Positions 1 through 64,000 of a DNA stretch of 64,000 nt are shown one piece after another; position 1 is the first letter of the stretch; each line of letters opens with the position of its first letter. The notes below the pieces were generated by a model. The model was not told where the DNA came from and did no database searches. It saw only the letters and a list, made by a program, of their open reading frames with translations. Made by a program: the position numbers and the translations under genes. Origin of the DNA: Octopus bimaculoides (Eukaryota); contig NC_068983.1 in assembly GCF_001194135.2 (NCBI RefSeq), positions 130,830,648 through 130,894,647 of the forward strand. Reading direction: 5' to 3'.

Positions 1-252
1 ATATATATATATATATATATATATATAGCTATGTATGTATATATATATATTTGTGTATGTATATATATGTATATATGTATTTATATGTAAATACGTATAT
101 ATTTAGATATATGTATATATTTGTATATATATTAATATATATATATATATGTGTGTATGTATATATTAATATGTATATATAAATGTTTGTCTATATGTAT
201 ACATGTATATATGTATATATACATACACACACACAACACATATACATATATA
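1..252. repeat. Degenerate (TA)n/(TG)n/(CA)n dinucleotide microsatellite tract
   Basis: Direct reading: alternating purine-pyrimidine run. Confidence 0.95.
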
Positions 253-2498
253 TTGAAATAGAGAAAAGCAAACGAGAGTCAGACACAATGTCAATATATA
301 CAGGCGTTGGAAATTAAGTTATTTAGAATGTGATTTAATCAGCATTTTAAAATGTATTTCCCTTTCGTAAATTAGCTGGCTGGATCCATTATTTGCGTTC
401 ACTCATAGAAAGCATTGTCTCTGAGGGAAGAACTTCATTAATACTGCTGCTGAATATCATATATATATATGCCGACAGGTGAAACTATTTAGAAAGATGA
501 TGAATAACGTGTGTTATATTGTATCATTATAATAGCAGTCTTTATTGCGCAAACTTCAATGCTACGTTTTCGTAACATTATGAGAACTTACAAGTAGGAA
601 ATATTTCACATATTAAAACTCTGAATTTAATAAATGTATTGAAACAGCTGAATCTGTGTAAAACAATGCTTGTCTGTGTCTAGAATTAATGATGGTAAGC
701 TGTTAAAATAAAATTGCTAATTACCCCAGACTTTGAGTGAGGCCTCTAATTGGAGACACAACTTTCTGGTATAGAAAATTATTCAAATCATTTAGTCTTT
801 CTATATTGGATAACATAATCCTAGACATACCATGTCTAGAATAATAGATCGGCTGGAATACAATTGATTATAGATCTATGCCATCCGAGCTAGTTGCTGA
901 TTGATGTTGATATTTTTAGCAGGTCTATGGTATGTGGCGACTCTTGTTGGGTTGTGTGTGTTCTGTTTCCGGTTTTAGCTAGAAGTTAGCTTAGAAATCA
1001 GCATTTGTTTACCTTGCAGCCACAACCAGCATCACATGGCCAATGACATAAAATGCTGAAGCTTAAACCATCTGTATTTTCTTTCACTAATAAATGTGTA
1101 TCCAGAGCGGCAATATCGAATATGTGCCTTTTTGAAAAGGATTTTGTGGTTAGTTGCAGCTATTTCTAATAGGCTGAGTTACTACGTTGGGGCTCTTTGC
1201 TGACCTTTCAATAACATAATTCACATAAATATAAATATAGCTAAAGAGCACCCTTTCTTTTCGTCAGTCAGCTAAAAGAAACAAGCATATGCTATGATAT
1301 ACAGCAAAATAAATTTCTGAAATTAAGTCAGCACTGTTATGTGTAAACAAATTAACACAGGACAGTCATAATTGGCTGTTCTTGTTTATACTATTTCGTC
1401 ACCGACTGTTTACCCAACACTTAATTGTTTGTGGTGAATTTGTTAAAAAACAAAGGAAGCCGCTTACGACTGGCATTGTATTTAAATTACTTTAATTAAC
1501 TTGCACACGCAGTGCCGGTACCAATTCTATGGTCTTCTATATGTATCAAACAAATGCCGACGGGTCAGTAACATATTCAATATACGCATATTATATATGT
1601 ATTATACACACATATACATTCGAAATGTAGATGTTTATATCAAGGTAAACAAGTAACCTTTTCAGGTTATGTAAGGTTAAATTAACCACTGTATGTGTGA
1701 GTGTGTTCGTGTACGTGTGCGTGAATATATTTGTGTGTGTGCATGGGCACAGACACACGCATATGCATATATCTCTCTCTTTCTGTCACTCTCTTTATAT
1801 ATGTGCGTGTGTATGTTTATATATGTCTATGTGTGTATGTAGGTATGAACTTATATGTATATATATATGTATGTATATATATATTTATATATATANNNNN
1901 NNNNNNNNNNNNNNNNNNNNNNNNNNNNNNNNNNNNNNNNNNNNNNNNNNNNNNNNNNNNNNNNNNNNNNNNNNNNNNNNNNNNNNNNNNNNNNNNNNNN
2001 NNNNNNNNNNNNNNNNNNNNNNNNNNNNNNNNNNNNNNNNNNNNNNNNNNNNNNNNNNNNNNNNNNNNNNNNNNNNNNNNNNNNNNNNNNNNNNNNNNNN
2101 NNNNNNNNNNNNNNNNNNNNNNNNNNNNNNNNNNNNNNNNNNNNNNNNNNNNNNNNNNNNNNNNNNNNNNNNNNNNNNNNNNNNNNNNNNNNNNNNNNNN
2201 NNNNNNNNNNNNNNNNNNNNNNNNNNNNNNNNNNNNNNNNNNNNNNNNNNNNNNNNNNNNNNNNNNNNNNNNNNNNNNNNNNNNNNNNNNNNNNNNNNNN
2301 NNNNNNNNNNNNNNNNNNNNNNNNNNNNNNNNNNNNNNNNNNNNNNNNNNNNNNNNNNNNNNNNNNNNNNNNNNNNNNNNNNNNNNNNNNNNNNNNNNNN
2401 NNNNNNNNNNNNNNNNNNNNNNNNNNNNNNNNNNNNNNNNNNNNNNNNNNNNNNNNNNNNNNNNNNNNNNTATATATATATATACATACATACATATG

Positions 2499-2531
<33 letters not shown>

Positions 2532-3722
2532 CATGCTTATACGCGTGTTTTTTAGTATAGATATATCTCTATGTTGTTTTTTTTATATAAATTCAGTTTT
2601 TTTTTTATAATTGAATAATTACAGATGAGTAATGTCAACACATTTTTCAAAACTAGCCAAAAGAAGCTTAAGAATGTATTTCCCATTATACAGACTCCTA
2701 TATATGCTCAAATAAATTGCGTATATATGAGTGTTTTTATAGCATGTGTATTTGTGGGTAAGAGTGCATGTGTCTCTGTTTGTATGTCTGTGTGCGTGTA
2801 TGTACATATAATTCATTTCGGCTAATCCAGTAATCTATTGAACTGATGTTTTCCATCGTATTAACTGGCTTTTTTTTTCTTTTAGAAAGAAAATGGATTG
2901 ATGCTTAAAGGAGACTCACCGTAATGTTATATGGACGAGTCCACATGATTTTTTGAAACGTTTGAATTTGAAGAGATAGTATCTTGTAATTCTGATCAAT
3001 TTTGGCACAAGACCAGCAATTTTAAAAGGCTGCGATTGTTTAGTCAGCAACCCCAGTGCTTGACTCTCACTTTTATCGATCTCATATTTGATCTCAGAAG
3101 GGTTTGAACTCAGAAATAAAGAGGAACAAACAAGGCAAATTTGTATTTCGTCTGCTAACGATTCTGACAAGTTTCTCGTCTATCACGCATTTATTAATGC
3201 ATGCACACTACGCGTATCCACGCATGTTGCTTTGTGAAAGCTGATGCAGATTGTAGTCGGGTAGAAGCAAAGTTAACCCCCAAACGCAAAGCAGAAAGCA
3301 CGTTGCACTATTGTAGGTAAATCAATAAAGATTAAAGAGCAAAAACAAAAGGAGTTGAAAGATGATGACACATGTTAAGAAAATTCAATTGACCAATGTC
3401 ATGTTGTATTAATAGGTTTGGAGGTGTTCAAACGATTACAGGGTAACTACTTGCATGCACATAAAAGAACGTTCTGGAAGTGTGAGAATGTTTAAATTAT
3501 TTTGTTACCCACATATCTATTTCTCAATTTATCAATCTATGTATCTGTCTGTCTGTTACTTTTTATAGGCATACACTCATATATATATATATATATATAT
3601 ATATANNNNNNNNNNNNNNNNNNNNNNNNNNNNNNNNNNNNNNNNNNNNNNNNNNNNNNNNNNNNNNNNNNNNNNNNNNNNNNNNNNNNNNNNNNNNNNN
3701 NNNNNNNNNNNNNNNNTATATA

Positions 3723-3895
3723 GGTCATGAGAGGTAATGGTGTCAAGAAGACCCAAAGTTGTCAGGTAATGCTGGGTAAGTGCTATGGACAGATTCCAGG
3801 TTCGGTGATTATGCGAATGAGGAGTCCAACGTAGGTCATATATCAGCATTACTTGACAATTCTGGGTCTTCTTGACACCATTACCTCTCATAACC
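3723..3895. repeat. 52-bp inverted repeat (3723-3774 / 3844-3895) just upstream of a Penelope-like ORF
   Basis: GGTCATGAGAGGTAATGGTGTCAAGAAGACCCAAAGTTGTCAGGTAATGCTG is the near-perfect reverse complement of CAGCATTACTTGACAATTCTGGGTCTTCTTGACACCATTACCTCTCATAACC. Confidence 0.9.
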
Positions 3896-3942
3896 TCAAT
3901 TTCTCGCTATTATAAGCACTTATCTCAGGTAACGCTTCAGTA

Positions 3943-5010
3943 ATGGATAGATAATTCCTTGGCATTTCTCTTAAAGACACACCTATTCCTTGAGAAAAAG
4001 ACTTTCCTCTTACTCCTCCTTACCAAAACCAAGGACCTCATCCGAAGAATGAGATGGAAAGCTTTTTTCTATGACAATCAAAAATGCCGGAATGACAATA
4101 ATACCAGCAGCTACAACCTCAAATCATATAAGAACCCTCCACATAACCCCTATCTCGAAAAATTGGAAGCGGATATATTTAATTTAATTAGAAACATTAA
4201 ATTCTCCAAATATAAATCCCCCTTTCAAAAAGAGCTCCCACACACCATAAACCGGATCATAGAATCCCCCAAATTACATGTCTTCTCGGATAAAACAGAA
4301 AATATGTACCGCATTATCATTGAGGAATACAATAAATTCATAAAGAAAGAACTCAACAAATCCTACAAGCTGGCACCAACATCTGCCCTAAATGAAATCA
4401 ATACCAACCACTGCAAACTAATGAGGAAATTACAAGTGGATGACTGAACCGAACCATACTGCCCAACACCTCCACACTTTAACCTGAAGGATCACAAGAA
4501 GGACTTTATTACCAAACTTTCAATATGCCTAATATGCCCCACCAAATCCGACCTAGGAAGGGTAAGCAAAAACATTTTAGACAAAATAATACCAATTGTC
4601 AAGAACAAATTAAATGTTAATCTATAGTCCCACTCTGGTGAAGTTATTACGTGGTTCCATCTTCTAAAAATCAAAAACTCATATTCCTTCCTACAATTCG
4701 ACATAAATAATTACTACTCTTCTATTTCCCCTAAGCTTCTAAATCAAGCTCTTCTTCTAGCTAGAAACCTTACTAACCTAACCCCACTGGAAATTAACAT
4801 TATACTTAATGCCCGCAAAACCCTTATTTCTTCTGAAAACAAACTCTGGTGCCGGGCCAATCACCATAACAATAACTATAGCAACCTATTCGACGTAACC
4901 GTAGGATCATCTGATTCAGCTCAGGCCACTGACTTGTTTGGACTATATTATTCTTCACCAGCTCCATATACATTTCCCTAGCATCAAGGGAGTCCTATAC
5001 AGGGACGACA
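3943..5010 (+). pseudogene. Penelope-like element (probably Naiad-type) reverse transcriptase, disrupted by stops and frameshifts
   Basis: Translations give MDR*FLGISLKDTPIP, DLIRRMRWKAFF, NLKDHKKDF, CPTKSDLGRVSKNILDKI, FLQFDINNYYSSI, LFDVTVGSSDSAQ and the catalytic VLYRDDTL (YRDD at 4998-5009). These motifs are typical of invertebrate Penelope-like RTs. Confidence 0.9.
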
Positions 5011-5037
5011 CCTTACTAGTTACCAAGAGCATAAATA

Positions 5038-5188
5038 AATACCACTGAGTAACCATCTGGCAACATGTGGTCGTGAAACTTTTATGATATTTCCATTCCA
5101 TAAACTTTACAACCTGAATGAAATTGAGAGAAAACGCAAAGAAAAGGACTTTATTAAGAAATTCAAACCCACGCTTAACAAACAATGA
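5038..5188 (+). pseudogene. C-terminal end of a Penelope GIY-YIG endonuclease domain
   Basis: Open frame IPLSNHLATCGRETFMIFPFHKLYNLNEIERKRKEKDFIKKFKPTLNKQ*. The KExxFIxxFxPxLN ending is characteristic of PLE GIY-YIG C-termini. Confidence 0.75.
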
Positions 5189-5380
5189 TTAAATTTATCT
5201 TACTTGGGTCTAAAAATCTTATCCCTGTAACTAAAACACAAAACATCTTTCAAATGTCATCATTTCTAAAAATAAACTTGGCATCATTTCTAAAAATAGC
5301 CAAACACCTACTGCTGCTGTTCAAAGGAATAGGTATAAAAGACAAACGAACAGCCAGTCTGTTACACTACATCTGTCAGA

Positions 5381-5424
5381 CGGGACTTTGATGAATGCCA
5401 TGAGGCATGAAAGTATACTAGCCC
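5381..5424 (+). ncRNA. Degenerate minimal type I hammerhead ribozyme in the 3' tail of the Penelope-like element
   Basis: TTGATGA (C3 changed to T), stem II ATGCC-ATGA-GGCAT, GAAA, palindromic GTATAC, TA, then GCCC, which can pair imperfectly with upstream GGGAC. Confidence 0.65.
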
Positions 5425-5656
5425 TTATATATTTAATACTCAATATTTCATATATTCAATAAGACATTCAATACTTCATTTCATTTTACTATTTATATTA
5501 TATATTCCATATTCTATATCCCACATTAATTTTATAAGAATATAAATAAAACATTAAAAAACAGACAGAGTTGGAACTCTTTTAAATAATATATTCCTCT
5601 ATACACGATCATACAAAACCCGTATTTTTATATTTTTAATTTTTATTTTTATTCAC

Positions 5657-5688
<32 letters not shown>

Positions 5689-6149
5689 GTATATACATAT
5701 ATTCATACATAAATACACACACACACACTTGTATGTATGAATGCCTGCATGCATACATGCGTGCACGAAATCTTGTTTGAAGAAAAAATATAACGGCTAA
5801 CATTCAAAATATCCAATACAAAAATAATCAAGGAAATCAAAGTTCAACAAAGATATGTAATAGCAACAACAACAAAAAACATGGTGTTATCCTCACCAAA
5901 CAACAGAACAGGTATATTGCAAAATATTTCTACGAATGAACGTGGAAGGACAATTTTACGTATTACTTCAACCAAGGTGGTTGAGCTCTTCCTGCAATGT
6001 GCTTATGCATCCTTCAATTAAAACAAAATTCTGTTGTTATAGTGGTGGATCAGTTTGGGTGCTATCCATATTAGTTAATGTGAGACTTAATAACGGGAGA
6101 TAATCAATAGTTTCATTACGACATGGAATTCTTTCTGGTGTTTTTTGAT

Positions 6150-6650
6150 CCTTACTGCAAAATATGTGCGATGCCAAAACATGACGTTTGTCCTTGGAAT
6201 GATGAAGTGTGCGCGAATAAAATTACTTTCGTTTGTTGGAGCGGACAAAGTAAAGACAGTCTATTACATCTACTTGATTTAACTTCTTTGTGCACTACTA
6301 ATACTCATACTCTCCTCAAACTCACATGTTTACATAAGTTCATGTTTCATAAGTTGTGAGTCAGCACATATTGATTGCTGCACCTGAAAAGTGACGAGCC
6401 TAGCGTTGATTACAGAGAATTCTAAGATCATTCTGCTGATTGAATGGCATGTTGGTTAGCTATGGTGGATGTCAACTTCAAAGATCCTTCAAATATCCAC
6501 ACTGCTGGCCATGTAAATGCCTGCATGGTATAGTCTGACTTCATCTAACGCGCACACAAGGAAATACTTTTATGTACGTAAGGTAACCATGCCATTGCTT
6601 TAATGAATATATTTTGTAACATACGGAAAATATAAACGAGGCTAAAAAAG
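6150..6650 (-). pseudogene. Possible highly decayed retroviral-type (Gypsy-like) integrase C-terminal remnant
   Basis: Loose manual matches only (NGMVTLRT; LCKHVS...LVVHKEVK), with many stops. Confidence 0.25.
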
Positions 6651-6711
6651 CAACTTGTCATATAAGTACATCCATCGCTTGTTCAACGCCAGCTCTTCTT
6701 GAACTCTTATA

Positions 6712-7782
6712 TAAAGAGTACGTCGGTTTTTTGAGATCATTTATATGTATTTAGAAAAAGATGCATAGCTCATCAAAGGAAAGTCGTATTCGAAAAGAAA
6801 TTGATACAAATAATCTTGGTAATCCTTTCATCACACATATTTAATGAACTACCGTTTGCATCACTAGGTGCTTCAATACGGGGTCTGAAGATTCTCTGAT
6901 TTAGGAGGCTATGAGTCTGGGAGAACGTGATCCTGGAGATTGACATGCATCCATACTTGGGTTACCCCAAGCTTATGAGACGGCATAGAGTCTTGTTGAC
7001 AGAAGTACGGTCTTCCGTTGCATACGCACAACATTGGCCAATAACATTGCCTCACATCATTCTCCAACATTTTTGTAGATAGCCCTGTGTTAAGAAAGTG
7101 AGGTGGCATTACATCTCCATTGTTGCTGAAGACACTCAGAATCATCACAGTTGCTGGGAAATTATTCTACATGACTACTGGAACCTAATTTGAGTTTCTG
7201 TATAGCCATCTGTTGTTTCTTCGGTTTACGTTTTAGTCCTGATCGAAGCGATAGCATTCAAGTCTCTAATTTGTTTAACTTGCGTAGCAATCACTTTGCT
7301 CGGATCGATTCTCTCTTGTCACATCCGACATAAACTGACCCCCACCCTGTATCACATACGACTTGTACAGGACGTCCTCATACAAAACTCTTCTAATTGT
7401 GCATTCTGAAAACTTTCCCAAAGGTTCTCATTGATTTTCCAGGGATCTTATTCATATTTCTTAGACTTTTTTCTACAAGGTTATGTGTTCTGATGGTATT
7501 AGTAGCCTGTGCATACGTTTTGCGTTTAGTTGCTGATTTTGGATCCCCGTCAGCAGCTTCCAGCTCCTTTCGAACTTTGACAACGAAGGATTGGGCAACA
7601 TTCATGAACCGAACTATCGCTGTACTACGCTTTTATGAGAACGATTACAGCGTGCCTTTTCATTTGTTAAGTCAACCTGTTGTCTGACATTATTTAGTTG
7701 AAAAGTATGGTATAAAAAAATGAATTAGAATACTGTTAGAGCGCTTGAAATTGTTGTCCTCAAAAAACTGGCGCACCCTGTA
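6712..7782 (-). mobile_element. Tc1/mariner DD37D (maT-type) transposon fossil with TIRs, internally deleted
   Basis: TIRs TACAGGGTGCGCCAGTTTTTTTGAGGACA (from 7782, minus) and TAAAGAGTACGTCGGTTTTTTGAGATCA (from 6712). Peptides NVAQSFVVKVRKELEAADG, MILSVFSNNGDVMPPHF, NGRPYFCQQDSMPSH and TRIEA. The third catalytic Asp region is deleted. Confidence 0.88.
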
Positions 7783-7949
7783 CGTTATGTTTTGTCATAA
7801 TGAGTATCCGTAATTGGTCTGATTTTCCTAAAGATACCTATTTGTATATTTTTCACATGCTTTAACGAGGGAAACTGGATTGAGGATTTCATGTATATCA
7901 GATGACATAAATACTGATGGCCTCAAACATCCCTGGATTATCACCGTTC

Positions 7950-8400
7950 TCAAGCTGCTCAGTTGAAATGATTTTATCAAGATCAACCGATCACGCAACA
8001 CATTAGTGTATGTGGTTCATGAAGCCTTCATTTCTTCAGTCATAAACATCACCAAGGATTTTTCCATACCTTATGTGTCAGTGAAGAATATTTTGCTATC
8101 CATGGAACACTCGATCTAGAGCTCATGCTGATCGTTCGGTTTGTTTTATGTGAAAAATGCCATTAGTTATATCAGGTAAATTAAATAAAGAGATTCGGTC
8201 TGCCAATTTTCCAGACGTAGACAGATGCATCTTGTGTTCATTCATGAATGTAAAATGGTGCTCTTCTGAAACTGAAGCGCAACATCTAAGTGACTGGCTG
8301 ACCAAAATTCCTTTGAAGTCAATTCGAAGGTGGATGTAATGCTCTGCTAATAAAAAAAAGCTTCATTTCTTTCCAGGAACCAATGTAACTGATTGAATCT
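7950..8400 (-). pseudogene. Possible decayed retroviral-type integrase core remnant
   Basis: LRIDFKGIL (about 8303-8330) resembles the integrase HIDFKGPL motif; weaker downstream matches (RVFHG*QNILH). Confidence 0.3.
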
Positions 8401-9339
8401 TGGTGTATTTCATAAATTTTTAATCACAGATTTTGGTTGAACTGCTCTTCTACCACGAACAGGTAAGCGTTAGACATTATTGCTACTAATTCCTTAGGCT
8501 GTTTCTCAGTCTATATGAGTATGCATGTGTGTGTGCGTGCGTGCGTGCGTGTGTGTGCATGTGTCTGCGCGCGAGCATGCTTGTCTGTGTGTGTGCATGT
8601 CTATGTGTGTGTAAGTGTGTAAGTTTCTGTGTATGTGTTTGTGTGCGTATGTTTCATTGTTTTGTTCATTACAGGAGAAATTCTTGCAAAAATTGAAATT
8701 CATGCAGAAAAAATATATGAAATATTAACTGAAGAAAAAGATAAAGCCATCCACCTAACGTCACATTATCATATTTACCATAACTCACATTTCTCTCCTC
8801 CCCTGCCGTCATATCAATTTCTGTTTATTCATGTGAATTGTTTCCTATACTCATCCTCTTTTAACCTCAATCTTATCTTCATTCTCGTAGCTTTCTTTCC
8901 GTGGTCTTCAATTTGATTCTTTTCTACTCCCATTTCTCACATTGTTTTCATTTAATTTCTATTCTCTATTTTCTCACGTTTGTTTTTTTCATTTGTATAT
9001 CTTCCCATCTCTATTTCTTCCTCTTGTTCTTTTATATTTTGAAATCATCCCACAATCCCTCCGTTTTTTTTTTTTTTTCATATAGTTCAAATTCTTCTCT
9101 CACCTTTTCTCTACTTTTAGCATCCTTCTCTTTCTTTCATCTTGTACACAATTGCTCAAAACATTCATATTCTTGCATTTTGACATATTTATTCTTTCTC
9201 TCATATTTGTATCATTCTCTAATATTTCTTTTCCATTCTTATTATTTCTTTCTTTCCCCTACCAATATTCCATATATTTCTGTATTTTTCAGGAATCTTT
9301 TTTCTTCATATTATCATTATTATTATTAATATTTCTGTT

Positions 9340-9381
9340 TTCTTCTTCTTCATCCTCTTCTTCTTCTTCTTCTTCTTCTTC

Positions 9382-9462
<81 letters not shown>

Positions 9463-9581
9463 ATATTATTGCTATTATTTATATAGTATTATTGTTGTTG
9501 TTGTTGCTGTTATAAATATCGCATCATTAGTAGTATACTTTTCTTTTTCGCTCTGGTATTTTCTATTTTCCGTTCTTTCAT

Positions 9582-9630
<49 letters not shown>

Positions 9631-9946
9631 TTCTTCTTCTTCTTCTTCTTCTTCTTCTTCTTCTTCTTCTTCTTCTTCTTCTTCTTCTTCTTCTTCTTCA
9701 TCTTCATCTTCTTCTACTACTACTACTACTACTACTAATAATAATAATAATAATAATAATAATACCACCACCACCACCATCGCTACTACTAATACTACTA
9801 CTACTACTGTTACGACATCTCTTTCTAATTCTTTTACTTCTTTTAATCATCATCATCATCATCACCACCACAACAACCACCACCATCATCTTCATCACCA
9901 TCTCCATCACCACCACTACCACCACCACCATCACCCCATCATCATT

Positions 9947-10003
<57 letters not shown>

Positions 10004-10077
10004 GTCGTCGTCGTCGTCGTCATCATCTTCATCATCATCATCATCTTCATCATCATCATCATCACCATCATCATCAA
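9340..10077. repeat. Compound microsatellite tract (TTC, TTA, TAG, TTG, TTTC, TTC, CTA, ATA, CCA, CAT, CGT)
   Basis: Direct reading; interrupted by short unique spacers. Confidence 0.95.
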
Positions 10078-13000
10078 GCGTTGTAGCAATCATTATTTGA
10101 TGCAATAGTAGCTGTAATGACCGTCTTCCATTAGTTATCCCCTAAACTTCTTCACATCTGTCTTCTTTTCCTACTCTTTATGAATAATAGTGTCTTTGTC
10201 GTTTTATTTATTTATTTTTTTATTCTTATTTTTATACTCTCATCATCCATCTCCATTCCATTTCTTCTCTCTTTCTCCAGTTTTGTTCCTCAGTTATATA
10301 AGTATTATTGTTGCTACTGCTACTCGGTAGATATGTATTTTATGTTTGTCTGGATCACGTGGAAAAGACTGTGATTTTGGTGATAGAATTATAGAAATAC
10401 TGGGTGTACTACTAATGTGTCTATATTCGTGAGTGAATAAATGCATAATTGCTGGCACTAACTGTTTTCAAGCTAGAGTGTGTTGCTAAGAAGTTTCTTC
10501 TTTTTATCATACATATATACATACAGATATATATATATATATATATATATATANNNNNNNNNNNNNNNNNNNNNNNNNNNNNNNNNNNNNNNNNNNNNNN
10601 NNNNNNNNNNNNNNNNNNNNNNNNNNNNNNNNNNNNNNNNNNNNNNNNNNNNNNNNNNNNNNNNNNNNNNNNNNNNNNNNNNNNNNNNNNNNNNNNNNNN
10701 NNNNNNNNNNNNNNNNNNNNNNNNNNNNNNNNNNNNNNNNNNNNNNNNNNNNNNNNNNNNNNNNNNNNNNNNNNNNNNNNNNNNNNNNNNNNNNNNNNNN
10801 NNNNNNNNNNNNNNNNNNNNNNNNNNNNNNNNNNNNNNNNNNNNNNNNNNNNNNNNNNNNNNNNNNNNNNNNNNNNNNNNNNNNNNNNNNNNNNNNNNNN
10901 NNNNNNNNNNNNNNNNNNNNNNNNNNNNNNNNNNNNNNNNNNNNNNNNNNNNNNNNNNNNNNNNNNNNNNNNNNNNNNNNNNNNNNNNNNNNNNNNNNNN
11001 NNNNNNNNNNNNNNNNNNTGTGTGTGTGTGTGTGTGTGTGTGTATACTGAGAGATACAGATGGATATATATCGTGTGTGCATAACTGTGTAAGTTTTTGT
11101 GCGTGTATATATGTGTGTATGTATGTATGCATGTATGTATGTATGTATGTATCTATGTATGTACATATGCATGAATGTATATGCATATATATTTATATGT
11201 AAGTGTGTATGTGTGTATGTATGAATGTGTGTATGTATATATAAAGCGGTTTTGTTTTTTATCAGTCTTTCTCGCTGCTTTTCTAACTGTAAACAGTTTT
11301 ATGAAATACTTATATGCACAAAACAGAGTTACGTCAGCCTCGAGATATTCGAGTATGTGAGAGTTTTTTTCCAATGTCGTGTAGTATCATGTTTTACGTA
11401 ATAAAACATACTAAATACGAGATCATACACGCGTATATGTATTTGCATCTGTAGGTGTATGCACATAGGTACGTATGATTGTATATCTATACGCATGTAT
11501 GTCTATACACCCTCAGACACGCACTGACATGTGCATGTATCGTTTAGTACCTAGTTTTTTTTTTATCTTCTTATATATGTGTGTGTGTGTGTATGTGTAT
11601 GTGTATGAATGTACATACATACAAATAAAAATGCATACAAAAGCGCAGACAAAGACGCGCATACACACGTATGCATCCAGAGAAAGAGAAAATAGGAAAG
11701 AGAGAGTGAGAGTGAGCAAGAGTCTTGGAGAGAGTTGTATGCATTTTTTCTGTACAGACGAGATGAAAATGAACTCAATACATTATGTCGGTATTTATTC
11801 GTTTATTCGTAGCGGTGGTATCAGTTTCGAGTAAAAAAAATTATCTATCTGTCATCCTCCTCTCTCTCCTCCTCCCCCTTCTCTCTATCTCTCTCTCTCT
11901 CTNNNNNNNNNNNNNNNNNNNNNNNNNNNNNNNNNNNNNNNNNNNNNNNNNNNNNNNNNNNNNNNNNNNNNNNNNNNNNNNNNNNNNNNNNNNNNNNNNN
12001 NNNNNNNNNNNNNNNNNNNNNNNNNNNNNNNNNNNNNNNNNNNNNNNNNNNNNNNNNNNNNNNNNNNNNNNNNNNNNNNNNNNNNNNNNNNNNNNNNNNN
12101 NNNNNNNNNNNNNNNNNNNNNNNNNNNNNNNNNNNNNNNNNNNNNNNNNNNNNNNNNNNNNNNNNNNNNNNNNNNNNNNNNNNNNNNNNNNNNNNNNNNN
12201 NNNNNNNNNNNNNNNNNNNNNNNNNNNNNNNNNNNNNNNNNNNNNNNNNNNNNNNNNNNNNNNNNNNNNNNNNNNNNNNNNNNNNNNNNNNNNNNNNTAT
12301 ATATATATATATATATATATGTATATAAATAGACAATGTTCATTCATTTTTTGTTTCATCTTATTTTATTTGTTTCTATGTATGTTGTTTTGCTACTACC
12401 ATTCATATTGGCAGCAATTTCTCCCGATTCACAGGATATAATCAAATGACATTACTAATAAATAAAACGAAATAGATGTTACCAAAACTATATGTGCACA
12501 GAATAAGATGTCTAAAGATGGAAATTTTATTTCTTTCCAAGTATTAGGGTGAAATTTTTGAATATTCTAAATGCCTCTTCCTTACTACAAAGAACCAGAA
12601 GAAATCATCTTCTTAGCGAAGCTTCTTGAAACGTTATAGTTTGGAATAGAAGGATGTACAAAAGTAGCAGCCACATTTACTGCAATAATACCATTGTTAA
12701 TAACAATATTAGGTACGGCACATATAGTGCCTTCAGAACTTGCTCTAGAATAGGAAAGAAAACCTACTCTATGTACCCAAATCTCATGGAGCTGGGTTCA
12801 TTTATGCAATGAAAGTGTGCATTAATATAGAATTACTGAAATATTAATAACAAGACTGCAGAAAGAAATTGACTTCAAAACTATATCCATAATATGCACG
12901 TCTACGGCTTACAAAGTTTTAGTTGAAATAATTTCACACAAATGGAATACAAATATAGACAATTATGAAAAAAAAAAATACTGTTATGAATTTTTCTCAT

Positions 13001-14034
13001 AGTCAACAATGTAATACTCGTTACCCCCACTCACGTTTCAACAAATTTAATAGCAGATTAGACATTGAATAAGGTTTCAAGGGAGGTAACATTCCTATTT
13101 TTAGTGCTTTTAGTCTTGCCCACCGCGTAACCTTATTTGTCCTAGCTGTCAGATAGAAGAGCGCTGCCTTCTATTCCCGGTGAAAGGAAGTCTTCTCATG
13201 ATTACCTACGGGGTATCCAATCACAACAGCTGACATAACTCCAGAAAGCAACAAAATGGCGAAACTAAGTGGAAGAAGAAAGCTTTTGTCGTACAGCTCG
13301 TATGTAGATTTTTTTTCTTTTGGCCAGACATAATGATCTTGTTATTGTTACAAAGATGACGTTATATTAATACACAAGTGAAATAGAAAGTTAAATGGAT
13401 AGTAATATAACCCCAGAACATTCATTTGTTTCAATAGCTGTTACTGACGGAAACAAATACATATCTATTCTGCAAGCATTATGGCAATATAAATACATAT
13501 GAGTGAGTGGTATGTGTAACTGTGTATGTGTGACTGTATGTGCGTGCATGCGTGTGTTTGCGTTTGTCTTTGAGTGTGTGTGCCATCGTGCGCTTTTTGT
13601 TTGTCAATATAGGTATATGCGTGATTGTACACATGTATTTATATGTATGTATGTATGTATGTATGTATGCGTAACTGCAAATATGCTCGTGTATGTATAT
13701 GTGTGTGTGTGCGCATGTATATATGTGTGTACATTATTGCTCCAGTGATCTCCTAAATCTCTCTGAAACACATCATTAGACCTAATATCATACTGAAGCG
13801 TTCATTAAATTGTCCTCAACTACAATACGAAAGTGCCCTCAGAAATGTTTGCCAGTCTGTAATAAGGTTGTTATTTCTTTATTCTCTTTTCTATCTTTTC
13901 TTATTTTATTTGTTTCATATTTCGTTCATATATTTTTAATTTCTTGTTTTTTAACACTATATTACACACTATTACGGAGTACAGTAAAAAAAAAATGTAA
14001 TGGATAGGAACTGTGTGTACTAAAATACAGCAAG

Positions 14035-14145
14035 ATGTTTGCAAATGAAACGAGATGTTGCGAGATGTAGTGACGTGTAACGAAATGTGGCGAAATGTTG
14101 CGAGATGTAACGGCGTGGAACGAAACGTGGCAAAATGTTAACGAT
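14035..14145. repeat. Decayed ~10-bp period minisatellite (units like CGAGATGTTG / CGAAATGTGG / CGAAACGTGG)
   Basis: About ten imperfect decamers visible by eye. Confidence 0.75.
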
Positions 14146-14840
14146 ACGAAAACAAGTTTTGCCATGCCTACAATGAGAAAAATAAAGTATATACTACTTA
14201 CTATCATAAGTCTCCCATTTAAATTTTTTCCCTAGATTTGCTTTTCACTGAATCAAATAGCTTAATAGTTTAGACGGAAGTAAAATTACGCAGAAATAAT
14301 GACCTCAATATGTTCAATTGAAAAGAGGAAATCTTTCCATTGTTCTAACTTTCTCTTTTGCTTTTTATCTGCTTTCATAGCTTAACAGTCTGGTAGAGTA
14401 TAATGTTTCTTCTTACAAAGTAACAAACCCTACGGTTTGAAAAGAAATGAATGATTTATCAGTTTCCTCTATTGTTTCTTTCTACGAAAATATTATCTTT
14501 CATTTCCAAACAAGGCCTCAGGTTTAAGAGATTGACCATACCAATTAGATGAACATCCAGTCCTTGATTAGTAGTTACATTATCGATCATGGAAACCTGT
14601 AAACCAAACCTACCACCTCAAAATTTGAACTGAGATTTCGGAAGGTACGCAACACACTACTACTCCAAAATATTAATCGGAAAAATCAGACCCTTTTTTC
14701 TTAAATGCGCTTCTTTTTTTTTTTTGTCTTCTTCTCGTGTAATGTCCAAAACATTTCTTTTTATTGAGATGTCTTTTCGTCTGCTTTTTGTTTTCTGTAA
14801 AACCTAGCAATAGATAATTTCTTAATAACAATTGTGTTTA

Positions 14841-15134
14841 TAGCTCTATATTTAAAAGATGAAGAATTATGTACATTATTTACATTATTTACATTTTTAA
14901 CGTTTGACGGATATTTGTCCTCATCTTGTTTGTTGTTAACACAACGTTTCGGCTGATATACCCTTCAGCCTTCATCGGGTTTCTTGGGGAAATTTCGAAA
15001 CTGGGTTCTCATTCCTAAGGTATTTTTTCGATGTTATTATTATTATTATTATTATTATTCAGGTCACTGCTTGGAATCGAACTCGGAATCTTGATGCTGG
15101 TAGCCTGCGCTCTTAACCACTATACCGTATGCCC
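14841..15134 (-). mobile_element. tRNA-headed SINE-like unit: tRNA head + (AAT)n + body + hammerhead + (AATGTAAAT)n tail
   Basis: Minus strand reads GGGCATACGGTATAGTGGTTAAGAGCGC (A box) ... GAGTTCGATTCC (B box), then (AAT)n, then a hammerhead motif and a short tandem tail. Confidence 0.8.
14938..14983 (-). ncRNA. Minimal type I hammerhead ribozyme (U4 changed to C)
   Basis: GAAAC-CCGATGA-A-GGCTG(AAGGGTATAT)CAGCC-GAAA-CGTT-GTGTT; stems I and II pair, and stem III is the AACGTT palindrome. Confidence 0.75.
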
Positions 15135-15147
15135 GGGAGCATATGGC

Positions 15148-15181
<34 letters not shown>

Positions 15182-15340
15182 CAACATCAAAAAATACCTT
15201 AGGAATGAGAACCCAGGTTCGAAATTTCCCCCAAGACACCAGATGAAGGCTGGAGGGTATATCAGCCGAAACGTTGTGTTAACAACAAACAATATGAGGA
15301 CAAATATCCGTCAAATGTAAATAATGTAAATAATGTAAAT
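15135..15340 (+). mobile_element. Inverted partner copy of the same unit; tRNA head reduced to its first ~14 nt
   Basis: GGGAGCATATGGCGTA jumps directly to (AAT)n; the body is the reverse complement of about 14872-15059. Confidence 0.85.
15235..15280 (+). ncRNA. Minimal type I hammerhead ribozyme (U4 changed to A)
   Basis: GACAC-CAGATGA-A-GGCTG(GAGGGTATAT)CAGCC-GAAA-CGTT-GTGTT. Confidence 0.78.
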
Positions 15341-17095
15341 AGTGTAACTAATTCTGTTTATAGTTAGATGCAGTTTGCATTGTATATGTTATTTTCTCTC
15401 TTGATTTTTAGATTTTTAACATCAGTTTTATTATTAAAAATTTTTTTTTTTACAGATTTGTCTGTTCGATTTGAAGGATAAAGGCCACTATTTCATGTTA
15501 TATCAATCTCANNNNNNNNNNNNNNNNNNNNNNNNNNNNNNNNNNNNNNNNNNNNNNNNNNNNNNNNNNNNNNNNNNNNNNNNNNNNNNNNNNNNNNNNN
15601 NNNNNNNNNNNNNNNNNNNNNNNNNNNNNNNNNNNTATATATATATATATATATCTGTCTGTATGTCTACCTACTACTTGAAAAACGTACAATAATGCTA
15701 GTTCTCTTTCGCTGTGCCAATCTGCATTTCCTTAGCTGTTTGTGTTCCTATGTTCTTACAAAGTTATATGCAATTTTTTTCTTGTTTTTTTTTTTTTATC
15801 TGTAAATAAACATTTTATTTCACACTTCGTTTATATTTAATTAACTTTAACTTCAAAACATTTGACAAGTGTTACATCAGAATTAAACATCAACTTCTTG
15901 ATGAAGTGTTGTTTCTCACACTCTCAACGTATTGTGTCTAACTGTTAGACACCATCTGCGTAGTGCCTGTTTCTCATCAATTCGAGATTTAATCATCGTC
16001 ACCGTTGTTATCGTTGTGATTTTAATTAGCTACAGGTAAAATCTGACAGGTTAGCACTATGATGAAAACATTTTAAACATGACCAGCCCATCTTTTGAAT
16101 GATATCCAAACTTTTATTATTTAGTACGTATACTTCCCTTTTCCAGACTTTAGTGTTTGATTTGGAGATGATTTGACAAGTGTATATTTCTGGTGATAAG
16201 TCCATAATCAAGCTCTGATGTCAAATACAATTTTACCGGGATTGAAGGTGCTTTATTATTACGAAGATAAAGTTCAACTGCTATGATCCCTTTGTGAATC
16301 ACTGAAATTTAGTGGGCTGGGTCCTCAGACATACAAACTTACATATATGTTTGTGATGGAAAGATGTCATGGCGTCGTAGGTTAAAACTTTTTCTCCTCC
16401 CGTTCTTCCCTTCTTCAACATATATGTTGCGACAAGGGTTATCACCCCCTTTCATTCCTCCCTTTCTTTCCTTTCTACATATATGCTGTGACAGACAGAC
16501 AGACAAATGGGAATCAGCCTGACTTTTACAGTTTAGATTATTTTGAAATGGATGTAGTCATTGCTATCAGTTTAAGAAGCTTACTTCATATCTTAGTGGT
16601 TTCTAGTTAGATCCCACTGAAGAGTAAATATCTCAAGCAAGTGTCTTATCTCACAGACTTGAAATGACCAAAACCTTGTAAACTGAATTTCGATAGGAAA
16701 AATCTATGTGGAAGCCCCTTTGGGTATGGGGGTTGAATCGTCGATGTCTTTAATCTATCCCGTTTTAATATCATCACGTACTATATTAATGACCTTTAGC
16801 AGAGTCCACTGTGCTCCAAGCATTCTGGGCAGGTATCCACTATGAGCATTTCATTTCCTTCGAAGTTTTATCCCTAAACAGTGGAATGGAATTTAACTCT
16901 TCTTTCTAGCGTGCAAGGAATTCATATGAGGGATGCCTCGTGTTTAATTGTACCCTGTATTTATATGAATAATATATAGTCTATTGACTAAATTTTACAC
17001 GCTAGGCCACTGGTAGTAGAAATTTCGAATATTTCTCATTGCCCTTGATATTATTAATTATATATATATGTATAGAAAAAAATGTATATATATAC

Positions 17096-17128
<33 letters not shown>

Positions 17129-17984
17129 NNNNNNNNNNNNNNNNNNNNNNNNNNNNNNNNNNNNNNNNNNNNNNNNNNNNNNNNNNNNNNNNNNNNNGTA
17201 TATATATATATATATACGTATATATGTATGTATGTGTGTGCGTCAGTGTATATGTATGTATACATATGTGTGTGTCTGTGTCTGTCTGTATATAATATAT
17301 ATACATATATATATACACATACATATACAAAAAATGAGAGTACAGGAAGGTTGGGTGACGCTCCTTAAGTTCTAACGTACAAAATGTGAAATCAATTGAT
17401 ACCAAGATATCTATTCTTGCTTTTGTCATATTCGTTACATTCACCGTACGTGTTTTTTAATAGTGAGAAAAAAGTTTCTTTGGAGTGTTAACTCCTATTT
17501 CTAGCAAGTGGCATTCAGGTACCCTAATTTATTTGTATATTTTATCTATATAGGTTTAACTTGCTGGTCACTTTATTATTATTATTGTCATTTTTAATAA
17601 TGGCAGTAATACTTTATTAAATTATATACATATAAGATGAGGATCCGGATAGAATCAGGTACTAGAAACGATATGCACCAAGTAGGGTTGGGGGATCTAT
17701 TTTAAAACGGGGCCACAGTTATCATTAATGTTTTACGTAGTGTTTTTGGTACCGAAAGACTTTCAAACTTCGTATACTTATCTATTTTGTGTTATAGAAC
17801 AGAAAAATATTTTTGTATTCGAATTTATTTCATGTAAAAAATTATCTTATTTCGATAATTTCAACCAATCACTGACAAGTATTCAGTTGTTTACATTTAC
17901 TCCTTTGGCTGATTAAGCGGTGTAAAGCGTATTTAATCTCCATAACTTCTGACATTTGCAGAGAGGCAACACGTGTGTTCGTTT

Positions 17985-18144
17985 TCCTTCGTTAAATTTG
18001 CTTTTTTTCATTTTAAATTTGCTTTTTTCATTTTCTTTTTTTTTTGCTTCGTTTTATTTGCTTTTTTCATTTTAAATTTGCTTTCTCATTTTCTTTTTTT
18101 TCACTTCGTTTTATTTGCTTTTTTCTTTTTAAATTTGCTGTTTT
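17985..18144. repeat. T-rich ~55-bp tandem repeat, about 3 copies, inside the MITE
   Basis: Recurring CTTCGTT...ATTTGCTTTTTTCATTTTAAATTTGCT unit. Confidence 0.8.
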
Positions 18145-18223
18145 ACCCTAACCCTAACCCTAACCCTAACCCTAACCCTAACTCTAACCCTAACCCTAGG
18201 GTTAGGGTTAGGGTTAGGGTTAG
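18145..18223. repeat. Interstitial telomeric repeat (TAACCC)8 joined to (GGGTTA)4 through a CCCTAGGG pivot
   Basis: Direct reading; one unit is the variant TAACTC. Confidence 0.97.
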
Positions 18224-18736
18224 CCTATAATAGAAAGGTTTATTAGCTACTGCCAATATGCTTCAATCATTTTTTGACAAGGAAATAATAATAATTTTAT
18301 CACCGATAGAATTGTTTCAGAATCGTTTGTTTATGTAGTCGGCACTTAATGTATATCGGCTGAATGGACGTCAATGATTGGTTGAAATTACAAAAATACG
18401 ACAACTTTAACATGGAATAACTTAGGGATTTCTTTTTTTTTTAAGAAGACTAAGAGAAAAAGATGTTTTATATGACACATTCTACCAGTGTTCCAAGTTT
18501 CAAAGTGTTTCGTTAAGAAAATACTGTGGCCCCGTTTTAAAATAGATCCCTGTTGTTCAAGCTTATGATTGGTGAGAATCGAAATATCAGATAGGATATT
18601 TTGGTTGAGTACAACAGAGAAAAATCATGAGCATTTAGCGCTTAAGGGGCTGGTTCAAATCATGCGTTACTTTGAATAGTACGTATCTGGTATATTATAA
18701 TCAAATGAATAATAACAAACAATGGATAATTGTCGG

Positions 18737-18821
18737 CTAATTACAGCTGTTTCTTACATAACCTTTTAATAGAAGAATGGGAACATTACATCATTATAAA
18801 AGACCGTAATAATCAGATGAG
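18737..18821 (-). ncRNA. Type I hammerhead ribozyme with long stem II (G8 changed to T)
   Basis: CTCAT-CTGATTA-TTACG...TGTAA-GAAA-CAGCTG-TA-ATTAG. Confidence 0.7.
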
Positions 18822-19312
18822 AAGTAATTTTTTCAAAGCAAAGGAATATCCCAAGAAAACAGCCAGGATGTGGATAGAGTCTGTCGAAGCCAACAGTTAA
18901 ATGGTCGAATGAGCAGCTATGTTAGCCGTTTAGGTTAAGAAGAAGAATGTAATATGATATCCAGGGTCAGTGACCCGGGCGAGAAGGCGTCTGCTAGGCT
19001 AGATTCTATGTAGGTTGGAGTGAGGTGTAGGAGATGATTTATTATAGTAAGCTTGGCGTAGTGGTAAGTAAGGAGAGTTCATAAGACAACTAAGTATAAG
19101 GAAAGAAGAAAGGATGAATAAATTAAACGTGAGGGTGAAGGGAAAGATAAAAATAAAAATAAAAATCTTATATCCCGACCTTATATATGATTGGCTTGTA
19201 TTCTTTTATTTTTCTTTTATTTTTATTTCTCCCTTCACCTTACGCTTGATTTATTTATCCTTTCTTCTTTCCTTATACTTAATTGTCTTATGGACTCTCC
19301 TTAGTTACCACT

Positions 19313-19684
19313 GTGGAGGCGCAATGGCCCAGTGGTTAGGGCAGCGGACTCGCGGTCATAGGATTGCAGTTTCGATTCCCAGACCGGGCGTTGTGAGTGT
19401 TTATTGAGCGAAAACACCTAAATCTCCACGAGGCTCCGGCAGGGGATGGTGGTGAACCCTGCTTCCTTTCTCTCACTCTTGCTTCCTGTTTCTGTTGTGC
19501 CTGTAATTCAAAGCGTCAGCCTTGTCAATCTGTGTCACGCTGAATATCCCCAAGAATTACGTTAAGGGTACACGTGTCTGTGGAATGCTCAGCCACTTGC
19601 ACGTTAATTTCACGAGCAGGCAGTTCCATTGATCGGATCAACTGGAAATCTCGACGTCGTAAGCGACGGAGTGCCAACAATAAC
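19313..19684 (+). mobile_element. tRNA-derived SINE (family A), full length, 10-bp TSD AGTTACCACT
   Basis: A box CAATGGCCCAGTGGTTAGG, B-box-like GTTTCGATTCCC, (CAA)-type tail; TSD copies at 19303-19312 and 19685-19694. Confidence 0.93.
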
Positions 19685-19920
19685 AGTTACCACTACGCCA
19701 AGCTTACTATAATAAATTATCTCCTACACCACACTCCAGCCTACATACAACGTAGCCTAGCAGCGGCTTTCTCACCCGGGCCACTGACTTTGAATATCAT
19801 ATTACACCCTCTTCTTAACCTAAACGGCCAGCATAGCTGCTCATTCGACCATTTCAGAGTTGGCTTTCGACAGACTCTAGCTACATCTTGAGATATTCCT
19901 TTGCTTCATAAAAATTTCTT

Positions 19921-20005
19921 CTCATGTGATGATAACGGTCTTTTATAATGATGTTATGTTCTCGTTCTTCTATTAAAAGGTTACGTAAGAAACAGTTGTA
20001 ATGAG
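19921..20005 (+). ncRNA. Type I hammerhead ribozyme with long stem II (C3 changed to G)
   Basis: CTCAT-GTGATGA-TAACG...CGTAA-GAAA-CAGTTG-TA-ATGAG; stem I CTCAT/ATGAG is perfect. Confidence 0.7.
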
Positions 20006-23000
20006 CTGACAGTTATCCATCGTTTATTATTATTTATTTGAATATATATATATATAATACATACTTTTATAATTAAGGTGGAGGGTTGGTTGCTGTGTGT
20101 GAATATTTGTATATGTATGTTTCTCTATGTCTTTCAAGAAAGAGACAAAGCAATAAAAATTTTACAAAGTCTTTCACTATTATGTCCAGTTGCTGATTTT
20201 GCTGTTGAGAGAGAAAAAAGTGAGAGAGATAGTGTGCATGTGTGTATGTGTCTGTGTGTGTGTGCGTGCCTCTGTTTGTGCGTGTGTTTGTATGTGTGCG
20301 GGTGTGTGTGTATATGTGCAACAGAGACGGCTAGGTCCAGTCTTCTCTCTATATAACAGTCTACTTATTATCTGGCTGAACCATACGAGGCACATTATAA
20401 ATAGCTTCAGTAATAGCGACCCCTTACTAGGGGTCGCTATTACTGGAATAGATAGATAGATAGATAGATAATTGGGTACATATGCATGCATGTATAATTT
20501 TTCTTAAAAGCAAAATGAACGCAAACAATGCACAGTCATAGAAATATATGTGTTTTGTGTGAACTTCTGATAAATGTGTGGTAAAATGTATTCTAGTAAA
20601 TGACATAATGAACACGCAGATATGATAGCAAAGCACTTCCAGCAAAGAATTCAGTTAACTTTTGAGTAATAAAGACACGTCGCGGTGAAAGCATGAGATT
20701 TCTTTCACAAGCACAATCCTTGTAGGGCATTTCTGTTTGCATGTGTAGAATATTTGAAAACATGTGTGAGAAGCAAATGATAAATGGTATAGAATATTCA
20801 CCGTCCTGTCAGTAATAGCACTGCGAATGTTTCCTCTTCATATTGGTGCGTGCATATTTTCCCCAATGTGTCAGACGTTTTAAAACTTTTTCACAAGTAT
20901 ATCGGAATTGTGCATATTTTATATTACAGTTAACTTGCAGTATTTACGGTACAGATTAAAAAAACAAACATCTACGTTATATATACCTACACACATACAC
21001 ACACGCACACATACACAAACGCACGCACACGCGCACACACACACATATGTATGCGCGCGTGTGTGTGCGTGTGGGTGAGTGTGTCTGTAGTAGATTTATG
21101 CAAAGCATAGTGACTTTTTTCTACTAAAGATTATCAAGCCCTTTCTTGTGAAGTTTATTTTAAAGTATAGTCCTGTGAGTACAGCCAAATTGGTAGTATA
21201 TTTATTTATACAAATTAGGCTGCGGAAGAAGAAATAGCGTTAATTTCTTTTGCAGTCCACCAAACTGGAAGTATTTCTAGATTTGATATACATCTTCATC
21301 ATATTCTTAGAAAAAAATTTGGGAGGAAAGGCATCTCAGTTTTTCGGTCATCCGAATTTTTGACAGTGCGCACTCTGACAGCGTGGTATAGTTCTTGTTG
21401 TTCAGCCTCATGTTCTCCCTAATTCAGAAAATAAATTCACAAAACATTAACATTATAAAAATTATCTTGAACAATTTATATAATGTGAGATAACCTTTTA
21501 AACTATTGTGGTGGTCTTAGTATCAATAAAATGTTGGCCAGATGAGTTTCTGCAATTAATATCATAATAGGGCATTGCATATGTTTAGACTATTACTGTT
21601 TTGTAACGACAAAATATTTTTAGTCATTCCAGACGATTTCTTTATTCTTCACATACAAAGGGGATGTATGTGTGAAGGCTGTCTAGGTGTATATTTTTAG
21701 TTGTATTTTGTCATCTGGGAAATGATATTATTCATGCAGGAATAGTTTATCTTAATTTTAGGTGAGTTGGACGTTGTGTATTATTGTGAAATATTGACAT
21801 TGTAGTGACAGAAACTTCTTACATATTTTTTTTTCTTCTTAGCTGTATGAATGCCTAATGGTGGATTCAGTGTGGTTACTTTACCATTCCGGCTTCTTCT
21901 TCCTTTTTCAGGGTGGGTGAGAGTTTATTGTATATTATTATCTAGTTATAACAAATGCACATATAAACCATGATCATTTGCATAACGTTCTTTACAGTCT
22001 ATGATGAAAAACAAGACATCTGACAGTTTTTGACCCTTCAGACAAGGCTCAATTGGTTGCATCAATTTTATTTCTATCATTTAAGTTTTACATTTATTCC
22101 CCTAGATACACACTAAACTAAGTTCATATATTTTATGGCATATTTTCCGTAGAACACGTGTGTCGAATATATTAGCAAAGTCAAAATAGTAGGCACCTAC
22201 TTTCGATTGGTCAAATATCTACTTTACCGACAATCGTATTGTTACTACAGCAATGACATACAGCTTATGCGTTGACAATAACAAATTTGCGATTTTCCTG
22301 CTTTCTAGTTGTAAAACCTTGCCGATATAGGCAGACAAATATATAAACCTATAATTTATAGCATCTGCTCTACTTTCTCATTTATAGTAACGACACATTA
22401 CTCCCTCTTTTGGATGTTTGAGAATCTTAAAACATCCTAGAAAATATTGAGTATATTACTGGAGTATATGTGCATTTTATGTCTGTGTATGCATGCTTAC
22501 ATATACATACATATATGTGTATGTGTGTATGTAAATGTGTATGTATGTATGTATGTATCTATATACATGTATATATACATACATATGAGTATTTCTGATT
22601 TTTCAAAATCAGCTTTTTCTGATACCCTGTTTTTTTTACAAATGGATTAAAACAGTGTCGAAACATTGTGAATACACGGATTTGATGGTGTCTTAAACAG
22701 ACATCAAATGTCATGTGAAAAAGCTTACTTTTGAAATTAATTCGCTAAAGTTTATGTTAAAACATTAAATGGAAACATCACGTGATAGCCTCGTAGGAGA
22801 CAGTGGGCAACGTGTGCCAAAGGATTTGAACATCAGAATGAATTAGTTCCAGCTGTGATGTATGTATAAATCCTTTTTATAGCTGCTCGTTGAATTTGAA
22901 ATTTTGCACATTGTTGGGTTTCAGAAGAAATTAACCGACAAAGTAATACAAGAGTAAAAGTAAAAACTGACAACAAGAGTAAAAGTAAATAAAAACTGAC

Positions 23001-23296
23001 AACAATATTTTATCTCACACATATCATCCAAAAATATACCGGTTAAAGTGATATTGCTAAAGCTGGTCATTAAATCGTAAAGGAGAATTTGGTTGAAGAA
23101 ATTTCATTTTCCTTTCTGTTCTGTGGCAAGAAATAACAAGATAAGTAGTTGCCTACATCTCTATGTTCAGAAGAAATGGGGATTTTCTGTTATTTTATAT
23201 ATTCTATTGCTATTGTTAAATTGCCATATATTTCCCAAAGTTTTATTATGAGGTCTCTTGCGACGAGTAATAGCTTACATAGAGCAGGACTTAAAT

Positions 23297-23340
<44 letters not shown>

Positions 23341-23446
23341 TGTGTATGTACATATACATTTATTTATGCATATATAGACGCACACATACATAGACACACA
23401 CATATGTGTGTGTAGGTGTGTGTTTGCGGGTGGCATATACCTATAT

Positions 23447-23491
<45 letters not shown>

Positions 23492-23827
23492 TGTGTGTGT
23501 GTGTCTGTGTGTGTGTAGCAACTTTATTTCACTACCTGGTACATTTCTAGTGAATAATGAACTTGGGTAATATAACTACGAAGACAAGTGAATTTATTTC
23601 TTCACAATGTTATAATGTCAAACACGGACTTCCTCCGACCATCCGTCCAACCAACCCCCATGATATCAAAAGTGCATTACATTAGCTTGTTATCTATAAA
23701 TATTTTCACTGCTGCCACCTGAATGTACGAACATTTCTGTTCTCTAAACTAAAAGATCTGGTTTTAAGCTTCGCAGAGTCTATGTTTAACAAACTTAAAA
23801 ACATGCTACAGAGCATCAGCATTTAAA

Positions 23828-23888
23828 TCATCATCATTGTCAACATCACCATCATCATCATCATCATTGTCAGCTACTGCTGCTGCTG

Positions 23889-23940
<52 letters not shown>

Positions 23941-23965
23941 TACTATTGCTGCTGCTGCAGCTGCA
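23828..23965. repeat. Compound trinucleotide tract (ATC, GCT, ACT)
   Basis: Direct reading. Confidence 0.9.
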
Positions 23966-24577
23966 ACGACAATTTTTTTTAGAAATCATGTTGTCATTTC
24001 TACATATGCCGTGAGGAAGAAGTAAACTTGAAGGAAAGCATCTATCCAAACCTTGAATATAGAAATATTTGAATATAGAAATAGACGATTGGCTTAAGGC
24101 ATAAACTAAAATCTTTTACCTGCATGCAAATATGTGTAGCACTGCTAGTATTTATATATCACTACAATACAGTGCCTTTAAAATATTTACATTACATCAT
24201 ATTGCACAATACTAGATTATATTGCAATATAACGCTGTACAACCCTGCACTACACTACATTTCATTATTCTATACATTACAAAATCTTGTTCAGAACGAC
24301 TCCAGACTGTCTATCTTTATACTACTAAAATTATGTGATTGCTTTCTTGTTTGCATGTCTGTCATTTCATACAGCCAAAACCGGCGCATAATGAGAAAAT
24401 ATTCTGAAAGTAAAGTACCCCTGAGATGTGAATACAAACGGAATAAAAGAAATTTCGTGTAAATTGAAGTACGAGTTACCGAGGTACGCGTTCTTTTTGA
24501 GGTTTCTTCCCACAAATTTAAGCAGTAAATCCTGGAGTTATTGCCGTTTGCTGTGAACACGGGTTAGCCTTTTGTTA

Positions 24578-26309
24578 GCATAACTACAGATATGTACCCC
24601 ACTGACTTTGTTGCCTCATAACTTCCAGAAAAATGGATACCTTTTGACAAAACTTTCAACAAATACCGCTTACATGCTGTGGATTTAGTGTATGTAGGGA
24701 TTTTTGAAAAAAATGGTTTACGAAGGGGTGGGGATAGGAGTTTCGGAAAATTCACACGATCCGACTTTCTCTCCTCGTAACTTCCAGGAAAATGGATTTC
24801 TTTTAATGAAATTTTATACAAATACCTTTCAAACGGCATAGATTAAAATTATAAAGAAATTTATGGGGAAAATCTTTTCTGAGGTGGGGAGGAGAGGAGT
24901 TTCGATGAAACGGAGTTTCAGATCAGGAAGACCAAATAAGTTGGAACTATTCCCTTTTCATAGAGATTTTTCCAATTTTTTTATTCCACCATACCCTTCC
25001 AAATGATAAAGGTGGGGTATCTTTTTATTAAAAATGTTTTGAAAGTTTTTGAAATTCCTCACCATCCCTCTCCGGACGAATTTGGCCAATTTTCTTTTTT
25101 CTTTTTTTTCTTTTTTGTTAACTTAAAAAACCATGGGAAGAACCTTTTCGGTAAAAAATAATAACGTAAATATTTTCAGAGGAAAAGCTGTACGATTCAA
25201 GGGAGATTTGGCTGTTTTTTCTAGCACATTGTAAACCACCCTCCGTTTTCACTCTCACATATATTGATGTTTTTTCTCAATATTTTTCTCCCGTTAAACA
25301 ATTTATGGAATGGTGATGCCGAAGTAACATATTCGTGGTCCGTTGGTGGAATATAAACAACAAAACATTATAATTTTAATTTTTACACCCACCTCAGTCA
25401 AGCGAAGCCGTGTGTGAGTGTAAGAAAAATAGATTTTCTGAGAGAAAAGTACCATGTGAATAAATGCCAGCAATGACCTTCTCAAGTTCTCCAATATTTT
25501 AATGTATAAAAAGAAACAATCGGTGGCAGGGAGTGGGGTTGCAAAAAATTCAAAATTTTTCAATTTTTTTTATATCATATAAATACATTTATGGGGAGAA
25601 GAATATTGAAAAACATCAATACACTCGAGAGCGAGAAATAAACGAGATGGGTTGTCTTGCGATGTGCTAGAAACAACAGCAAAATCTCCCTTAAATCACT
25701 CATTTTTTCGTCTGAAAATATTAGAAATTTTGTAAATATTTTTTATTACCGAAAAGGCTCCTCCTGTGGTTTTGAAGCACAAAATAATTGGCCAAAATAG
25801 GTCCAGAGTGGGATGATGGGGTGAGGGATACAAAAAAGTTTTTAAACTTTTTTTTATAAGAAGACGTTCCAGGACCACATAATTTCCAAGTCAGTGGTTT
25901 AAGAACAACGGGAGAATCCCCGTCAAAACGGACTAGCTCCAACTTATTATTATTTGGTCTTCCTGATCTGAAACTCAGTTTTTCGAAACTCCTCTCCCCA
26001 CACCCTTGAAAAAATTCTCATTTCAGATTTCTTTATAATCGTAATCTATGCCGTTTGAAAGGTATTTGCATGAAATTTCATTAAAAATATCCATTTTTCT
26101 GAAAGTTATGTGGCAAAAAATTCGGATCGGGTGAATTTACCGAAACTCTTCTCCCTACCCCCTCGGAACTTTTTTCCCATAAATCCCTATATACCTTGAA
26201 TCCACATAATCTAAACGGTATTTCTTGAAACTTTCGTTAAAAACTACCCATTTTTCTAGACGTTATGAGCCAACAAATTTGGGCGGGGTGTTAACATCTG
26301 TAGTTACGC
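24578..26309. mobile_element. Foldback-type element: ~730-bp imperfect inverted arms around a ~270-bp spacer, no ORF
   Basis: Ends GCATAACTACAGA / TCTGTAGTTACGC. Internal blocks match in inverted orientation (TTTCAGATCAGGAAGACCAAATAA; AAGGGAGATTT-GCTGTT-TTCTAGCAC; TACCTTTCAAACGGCATAGATT). Confidence 0.85.
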
Positions 26310-26602
26310 CAGTTTTGTTTGTGTGCTTGCTTGCGTGCGTGCTTGTCTGTTAGTTAATACAGCCAAACCAGCGCATAGTGGGAAATACTCTGAAAGTAAG
26401 ATGTACCTGAAATGTGAATACAAACAGAATAAAACAAGTTTCGCGTAAAATCGAACCACGGATTCCTGAGATAGGCAAGACGGTACCTAATGGGAAAATA
26501 CTCTGAAAGTAATATAACCCTGAAATGGGAAAATTACTTCCATTAATTTTATGTTTACGTTATATAACAATTCCTTTTGCATTTTTGTAGAAGTATGCAC
26601 AT

Positions 26603-26993
26603 GTTGTTGTTGTTGGCACTCCGTCGCTTACGACGTCGAGGGTTCCAGTTGATCCGATCAACGGAACAGCCTGCTCGTGAAATCAACGTGAAAGTGGCTG
26701 GGCACTCCATAGACACGTGTACCCTTAACGTAGTTCTCGGGGATATTCAGCGTGACACAGTGTGACAAGGCTGGCCCTATGAAATACAGGTACAACAGAA
26801 ATAGGAAGAAAGAGTGAGGGAAAATTGTGGTGAAAGAGTACAGCAGGGTTCGCCACCATCCACTGCCGGAGCCTCGTGGAGCTTTTAGGTGTTCTTTGCT
26901 CAATAAACACTCACAACGCCCGTCTGGGAATCGAAACCGTGATCCTATGACCACAAGTTCGCTACCCTAACCACTGGGCCATTGCGCTTCTAC
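26603..26993 (-). mobile_element. tRNA-derived SINE (family A)
   Basis: Reverse complement of the 19313-19684 sequence, (CAA)n tail; TSD not clear. Confidence 0.93.
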
Positions 26994-28489
26994 CAATCGA
27001 AGTACCTGCATGTAAATATGTGTGGCACTGCTTTTGTTTATACACTACAATACAGTGCCTTACCATATTTACACTACACCATATTGCGCAAGGCTAGATT
27101 ATATTGCAATATATTACTCAATAACTATACCACACATGTAACACATTACATTATTCTATACGCTACAATTTCTTGTTCAGCGTGAACCCAGAACATAGTA
27201 CCTAATACTGCACTATATTGCCCGACAAATTGGCGCAGTGATAAGAGCATTGGATAACTCTTTGCTATGAACCAATGAGAGAGCCTCAAATAGATTACTA
27301 CACCTGACAAAAGTAACCGTCAAATCTCCTTGAAATCCCACCTAGAGTCTTGGTGCCTGATTAAATAGCTTGGTAACTGCAGCTGTTCAAATACATTGCT
27401 TTAATTGCGAGCTTCCAATAATACTAATCTTGTTAGTGTTAAAACTGACGAGATAGATTCACAAATTCCTCTCATAACCAGATTTACTGGATGAAGAAAC
27501 AATAACTCCTTTGCACAGTAGGATTAAATTATTTCAATCTTAATAGATTCAAGTAGAAATATTTAATTTATTGTAAACGTAGAAGTTCTTCAATTGGTTC
27601 ACTTGCACAAAATCTGTCACGTTATTATAATAGATACTTACAACGAAGTAAAAAGGATATTAGCAGTTAAAACGAAGTTTAAACATAAAATTAGGTGCAA
27701 AAATTTAAGGGAATGTTTAATGATATTTGAAACAGTTATTTAAGCAGATATTAAAATAGAAGATAGTTAAAGTAATTAAATAGTTATTTAAGTATCAAAA
27801 TATCTAAGGATATATAGCTTACTTGGAACTAAAATATCCAATATGGTCTTTCGTAGATCAGAGAAGCATAATTTTAATTAACAAATTTGGTTACTATTTC
27901 GATCAGGCCCAGCAACCTGATAGTAGAGGAGGGTAGATGATCATACGTTGTTACGAGATGCATTTGCATTTAAAAGACCGAGAATGGTAAAAACAGGGAA
28001 TGATAAATTCAAAGACAGAAACGGAGCGAGACACGGAGAAAAAAATTTGAAAGAAAGACAAAGAGAGGTAGAGGCGTGACAAAGCTCATTGTAAGAATGT
28101 CACTGTAACATTTGGCCGTATCTCTATTTATAATATATNNNNNNNNNNNNNNNNNNNNNNNNNNNNNNNNNNNNNNNNNNNNNNNNNNNNNNNNNNNNNN
28201 NNNNNNNNNNNNNNNNNNNNNNNNNNNNNNNNNNNNNNNNNNNNNNNNNNNNNNNNNNNNNNNNNNNNNNNNNNNNNNNNNNNNNNNNNNNNNNNNNNNN
28301 NNNNNNNNNNNNNNNNNNNNNNNNNNNNNNNNNNNNNNNNNNNNNNNNNNNNNNNNNNNNNNNNNNNNNNNNNNNNNNNNNNNNNNNNNNNNNNNNNNNN
28401 NNNNNNNNNNNNNNNNNNNNNNNNNNNNNNNNNNNNNNNNNNNNNNNNGTGGAAAAAAAGTAAGAAATAACTAGAGAATGATATATAAA

Positions 28490-28491
28490 AA

Positions 28492-28544
<53 letters not shown>

Positions 28545-28649
28545 ATGACGACGATGATGACGATGATGATGGTGGTGGTGGTGGTGGTGGTGGTGGTGGC
28601 AGAGGAGGAAGACGAGGACGAGGACGAAGAGGAGGAGGAGGAGGAGGAG

Positions 28650-28685
<36 letters not shown>

Positions 28686-28750
28686 AAAGAGACCGACAAG
28701 AGAAATAACGATTAGAAGAAGAAGAAGAAGAAGAACAAGAACAAGAAGAA
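28490..28750. repeat. Compound trinucleotide tract (GCT, GAT, GAC, GGT, GGA, GAC, GAA)
   Basis: Direct reading. Confidence 0.95.
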
Positions 28751-29463
28751 AAGAGTGAATGAATGAATGAATGATTGGATGGATGAATGCATTTTGGTAT
28801 AATCTTGTGATATGATGCGGAAACTTATGACACAGAATGTGTTCTGAAACAAAAGACAAAGAGTGATTACAAGCGTGCGAGACAGAGGTTACACAAGTGA
28901 ATTATGAAGAAGCAAGTATAACCATGTCAAAGCACAGACATATTCAAATACGTATATAAAAAAGATGCAATCATTTTTGCATGCATATACAGTGTTATAT
29001 GTATAGAGTTTAGGTAATGCAAATAGGAAAATGAATCCAAAATCATTTATAAGCTTCAGCCTATGTTGGAGTACCACTACTGTCTGGAAAAAGTCGCAAA
29101 GTGACTCAAGTGTTTAGAGTTTTGTGCTTGGCACTTACCAAATTGTCATGGTCGTAACTCGAAATTATTGTCCCTTTAGAACTTAGGATTCTTAGAACAT
29201 TTACGCTCTCTTATAAAAGAAATCTAAGTAATAACTTAATCAAGCTTCTCGAAATATGATTCACTAAATCTATAAACTACACTATTCATTAAATCACTTC
29301 ACTAAATCACTTCTAACTTTAACTATCGGACATATTTGTCTTTCTCTTATTTTCTGCTATTGAATCTGATCCTACTCTCCCCATTTTGCCTGTTGGCCAT
29401 ATTGTTCCATTTCTACATCAATAATAAGTAAATAAATAACTAAATAAATATGTTCGCGCACAC

Positions 29464-29495
29464 ATGTGTGTATGTGAGTGTGTGTGTGTGTGTGA

Positions 29496-29588
<93 letters not shown>

Positions 29589-29590
29589 CG
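29464..29590. repeat. (TG)n microsatellite
   Basis: Direct reading. Confidence 0.97.
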
Positions 29591-29982
29591 TACTCCCACA
29601 GCTAATTACCTTTCTTTTAAGTAACTATATACGTACATTTTTCTATGTCTGCATTTGTATATGCGTGTGTGTGTAAGCATGCATGCCTCTCTGGCTTTCT
29701 ATATATTTACGTGTACCTATATATGTGCATGTGTGTGTGTTATGTGTGTGTCTGTATACTTTGGGCGTCTATAGAGATCTTTTACTGGTTGATCTAATTA
29801 CTGTTTATCTACAACAGAGTATACGTATCTATATACACATTTTAAAATTAATCTGATCTTAACTATGGGAGCAGCTCCTGGATTTCATCCGCTACATGCA
29901 TGTATGTTTTCTCATTGATAATGTCTTTTTTTTCTGTGTATTTGCATAAATGTAATTGTTTTAGAACTGCCCTTTATGTTTG

Positions 29983-30062
29983 AGTCTCCGATGAAGCTAT
30001 AAAATGTTACTCAGGCACTCAAATGAGTTCAATGCATGTCATAGCAGAAACAGTTGTAAGCT
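29983..30062 (+). ncRNA. Solitary degenerate type I hammerhead ribozyme (U4 changed to C)
   Basis: AGTCT-CCGATGA-A-GCTAT(40 nt)ATAGC-A-GAAA-CAGTTG-TA-AGCT; stem I needs one deleted base. Confidence 0.5.
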
Positions 30063-30944
30063 GATGAAGTTCATAAAATGATTTATCCCTTTGTCTTATC
30101 ATTTTATCATATATACATGTGTGGGTGTGTATATATATCCATATATATTTATGTATGTAAATATATATATATATATATATATATGTTTGTGTGAGTGTGC
30201 GCGTGTGTGTACATATATGTGTGCGTGTACGAGCGCGCGTGTGTATACTTACTATGAAATGATACAGGAAAACAACAATGTGACAATATAAATGATAAAT
30301 TGAAACTAGATTATATGGATATTATGACAATAAAACAATAAATTTATCTTGAACTGCATAACAAAGTATAAACAGAATATATGAAACGATAAACTCGAGG
30401 GTAGCTACATTAGGAAGCATTAACAAAAATAAAATAATATGTAAACGATAAATTCGTCTTGAATCGCTTCAGAACTTATAAACACGGATAAACGGAAAGA
30501 ACAGGTCACAGCGCCAACGCCATTTTTGTTGTTGAGCGTTCTATAACTTTAACTGTGCTCAATGAAGCAGGGTAGGCAGGTATTTGACCCTATACAATCA
30601 ATCAAATGGAAAACAGAAGAAACACCAAGATATCATTGATTTGTACATCGAAATTGCAGACGTTGGCAAATAAGAAAGAAACAAAAAAAATGTATCGCAT
30701 GATATTGTAGTATAGATTTGTATTTTTTTCTTGATTTTTTGTTTGTGTGTTTATTATTCTGTTTTTTTTTTTTTATTTATGTATGTCTGTAGTTTTTCTA
30801 CTCCAAAGAATGTGAAGAATATCGAAATTGTATCACCAATGATTTATTTCTAATTAACTAAAACTTCCATGTTCTTTTCACATGTCTATTACCCTGGTTA
30901 TTACTCTTTTTGCTTTTTTAGTTATTTTTATTGTTACTATCTTT

Positions 30945-30961
30945 ATCATCATCATCATCAA

Positions 30962-31014
<53 letters not shown>

Positions 31015-31062
31015 ACATTATCATCAGCATCAGCATCGTCGTCGTCATCATCATCATCATTA
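30945..31062. repeat. (ATC)n microsatellite with AGC/GTC variants
   Basis: Direct reading. Confidence 0.95.
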
Positions 31063-31151
31063 ATATTAATATTAATAAATATATATGAGTGTGTATGAGT
31101 GTGTTTGTGTACACATACATGTTTATACCTACACACACACACACACACTCT

Positions 31152-31195
<44 letters not shown>

Positions 31196-32386
31196 CATAT
31201 AAATATATACTCACGCATATATATNNNNNNNNNNNNNNNNNNNNNNNNNNNNNNNNNNNNNNNNNNNNNNNNNNNNNNNNNNNNNNNNNNNNNNNNNNNN
31301 NNNNNNNNNNNNNNNNNNNNNNNNNNNNNNNNNNNNNNNNNNNNNNNNNNNNNNNNNNNNNNNNNNNNNNNNNNNNNNNNNNNNNNNNNNNNNNNNNNNN
31401 NNNNNNNNNNNNNNNNNNNNNNNNNNNNNNNNNNNNNNNNNNNNNNNNNNNNNNNNNNNNNNNNNNNNNNNNNNNNNNNNNNNNNNNNNNNNNNNNNNNN
31501 NNNNNNNNNNNNNNNNNNNNNNNNNNNNNNNNNNNNNNNNNNNNNNNNNNNNNNNNNNNNNNNNNNNNNNNNNNNNNNNNNNNNNNNNNNNNNNNNNNNN
31601 NNNNNNNNNNNNNNNNNNNNNNNNNNNNNNNNNNNNNNNNNNNNNNNNNNNNNNNNNNNNNNNNNNNNNNNNNNNNNNNNNNNNNNNNNNNNNNNNNNNN
31701 NNNNNNNNNNNNNNNNNNNNNNNNNNNNNNNNNNNNNNNNNNNNNNNNNNNNNNNNNNNNNNNNNNNNNNNNNNNNNNNNNNNNNNNNNNNNNNNNNNNN
31801 NNNNNNNNNNNNNNNNNNNNNNNNNNNNNNNNNNNNNNNNNNNNNNNNNNNNNNNNNNNNNNNNNNNNNNNNNNNNNNNNNNNNNNNNNNNNNNNNNNNN
31901 NNNNNNNNNNNNNNNNNNNNNNNNNNNNNNNNNNNNNNNNNNNNNNNNNNNNNNNNNNNNNNNNNNNNNNNNNNNNNNNNNNNNNNNNNNNNNNNNNNNN
32001 NNNNNNNNNNNNNNNNTATATATATATATATATATATATTCATAAACATGCATGCACACCCACGCACGCAAATACAGATTCGCCAACAACAAATTAGAAA
32101 TTGTGAACTCATATTTTTATTAGAAGTACCTTGCCGAAATGGATTCGACTTTGAAATCTCCTTGAAACTCCAGAATCAGGCTGTCTTCTCTGATTCTCTT
32201 TCTGTATTCGCCCCCAGACGCAGAGTAGCTATAGTCAGCCGCCTAAGATACTTGAAATGTCTTTACATGCCACGACTAGAGCCTTTATATTGCATGGTAA
32301 ATGCAAGCACCCAAAACTGGAGAGAACTGAGTTGTTTCTACCACTCATTAACAGTTCATAACCAATCGAATGCACTCAACTGGATA

Positions 32387-33484
32387 TACGAGAGGGTACC
32401 CAAAGGAACCAGAATCGTTCTCTGGGGTTCAAGACCGTTCTTGTTAGGGCTTCCGCTCATAGAAGCCACTTGATGCAACCCTCAGACATGAGTCTGCTGA
32501 CTGGCGTCCGATTTGCCAACCGGCGTCGTCATATGAAGTCGTACTGTCACATTGTGCGTCTTTATTATGGAGTGCTTCTCCCTTATTTGTCGATTTTTGT
32601 GATGGCTGAAACAAAAGAACGGTGTGATTTCGTGAAATTCTGTTTCCTGCTGTGGAAAACGGCAGTTGAAACCATTCTCATGCTTCAAACAGCTAACAAG
32701 GACGCTGCCACTAACAAAGCCCGAGTTTACGAGTTGTTTTCACACTTTAGGAATGGTCACTTGTCGCTTGAAGACAAACCTCGTTCAAGGCGAACGTCGA
32801 CTTCCCGAATGAAAAGATCAGAAAAATTTATGAACTGAACTTGGAGGACCGTCGCCGAACAACTGACGAACTTGTTGATATGACTGGTGTGTCCTGGAGC
32901 TCCTACCAACGAACTTTGAGCGAGGAATTGCGAATGAAAAGAGTAACAGCAAAATTTGTGCCTCGCTTGCTCATGGAAGATTAAAAGTAGTCACGACTGA
33001 ATGCGTGTCATGAACTGAAAGAGTTGGAAGTGTATCCGAATCTTTTTAGGAGGTCATCACTGTTGGCGAAAGTTGGTGCTTCGGCTACGACCCGGAAATG
33101 AAGCAGCAATGAAGTTAATTGGATGCATTCAATGCCACTACGCCCCCAAAACGTGCGCTAAGTGGAAGTCGAATGTCTAGATGATGCTGATTTGTTTCAT
33201 CGTTGCGAAAGGAATTGTTCACACAGTATTTGTTCTTCCTGGTCAAACTGTTAACCAGACATTTTATTTGGGTGTTCTGCAGTGTCTGCGAGGCGCGGTT
33301 TGAATGTTAAGGTGGCACAGTGGAGAGTGATGGTTTCATAACGATCGAACCCGGAACCATGTGGTTAATAACCAAGCTACTTACTACACAGCCACTCCTG
33401 CGCCTATAGGAATAAAATAATATTGAATAAAAGTGAATAAAATAATATTGAAAATCACCGGTTTCTTTTGGGTACCCTCTTCTA
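32387..33484 (+). mobile_element. Mariner-family (DD34D-type) transposon fossil with TIRs; 3' half of transposase missing
   Basis: TIRs TACGAGAGGGTACCCAAAGGAACC / reverse TAGAAGAGGGTACCCAAAAGAAACC. Peptides VKFCFLLWKTAVET, RVYELFSHFRNGHLSLEDKPRS, AKFVPRLL, VITVGESWCFGYDPE and PGQTVNQTFY. Confidence 0.92.
33340..33407 (-). mobile_element. tRNA-derived SINE head fragment (family C) inside the mariner
   Basis: Minus strand TAGGCGCAGGAGTGGCTGTGTAGTAAG (A-box-like) ... CCGGGTTCGATCG (B-box-like). Confidence 0.7.
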
Positions 33485-33881
33485 CTGATGAGGAATGAAT
33501 ACCTCTTGAAGCGGTTTTTCTTAGGGAAAAGTAAGCTCGAAAAACTAAGACTGGATAAAACAAAACTTCAGTAAAACTCGTTAAAATTATGAGTGAATAG
33601 GCTTAGGTTGGGGTAAACTGGAATTACTGGAAGCATTTGGTTATAAAAGCACTAAGTGTTTGTGAAAGGCAAGATTAAACTTGCGGAGCTGAAAGGAATA
33701 AAGTAAAATCTCCGTTCTAAGAATTTGAAAAGTTGTTAGTACGAGAACACGAATAATGAAACATAAAGATGTACATACACGCGTGTGTGTGAGTGTGTAT
33801 GTCTGTGCCTGTGAGTGTGTGTGTGCGGGAATATGCGTGCATGTATGTATCATAAAGCACGTGCCAGTAATCTCGTATCAA

Positions 33882-35123
33882 TACAAGGTGCGTAAGGTAT
33901 TTGAGGACATACCTTTTTTGAGGTCATTGCTGCATTTTTTGCTAACACTGTATAATCTTTGTTTCATAAAATAATAAAGGCCGACCCTCAGCTTACTGAA
34001 GAAATGAAGAGGCATGCTGTTATTGTGGTTATAAAGGCTGAGCAAAGCGATTTAGAAATATTTCGAATTTTTAAAAGTTGCCAGATCTTTCGTCTACAAA
34101 GTTTGTAAGGAGTTAGAGATTGAAGATGGAAACGTATCAAAGCATGAAAAGCATTCTAAATACTCTGAAATCATCAGAATACTTGAATTTATCCAGCAAG
34201 TTCAACAGACCCTTGATTATAATCCCAGAAATTCCATAAGGTCAATTGCAAAAGATTTCCATGTGTCAAAAGGAACTGTCAGTAATGTTGTCCACAAACA
34301 CATCAGATATAAGCCACATATGATGAGGAAAGATAAATTTGTCAGAATAAGCTAAATATAATCATTACATCAGATCTAAAAGGCTCTTAAACAAACTGAA
34401 AAATCCAGCAGAAGGAAATTTGATTTGGTTTTTCTCAAAGGAGAAAAAGTTCGACCACTATCAAAAAGTTATCAGAAGAAATGACACATTATGTGCAGAC
34501 CATTCTCAAGTTCCAAGTGTTATGCATACAAGATTTCCTCTAACTATAATTCTTTTAGGGTTTGTCAGCAATGAAAGACATGTGATGTCTCCTTACTTCA
34601 TTCCACAAGGCCTTCGAGTTAACTCTGACGCCTACATTGAGGTCCTGGAAACAATTATTAAGCTCTGGATAGACAGTGTACGCAATGGAAGGCTATACGT
34701 GTTTCAGTAAAACTCTGCACTATCACACATGGCTCTAGCAACACAGGAATGGATGGCTGAAAGTTTTCACGATCACATAACCCCTAACATTTGGCCTCCT
34801 AATTCCTCAGATCTCAATCCATTGGAGCGTTGTTGAGAGAGAGGTCAGTGAACAAGCCCATAACACTAAAGATTCTTTGAAAGCTGCCATAGTCAGAGTA
34901 ATGTCTAAAATCAACCAGGACCACTTGATTCGAGCAAGTAGATGACTTAGATCTCATATACAAGCAGTTGTTGAACCTGAAGGTGGCTTTACTAAATAAC
35001 ATTAAAGAAAAGAAGGTTTATTTTTATCATCATAGCATTTTTGGATAAATAAAGTTATCTGCTATCATATATCTGTTTGTTTTTTTATATATATAAACAT
35101 AAATCTGTCTTACGCATCCTATA
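33882..35123 (+). mobile_element. Tc1/mariner DD37D (maT-type) transposon fossil, near full length
   Basis: TIRs TACAAGGTGCGTAAG / CTTACGCATCCTATA. Peptides MKRHAVIVVIKAE, FFSKEKKFD, LGFVSNERHVMSPYFIPQGLRVN, YVFQ*NSALSH and WPPNSSDLNPL, with 37 residues between the second and third catalytic positions. Confidence 0.93.
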
Positions 35124-35444
35124 TATCATATAATTCGTGCTAATATATAAGCAGTAAATATTTCTTGCAAGTATATGTGCTCTAAAATGTTATATTATAG
35201 GTGAGCTGTAATGCATTCTATGAGCTGTGGTTTATATCTTCTACTGAAACTATTTCATTATTTTAACACCATTAATGCGGTTGTAAAAGCATCAAGGTCA
35301 CCCTTTCCATTCTACTTATGGTAAAATACCCTTCAGACACTCGGTCTAGTCAATGCAGAACAACAAACAGCATTTTGAACGGAAACTAGAAAACGGCCAT
35401 GTGTTCGGAAAACTTATGATGTTGGCTCTCTGTCTCTCTCTCAC

Positions 35445-35484
<40 letters not shown>

Positions 35485-36239
35485 NNNNNNNNNNTATATA
35501 TATAAACGAGTGAGTGGACAAATGTATATATATATATATATTTGTTTCTCTGTTCGCCTACTTATCTTTGTAGCGATCACATTTTCCTCTCTCCTTCTGT
35601 TCAGATATTTAAATATTTACTTATTTTCACTTTCTTTCTCCCCACCTCTCTCTCTTTTTCACTTTTCTCTCTCTTCTCAATCCCTTGCTACCACACGAGG
35701 TCAGTAAATGTTGAAATATCAATTTCCGATAACAAATGTTTTGGGCATGTTTTATTCCATTATTCTCACATTCTTCCTCTATTTAGTTGATGGAATCAAT
35801 GCGGACATATATATATAGACAAGTAAGTAAGCACAAGGCCTGACATTCTTTTTGGGACATATTTCTCTGCTACATTCAGTTACCGGGGATCAAGTGTCAA
35901 GTAGACTTTGGAGAGACATGAAACCATAATTTATATTGCCGTAACTAAAACTGCCAAACATTACGCCTATCCCTCTCCTATATTTAGAAATCCACCTCCA
36001 TTTTGCTCATGATTTTAACAATTTTGCATCTTACACCAGTATTTATATCAGTTCATTAATTCTAGATACCCATCAACTACAAATTATTAGGGAGCAGTTA
36101 TAAGAGACTGGATCAAATTAACCATATTTTTTGTCTTTCGAGTGTTGGCAATGGATATGTTAGAAGCAACAGCGATTTTGTTATTTTTTCAAAGTTTATA
36201 CGGATACATTAAATAATTAAATATAGAATGCTACCTGAT

Positions 36240-36850
36240 GAGTTACAAGACGGTCATAATCTCATTGATCAAGTATACTTTGTTTAACTGGCTTTAAACA
36301 TAGCAACAACAGAAAGAACAAACACATTCTTCTGTGAGCCTGCATCAAAGCCTTTTTGTAGGTGCTTCATCTTTAAAAATAGTATTTAATATGTCCTTCA
36401 ACTCGTTCATGAATTTGAACTCGAAACACAAAAGGACGTCAGGTATACTGTCTCACACTCACTAGAAGAAATTTGCTGCCCAGAGTCAAAATAATATTAA
36501 TTTTTAGTACAGGAACAATGTTTATCGAAGGCAAACACAGACTTACAAATACTTAAAAATAAAATAAGCATTGGAATGGAATTCTTATAAGATTCAATTT
36601 TGAAACCAAACTGTCAGAGATGAAGCAAGAAGCATTCACACTTCAGCTGGGATGAATTATCGCTTTAATATTCAAAACTGGAAACATCATATGCCAGACT
36701 TGGCAGAAAAATATAAAAATACACGACTGCATTTAGAATACACCATCCAAAATCCGATGCGGGAAGATTATATTTACCATGAATACATGCAGCAAGAGCT
36801 CTTAAAAATGATCTGGAAATATCTATTATCGGCCTACAATCATGTGTAGT
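36240..36850 (+). pseudogene. Non-LTR retrotransposon RT C-terminal fossil, R4/Dong-like
   Basis: FSWDEL...RLGRKI...FRIHHPKSDAGRLYLP*IHAARAL (HHPK at 36741) matches the HHPKADVDRLYLPR..GGRGL motif of R4/Dong-type elements. Confidence 0.62.
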
Positions 36851-39800
36851 AAAGAATATTGTGAAACTAATATAAATAGCTACAAAATCAACACAAAACA
36901 CAAACTGTTTTCTGTCTTGAAGGAAGTAAGTCAATATACATATATACGTACATATATACATACGTGTGTGCGCGTATGTGTGTGTGCGTATGTGTGTGTG
37001 TGTGTGTCTGTGTGTATGTATGTACAACGAGTATGGTAACACACCCACAAGGAAAGAATGAGCATAGAAATTATAAAAAGGGAAGGAACACAATCACTAA
37101 GAAACGGAGAAAAAAAAGTCCATCAGTTAACTAAGAAATATAAGAAAGATGAGAAGAAACAAACAATTAATACATTTTATATCTCCCCAATTTGCGCTGT
37201 AATGGAAGTGTGTTAATATGCTCCTAAACGAAATGAAGGCTTTATCTAAATATTACTACCTACTACAGAGATATATAAACAGCGACTCATAATTTACACA
37301 TATACACAACATAAAGAAAATTACACTGGTATCTACTGGAGTGATTGTAATACAATAACATCTTGGTATTTTGCACATGTGACGTAGAGTAACCACAGAA
37401 TATAGACGTATACGAAACCTACAGCAGATACTGCAAGGTAAGACACACATATTTCCCAAATTGCCTCATGATTTACTGATATACCCTACATACCGAAAAT
37501 ATTAAATGGCATAGAGTACCTTAACATATCTAGACACTAAGCACATATTCTTACGGCTCATCCGTATTTACACTTATTTCCTATTTGCATACCCCTAGAA
37601 AGTATGAAAATGGCCAATATTTCTTTCAAACTTTGCTTTTGCTATATTTGTTCAAACCCCCAAAGAATCCTCCTCAACACATGGTTATGATGCTCCCCAA
37701 CTACTCCTGCTCATCAGTTGACTTACACATATTGCCAGCCACTTAGGGACATGTTGGGGTGGTTATGGTCAAGCAATTGACAAGCAAATCTGTGGTATTG
37801 AGCAGAATATTTGCTTTAACGATATTCCTATTTTAGCAACTAAGCGCAGATTATGTATGAAATGTAATGGAAAATAGATCAGTTTCAAAACATCGATGTC
37901 CAGGTCACGAAAGCAAAGTTTGAAGAAAAAGGTAGTCATTTCCTTCGATTTCTTGATAGAAGCAAATAAGAACTAAAATTTACTGACCAAAGACAAAAGA
38001 ATATCCGAGGAACTTGGATAGTAACATCCTTTTAATAGGATNNNNNNNNNNNNNNNNNNNNNNNNNNNNNNNNNNNNNNNNNNNNNNNNNNNNNNNNNNN
38101 NNNNNNNNNNNNNNNNNNNNNNNNNNNNNNNNNNNNNNNNNNNNNNNNNNNNNNNNNNNNNNNNNNNNNNNNNNNNNNNNNNNNNNNNNNNNNNNNNNNN
38201 NNNNNNNNNNNNNNNNNNNNNNNNNNNNNNNNNNNNNNNNNNNNNNNNNNNNNNNNNNNNNNNNNNNNNNNNNNNNNNNNNNNNNNNNNNNNNNNNNNNN
38301 NNNNNNNNNNNNNNNNNNNNNNNNNNNNNNNNNNNNNNNNNNNNNNNNNNNNNNNNNNNNNNNNNNNNNNNNNNNNNNNNNNNNNNNNNNNNNNNNNNNN
38401 NNNNNNNNNNNNNNNNNNNNNNNNNNNNNNNNNNNNNNNNNNNNNNNNNNNNNNNNNNNNNNNNNNNNNNNNNNNNNNNNNNNNNNNNNNNNNNNNNNNN
38501 NNNNNNNNNNNNNNNNNNNNNNNNNNNNNNNNNNNNNNNNNNNNNNNNNNNNNNNNNNNNNNNNNNNNNNNNNNNNNNNNNNNNNNNNNNNNNNNNNNNN
38601 NNNNNNNNNNNNNNNNNNNNNTGTGTGTGTGTGTGTGTGTGTGTTGTTGTTGTACTTGGGGATGGTCATATTGCCAGTTTAGTCAATATATATATATATA
38701 TATATATACGTATATATGAGCGTTCTTTTTGAAAGAGATTTTCGATTCTTTAGCAGCAGCTAGGAATGAATGAACCAAGATCCAGCACTCCAATTATTAC
38801 CGCACTAGGTTTTTAATAATATAATAGTGCTGAGTTTTATTAACAGGAAATTTATACCATACAGTATTTAATTTTTTCATCCCACACATTTTAGTCTGCA
38901 CCTTACTAAAAGCATGCATTTGACTATGTGATATCTATAATACTTCCCTTCAATTTGGAAGTAAATTAGTATTCATAACTTGAAATAACTGTGGTAATTT
39001 GATAATATTCTGTACTGCTTTAGAAAATGTAACCTAGAAGATTAGCAGACATGGCGACGCATAGAGGAAATCGTAGTTTATGAATAATGTTAAATAATTA
39101 CAAGTATTAAGCAAATACATGAAATCATTGTCGCTTATGAGTAATTTAATATCGGAATTATGGGTAGGAAATTATTTATGATAATTGTATTAAATTCCTT
39201 GTATGAATATTAATTATTATATTGACTGCTGAAGGCGATGTGTTAACAAACTCGGTGGAGTTAGATGAATTGCCTTAGCAGCTTATGTTCCAACATTTTC
39301 CGTCTGAGTTCGCTTCACTGTGAGGTCATCTTTGCCTTTCTTCCGTCTTGAGACGACAAACGATATCATCATTCAATACTTCGCAGTCGATATAACGCTG
39401 TGTCCTTTCCACCCCACAGAATTCTAATATAACTGTATATCTTAAATTGTTCCTCGGTGCCTCTTAGAATATAATGCCTTTGGTATCAAAGATATCATCA
39501 CTCATTGTTCTTACATGTTTTAGCTCTTCAGTCGCTGCTACAGAAGCTAAGATTCATGAGGGGCGTCCCATTCAAAATGGGAAATGCAAAAGACACGGAC
39601 GAAATCGTTCCCGATTTTATATCCATCGTGCTGTCGTGCCTTTCTTTGTGATTTATGAGCAAGTACGGTAACATTCTCAGCGAAATACTAAGTGTACGTA
39701 GCTTAAGTAAATAGTCTTATTTCGAAGACGTTTAAGTTGGGGGACTATGAAGGACTATTGTAATTCCCTAACAAGTAGTGCCATTTGGAGATGAAATCTG

Positions 39801-40436
39801 CAGGCATTGATATTTCTCAACTGAACCACTGTAAGATTCTTGCAGAGCGACGAAGCTCTTCTTATGCTCTCTTTCAGTGTCTGAACATTGAGTACTTGTG
39901 GGGTAATGTTGAACAAATTTTGTCGTTTAGTATGACACAGATCCGTTTATTAGCCGTATCCCGCTACCCTCGTTTGATCGGGTTGAACAATTAGCTTTCC
40001 TATAGCTGGTGATTAAATCGAAATAGCTTGTAATGTGATCATAATTAAATGAAATGAGTATGACACTTCCTCTTTGGCCAGCTCCTCGTCACTTGTGAGA
40101 TCGGTGAATGTGGATATGATAGAACGCTATAAATTACTGAAGAATCATAAAAATGATGAGTATGGCCTGAGTCTATAGGTATGAGAACACACCTGAGTGC
40201 AGGTGCATAAGCTTGACAGTCAGGGCAATCCAAGGTGTGTCTTATACCTATTCTTTGTTCTTCACTTTCGATTCTGTGGAAACCTCCACGTTTTTATGTA
40301 ACCTCTGGTTAACCCCCATGTACAGTCCTTGTTGCGAGTTAATAATTATTATTATCATTAGGTCGACTTTCCTGTCATTCTTTCGAGGTCGATGAAATAA
40401 ATACCAATCATGTACTGGGATTGATGTATCAACTAG

Positions 40437-40492
40437 CCCCCACCACCACCATCCCACCACCACCATCCCACCACCACCATCCCACCACCACC
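40437..40492. repeat. 14-bp tandem repeat CCCACCACCACCAT x4
   Basis: Direct reading. Confidence 0.9.
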
Positions 40493-40544
40493 AAAACCTG
40501 ATCCTTCAAAAACTTTCGGCCTTGAACCTACAGTAGAAAGGATC

Positions 40545-40625
40545 ATTTGTGTGATTAGATTTACATTGTGTGTGATTAGATTTACATTGTGTGTGATTAG
40601 ATTATTTGTGTGATTAGATTTACAT
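40545..40625. repeat. ~22-bp tandem repeat TGTGTGATTAGATTTACATTG, about 4 copies
   Basis: Direct reading. Confidence 0.9.
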
Positions 40626-41178
40626 CCTTACAATCTTGTTAAGGTTTATGAAGCAAACAATTCTTGCTTTAGGAACACTTTTTCACCTTCGTTTTTTGCT
40701 TGTTTTTTTTTTTCCTTTTAGTTTTTGTAAATTTCCCTATCCACCTCTATTTTCTTTGAAGAGCACATTAATATTTTATGTTCCTATGAAAGAAACAGTT
40801 CAAATTGTCAATAAAGAAATATGGGGTATATTGAAGACTGCAAGAATAAGCTGTAGCCTTGAGGTAAAAACTAACTCATTTATAACTGCTATTTGAAAAT
40901 ACGCCAGTCCTACCTTGACCTCTCCATCTCACAGAGCTTCCGTATGGTGAATCTACATGCTGGATGTAGCAGCCAAATATAACTCTTACTTTTAAAAGAA
41001 ATGTTACATCGTATAATATGGACATAGATATTATAGTCCAAGGGAGGACAGAAGTTCTAATCACAGTTGGATTATCTTTTATCATAGGTCTATATTAATT
41101 GTCTAATGAACAACAATGAACAAGACAAAAAGAAATCAATCCTTTCAACATAGCTTTCACTGCATTGTGTGGTTGCTT

Positions 41179-41251
<73 letters not shown>

Positions 41252-41744
41252 TATGCGTGTGCATATATACATATATATACACACACATACACACATATAT
41301 ACACACAAACGCACAAACACACATACATGTATATATACATACAACATATATACGCACACACATGCAAACACACACAGAAACATGCGAACAGACCACATGA
41401 ACTCAATTAGGTAGATACATATGCCAACATACACGTGTGTATATACATATGCAATCACACATACAGAGAAACATATACACGCATATACAAGCATTTATCT
41501 AAATACTCGGATATAAGCACATACACGTGTATGACAACTTGCAAACACATACACGTGTAAACACACAAACGCCTCAAACACGCATGTAAATGCATACGCA
41601 TACAGAGATACGCATACACACACACGCAAATGCGTATAATGCCATAAGAAACAAAGATTGTCTTCTTGTAGTGTCACATGATAGAAATAACAGCGAAAGC
41701 TGTGTCACATTATATCGTACCACTGTTTAAAAATAAAGACTAGT

Positions 41745-43200
41745 TTGATAAGAAAGCTGGATTGCCACGTCAAGAATGGTGCTTTTGAGAATATCTGTTT
41801 GATGAAAGAAGCCCATGTTCAACTGATATTGACGCCAACATGGCCTTTCACTAACTTGATAAACAAAGTACCTCTCCACTACTGCAGGTTGCTTTTGAAA
41901 TATAGAACTGGTCTTGTTGAAATAATAGTTCACGATTGTTTCGAAGTTGTTTTGGTGATTGCCTTCGTAAATCGAGCAGATCTCTGATCAAAAGCTCTCT
42001 AGTTGTGATCATTTCATTTTTTTGCATATCTAGAAATGCATTTCAATGTGCGTTTCTTTTGTAAGCAAATGCTTCCAACCATTTCACTTGATTTAGCTAA
42101 GAAGTTGGTGTCTTGTTAAAAAACAAAACATCCGAGGGAAGCCAACGGGAAAAACTTTTTTGCATTCTTACGTGAAAATTTTATGACAATTTCCTCGATT
42201 TATTGAGGAGGGTTATTAAAATATATTTTGCTTATTCGAAAATGAGATGAAAGAAAATGAAAAGGTGTGTCTATGCGGTTAGTGGTTTAAAGAAACAGGA
42301 CTCATTATTGAAACCTCAGCTTCCTTACAAGAAGGTTTTATTTGAATATTGACCTTCAAGAGATTGTCCATGTAAGAATCTTCTATAGCAGGAATTTTGT
42401 AAATAAACATTACAATCTCCATTTTCCTTAGAATTTTAAATTGTCATTGATGATTACAAAGAAGAACATTCACATCGTTGCAATGTCACGAATCTTTTGC
42501 TGCCAAATTAAAAATGAAAAAACATGTGTTAAATATTGTAGTCTTAGATACACTATGCTTGAAAGTTTAACGAAATGGCCACGACAAGAAGATAGAATTG
42601 ATCGTTATTGAAATGAGGCGAAATAAGAATAACAGCACATTTCTCTACTGTTATTATTACTTAAGCACTATCACAATAAACAAAAAGAAATTTTAGACAT
42701 TCTTGTCATAATTATGCAAAGAGAGTATAATAATTGATGAAATGTCTTACATTACGGTTAAGATTGATAAGACCTACTTCGTGTTAATTATTATCAACCG
42801 TTTTCCAACTGTGTGCCGCTAATCTTATTAAGTAAATGAGAAAGAACATGATCTCTTCAAAACAGCGTTACTGAGATCGCTAGTAACTGATATTTTACGA
42901 TGAGGTCGTCAAAGTTTCTAGAAATTACCATGAAATCTTCTAATTATTCGCTAACAATTTCAAGAAAAGTAGGAACACATTGAAATGCATTCCCAGATTA
43001 GCAAAAAGATGGAATGATTACATTTGGAGATCCTAGGTTTGCTCGATTAATGAAAGCATTCGTCAAAACAGCGTGGAAAAGTTGTGAACTATTATTTCAA
43101 CTTGACCAGTTCTGTATAACCTACATACATTCTTGTAAAGCCAATCACTCTGCCCACATAAATACTTTATTAAACAAAGTAAAATCTTGGTTTCGCTAAG
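41745..43200 (+). pseudogene. Highly decayed hAT (Buster/ZBED5-like) transposase, copy A
   Basis: Loose motifs F*IVIDD (FxxQLDESTD-like) and DEVVKV...LFA (DEVVKIVNFIK..LNSRLF-like); nucleotide similarity to copy B. Confidence 0.4.
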
Positions 43201-43300
43201 TCATATAAAATCCTAAACGTCCGTATTTTTTTCCTTTATTTAATGAATTAATCAAATCAATATTTGTTTTGTTTTTACCCAACGCATTATTACATCTAGT

Positions 43301-43400
43301 TACGAGGGGTGTTCATAAAAATTTCCCCTGGTCTACTTCGCAAGGACTGAGTTAACCGAAACTTGGCATAATTATTAGTCCTTCTCTATATACTGGAAAT
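43301..43400 (+). mobile_element. Mariner-like terminal fragment (single TIR)
   Basis: Begins TACGAGGGGTGTTCA, a mariner-type terminus; no partner TIR found. Confidence 0.45.
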
Positions 43401-44652
43401 TGCGTAGAACAAAATAGATTAAAAGAAGAAAAGATCGTATGAATTTTTATTTCAATTTTGCTTAGTTGTTCCACTTCCAGTCAATAATACGTTATATGCT
43501 TTTAAAATTCCCCTCAGACAAGCACTTTCTCACTTTCATTGACCACTGAGTGACAGTATAATGTTTCGGCTGGCTATTTTGCTCTTTCACTCACTCACAC
43601 ATTCCCTCTTCCTCTCTCATTTACTCACACACTCTCTCTTCCTCTCTCACTTATTCTCACATTCCCTCTTCCTCTCTAAAACTCCACCTCCTCCTCTCTA
43701 AAACACTAAAGCGCAAAGTGTGAACGAACCTGTAGAAGAATAATATTTTACGTTTAGCTCAATAAAAAAAGTACTTTTCACTAGAGCAACACACCACCAC
43801 CGCTATCATCTCGCCCTCTTTCGCCCTCTCTCCCCCTCTCTCTCTCTCTCTTTGTCGCTATTCTTTTCCCATCATCACTACCAAAATAACGGTTTTATAT
43901 ACACCAAAGACCTGTTCTCTCGCATCAAGCAACAAACCTCTACATAGTCTCTTGACCTGTGAGAGATAGCAGCCTGATTTCTTCAAATCACATCCTCACG
44001 ACTTGCGAAGTGACATGCTGGACAAAGTGGCTCATTATATTATGATACTTCTCTTTTCTCACCTGGGAAGGATGAAAACCAAAGTTGACATATGTGGGAT
44101 TTGAAATCAGAATCATGCTACAATGTTAATAAATACCACAGCACATTTTGTGCCTAACGCTTCATTTTGTTAATCTGTCGTTTTTGCTTTTGTTTTTGTT
44201 TTTTGGTTTTATTTTTGTTAGAACACCTTAAATATAATGGTAAGCCAGAAGGTTTTAATATCCATTAAGGAGAATCTTTTTTTCTCTCTCGTTTTAGCTA
44301 AATATATTGGCATATTTTTAAGAAACAAACATAGTATATCCACGAAAAAAAAAATGATACATGTATAATATTCTTTCGTGGCATATTTTTAGTGATGATA
44401 AAACCAAATAGATCAATCAACAGAAGCATAACCAAAGTAATCTCAGATTCTCTGGAATAATGAACGTCATATATATCTATAGATTCTTTTATAAAGAGAG
44501 ACCAAGTTACAGAATAAATGCACAAGTTATGAGTCTAACATTTTATATTCTTTGATAATAAATTATATCTTTTTGAAGACAGCCCAAGCTGCAGTGATAA
44601 CGGGGTAAAACAACTAAATATTTACTTTATTAAGAGAATCTGTAGAGATAGA

Positions 44653-44685
44653 GCTGCTTTAATATTAATGCTTGTGTTGTTGTTG

Positions 44686-44745
<60 letters not shown>

Positions 44746-44760
44746 GCATTAGTATTATTA
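44653..44760. repeat. (TTG)n-(TTA)n microsatellite
   Basis: Direct reading. Confidence 0.95.
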
Positions 44761-45199
44761 CTATTTTTCATAACAAAGAACGTATAATGGTAGAATCTGT
44801 AAAATTCTTGCAATATTTATTCCTGTTCTTTACATAGTGAATTCAAATCCCGTGGAGGCCAACTTTGGTTTTCATCACCTACACTGCCGATAAAATGAAG
44901 TACCAATCCATAATATAGCCCCAGTAGTTAACTGGTATAAGTGACTTACCTTTCTCCAAAATTAGAGCCGGAATTGCACGTAAATCAGAAACAATTAAAT
45001 GGTCGTGGATTGATAGAATTTTAAGAGTGTCAAACAAAATATCTTATAGTATTTGTTCCGGATCTTTGATTTCCTAATTCAAGCCAGGCAAGGCCAGTTT
45101 CGTTTTGCATCCATTTGGGGTCGATAAAATAACGACTAAACACCTTAAAATTTATGGAAAGTACTTTTATAAGAATTTTTTTTTTATCAGCATTAAGAC

Positions 45200-45410
45200 A
45201 GTGAGCTGGTGGAATCGTTAACACGTCGGAAAAAAAAATGCTAAGTGTTATTTCTCCCAGCTCTTTATTTCCTGATTTCGGATTCCGCCCAGAACTCTGC
45301 CTTTCAAATGCAGTCGATAAAATAAGTACCAGTTCAGGTCTGAGTTGATGTAATTGACTTACTCCTTTTTGTACACCGGCTGGCCTTGTACCAAAATTCG
45401 AAACGATTAT
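45200..45410 (+). mobile_element. Diverged tRNA-derived SINE (family B)
   Basis: GTGAGCTGGTGGAATCGTTAACACG...GTCGATAAAATAAGTACCAG...GGCCTTGTACC, colinear with the family B copies at 46.3 and 53.6-54.0 kb. Confidence 0.7.
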
Positions 45411-46269
45411 TTATCACCATATTTGCAACTGATTTAACTCTGTCAACTTGAAATGTATACAGTGTTGTTTTTAGTGCATGTAGAATTTTGTTTGTATATT
45501 ACATCAGGCTTCCTGATGAATTCGTTTCGTTCTTGCAGATAATTTATTTTCTTACCGATTAGATATATCTATTTTCTTGTTGTATAGATTAAGTAAAATG
45601 GGTGTTGCTTCATTTTGATGGATGGTTTGTATGTATCGTGCATTGTTTGTCACTGGTGTAATGTGATTTAGTCTCAGACACATATTGGTTAGAATATTGT
45701 TGTAAAGCATGTGTGGATTTTGTAATATTATAAGGTGGAAATTGTATAGAATGTCAGTTGCAAGTTGTTGTTGATATCACATGATACTGATTATTCAAAA
45801 GACAAGCGTTTGTCACGATAAAATACAAGTAACGCAAGGAAAGTCTATTGCATCTCGTATGCAGACGGCAGACATTTCGTTAAGTCCGTCAGAATATAAC
45901 GCCAATTTTTAACAATGTATCATTCTCCATTTCCGTAGTTTTCTTGCTCTTGAAGCTACAGATGTATAGTATTGGTGGAAGCAATCATAATTATCCTCTC
46001 GTGGTTGCAGCATCACCCTATTTCAATGGCCTTCAGTTTCTAGATATAAGTTGGGTCTTGCTACATTGGTGGCTGCTTCCTTAATAGTCACGACCCAAGA
46101 CATTAGAAATTAGAATTGGAATTATTTGCAAGGGTGGTCATATTCTTTTATAGAAAATGACTAAGCATGGAGGTAAAAGACAGGCTGATAACTTTAGAGT
46201 GAAAGGGATTGAGATAGGGAAAACACAATGGAAGAGATAGAAATTAAGAAAAGAGCAAAACTGGAAATG

Positions 46270-46453
46270 TTGGGGTGGGGGAGAGGGCCAGTCGATTAGA
46301 TCGATCCCCAGTACGCATCTGGTACTTAATTTATCGAACCCGAAAGGATCAAAGGCAAAGTCAAACTCGGTAGAATTTGAAATCAGAACGTAACGGAAGA
46401 CGAAATACCGCTAAGCATTTCGCGCGGCATGCTAGCGTTTCTGCCAGGTCGCC
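46270..46453 (-). mobile_element. tRNA-derived SINE (family B)
   Basis: Minus strand GGCGACCTGGCAGAAACGCTAGC...GTTCTGATTTCAAATTC...GCCTTTGATCCTTTCGGGTTCGATAAATTAAGTACCAG. Confidence 0.88.
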
Positions 46454-47239
46454 GGCTTGGAAGCAACATATGTAGAATAATGAAACATCGGGATTCAGCA
46501 ATCAGGTGACAGCGAAGGTGTAAATGATAGCATCATACAGACGAGGAAGAAGCAGTCATGTAAACAGCCGTGTGTGTGTGTGTGTGTGTGTGTGTCTGTG
46601 TGTATAAGTATGTGTGTGACTATGTGTGTGTGTGTAACTCTTCACATCCTCTTTCTTTTGTATGAAGCTACCGCTTCAAATTCGCCGTCACAACATTGCT
46701 GAACCTTCGTATTCCATTATGCTGCCTTTTTCTCATTGGAACTTTTGCCGCTTCTAGATTTTTCCTTTCCTTTTTTATCTCCGTCTACCATTGTCTTTTC
46801 TACCTCTATACTTCTCTCCTAATACTAGCAGCACGACTTTTATCTCGCTTCTTTCCTCTATCCGCTTCTTTTCTTGCAAAAATATAAAACAGTAATTCCA
46901 AATAAAAAAAAACGTATTAGTAGAATGCTAATAAAAGAAGTTTGCGCGGTGATTATGCAGGTACGATATGGCATTCATTGAAAATTATTGGTTAAGTTAA
47001 AAGACAATCTTTCGATGCAAGTTTCAAATTGAATGATAACAATATTAATCTTCTTATGAGTGATTTGCTTCAAACGATGTTTCCGTTAATAGTTCTAAGG
47101 AAAAATTTCTCATACTTTTTGTGCTGCCAAGCACAAATGTAATTTGAGGACTACAAAACACAGATGATCATCAACTATAAACAGTACAAGTTAGTATTGA
47201 CAGTTAACTTGTTGTGCAGGGAATGTGAGCCACGAAGAG

Positions 47240-48430
47240 ATCTGAATACTATCAAACAGTTTGTAGATAGAGAACTGGAGAGTTTCAGTAAGTGATATAC
47301 TAGCATTCAAAATCATCAGGCTACGATGAAAGTCCAAAATGCATGACAAGCAAAGGCTAACGTTTGGCCAATCACAAATTGAGCATTGTAACATAGTTTC
47401 CTGCCAGTATGACGCTGTAGAAGATTATGCTATTGAAAAACAGACAGTTTCTGTGGAATCTCTCGAATTGTTTGTGATAAGTACTTGGAAACAAGTAATT
47501 ACTACACTGTGCTGGTCCCTTGCAAAATTATTCTATAAAACAGCTTCTTATTGCTGTTACTTACTTTAGTGCAAACATATTTTTCAGAACGCCACAAAAT
47601 ATATTGCTATTTTTTTATTTCAAACCAATGCTACCACTCAAAAAGATTCATGCGCAGTTTTTAGTTACAATAAGAAATATATCAGCAGATAACATCATTT
47701 CAACCCCTTCCCAACAAGCAGACCAAGCTTCTCTGATTAAACATGGTCGTGGTTTAAAGAGATAGACTCGTTATTAAACCACCATCTCCCCAGGCTGAAG
47801 GTTTACATGAATATTAAACTTGAAATAATCCAAGAAAAGATCTTTTTGACAGATTTTCAATTGTTCATTACAATCTCCACACCTTAGAATTTTGAATTGT
47901 CATTGATGAATGAAAGAAGTGGCCTTTATGCAATTGCTGATAATGAGATTGTTGTAATCTTGAGTGAAACAGCACCTGGAAAGCCTTGCCATTGTAAAGT
48001 ACAAAAGCAAGACGGTTAAAATTATGAAATAGATGCAAATATCGTAGAAGTTGCAATATCCGCTTTATGGGAATGGTGAAGACAAATATTATTTTGAAAA
48101 CCACAAACTGGTAAAATTCTTCAAATCCTGCCTCATACTTCAATTTCTTGATGGCTCATGACAATCATTCGGTCACATACATGAAAATTAAACTCACTCA
48201 GAGGTTCTAGACCCTGGAAAGAACAAAACACTCTTAAATATTGTTTGTGTTTAATGTGGAATGTTCAATAGGGATTCAGATTGCTTGGAAAACAAGAAAT
48301 ATACTAAATTGTTTCCAAGACAAATTTGAAAGAAAATCATACAGCTGAAGACGCTATCCTTTTTACACAAGAGCATCAGCGGATGGAGGCCTCCAATCTT
48401 TCGTTGCACAGCATTAAAATGACAGAGGGA
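47240..48430 (+). pseudogene. Highly decayed hAT (Buster/ZBED5-like) transposase, copy B
   Basis: Loose motifs DESPKCM..LAN, KTASY, LKKI...RNISADNI, F*IVIDE; shares CATTACAATCTCCA...CCTTAGAATTTT-AATTGTCATTGATGA with copy A. Confidence 0.4.
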
Positions 48431-49563
48431 CATATTCTTACTGTCTAATCCTGACCAAGATATTTTATACTCATATGTTGAGCATTAATGTTCAGTTCTA
48501 TTAATCAATAAATATCATAAATATTTGTAAACATGTCACAAGAGATCTGACACAGTAATGGTATAAATGACGCAAAGAAATAGTTGATACGTTATGCACA
48601 TCAACAAGATGTCATATGAAAAAAATGACCAACGAGTTTGATTCATTGTAAAAAGCGTTTATAGCACTTTTAAGCTGTACTAGTATGAGATCTTTGCAAA
48701 AAAAACTATATTGAGTTATCAGGTTTTGACATTCTATAAACTGAACAAAATGCAATGTTAAACGATAAAGCAAGAAGCAATTGTTGAAAGCCAACTTGAC
48801 ACGGAAAAGAGTATACTATATAATCGGTCAATATGAAAGTGTCTTTCCACGTCTTCTGCTTGAAATACGATGTTCATATTCATTTCAAGATTCTCGATAA
48901 GCCAATGTCGAAACCTGTGGCACCTACAGAGGGGAAAACTTTATATTAGATTGCTGAAGAATGATACCCTGTATCACATCCAGTAGGATGTGACAATTAA
49001 GTTTCTGCATATCAAAAGACTAAAAGTAACGGTTTTTTCACCAGGCCTTTAAAATTATGTGTACCCTTCTATCTGCTTTAATAACGGCTTCAAATGAACT
49101 ATAACTGGCTTCATTTCCATTTAATCTTGTGTTCTTATTTAATATGTTTGTATTAGTTATATGTCGTTTACGCGCTTTAATTACAAAATGCACAATAAAT
49201 TTAGAGCGTGTATCTGCAATACTGTGCATAAAATAGCAGAATGCAATAAACGTGTTGGGGAAACAATTTCATTTCTTGCATGAAAGATAACATTTCAAGA
49301 GAAATCCAATAGTGTCCTATTAAGCGAGAATATGCCTTCATTAAGAACAATTATGGTTCCTTCATAGCTACTTTTCGAGCTGAGCAAAGCCGGGTATTTT
49401 GTTAGTGCACATGTATATGTACACACACAAACACACCCACCCACGCACACACCCAAACCCGCGCGTTCACACATACATATATCACAGAACACCGCACCAC
49501 ACCACATCACACCACACATAGAAGTATATATATATATATAATGTATATACACATACAATATAT

Positions 49564-49614
<51 letters not shown>

Positions 49615-50575
49615 TATATATATACATACATACATATATACATATCTATATATATATATTTACAGATATATGCACACGCACACACATATATACACACATA
49701 TGCATATATATATATATACACACACACACATATAATGGCAACAGGTATCTACATACAAACACATGTGGCAGCAGTGTAAATGTATGCAGGATAAAGAGAA
49801 ATATCGAATGCGTCTTTGTAAATTTGTACTCGTTCAATTATCAAAGTGAACATCAACTTTGATAATGTAGCTATTCATTTATAACAGATATTTCAATACA
49901 TAATCCTATGTGAATCGTATTTTTGTTTAGTCTTTTTGTGGTTTTTCTTATTGTTTTGCTCACTTCGTATTTTACTTCTTTTTTTTTTTTTCACCAATGC
50001 CACACTAAAAGGAAACAGAGAAAAATAAACGGACATGATTTAGTCATTTATGTCATGCTTTTAAAGTGATAGGTAGATAAGGAGTGTTCCAATTTGTTGT
50101 TGCCGTCAACAGAGTTGATGGTTACCCAAGCAGAAAATGCCTATAAGACTTGATAATGATCTAAATGCTAAAGAATTGCCAGGAAAACATTCAGTTTCCG
50201 CAAGCATACATCAATAAGATAAGGATTGTCGTTAATAAAAGCGAGAAATAAGCGAACATAAACGGGAGAATGAATGAGAGAGAATGAAAATGTAAAAGCA
50301 GAAAGGGAAAAAGAAAGTAGAGCAGACACAGACAGAGAAGATGGAAAAATTTTAGATAGAGCACAGAGAGGTGAGAGAGAAAGCGAAAGTAGAGAGAGAA
50401 AGTGAGAGAAGTGATAACTGTGAAGTATTAATTGCGAGTGGGAAGCTAACGTTAAGCGTAACAGCGTGACGAGAGGAAATGAAGCAAAGGGTAACGAACG
50501 AACTAATGGACTGATTGCTGTAAATATCCGTCCACCTCGATATAATAACGACACATACATACATACATACATACA

Positions 50576-50609
<34 letters not shown>

Positions 50610-50716
50610 CATACATACATATATGTGTGTGTCTCTCTCTCTATGTACATGTAAGTATATATGCATATGTACATAATATGTATGTGAATGTATTCGTGCA
50701 TTATTTATATATGTAC

Positions 50717-50757
<41 letters not shown>

Positions 50758-51584
50758 TATGTAATTGCATACACATATATTTACATGTACATACGATATA
50801 CATACATATAACCGAATGTTGATGCGTGTGTTTTTGTGTATGTGTATAATTGGTGTAGATACGATCGCTAGAATTGGAATTTTGACAGAATTTTACATTA
50901 TTAATCAGAAGTGTAATTCTGTTTGCGGTTGATATATGTTATTGGTATATGTATTGTAGTAAGTTGCTGTGTTACGACTATTGCTTTTGTAATTTTCTTT
51001 TGTCATTAATTCTAAAGTACAAATATGCCGTCCACTAATATTTTCCCAGTGCTGTTTTCTATTGCGTAGTGCAGTGCGTTACATCTAGGACTTGTACTAA
51101 ATGTATATTGAACTGACATCGACTATTATTAATTTTTGTGGCCATATAACAACTGAAGTTGTGAACGTCACAGCCTTTATTTACCTATCGAATTTATAAA
51201 TTACCCATTGGTAATTAGCATCTTATTTGCAAGTTTAGTTGTTTGTAGTTTGTTTTTATAAGGATACACGAACCACACAGATTAAGTTCATTATAATGTA
51301 TCACCAATGACAAAAAGCGATGAAATAAAAGTTTTAAAAGAAATGTAAATAAAAAGACCATTAGGCGCAAACTACATTACTAGAAAGAAACGTATGACTT
51401 CAAATATATATTACAAACACAGACACCAGAAAATTAAATCTAAGAGCTCAAAGTTCGTGTACATTCTAAGATATTGGTACTAGCAATGAGTAAACGGGAT
51501 AATCAGTTGATTTACGTATCCCAAACATTCGCACAGATATGATAACAGGGTAGCTATTCCCCATAAAACCAAAGACGCACAGTG

Positions 51585-51800
51585 ATACCTCACGGATGGT
51601 GAGTTGATGATTTCTCCTCACAGCTGCACGCCCATCTGCGATGTTTTTCGCACCACTGCTGGTTGCGAGTATCCCAGAACGTTCATCAATATCGACATTT
51701 TTCGGCCATCTTGGAAACGTCTGAAGCACTCGTACACTTCTGTGCAGCTCATACACTCCTCTCCATACAATTTCTGCAACTTTGTGTAGGCCTATGAACA
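51585..51800 (-). pseudogene. Mariner transposase N-terminal HTH fragment
   Basis: YTKLQKLYGEECMSCTEVYECFRRFQDG, a frameshift, then VDIDERSG...NHQLTIREV. Confidence 0.78.
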
Positions 51801-52018
51801 GGTATCATCATGACAGCTTTCTCCGTCATTATCAGTGCGATAATCACACGCTACACATGTTCATTCCAAGCACTGCTGTAAACAGCGGATGTGAAGTAGA
51901 ACGTTAAATCTTAGAGCGCATGCACAACAGCGTTCAAAATCAATTTTTGCCTAGCGGCTTTACTCTGCATGATTTAGCCTCGTTACTATGGCATTGGTCG
52001 GGATACTTATTAATCAGA

Positions 52019-52050
<32 letters not shown>

Positions 52051-53174
52051 ATTTATATGTATACATATATATATACAGATATATATGTTATGTTATGTTA
52101 TGTTATGCCATTTTACATTCGGTGTTCGTTAAACATCAATGAAGATCCAGTAAAAAGTGTAAATCGTTAGCAGCGGTAGAAGGAAAGGTGCTTGCCACAC
52201 AATTAATAAGTTAATGCTTCTCTTTAATTGGATCAAAACCAGATTATTTGCTGTAATCATGCAACGGATTATATCATAACACCTTTGCTCGTGGATGGCT
52301 ATCGATCTGCAATAGATGATAAAATTATATCTGACATGATTCTTACTGTTCTGCTTTGTAGTTAGGAAGACCCGAAGAATGTATTTATCAATAGTTTGTT
52401 TTATCGTGCTGATGTTGTGGATGATGTTTTGCCTCAGTCCTACGGAAATTAATCAGCTTTATGATGAACCGTGTCACAGCTCTGACGAGTAAGTCATTAT
52501 TTTCTGTATTGTACTTTGTTATAGGAATTATAAAATACTTAACGTACACTCCAATTATCTCCCTTTTTGAATACAATGAGGAGTTATTTGTGGGGGATTT
52601 TGCCGCAAGCAAGTCGTGTGCATAGATTGCAGTTTATTTACCTCAGCTCAGGCCGCGCAAGAGGCTTAAATACTGACCTCATCTGTTCCTTTTGGCTTCT
52701 AGAAATGACAATGTCTGATAAAAACCTGGTGTATTTTTAACATCAACAACATTTAGTTCGCTGAAGAGGTTACAAATTGTTATAATTAAGGTATCATGGT
52801 GTAACGTTTCAGATATTTATGCTTCGCCTGATAGTGAAGAAAGTAACGACAAAGTTATGGCACCACTATCGTTGCGTTATCTACTGTGCTTTTCATTTTT
52901 CTAAAGCAATAAGGTTTCTAGTAGGTAAAGCGATGATGCAAGAACATATGTGTCTGCACCAGCGTTGTAGTTGTTGTTGTTGTTGTCATTGCTTTTGTTC
53001 TTGTTCTTTTAGCTGCTATTGTTCTATTGATCTGATTTATTACTCCTTTCATCAAAGGTATTCTCCCCATTTATCATCGAATCGCTTTTATTCGGACAGA
53101 GTATATCTAGCATTACATTATCTAATATGTCGATCTCTTTTTTAGAGACAGTATTATGCATTTTACTGGAGTGT

Positions 53175-53470
53175 TAGCTGCTATTTCTACAAGATATAGT
53201 TACTGTGCAGATGTTGTTGCATAGGTTCTCATACCTTGACTCAACCGACGCCATGTTGTTTTTTTTTTTGTATGTAAAGCGACGTATTAGCAAATCCGTA
53301 ACAGCTATAGCTACAGTGCAGATGTTGTTACGTAGGTTTTCATTGCTGTAAGATGTCAGTTCGATTAAAGATTTATAGGGATTGAGGTTCATACCTTGAC
53401 TCAAACGACGCTGTATTTTTTATTTATTTATTTATTTATTTATTTTGTATGTAAAGCGACGAATTAGCAG
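53175..53470. repeat. Local tandem duplication of a ~110-bp unit with an insert in the second copy
   Basis: TGCAGATGTTGTT..TAGGTT, CATACCTTGACTCAA.CGACGC and TGTATGTAAAGCGACG.ATTAGCA.ATCCGTAACAG each occur twice in order. Confidence 0.85.
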
Positions 53471-53592
53471 ATCCGTAACAGTGTTGAATATAATACTTTG
53501 TGGCATTCGACCCGAAACTCTGCGCTCTAAGTCCAAATCCCGCTCAGATCGGTTATGTTATGCTTTTTCTCCTGCCGTGGTCCATAAATATA

Positions 53593-54028
53593 TACTTTTC
53601 TACTTTTGGCACAAGGCCCGAAATTTTAGGGGAAGGGGGCCTGTCGATTAGATCGACCTCAGTACGCAACTGGTACTTAATTTATCGACCCCGAAAGGGT
53701 GAAAGGCAAAGTCGACCTCGGCGGAATTTGAACTCAGAACGTAAAGACAGACGATATACCACTAAGCATTTCGCCCGGCGTGCTAACGTTTCTTATTTCT
53801 TTATTGCCCACAAGGGGCTAAACATAGAGGGGACAAACAAGGACAGACAAAGGGATTAAGTCGATTACATCGACCCCAGTGCGTTACTGGTACTTTATTC
53901 ATCGACCCCCGAAAGGATGAAAGGCAAAGTCGACCCCGGCGGAATTTGAACTCAGAACGTAAAGGCAGACGAAATTCTGCTAAGCATTTCGCCCGGCGTG
54001 CTTTAACGATTCTGCCAGCTCGCCACCT
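53593..54028 (-). mobile_element. Head-to-tail dimer of family B SINEs flanked by one 15-bp TSD (TGGTCCATAAATATA)
   Basis: TSD at 53578-53592 and 54029-54043; two monomers meet near 53790. Confidence 0.9.
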
Positions 54029-54810
54029 TGGTCCATAAATATATTGCCAGTGGAAATGTGGAATATCGAACCTGATGGCTGGCTATTCTACATGTGCATG
54101 TTATGAGTTGAAACTCTGTGATAAAGCCGATGCTCAGGACTAATCATCCAACTAGGCCATTGCGTAGACAAGTAGAGTCTAAACTAGTATAGATAAAACA
54201 ACAACGAGATGTTGAGCTTTTTGGCCAGTAGTGGATTGACAACAGGTAACTGATTTGCTTCAGTAGAGAACTACATTATGTAAAGTGATCTTTATTTCAA
54301 ACAGTGAAATTTGATATGAGGAAGAGGTAGCTGTTCTTTCTTGAAAGTTGAATGACGACTTAGATATTCTATCATTCACTCTTTGCAACTGGGTTTCGAT
54401 TCCAGTAGAAGCCATTCTACTGAACTTCATATTTACATATTTTCGTGTTCGACACGATTCACACATCTCAGTCATACTATCTTTTTTTTCAATTCATTTC
54501 TATTTGATACCAGATACGGCGATAATCCAGTATTCTGCAACATGACAACACTTTTAATCTCGAATCTGAAACAAAATTCATGCATAAGTTACGCTTTAGA
54601 AAATATTTCCCATCACATACGAAACTTATGTCCCCTTGCACCAATGGTTGTGCTTCTATGTGAAACCTCGAATTGACAGATATCTCTAAAATTACATTCT
54701 ACTGCATTAGATAATGTAATTATGTACAATAATAGTCTTTGTCATATAGACAGTATAGATGACCACAGCGGAGATGCATTCGTCCATAGAGCAGCTTGAT
54801 CATATATATG

Positions 54811-55187
54811 TGTGTGTTGGCACTCCGTCGCTTACGACGTCGAGGGTTCCGATCAACGGAACAGCCTGCTCGTGAAATTAACGTGCAAGTGGCTGAGCAC
54901 ACCACAGACACGTGTACCTTTAACGTAGTTCTCGGGGATATCCAGCGTGACACAGTGTGACAAGGCTGACCCTTTGAATTACAGGCACAACAGAAACAGG
55001 AAGTAAGAGTGAGAGAAAGGTGTTGTGAAAGAGTACAGCAGGGTTCATCACCATCCCCTGCCTGAGCCTCGTGGAGCTTTAGGTGTTTTCGATCAATAAG
55101 CACTCACAACGCTCGGTCTGGGAATCGAAACCGCGATCCTATGACCGCGAGTTCGCTGCCCTAACCACTGGGCCATTGCGCCTCCAC
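54811..55187 (-). mobile_element. tRNA-derived SINE (family A), full length, 13-bp TSD GATCATATATATG
   Basis: TSD at 54798-54810 and 55188-55200; near-identical to the other family A copies. Confidence 0.95.
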
Positions 55188-55502
55188 GATCATATATATG
55201 ACCATGGTATAAACAGTAACAACAGTAACAGCAACAAGAACAACAACAAGAACAGAAATAGCAGCAGTAGAAAATGCTGTCTATCTCGTCAGATTGAAAT
55301 ATTTTATGCAACAGGAGTAAAATAAAGGCTATCTAATCACAATTTTAAAGGACATGTTCATTACATTGATTCCAGTATTTTACTGGTAATTTACTTCATC
55401 GGCCCCGTAAGAAAGAAAACAAAATCGGTAACTGCATAATTGGACATTACAATTTTAACTTTCTCAGTAATTCCACCGATCAGTTGAGGCTTTGTTTGGC
55501 GG

Positions 55503-55521
55503 CTATCTATCTATCTATATA

Positions 55522-55582
<61 letters not shown>

Positions 55583-55583
55583 T

Positions 55584-55614
<31 letters not shown>

Positions 55615-55623
55615 AATCAATCA

Positions 55624-55670
<47 letters not shown>
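55503..55670. repeat. (CTAT)n tetranucleotide microsatellite
   Basis: Direct reading. Confidence 0.97.
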
Positions 55671-55671
<1 letters not shown>

Positions 55672-56473
55672 GTGTGTGTGTGTGTGTATAAACCATCTCT
55701 CTACGAGATCACATCCAGCCGTCGTAATATTAGAATGGACATGTTGGTCGATACGTCGATGTAAAGCCTGATAAGCAAATCAAAGACAGAATAGTCATAA
55801 ACGAAACACGTTTGATCATGGAATGGTTTATCAGAGCTGAGAATAAATAAGAATAGAAATGAAAACAACAGTGGGTAATTATGCAGGATTAATGCATGAC
55901 GAGATCTACAATCTCGAAGAGTCTTGAAATTAAGAGATACCACTTAAAGTATAGCTTTATGATAGTAACATGATAATCTCTCGGCTTAGAGATGTTAGGA
56001 ATAATACGTTATTGGATGGCTTAATATAACCAACATTACTAGAAAATATCCGTCATTTTATTTGCCACGCGACAAGCATGAGATAAGTAACCCTAAAACA
56101 AATATTTTCAATATATAAGTACAATTTAGCAAATGTTGCCACTCGAAGGAAATTTGTTTATAATTACCGTTGCCTCATGGTGGAGACTTCACTCCAAAGA
56201 CAGAATAGATAAACAGACAACAGTTCTGCAATAAACACAAGCCATATTTTCCTAATACTACACTTTGGTATCTTTAGAAACATAGAAACATAACGCTGCG
56301 AATAATGAAGAGCGCAGTACATTAATTTTGAAAATCAGAAGACGGTATGGTCATAATTAATTTTTTTTTTTTTTTTGTATCCTAGATCTGCTGCTCGAAT
56401 GTAGTATGCTGTACAGTGACAACGGCAATGATTATATGTCAGTGTTTTGTGTTTTAGACCATCAATTTGTTAA

Positions 56474-56477
<4 letters not shown>

Positions 56478-56524
<47 letters not shown>
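56478..56524. repeat. (AAT)n microsatellite
   Basis: Direct reading. Confidence 0.97.
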
Positions 56525-59500
56525 GAGTATTGTAGTTCGCTTGAAACATTGTGTATTGTTTGTAAAGAATAAAAAGTTTTGAATGGTACAACAATGCACT
56601 ATAATACAAAAACACGGACTATATACTTGTGATTTAGTTATCTATAGTCCGATGATATTTCGGAATACAATTCCTTCTTCAGATCTTCTTAGATGCAGCC
56701 TCTGCTATAAACTGTTTACTAACGGCTTTTCTTTTCTTTTTTTCCGGAAGTGTCTCAGTAGTGGTCTCACGGTGCAGAATTGATAATAATCCTGAGAAAA
56801 ACAAAGACGCAGAATGTGTGGTGGAACGGTGTGGCACATTGTTAGTGAATGCCGAAATTACCACAACGTGAATACAAATGACGAAATGATAATGTGGTAA
56901 GAATATTCCATTAAGAACTTTGTGCAAATCTTTTGGCCTAGAAAGAACAAAGACATGGCAGAAGTAGTTACTGTCACTATCTCATTATTTGTGCTATTGA
57001 TTCTTCTCTTGTTCCATGTCACTTTTGTTTCTTCTGTGAAAGTACTATTAAATTCGTGCAATCCAAGACTTTCTCTTGTCTTAAGCCTTTCTTTTTGCCG
57101 ATGCCCTCGACAGTTTCGTTACATGTATCCCGTCACCATCTCCGTCCAATCAGGTTGGAACTGCAACTGGTAGTCTTTGACAGGCCCTGTTTTCTCTGAG
57201 GCCTAGCACATCCGCTTCGGGGGCTATTTTTCCAATGATGGAGGATTATTCTTTCTCTGTTCTAATCATTTTCAGAGATTTAGATCCTGCTTTTTGAAAA
57301 CAACAGCAGTGCCATAAGCAGTCTATAACACTAGCGACTGTTGTCGTTAGTGTTGTTTCTGCCTCTTCTAGCTGCTGTTACTCTTCTCTCTCCTTGACAA
57401 TAGCAACAACACCAGTAATTACAATAAAATTGCTTGATACACTATACTATGGAATCTATATGGACAAAAATGGCGGGGTAGCCACAAGTGAAATTCCGTT
57501 GCTTACATATAGCCCTACCCTACCATGGTTGTAGAGAAAGTAAACAACTTAGCGTGTCATTTTGATACACAAGATTAGCGACTGGTAAGATGTATATGAA
57601 CAAACAACTAAATATTTTTTTTTATTATTTGTAACGGATTAGGGAAGGGAAAAAATTGCCTAAGTTGTGTTTGAGGATCTACGTCACGAGTAAAACGAAT
57701 CGTTATAGTTTTCATGGACTCAAAGCTATCGTAGAAAACTTTTGTCATGATACTACGCATCTTAGCTAGTGAGCTCGAATTCCAATGCTCGTTTTTTTCT
57801 TCTTTTTTCTAAACAAGCCTGTTACCGACAGTCATATCGAACGTGGACTTCATGGCTGAAGAAAGGAAGACAAAACAAAATAGGCTGTATCAAAGCCTTG
57901 TTTGTTGTTTGAAAAAATTATAAAAAATATTTCAGTTTTTTTTTTGTTTTTTCTAATTTTAAATAATGCAATAAATTGCAATTTGTAACTTTGCTAATGC
58001 TTAGATATTCGTTAACCCTAGTTTGGCAAACATTGTGATAAAATCATCTATATTTTTAGTAGTTATTTTCATAATTACTTTATGTTCATTAAGATGAGCC
58101 TAATTTCCATAATCTTTAATAATTATTCTTCGCCATCTGCTGATATTGATTCCAAGAAATTCAAAGACTTTGATGAAAAATAAAAAAAATTGGGGAATTA
58201 AATGTTTCTTTTAAAAGGGGTTCTTAGATTTCAGTTTTTAAATTTATAATTACTGTTGTTTTTGTTCTTGCCGTTGTTGATATTATTATTTCATTTATTG
58301 GCCTGTTTAATTTTTTTTTTTTTTTCATTAATCGTTCAATAATGTCAATTTTCAAGTCATTGAAAAAGCAGAATAGTTAACAATTCCACTCATAAATACA
58401 AGGAGACACAAACACATGCACACGGGCATACAGACATATTCACACACACACACACACATATATATACACATACACACACATATACATGGCCACATGTACA
58501 TACGCACACACAGAGACACATATACCTGGCCACACACACACACTCAATTACACAGTAGCACACAGAAAATACATGCAGATACACTTGCAAAAATACAAAC
58601 ATCACAAACACATACATACAACACAATAGAACATATGCAACACGCATATACATACACACACACTCATACACACACACATAAACCTTTCACATAATGCGCA
58701 TAATATATGCACACACATACCCACACACAAACAATAAACATAACAAATAAAAACATAAAGCGTACTCATATACAACACATACACATGCTCAAATGTACCA
58801 ACTAGCACACGGTCACACAGCGCAGGTATACACACGCAAGACAAAACTGATCTACTCTCACACTTTAGCGCATAGAACAGACTCTCACTAGCAATTCTAT
58901 TTTAAAGTTCGATGTCTTATAACCACTATTTCCCTTATTTTACACAGCGAAAATCGTTAGAGAGAAAAACGCAGTGGACGCCTTAAGATACAAAAACCAA
59001 GTGAATTGATTAAAATGAACCACCAAACATTTAAAATATGATATGAAACATTTTCTTTAACAAATTCACTCTTAGCTGTGTTTTGATAATTATGTTGTTA
59101 CTATTAATATATCTAATAGTTAAGCAGTTACATTTTATCTATTTAACTGTTGAATAGTTAAGAGTTAAACGCAATTAACATATTAGAAATTAACTTGATA
59201 GGTTAACGAATTTAATACCAAAGTCATTACCAACACAAATAATATATTTTCGTGTCAAAATGCTTAATAACTGATCAGCTCCTGCTAGTTTGTTAAATAC
59301 ATCTTTTACTTAATATCATATTGAATAGGTAAATTGTGTTAACGTCTTTGATAGATAACTTAACCTTAACATATGTAATAGATATGTCAGTACTAACTTA
59401 CAGAGCAGTTAATTAGTATTAGCATAGTTGCTATCTAAATTTGCGTTGACACATTTAGCAAGTAATATTAACTTAATATGTATTCTAGTGTTCACATGTT

Positions 59501-60659
59501 TATTTGATTAGTGCTAACATATTTCAAGTTAACATAGTTAGTATTAATGGTTATGTTAACATATTGAACTATGCTATCAACATCATTAGGTGATAAACAG
59601 TTTGTTAAAATAGTCTTAACAAATTGTCATCGATTAATATTATTTTCATTATTTGGTAAATGTTTTATGTTATATTTCCCACTATTTACACTCTGAGTTC
59701 AAATCACGCAAAATTCGACTTTGCCTCTAAGCCATTCTGAATCTATAAGATAAAGTGCCAGTCAAGTTCAAGGGTTGATGTAATCAGTTCGACCATAATC
59801 TGAGTTTTCTTGGGAAGATATGTATTATCACATCTGTAAAGTTTATTTCATGGCGCTCAGTAGATGAAGAATAGAGCTTTAAAAAGGAAGTATGTAGGCT
59901 GTTGATCCACCAACTACAAACAGCTGTGAAATCTACATCGAATCACAGTCTACTGCTTTTAAGATAATAAAACATATTGAATAATGTACTTCAAACAACA
60001 CTATATCTGAAAAACAGATGTGTTGGTCTCTGATAGAATGCCATTGCGCATATATCTGTACGATCAGGATTGATATAAGGTAATTCAAGAAAAGCAACTA
60101 ATGACATTTTATATTTTTTATAAGGAAAAATTAAGGACATAAGGCCAAAGGAAGAATTGCTATTGGTTGACTGACATCCGAGGAAGAGATAACGAAATTT
60201 CTTCAAACGAAACTCATCTTGCATTGCAAATAAATGCATCGTCGATGACGTTATCAATGATATCAGCAAACCACAAAGTTGATTCAGTGGAACTGTGACG
60301 CTGATTGAATCAACTAATTTTACTGCAGTGAGAATCAATCTGTCTCAAAATACCTCAGCATGAAGGTCCTAAATTTTAGTAGAGAATTTGCCAGAATCAA
60401 CTACCACTTTACCAAAATCATTATGAACGATAAAAAATGAACTCTGTCTCATGATGTTTCCTAGTGAGTTAAAGAAAGAAAGGCAACCGACTGTTTGACG
60501 TATCCATGGATAGACCTGAGGTTGCTGATCTCGTCGGGGCAATCTGGTTACTCTGCAAAACCGTACACTCTCTTACCGTACGGTCATGTACAAAGAAAAA
60601 GATGGACTCGCAATCTTATACCATATGATCGGTCACCCCATAGACGAGTCCTGGCAGAA

Positions 60660-61450
60660 TACGATAAATTTTTAAATGTTACTACCAATTTAACAAATGT
60701 CGACTTCTTGGGCGTAACATTAGACCACTCGGAAGGCAAATACTACTCATCAAAGCTCAGGACAGAACAACCCATTAGTAATTAGAAACTTGAATCAGCA
60801 GAAGAATTCAGTCGTCCCCTTTTCAATGAGGTGCCAATAAGGAGAATGGGTGATAACGTTCTGTATGTGGAGGAACCGTATCATGACACTTAAAACAGAA
60901 ATGTGTTTAAAAAGCGAATGTATTCTGATTTAACTTTTCATTCAATCGGGATTTTTGCTAATGAATCCATGCGCTTACCCACTCTAATTACAAAAAGTTT
61001 TCTCTCAAGCTATCATACACATACGATGCCTTTTAATTTCCATAACTTAGATAATATAGCTTACAGAATCGTAAGCAATGGCTGAAGTAAATATACATCC
61101 ATTCAGCCTTTACTTCACACTGCAATCAGTAATTTCCGAAATCTTACCAAATGCCATGGTGTACACAAGAATGAGAGGTTATGACTTCAAGAAGATTCAT
61201 GAAGGCATGCACTGCTTCAGGTATACGGAGGATAAAGCTACACTAATTTGTCTTGGTTCATTTTAGGTTTCTAAGATCATAGAAATGACTTTCCCAACAT
61301 CACGTGGTGCTTTATGCCACCATTTTCCTAACCACTTTCATTTGAGTTTTCATTTGATAAATGTACCTCCAAGACAGCACCTAACAGCAGTAAAACCAAC
61401 TTGTCTTATTGTTATCGCCAGAAATACACCCAGTAAATATGCTTCAAAGT
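60660..61450 (+). pseudogene. Second, older Penelope-like remnant (RT thumb, linker and probable GIY-YIG region)
   Basis: TTNLTNVDFLGVTLDHSEGKY (VDFLDVTLDL-like), LITKSFLSSYHTHTMPFNFHNLDNIAY (LIDKHFP...IFNRN..K.SY-like); weak VY...FKK...FR matches downstream. Confidence 0.6.
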
Positions 61451-62534
61451 AATAACCTAGAAATACAATTCTAAGCATATTTTAGCCTCAACTGTACAAG
61501 GGTATATAATTCTAGCTGCCCATAGATATTAGGACCGATTTTAAATCGAAAAACATACTTGTCACGCAAATTTACATCCAACTAGACGCCTCTAAACCGG
61601 CTATCTCTTACTGAAATGTTGCAGCCAAGTGACAGTCCATTAAGTAACACCAACATCATTCTGTTTAACAAGTGGAGCGTGCAATGAAATAATTTATGTC
61701 ATTAGTTAGACCAAACAATGACAAAATTTCAACTGACAAATAGAAACTTAAATACTCTCATTAGACATAATTTGAATTTCATTTAAATTCTCTCAAAATC
61801 TGATTCAGTACATCTGATTATATAAATATTCTCTGCATCTACAAGTCTTAAAATATTACAGAGTTCTGTTAACTTGCTTCTTCTATAATTTTGAGTTGGA
61901 AATATTACAGCTGAGATAGAGACTGGGAAGGCAGAAAGGAATTATATTTATGCACAGATACATATTTGGCCTTCTTAAGTATAAATGAATGCATATATCT
62001 ATGTAGGAATACATATAAAAGCGGTATACACACACACACACATGCATGCATGCATTTGTATCTGTCTGTCTGTTTGTCTGTCTGTGGCTCTGTGTGTGCA
62101 TTATATGAAATATATATGTCACCGGTCACATAACCGAAATACGCACCATATATTTTACCTACCCTCCTTCTCATACAATCACTTTCTCACTCACTCGTTC
62201 TCTCTGAATATGTGTATTATCTATCTATTTTCTATCTGTCTATCCATCTAATAATCCGATTATGAATATATGTACGTGTGTGTGTGTGTGAATACACACA
62301 CATATACACACAGAGACGTGGTCGCGCGCACATGACAGTGCTGAACCACTTAATTCAGCTTCAGTTATATAATGTAGAAGCTCCATGTGAAAAGAATCCT
62401 AGTAAAATGAACCAAGACCATTAAACGAAGAGAATATTAAATAAAATGTTCAGCTTAATTTAATCCAGAATATTCACAATGGTTAAATGAAATAAAAGAA
62501 TAAGAATGCGTGTGTATATGTGTGTTTGTGTGTG

Positions 62535-62572
<38 letters not shown>

Positions 62573-63587
62573 NNNNNNNNNNNNNNNNNNNNNNNNNNNN
62601 NNNNNNNNNNNNNNNNNNNNNNNNNNNNNNNNNNNNNNNNNNNNNNNNNNNNNNNNNNNNNNNNNNNNNNNNNNNNNNNNNNNNNNNNNNNNNNNNNNNN
62701 NNNNNNNNNNNNNNNNNNNNNNNNNNNNNNNNNNNNNNNNNNNNNNNNNNNNNNNNNNNNNNNNNNNNNNNNNNNNNNNNNNNNNNNNNNNNNNNNNNNN
62801 NNNNNNNNNNNNNNNNNNNNNNNNNNNNNNNNNNNNNNNNNNNNNNNNNNNNNNNNNNNNNNNNNNNNNNNNNNNNNNNNNNNNNNNNNNNNNNNNNNNN
62901 NNNNNNNNNNNNNNNNNNNNNNNNNNNNNNNNNNNNNNNNNNNNNNNNNNNNNNNNNNNNNNNNNNNNNNNNNNNNNNNNNNNNNNNNNNNNNNNNNNNN
63001 NNNNNNNNNNNNNNNNNNNNNNNNNNNNNNNNNNNNNNNNNNNNNNNNNNNNNNNNNNNNNNNNNNNNNNNNNNNNNNNNNNNNNNNNNNNNNNNNNNNN
63101 NNNNNNNNNNNNNNNNNNNNNNNNNNNNNNNNNNNNNNNNNNNNNNNNNNNNNNNNNNNNNNNNNNNNNNNNNNNNNNNNNNNNNNNNNNNNNNNNNNNN
63201 NNNNNNNNNNNNNNNNNNNNNNNNNNNNNNNNNNNNNNNNNNNNNNNNNNNNNNNNNNNNNNNNNNNNNNNNNNNNNNNNNNNNNNNNNNNNNNNNNNNN
63301 NNNNNNNNNNNNNNNNNNNNNNNNNNNNNNNNNNNNNNNNNNNNNNNNNNNNNNNNNNNNNNNNNNNNNNNNNNNNNNNNNNNNNNNNNNNNNNNNNNNN
63401 NNNNNNNNNNNNNNNNNNNNNNNNNNNNNNNNNNNNNNNNNNNNNNNNNNNNNNNNNNNNGTTGTAAGTAATTTCATCATTTACTAACAGAAGTACGGTT
63501 TTGTGTTTTCCTGTTGCTGAGGTTTTTTTTTCTAGTACCTTCGACACTGGCTCTTTGGTTCATTGAGCGACAGATTTCGGTCCCATA

Positions 63588-64000
63588 CTCTCCAAGATAT
63601 TCAACGCACACATCAATGTTGAGTTCTGTAACTCAGTGAAATCCATTAAGTATGTGTGCAAATATGTCAACAAGGGATCTGACATGGCAGCCTTTGCAGT
63701 CCAGGATTCAGACAACAATGATGAAATCAAGACCTTCCAAACAGGAAGGTATATCAGCAGTGGTGAAGCATGTTGGAGAATGTTCAAGTTCCCCATTCAT
63801 GAGAGATATCCCCACGTGCAACATCTTGCAGTTCACTTGGAGAATGGCGAAAGGGTTTACTTCACCCCACACAGTCCAACTACAAATGGAAGCTCCCAAA
63901 AATATCACACTCACAGCGTTCTACAAGCTCTGTCAGGATGATGAATTTGCTACAAGACTGCTATACAATGAAGTTCCACAATTCTATGTCTGGCACCAAA
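63588..64000 (+). mobile_element. Helitron Rep/helicase (RepHel) fragment, one frameshift, running off the window
   Basis: KIFNAHINVEFCNSVKSIKYVCKYVNKGSD...DEIKTFQTGRYISSGEACWRMFKFPIHERYPHVQHLAVHLENGERVYF, then after a frameshift near 63865-63890 TLTAFYKLCQDDEFATRLLYNEVPQFYVW. Confidence 0.93.

What the first reader, a model, noticed from the sequence alone, without database searches (positions are those of the whole stretch)
14841..15340. Head-to-head dimer of a tRNA-headed, hammerhead-bearing SINE-like unit (candidate Pol III ribozyme retroelement)
Seen: one unit reads tRNA head (A and B boxes) - (AAT)n - body - type I hammerhead - short tandem tail. A second copy is fused to it head-to-head at a CCCGGG pivot (15132-15137), keeping only the first ~14 nt of the head. 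The result is a ~190-bp-arm hairpin with a ribozyme on each strand. Established: minimal type I hammerheads with a palindromic stem III and inverted 5'-truncated repeats are hallmarks of Penelope-like element pseudo-LTRs, while ordinary SINEs borrow LINE 3' tails. Inference: this is a Pol III-driven non-autonomous element that uses self-cleavage and Penelope machinery. I cannot tell whether it has already been described.
Basis: partly seen in the sequence, partly recalled or inferred. Interest (0 to 1): 0.85.

Follow-up and report, generated by a model that had tools for sequence, protein, structure and literature searches.

The report
Octopus hammerhead-bearing tRNA-SINE, inverted pair
This is one old insertion of a short octopus mobile element with a tRNA-like promoter head and a small hammerhead-ribozyme motif, laid down as two copies facing each other; the family is real and links SINEs to Penelope-type retroelements, but both ribozymes at this locus are mutated.

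Summary
Window 14844-15355 is a roughly 197-nt-arm inverted repeat (92.4% identity, RNA hairpin z = -36.7). It is flanked by a 14-bp direct repeat that is unlikely by chance (P about 0.003).

The minus-strand copy is a complete 291-nt unit: tRNA-like head, (AAT)n, body, minimal type I hammerhead, tail. The plus-strand copy keeps head nt 1-14, then runs from (AAT)n to the tail, and lacks the last 19 nt.

Three corrections apply:
- Both hammerheads have a core substitution at U4 (CAGAUGA and CCGAUGA).
- No Rfam hammerhead or tRNA model matches.
- The "short tandem tail" is followed by a further 25-nt element end.

I recovered other family copies from Octopus sinensis and O. vulgaris DNA, plus an O. 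bimaculoides gene model. Head, linker, body and hammerhead are contiguous there. One copy has a canonical CUGAAGA core and a perfect A box. It also carries an inverted head fragment at its 5' end.

Best reading: a decayed, single-event, two-ended insertion of an octopus SINE whose 3' module is Penelope-like. Pol III transcription, self-cleavage and the Penelope partner remain untested. I rate it a new variant of a known kind (schistosome Sm-alpha elements, Penelope minimal hammerheads).

The parts
14830..14843 (.). Left copy of the target-site duplication, AATTGTGTTTATAG
   Evidence: Direct repeat D5. A 14-nt repeat with at most 1 mismatch in these flanks has P about 0.003 against 3000 random window pairs.
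14844..14868 (-). True 3' terminal segment of the full-length unit (minus strand AATTCTTCATCTTTTAAATATAGAG). It holds the only T4 run of the unit (14857-14854), a possible Pol III stop. Its last 19 nt (14844-14862) are absent from the right copy.
   Evidence: Homologous to AATTCCTCATCTCTTAAATGTAGAAC at the end of the O. sinensis and O. vulgaris copy. Coordinates and T-run.
14869..14937 (-). Tail of the left unit: helix I 3' strand continuation, a short hairpin-prone stretch, and AATGTAAAT-like 9-mer repeats
   Evidence: Alignment of the two arms. Coordinates.
14938..14982 (-). Left minimal type I hammerhead-like motif: CCGAUGA-A-GGCUGA..UCAGCC-GAAA-CGUU, predicted cleavage after 14943. C at position 4 and a mismatch in helix I.
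   Evidence: It fails the descriptor because helix I is interrupted.
14979..15035 (-). Body of the left unit (AACATCGAAAAAATACCTTAGGAATGAGAACCCAGTTTCGAAATTTCCCC...)
   Evidence: 98% identical between the arms and 92-94% identical to the O. sinensis copy.
15034..15059 (-). (AAT)n linker between head and body, left unit
   Evidence: The linker is a longer (AAC/AAT)n in the O. sinensis copy and reads as poly-Ile in the antisense frame of P0014.
15060..15134 (-). tRNA-derived head, 75 nt, with A box at 15127-15117 and B box at 15083-15073
   Evidence: A/B box scan with spacing 44 and chance 0.05 per 60 kb. 88% identical to the O. sinensis head, whose A box is 9/9. Not called as a tRNA by ARAGORN or Rfam.
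15132..15137 (.). CCCGGG pivot where the two 5' ends meet
15135..15149 (+). Remnant of the right copy's head: GGG, an AG insert, then CATATGGCGTA (head nt 4-14; the final A at 15150 merges into the (AAT)n run). Head nt 15-75 are missing.
   Evidence: The 11 nt are identical to the O. sinensis head.
15149..15178 (+). (AAT)n linker, right copy
15177..15234 (+). Body, right copy
15235..15280 (+). Right minimal type I hammerhead-like motif: helix I GACAC/GUGUU, CAGAUGA, bulged A, helix II GGCUGG/UCAGCC with an 8-nt loop, GAAA, CG, UU. Predicted cleavage after 15275. A at position 4.
   Evidence: Descriptor hit with position 4 relaxed; chance 0/100 simulated sequences. The MFE fold contains helices I and II.
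15281..15355 (+). Tail of the right copy, ending at AATTCT. It overlaps the first 6 nt of the right TSD copy, which gives microhomology with the target AATTGT.
15350..15363 (.). Right copy of the target-site duplication, AATTCTGTTTATAG

Best explanation
Window 14844-15355 is one retrotransposition event of an octopus SINE family.

A full unit is about 290 nt, in this order:
- a 75-nt tRNA-derived head with internal Pol III A and B boxes;
- an (AAT/AAC)n linker;
- a roughly 55-nt body;
- a minimal type I hammerhead with no helix III hairpin, a bulged nucleotide after A9, and a palindromic ACGU;
- a roughly 95-nt tail that ends ...AATTCYTCATCTYTTAAATRTAGAR.

Shown:
- The family exists in at least three Octopus genomes, with head and hammerhead joined.
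- This locus was made in one integration, because a single 14-bp target-site duplication brackets both copies.
- Both 3' tails face outwards and both 5' ends meet at CCCGGG.

Inferred:
- Both 3'-OH ends of a staggered chromosomal break primed reverse transcription on SINE RNA.
- One end primed at the true 3' end and gave the full-length minus-strand copy.
- The other primed 19 nt inside the RNA, at an AAUUCU/AATTGT microhomology, and gave the plus-strand copy.
- The plus-strand copy lost head nt 15-75 either at joining or by a later deletion at the palindrome centre.

This two-ended, head-to-head product and the type of hammerhead are the published signatures of Penelope-like element (PLE) integration. 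The most likely mobiliser is therefore a PLE reverse transcriptase/GIY-YIG endonuclease that recognises the SINE's PLE-derived 3' module. Transcription of master copies would come from the Pol III head.

The templates copied here were uncleaved, because both arms span the cleavage site. The local copies are relics: U4 is A or C, left helix I is broken, and the left A box has decayed from 9/9 to 7/9. Any read-through transcript of the locus would fold into a roughly 200-bp double-stranded hairpin.
For: Anatomy and hairpin.

TSD: (P about 0.003). It has 1 mismatch in 14, similar to the 7.6% divergence between the arms, so the arms are about as old as the insertion.

Hammerhead beyond chance: (0 hits in 100 simulated 60-kb sequences). 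[quoted passage not shown]

Canonical core in another copy: CUGAAGA passes the strict descriptor at L003 10035-10070 and L004 12660-12695.

Head beyond chance.

Family membership and head/hammerhead co-occurrence:
- blastn and nhmmer hits in O. sinensis (L003) and O. vulgaris (L004).
- Sequences and alignment.
- The O. bimaculoides NUP42 gene model P0014 ends in an antisense translation of body, (ATT)n and head. It is not the window locus.
- O. sinensis P0012 starts with a sense translation of body plus hammerhead.

5'-truncated copy: L003 5987-6115.

Recurrent inverted 5' fragment: L003 9749-9839, minus strand, abutting the full copy.

PLE insertion pattern from the literature: an inverted 5'-truncated copy next to the 5' end, and an extension at only one end (PMC8557442). 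Dual minimal hammerheads on opposite strands 100-700 bp apart (PMC4209133).
Against: - No octopus PLE sequence could be compared, so the 3' module's PLE origin rests on motif type and insertion architecture only.
- A tail of short tandem repeats (AATGTAAAT)n is also typical of SINEs that use stringent LINE partners (my own knowledge, not tested).
- Twin priming by LINE enzymes can also make inversions.
- Both local hammerheads lack U4. Rfam hammerhead and tRNA models find nothing in any copy.
- Published PLE minimal hammerheads cleave poorly in vitro and their role is unknown.
- No TSD could be found for the O. sinensis copy.
- That copy has internal T4 runs that would stop Pol III (sequence).
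- Only three genomic loci and one protein-level locus were seen. No consensus could be built.
Confidence: 0.6

Rival explanations
1. This is the same SINE family, but it is mobilised by a conventional LINE (CR1, L2 or RTE type) that recognises the stem-loop and 9-mer-repeat tail. The hammerhead would be a passenger or relic with no role in mobility. The inverted pair would be LINE-style twin priming or a two-RNA accident.
For: - The tail has three AATGTAAAT repeats. Short-repeat tails are typical of stringent LINE/SINE pairs (my own knowledge).
- RTE, CR1 and Dong-R4 LINEs are abundant in octopus (PMC8967140).
- A 5'-truncated copy exists, as expected from any target-primed reverse transcription.
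- The local hammerheads are mutated.
Against: - Classical twin priming inverts the upstream part of one RNA. Here both arms duplicate the same 3' 200 nt, with both tails outward. That arrangement is the one described for PLEs.
- The hammerhead has the PLE-specific details: the bulge after A9, no helix III, and palindromic 15.2-16.2.
- An inverted 5' fragment recurs at a second locus.
Confidence: 0.25
2. The tRNA-like piece is not part of the unit. It would be a separate small insertion, or a one-off template-switch capture of a Pol III RNA, sitting at the centre of an inverted pair of truncated PLE ends.
For: The arms are symmetrical, so any central insert would look co-oriented with one arm. 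Orientation alone therefore proves nothing (reasoning).
Against: - Head, linker and body are contiguous in the same order at independent loci: L003/L004 and P0014.
- The right arm itself retains head nt 1-14.
Confidence: 0.03
3. The locus is a foldback or MITE-type DNA transposon with roughly 200-bp terminal inverted repeats and an 8-bp (GTTTATAG) or 14-bp target duplication.
For: A long inverted repeat flanked by a direct repeat. 8 bp would fit hAT-type elements (my own knowledge).
Against: - The inverted repeat is not terminal. The left end has 19-25 unmatched nt that are part of the unit.
- Other family copies are single, directional units with 5' truncation, and one has only a partial inverted head.
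- The unit contains Pol III boxes and a hammerhead.
Confidence: 0.03
4. The hairpin is a host small-RNA or editing substrate locus (miRNA-like or endo-siRNA precursor), and its transposon origin is incidental.
For: - A very stable 200-bp hairpin.
- A sub-threshold Rfam hit to a plant miRNA precursor family, MIR2606: 58.8 bits against a gathering score of 139.7.
Against: - The Rfam hit is far below threshold and is the kind of match that any inverted repeat gives to hairpin models.
- The arms have drifted to 92% with no sign of constraint.
- No expression data are available.
Confidence: 0.04

Closest known systems
Sm-alpha / Sj-alpha SINE-like retroposons of Schistosoma
   Same: Both are short non-coding dispersed elements that combine a tRNA-derived Pol III-type promoter region with a type I hammerhead on the same strand. 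Both are high-copy (PMC2770079, PMC6765202).
   Different: - Sm-alpha carries a canonical hammerhead that Rfam-based searches recover in tens of thousands of copies and that cleaves in vitro. The octopus motif is the minimal, helix-III-less form and is invisible to Rfam.
- Sm-alpha is described as often tandem. The copies seen here are dispersed singles or inverted pairs.
- The hosts are in different phyla.
- Sequence homology was not tested, because no Sm-alpha sequence was available.
Minimal hammerheads of Penelope-like element pseudo-LTRs (Cervera and de la Pena 2014)
   Same: The motif architecture matches point by point: CUGANGA, one unpaired nucleotide before helix II, a G10.1-C11.1 pair, helix II of 6 bp, helix I of 5 bp, no helix III beyond a palindromic ACGU, and occurrence as pairs on opposite strands a few hundred bp apart.
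   Different: - Here the motif sits in a 290-nt unit that begins with a tRNA-like Pol III head. It is not in the terminal repeat of a 3-kb RT/EN-coding element.
- No adjacent PLE ORF is present.
- The two window copies have U4 replaced.
Metazoan non-LTR retrozymes
   Same: Both are small non-coding, hammerhead-bearing, presumably PLE-dependent elements, regarded in the literature as a kind of SINE (PMC7761336; bioRxiv 10.64898/2026.07.22.740005).
   Different: - Retrozymes are head-to-tail tandem repeats with a hammerhead in each unit.
- Retrozymes yield circular RNAs and are reported to have no promoter of their own.
- This family is dispersed, carries a Pol III-type head, and has one hammerhead per unit.
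Ordinary tRNA-derived SINEs of octopus (tRNA-Core, tRNA-Deu and others)
   Same: All have a tRNA-derived head with A and B boxes at tRNA spacing, are dispersed, and show 5' truncation. Another such family has three copies in this window.
   Different: - The head sequence is unrelated beyond the tRNA core.
- The body has no similarity to the other SINE copies in the window.
- It carries a hammerhead and shows head-to-head integration.

Membership tests
Type I minimal hammerhead (PLE type) | Catalytic core 5' box C3-U4-G5-A6-N7-G8-A9 | tested here: not met
   The window copies read CAGAUGA (15240-15246, plus strand) and CCGAUGA (minus strand). The feature is met in the family copy of O. sinensis and O. 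vulgaris, which reads CUGAAGA.
Type I minimal hammerhead (PLE type) | G12-A13-A14 followed by A15.1, palindromic 15.2/16.2, U16.1 and H17 | tested here: met
   GAAA-CG-UU is present in both window copies and in L003/L004.
Type I minimal hammerhead (PLE type) | Helix II closed by G10.1-C11.1, with one unpaired nucleotide between A9 and G10.1 | tested here: met
   A bulged A is followed by GGCUG(G/A)...UCAGCC, giving 6 bp. The sixth pair is G-U in the right copy and A-U in the left.
Type I minimal hammerhead (PLE type) | Helix I of 4-5 bp flanking the motif (open helix I, which defines type I) | tested here: inconclusive
   The right copy has 5 bp, GACAC/GUGUU. The left copy has only 2 contiguous pairs because of one mismatch.
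Type I minimal hammerhead (PLE type) | Self-cleavage, as a dimer | not testable with these tools
   This needs in vitro transcription. Published PLE minimal hammerheads cleave weakly, and only as dimers.
Rfam hammerhead families | Match to a curated hammerhead covariance model | tested here: not met
   No hammerhead hit at gathering score or at E<=10, in the window or in L003. A motif with no helix III hairpin would be expected to score poorly on these models (my own assumption about the models).
tRNA-derived SINE | Internal Pol III A and B boxes at tRNA spacing at the 5' end | tested here: met
   Window head: A box 7/9, B box 8/9, spacing 44, chance 0.05 per 60 kb. L003 head: A box TGGCGTAGTGG 9/9.
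tRNA-derived SINE | Head recognisable as a tRNA (cloverleaf or tRNA model) | tested here: not met
   ARAGORN and Rfam give no tRNA in the window or in L003. The T stem is disrupted in all copies.
tRNA-derived SINE | Dispersed multi-copy family with 5'-truncated members and target-site duplications | tested here: met
   Three genomic loci and one gene-model locus. A truncated copy. A TSD at the window locus but none found at L003.
tRNA-derived SINE | 3' end shared with an autonomous partner | not testable with these tools
   No octopus LINE or PLE consensus was reachable. There is no match in the window, L003 or L004 beyond SINE copies.
PLE-dependent non-autonomous element | Inverted 5'-truncated copy abutting the 5' end, with both 3' ends outward, inside one TSD | tested here: met
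   Window locus. A partial inverted head at L003 9749-9839. The pattern is as described in PMC8557442.
PLE-dependent non-autonomous element | Extension ('tail') present at only one end of the insertion | tested here: inconclusive
   A 19-nt segment is present only at the left end (14844-14862). It is element sequence shared with L003. Its relation to the published 30-40-bp PLE tail is unclear.
PLE-dependent non-autonomous element | Sequence similarity of the 3' module to a PLE pseudo-LTR of the same genome | not testable with these tools
   Protein searches and collection scans are exhausted, and no octopus PLE DNA was obtained.
Non-LTR retrozyme | Head-to-tail tandem repeats with a hammerhead in every unit | tested here: not met
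   Only inverted or single copies were seen.

The most novel reading that the evidence does not exclude
Octopus genomes carry a high-copy, Pol III-transcribed SINE that is trans-mobilised by Penelope-like element RT/GIY-YIG endonuclease and carries a working dimer-dependent hammerhead. It would be the first explicit SINE partner of PLEs outside the ambiguous schistosome case. It would also be a small natural reporter for the unsolved PLE integration mechanism (two-ended priming, inverted repeats) and for the unknown role of PLE hammerheads.
Probability: 0.35. Interest if true: 0.7.

Novelty: new variant of a known kind. Interest (0 to 1): 0.55.

Why it matters
The role of the hammerhead in Penelope-like elements is an open question. 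So is the mechanism that produces their tandem and inverted insertion structures.

A 290-nt element could make these questions testable. It has its own Pol III promoter, a PLE-type hammerhead and clean single-event insertions with both junctions readable. With it one could ask which RNA ends are used for priming, whether cleavage precedes or prevents integration, and whether PLE enzymes act in trans.

It would also tie the long-known schistosome Sm-alpha elements and the "dispersed single minimal hammerheads" of many animal genomes to a common SINE-like lifestyle.

For genome annotation, such inverted SINE pairs give roughly 200-bp double-stranded RNA hairpins. These trigger false miRNA-model hits. 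By inference only, they may also feed RNA editing or small-RNA pathways in octopus.

This particular locus is a decayed relic and is unlikely to have a function of its own.

Tried and rejected
- Rfam at gathering score on the whole window, and at E<=10 on 14700-15500 and on L003 9700-10200. No hammerhead or tRNA was found. The only strong-looking hit (MIR2606, 58.8 bits against a gathering score of 139.7) is a hairpin artefact.
- ARAGORN on the window and on L003: nothing.
- blastn of the unit against the window: no other copy, only (AAT)n microsatellites. I read the sites at 9240-9860, 44560-44860 and 56380-56640 and rejected them.
- Exact-pattern scans of metagenome contigs (two patterns), viral contigs and prokaryote genome contigs: 0 hits.
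- Protein search with one sense-frame translation of the unit: no candidates.
- Exact look-up of a window ORF: not on record.
- The RT-like fragment at 3944-4978 gave only about 34%-identical ENA proteins with no Pfam domain. Their loci L001 and L002 have no similarity to the unit and no minimal hammerhead. I could therefore not show that it is a PLE.
- HMMER search of representatives with the other SINE's ORF, to reach more octopus DNA. It returned only short Logan contigs and was not pursued.
- P0012 itself was not on record. Its longer isoform P0017 and O. vulgaris P0016 were.
- TSD search at the L003 copies: nothing convincing.
- Two papers (Ferbeyre 1998, Lunse 2017) are not held.
- Rejected readings: assembly artefact (the arms are 92% identical, not 100%), terminal-inverted-repeat transposon (the repeat is not terminal), and independent central insertion of the head (it is contiguous with the unit at other loci).
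Full report
**1. What is in the sequence**

The window is a eukaryotic draft assembly. It has 35% G+C and eleven N gaps edged by (TA)n and (CA)n runs.

At 14844-15355 there is a long inverted repeat:
- The repeat finder reports arms 14863-14995/15223-15355 (91%) and 14986-15028/15189-15231 (98%).
- blastn aligns 198 nt of the two arms at 92.4%.
- Folded as RNA, the 512 nt form one hairpin of -298.6 kcal/mol. Shuffles average -102.9, giving z = -36.7.
- The arms differ at 15 positions, so this is not an assembly or chimeric-read artefact.

**2. Anatomy**

Read on the minus strand, the left copy is a complete unit:

| Part | Window coordinates (minus strand) |
|---|---|
| Head | 15134->15060 |
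| (AAT)n linker | 15059->15034 |
| Body | to 14979 |
| Hammerhead-like motif | 14982->14938 |
| Tail with AATGTAAAT repeats | 14937->14869 |
| Terminal segment AATTCTTCATCTTTTAAATATAGAG | 14868->14844 |

The right copy, on the plus strand, runs as follows:
- It starts at 15135 with GGG-AG-CATATGGCGTA.
- It then goes straight into (AAT)n (15149-15178).
- It continues through the body, a hammerhead-like motif (15235-15280) and the tail.
- It stops at AATTCT (15355).

The two 5' ends meet at CCCGGG (15132-15137).

A 14-nt direct repeat brackets the whole pair: AATTGTGTTTATAG at 14830-14843 and AATTCTGTTTATAG at 15350-15363 (D5). A repeat this long in these positions occurs in 0.3% of random pairs of 40-nt windows from the same sequence.

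**3. Is the hammerhead more than chance?**

I coded the published minimal-hammerhead features: a CUGANGA box, an optional single nucleotide before helix II, helix II closed by G-C, GAAA, a palindromic 15.2/16.2 pair, U16.1, H17, and helix I of at least 4 bp.
- With the strict core the window has no hit.
- With position 4 free it has exactly one, the right copy.
- One hundred simulated 60-kb sequences gave no hit under either setting.

So the motif is hammerhead-derived. Its cores, however, are CAGAUGA (right) and CCGAUGA (left).

The left copy also has a mismatch in helix I. The RNAfold MFE of the right motif contains helices I and II.

Rfam finds no hammerhead at gathering score or at E<=10. 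My own assumption is that a motif without a helix III hairpin scores poorly on those models.

**4. Is the head more than chance?**

An A box within two mismatches of TRGCNNAGTGG, followed 38-60 nt later by a B box within one mismatch of GGTTCGANNCC, is expected 0.05 times per 60 kb.

The window has four such places. Three are copies of another octopus SINE. The fourth is this head, with the canonical spacing of 44.

The two heads share only the tRNA core. Neither ARAGORN nor Rfam calls this head a tRNA. "tRNA-derived promoter region" is therefore the accurate description.

**5. Finding relatives**

The following routes failed:
- DNA pattern scans of the metagenome, viral and prokaryote collections.
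- A first protein search with one reading frame of the unit.

A second search used translations of all open frames of the unit, joined by X spacers, plus two peptides from the other SINE. It hit Octopus proteins. Local BLAST assigned the hits to query segments:
- The other-SINE peptides match O. bimaculoides models at 82-88%. This identifies the host as an Octopus. I infer O. bimaculoides from the draft-quality assembly.
- O. sinensis LOC115224785 isoform X2 (P0012) begins MRTQVRNFPKTPEEGWRVYQPKRCVNNKHDEDNYPS. That is a sense translation of body plus hammerhead.
- The O. bimaculoides NUP42 model (P0014) ends ...GKFRTWVLIPKVFFDAIIIIIIIIIQVTAWNRTRNLGVSSLCS. That is an antisense translation of body, (ATT)n and head in one piece.
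- P0014's locus is not the window locus.

The longest isoform P0017 and the O. vulgaris orthologue P0016 gave genomic loci L003 and L004.

**6. The family**

blastn and an nhmmer profile find three features in L003 and their orthologous counterparts in L004:
- a full unit at L003 9836-10150;
- an inverted partial head at L003 9749-9839, on the minus strand;
- a copy at L003 5987-6115, on the minus strand, that is 5'-truncated inside the microsatellite linker and has lost the 5' half of the hammerhead.

The full O. sinensis unit reads head, (AAC/AAT)n, body, hammerhead and tail in the same order. Its identity to the window copies is 88% in the head, 92-94% in the body, 89-94% in the hammerhead and 82-84% in the tail.

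This copy settles four points:
- **A box.** It is a perfect TGGCGTAGTGG. The window's left head has therefore decayed.
- **Hammerhead core.** It is CUGAAGA and passes the strict descriptor. The family hammerhead is therefore canonical, and the window copies are mutants at U4.
- **Right-arm head remnant.** Window 15140-15150 (CATATGGCGTA) is identical to head nt 4-14 of this copy. The right arm therefore once had, or was copied from an RNA with, the head.
- **3' end.** The 25 nt that looked like an unmatched extension on the left of the window repeat are the true 3' end of the unit. The right arm is the copy that lacks the last 19 nt.

**7. How the locus arose**

This section is inference from the anatomy.

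One TSD around two copies with outward-facing tails means a single integration, in which both DNA ends of a staggered break primed reverse transcription. The left end started at the real RNA 3' end and reached head nt 1.

The right end started 19 nt inside the RNA. There AAUUCU matches the target AATTGT, so the junction shows microhomology that overlaps the TSD.

The loss of head nt 15-75 from the right copy falls at a short A/TA microhomology. It could have happened at joining, or later as a palindrome-centre deletion.

The TSD has one mismatch in 14, similar to the 7.6% divergence between the arms. This fits arms and TSD of the same age.

An inverted duplication arising after a single insertion would have produced inverted flanks, not direct ones.

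**8. Which machinery?**

The literature on Penelope-like elements describes three matching features:
- an inverted 5'-truncated copy immediately next to the 5' end;
- an extension at only one end;
- minimal hammerheads with a nucleotide between A9 and G10.1, a G10.1-C11.1 pair, palindromic 15.2/16.2, a short helix I and a long helix II, sometimes as pairs on opposite strands 100-700 bp apart.

The octopus family matches all of these. A second locus also has an inverted head fragment joined at a GCCCGC|GGGC palindrome. Penelope elements are among the expanded LINE-class repeats of octopus.

I therefore favour PLE-mediated mobilisation of a Pol III-transcribed SINE (0.6). The main rival is a LINE partner that recognises the repeat-bearing tail (0.25). 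I could not obtain any octopus PLE or LINE 3' end to compare.

What the hammerhead does is unknown even for PLEs. Here both arms span the cleavage site, so the templates were uncleaved when they were copied.

**9. Comparison with what is known**

tRNA-derived, Pol III-type SINE-like elements with hammerheads are known from schistosomes (Sm-alpha and Sj-alpha).

Minimal hammerheads are known to be massively dispersed in animal genomes. Non-LTR retrozymes are argued to be non-autonomous PLE derivatives.

My searches of the held literature found no description of a cephalopod hammerhead SINE or of a SINE with a PLE partner. Repbase and Dfam could not be consulted.

I rate this a new variant of a known kind. 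It is of moderate interest as a family and of low interest as an individual locus, which is a ribozyme-dead relic.

Noticed in passing
window 19300-19900 (+), 55330-54720 (-), 26990-26600 (-): Three copies of a different, abundant tRNA-derived SINE. Its head is GGAGGCGCAATGGCCCAGTGGTTAGGGCAGCGGACTCGCGGTC... Its translations match exonised segments in several O. bimaculoides protein models at 82-88%, which is how the host genus was identified.
   Followed up: partly
window 3944-4978 (+): A decayed RT-like ORF fragment containing FDINNYYSSISPKLL... The best database relatives are only about 34% identical ENA proteins with no Pfam domain. I suspect a Penelope-related element from memory but could not show it. 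A similar fragment lies at 60468-60782.
   Followed up: partly
window 63567-63999 (+): ORFs that run off the window end and look like the N-terminal region of a Helitron Rep/helicase protein (...KYVCKYVNKGSD...). Pfam gave no hit for the fragment.
   Followed up: partly
window 32362-32835 (+), 34056-34707 (+), 6912-7632 (-): Mariner/Tc1-like transposase remnants. The first has a weak HTH_48 (Mos1 HTH) Pfam match (E 0.0034, below the cutoff).
   Followed up: partly
window 14023-14122: A tandem array of a 10-nt unit (AGATGTTGCG-like, 7 or more copies), about 700 bp upstream of the finding. Origin unknown.
   Followed up: no
window 14997-15220 (-): A sub-threshold Rfam match to the plant miRNA precursor family MIR2606 (58.8 bits, gathering score 139.7, E 1.9e-8). 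It is caused by the long hairpin, and shows how inverted SINE pairs can produce false miRNA annotations.
   Followed up: yes
L003 10001-10110 (O. sinensis) and the O. bimaculoides NUP42 model P0014: SINE copies of this family have been taken into annotated gene models. One forms a first coding exon (P0012 N-terminus, sense). Another forms a C-terminal extension (P0014, antisense, ending at the TAA inside the antisense A box). These are probably annotation artefacts or exonisations.
   Followed up: partly
L003 9835-10150: The O. sinensis and O. vulgaris copies at this orthologous locus are 100% identical over all aligned unit regions (243 aligned nt; the (AAC/AAT)n linker, which differs by a 6-nt indel, was not scored). 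This copy has internal T4 runs (in the linker and at GAAATTTTCCC) that would stop Pol III. It is therefore not itself a likely master copy, despite its intact hammerhead core.
   Followed up: partly
window 9300-9800, 28450-28860, 44680-44760, 56470-56525: Long trinucleotide microsatellites ((AAT)n, (CTT)n, (AGT)n, (GAT)n and others). (AAT)n is common in this genome, so the SINE's linker may expand and contract by slippage.
   Followed up: partly
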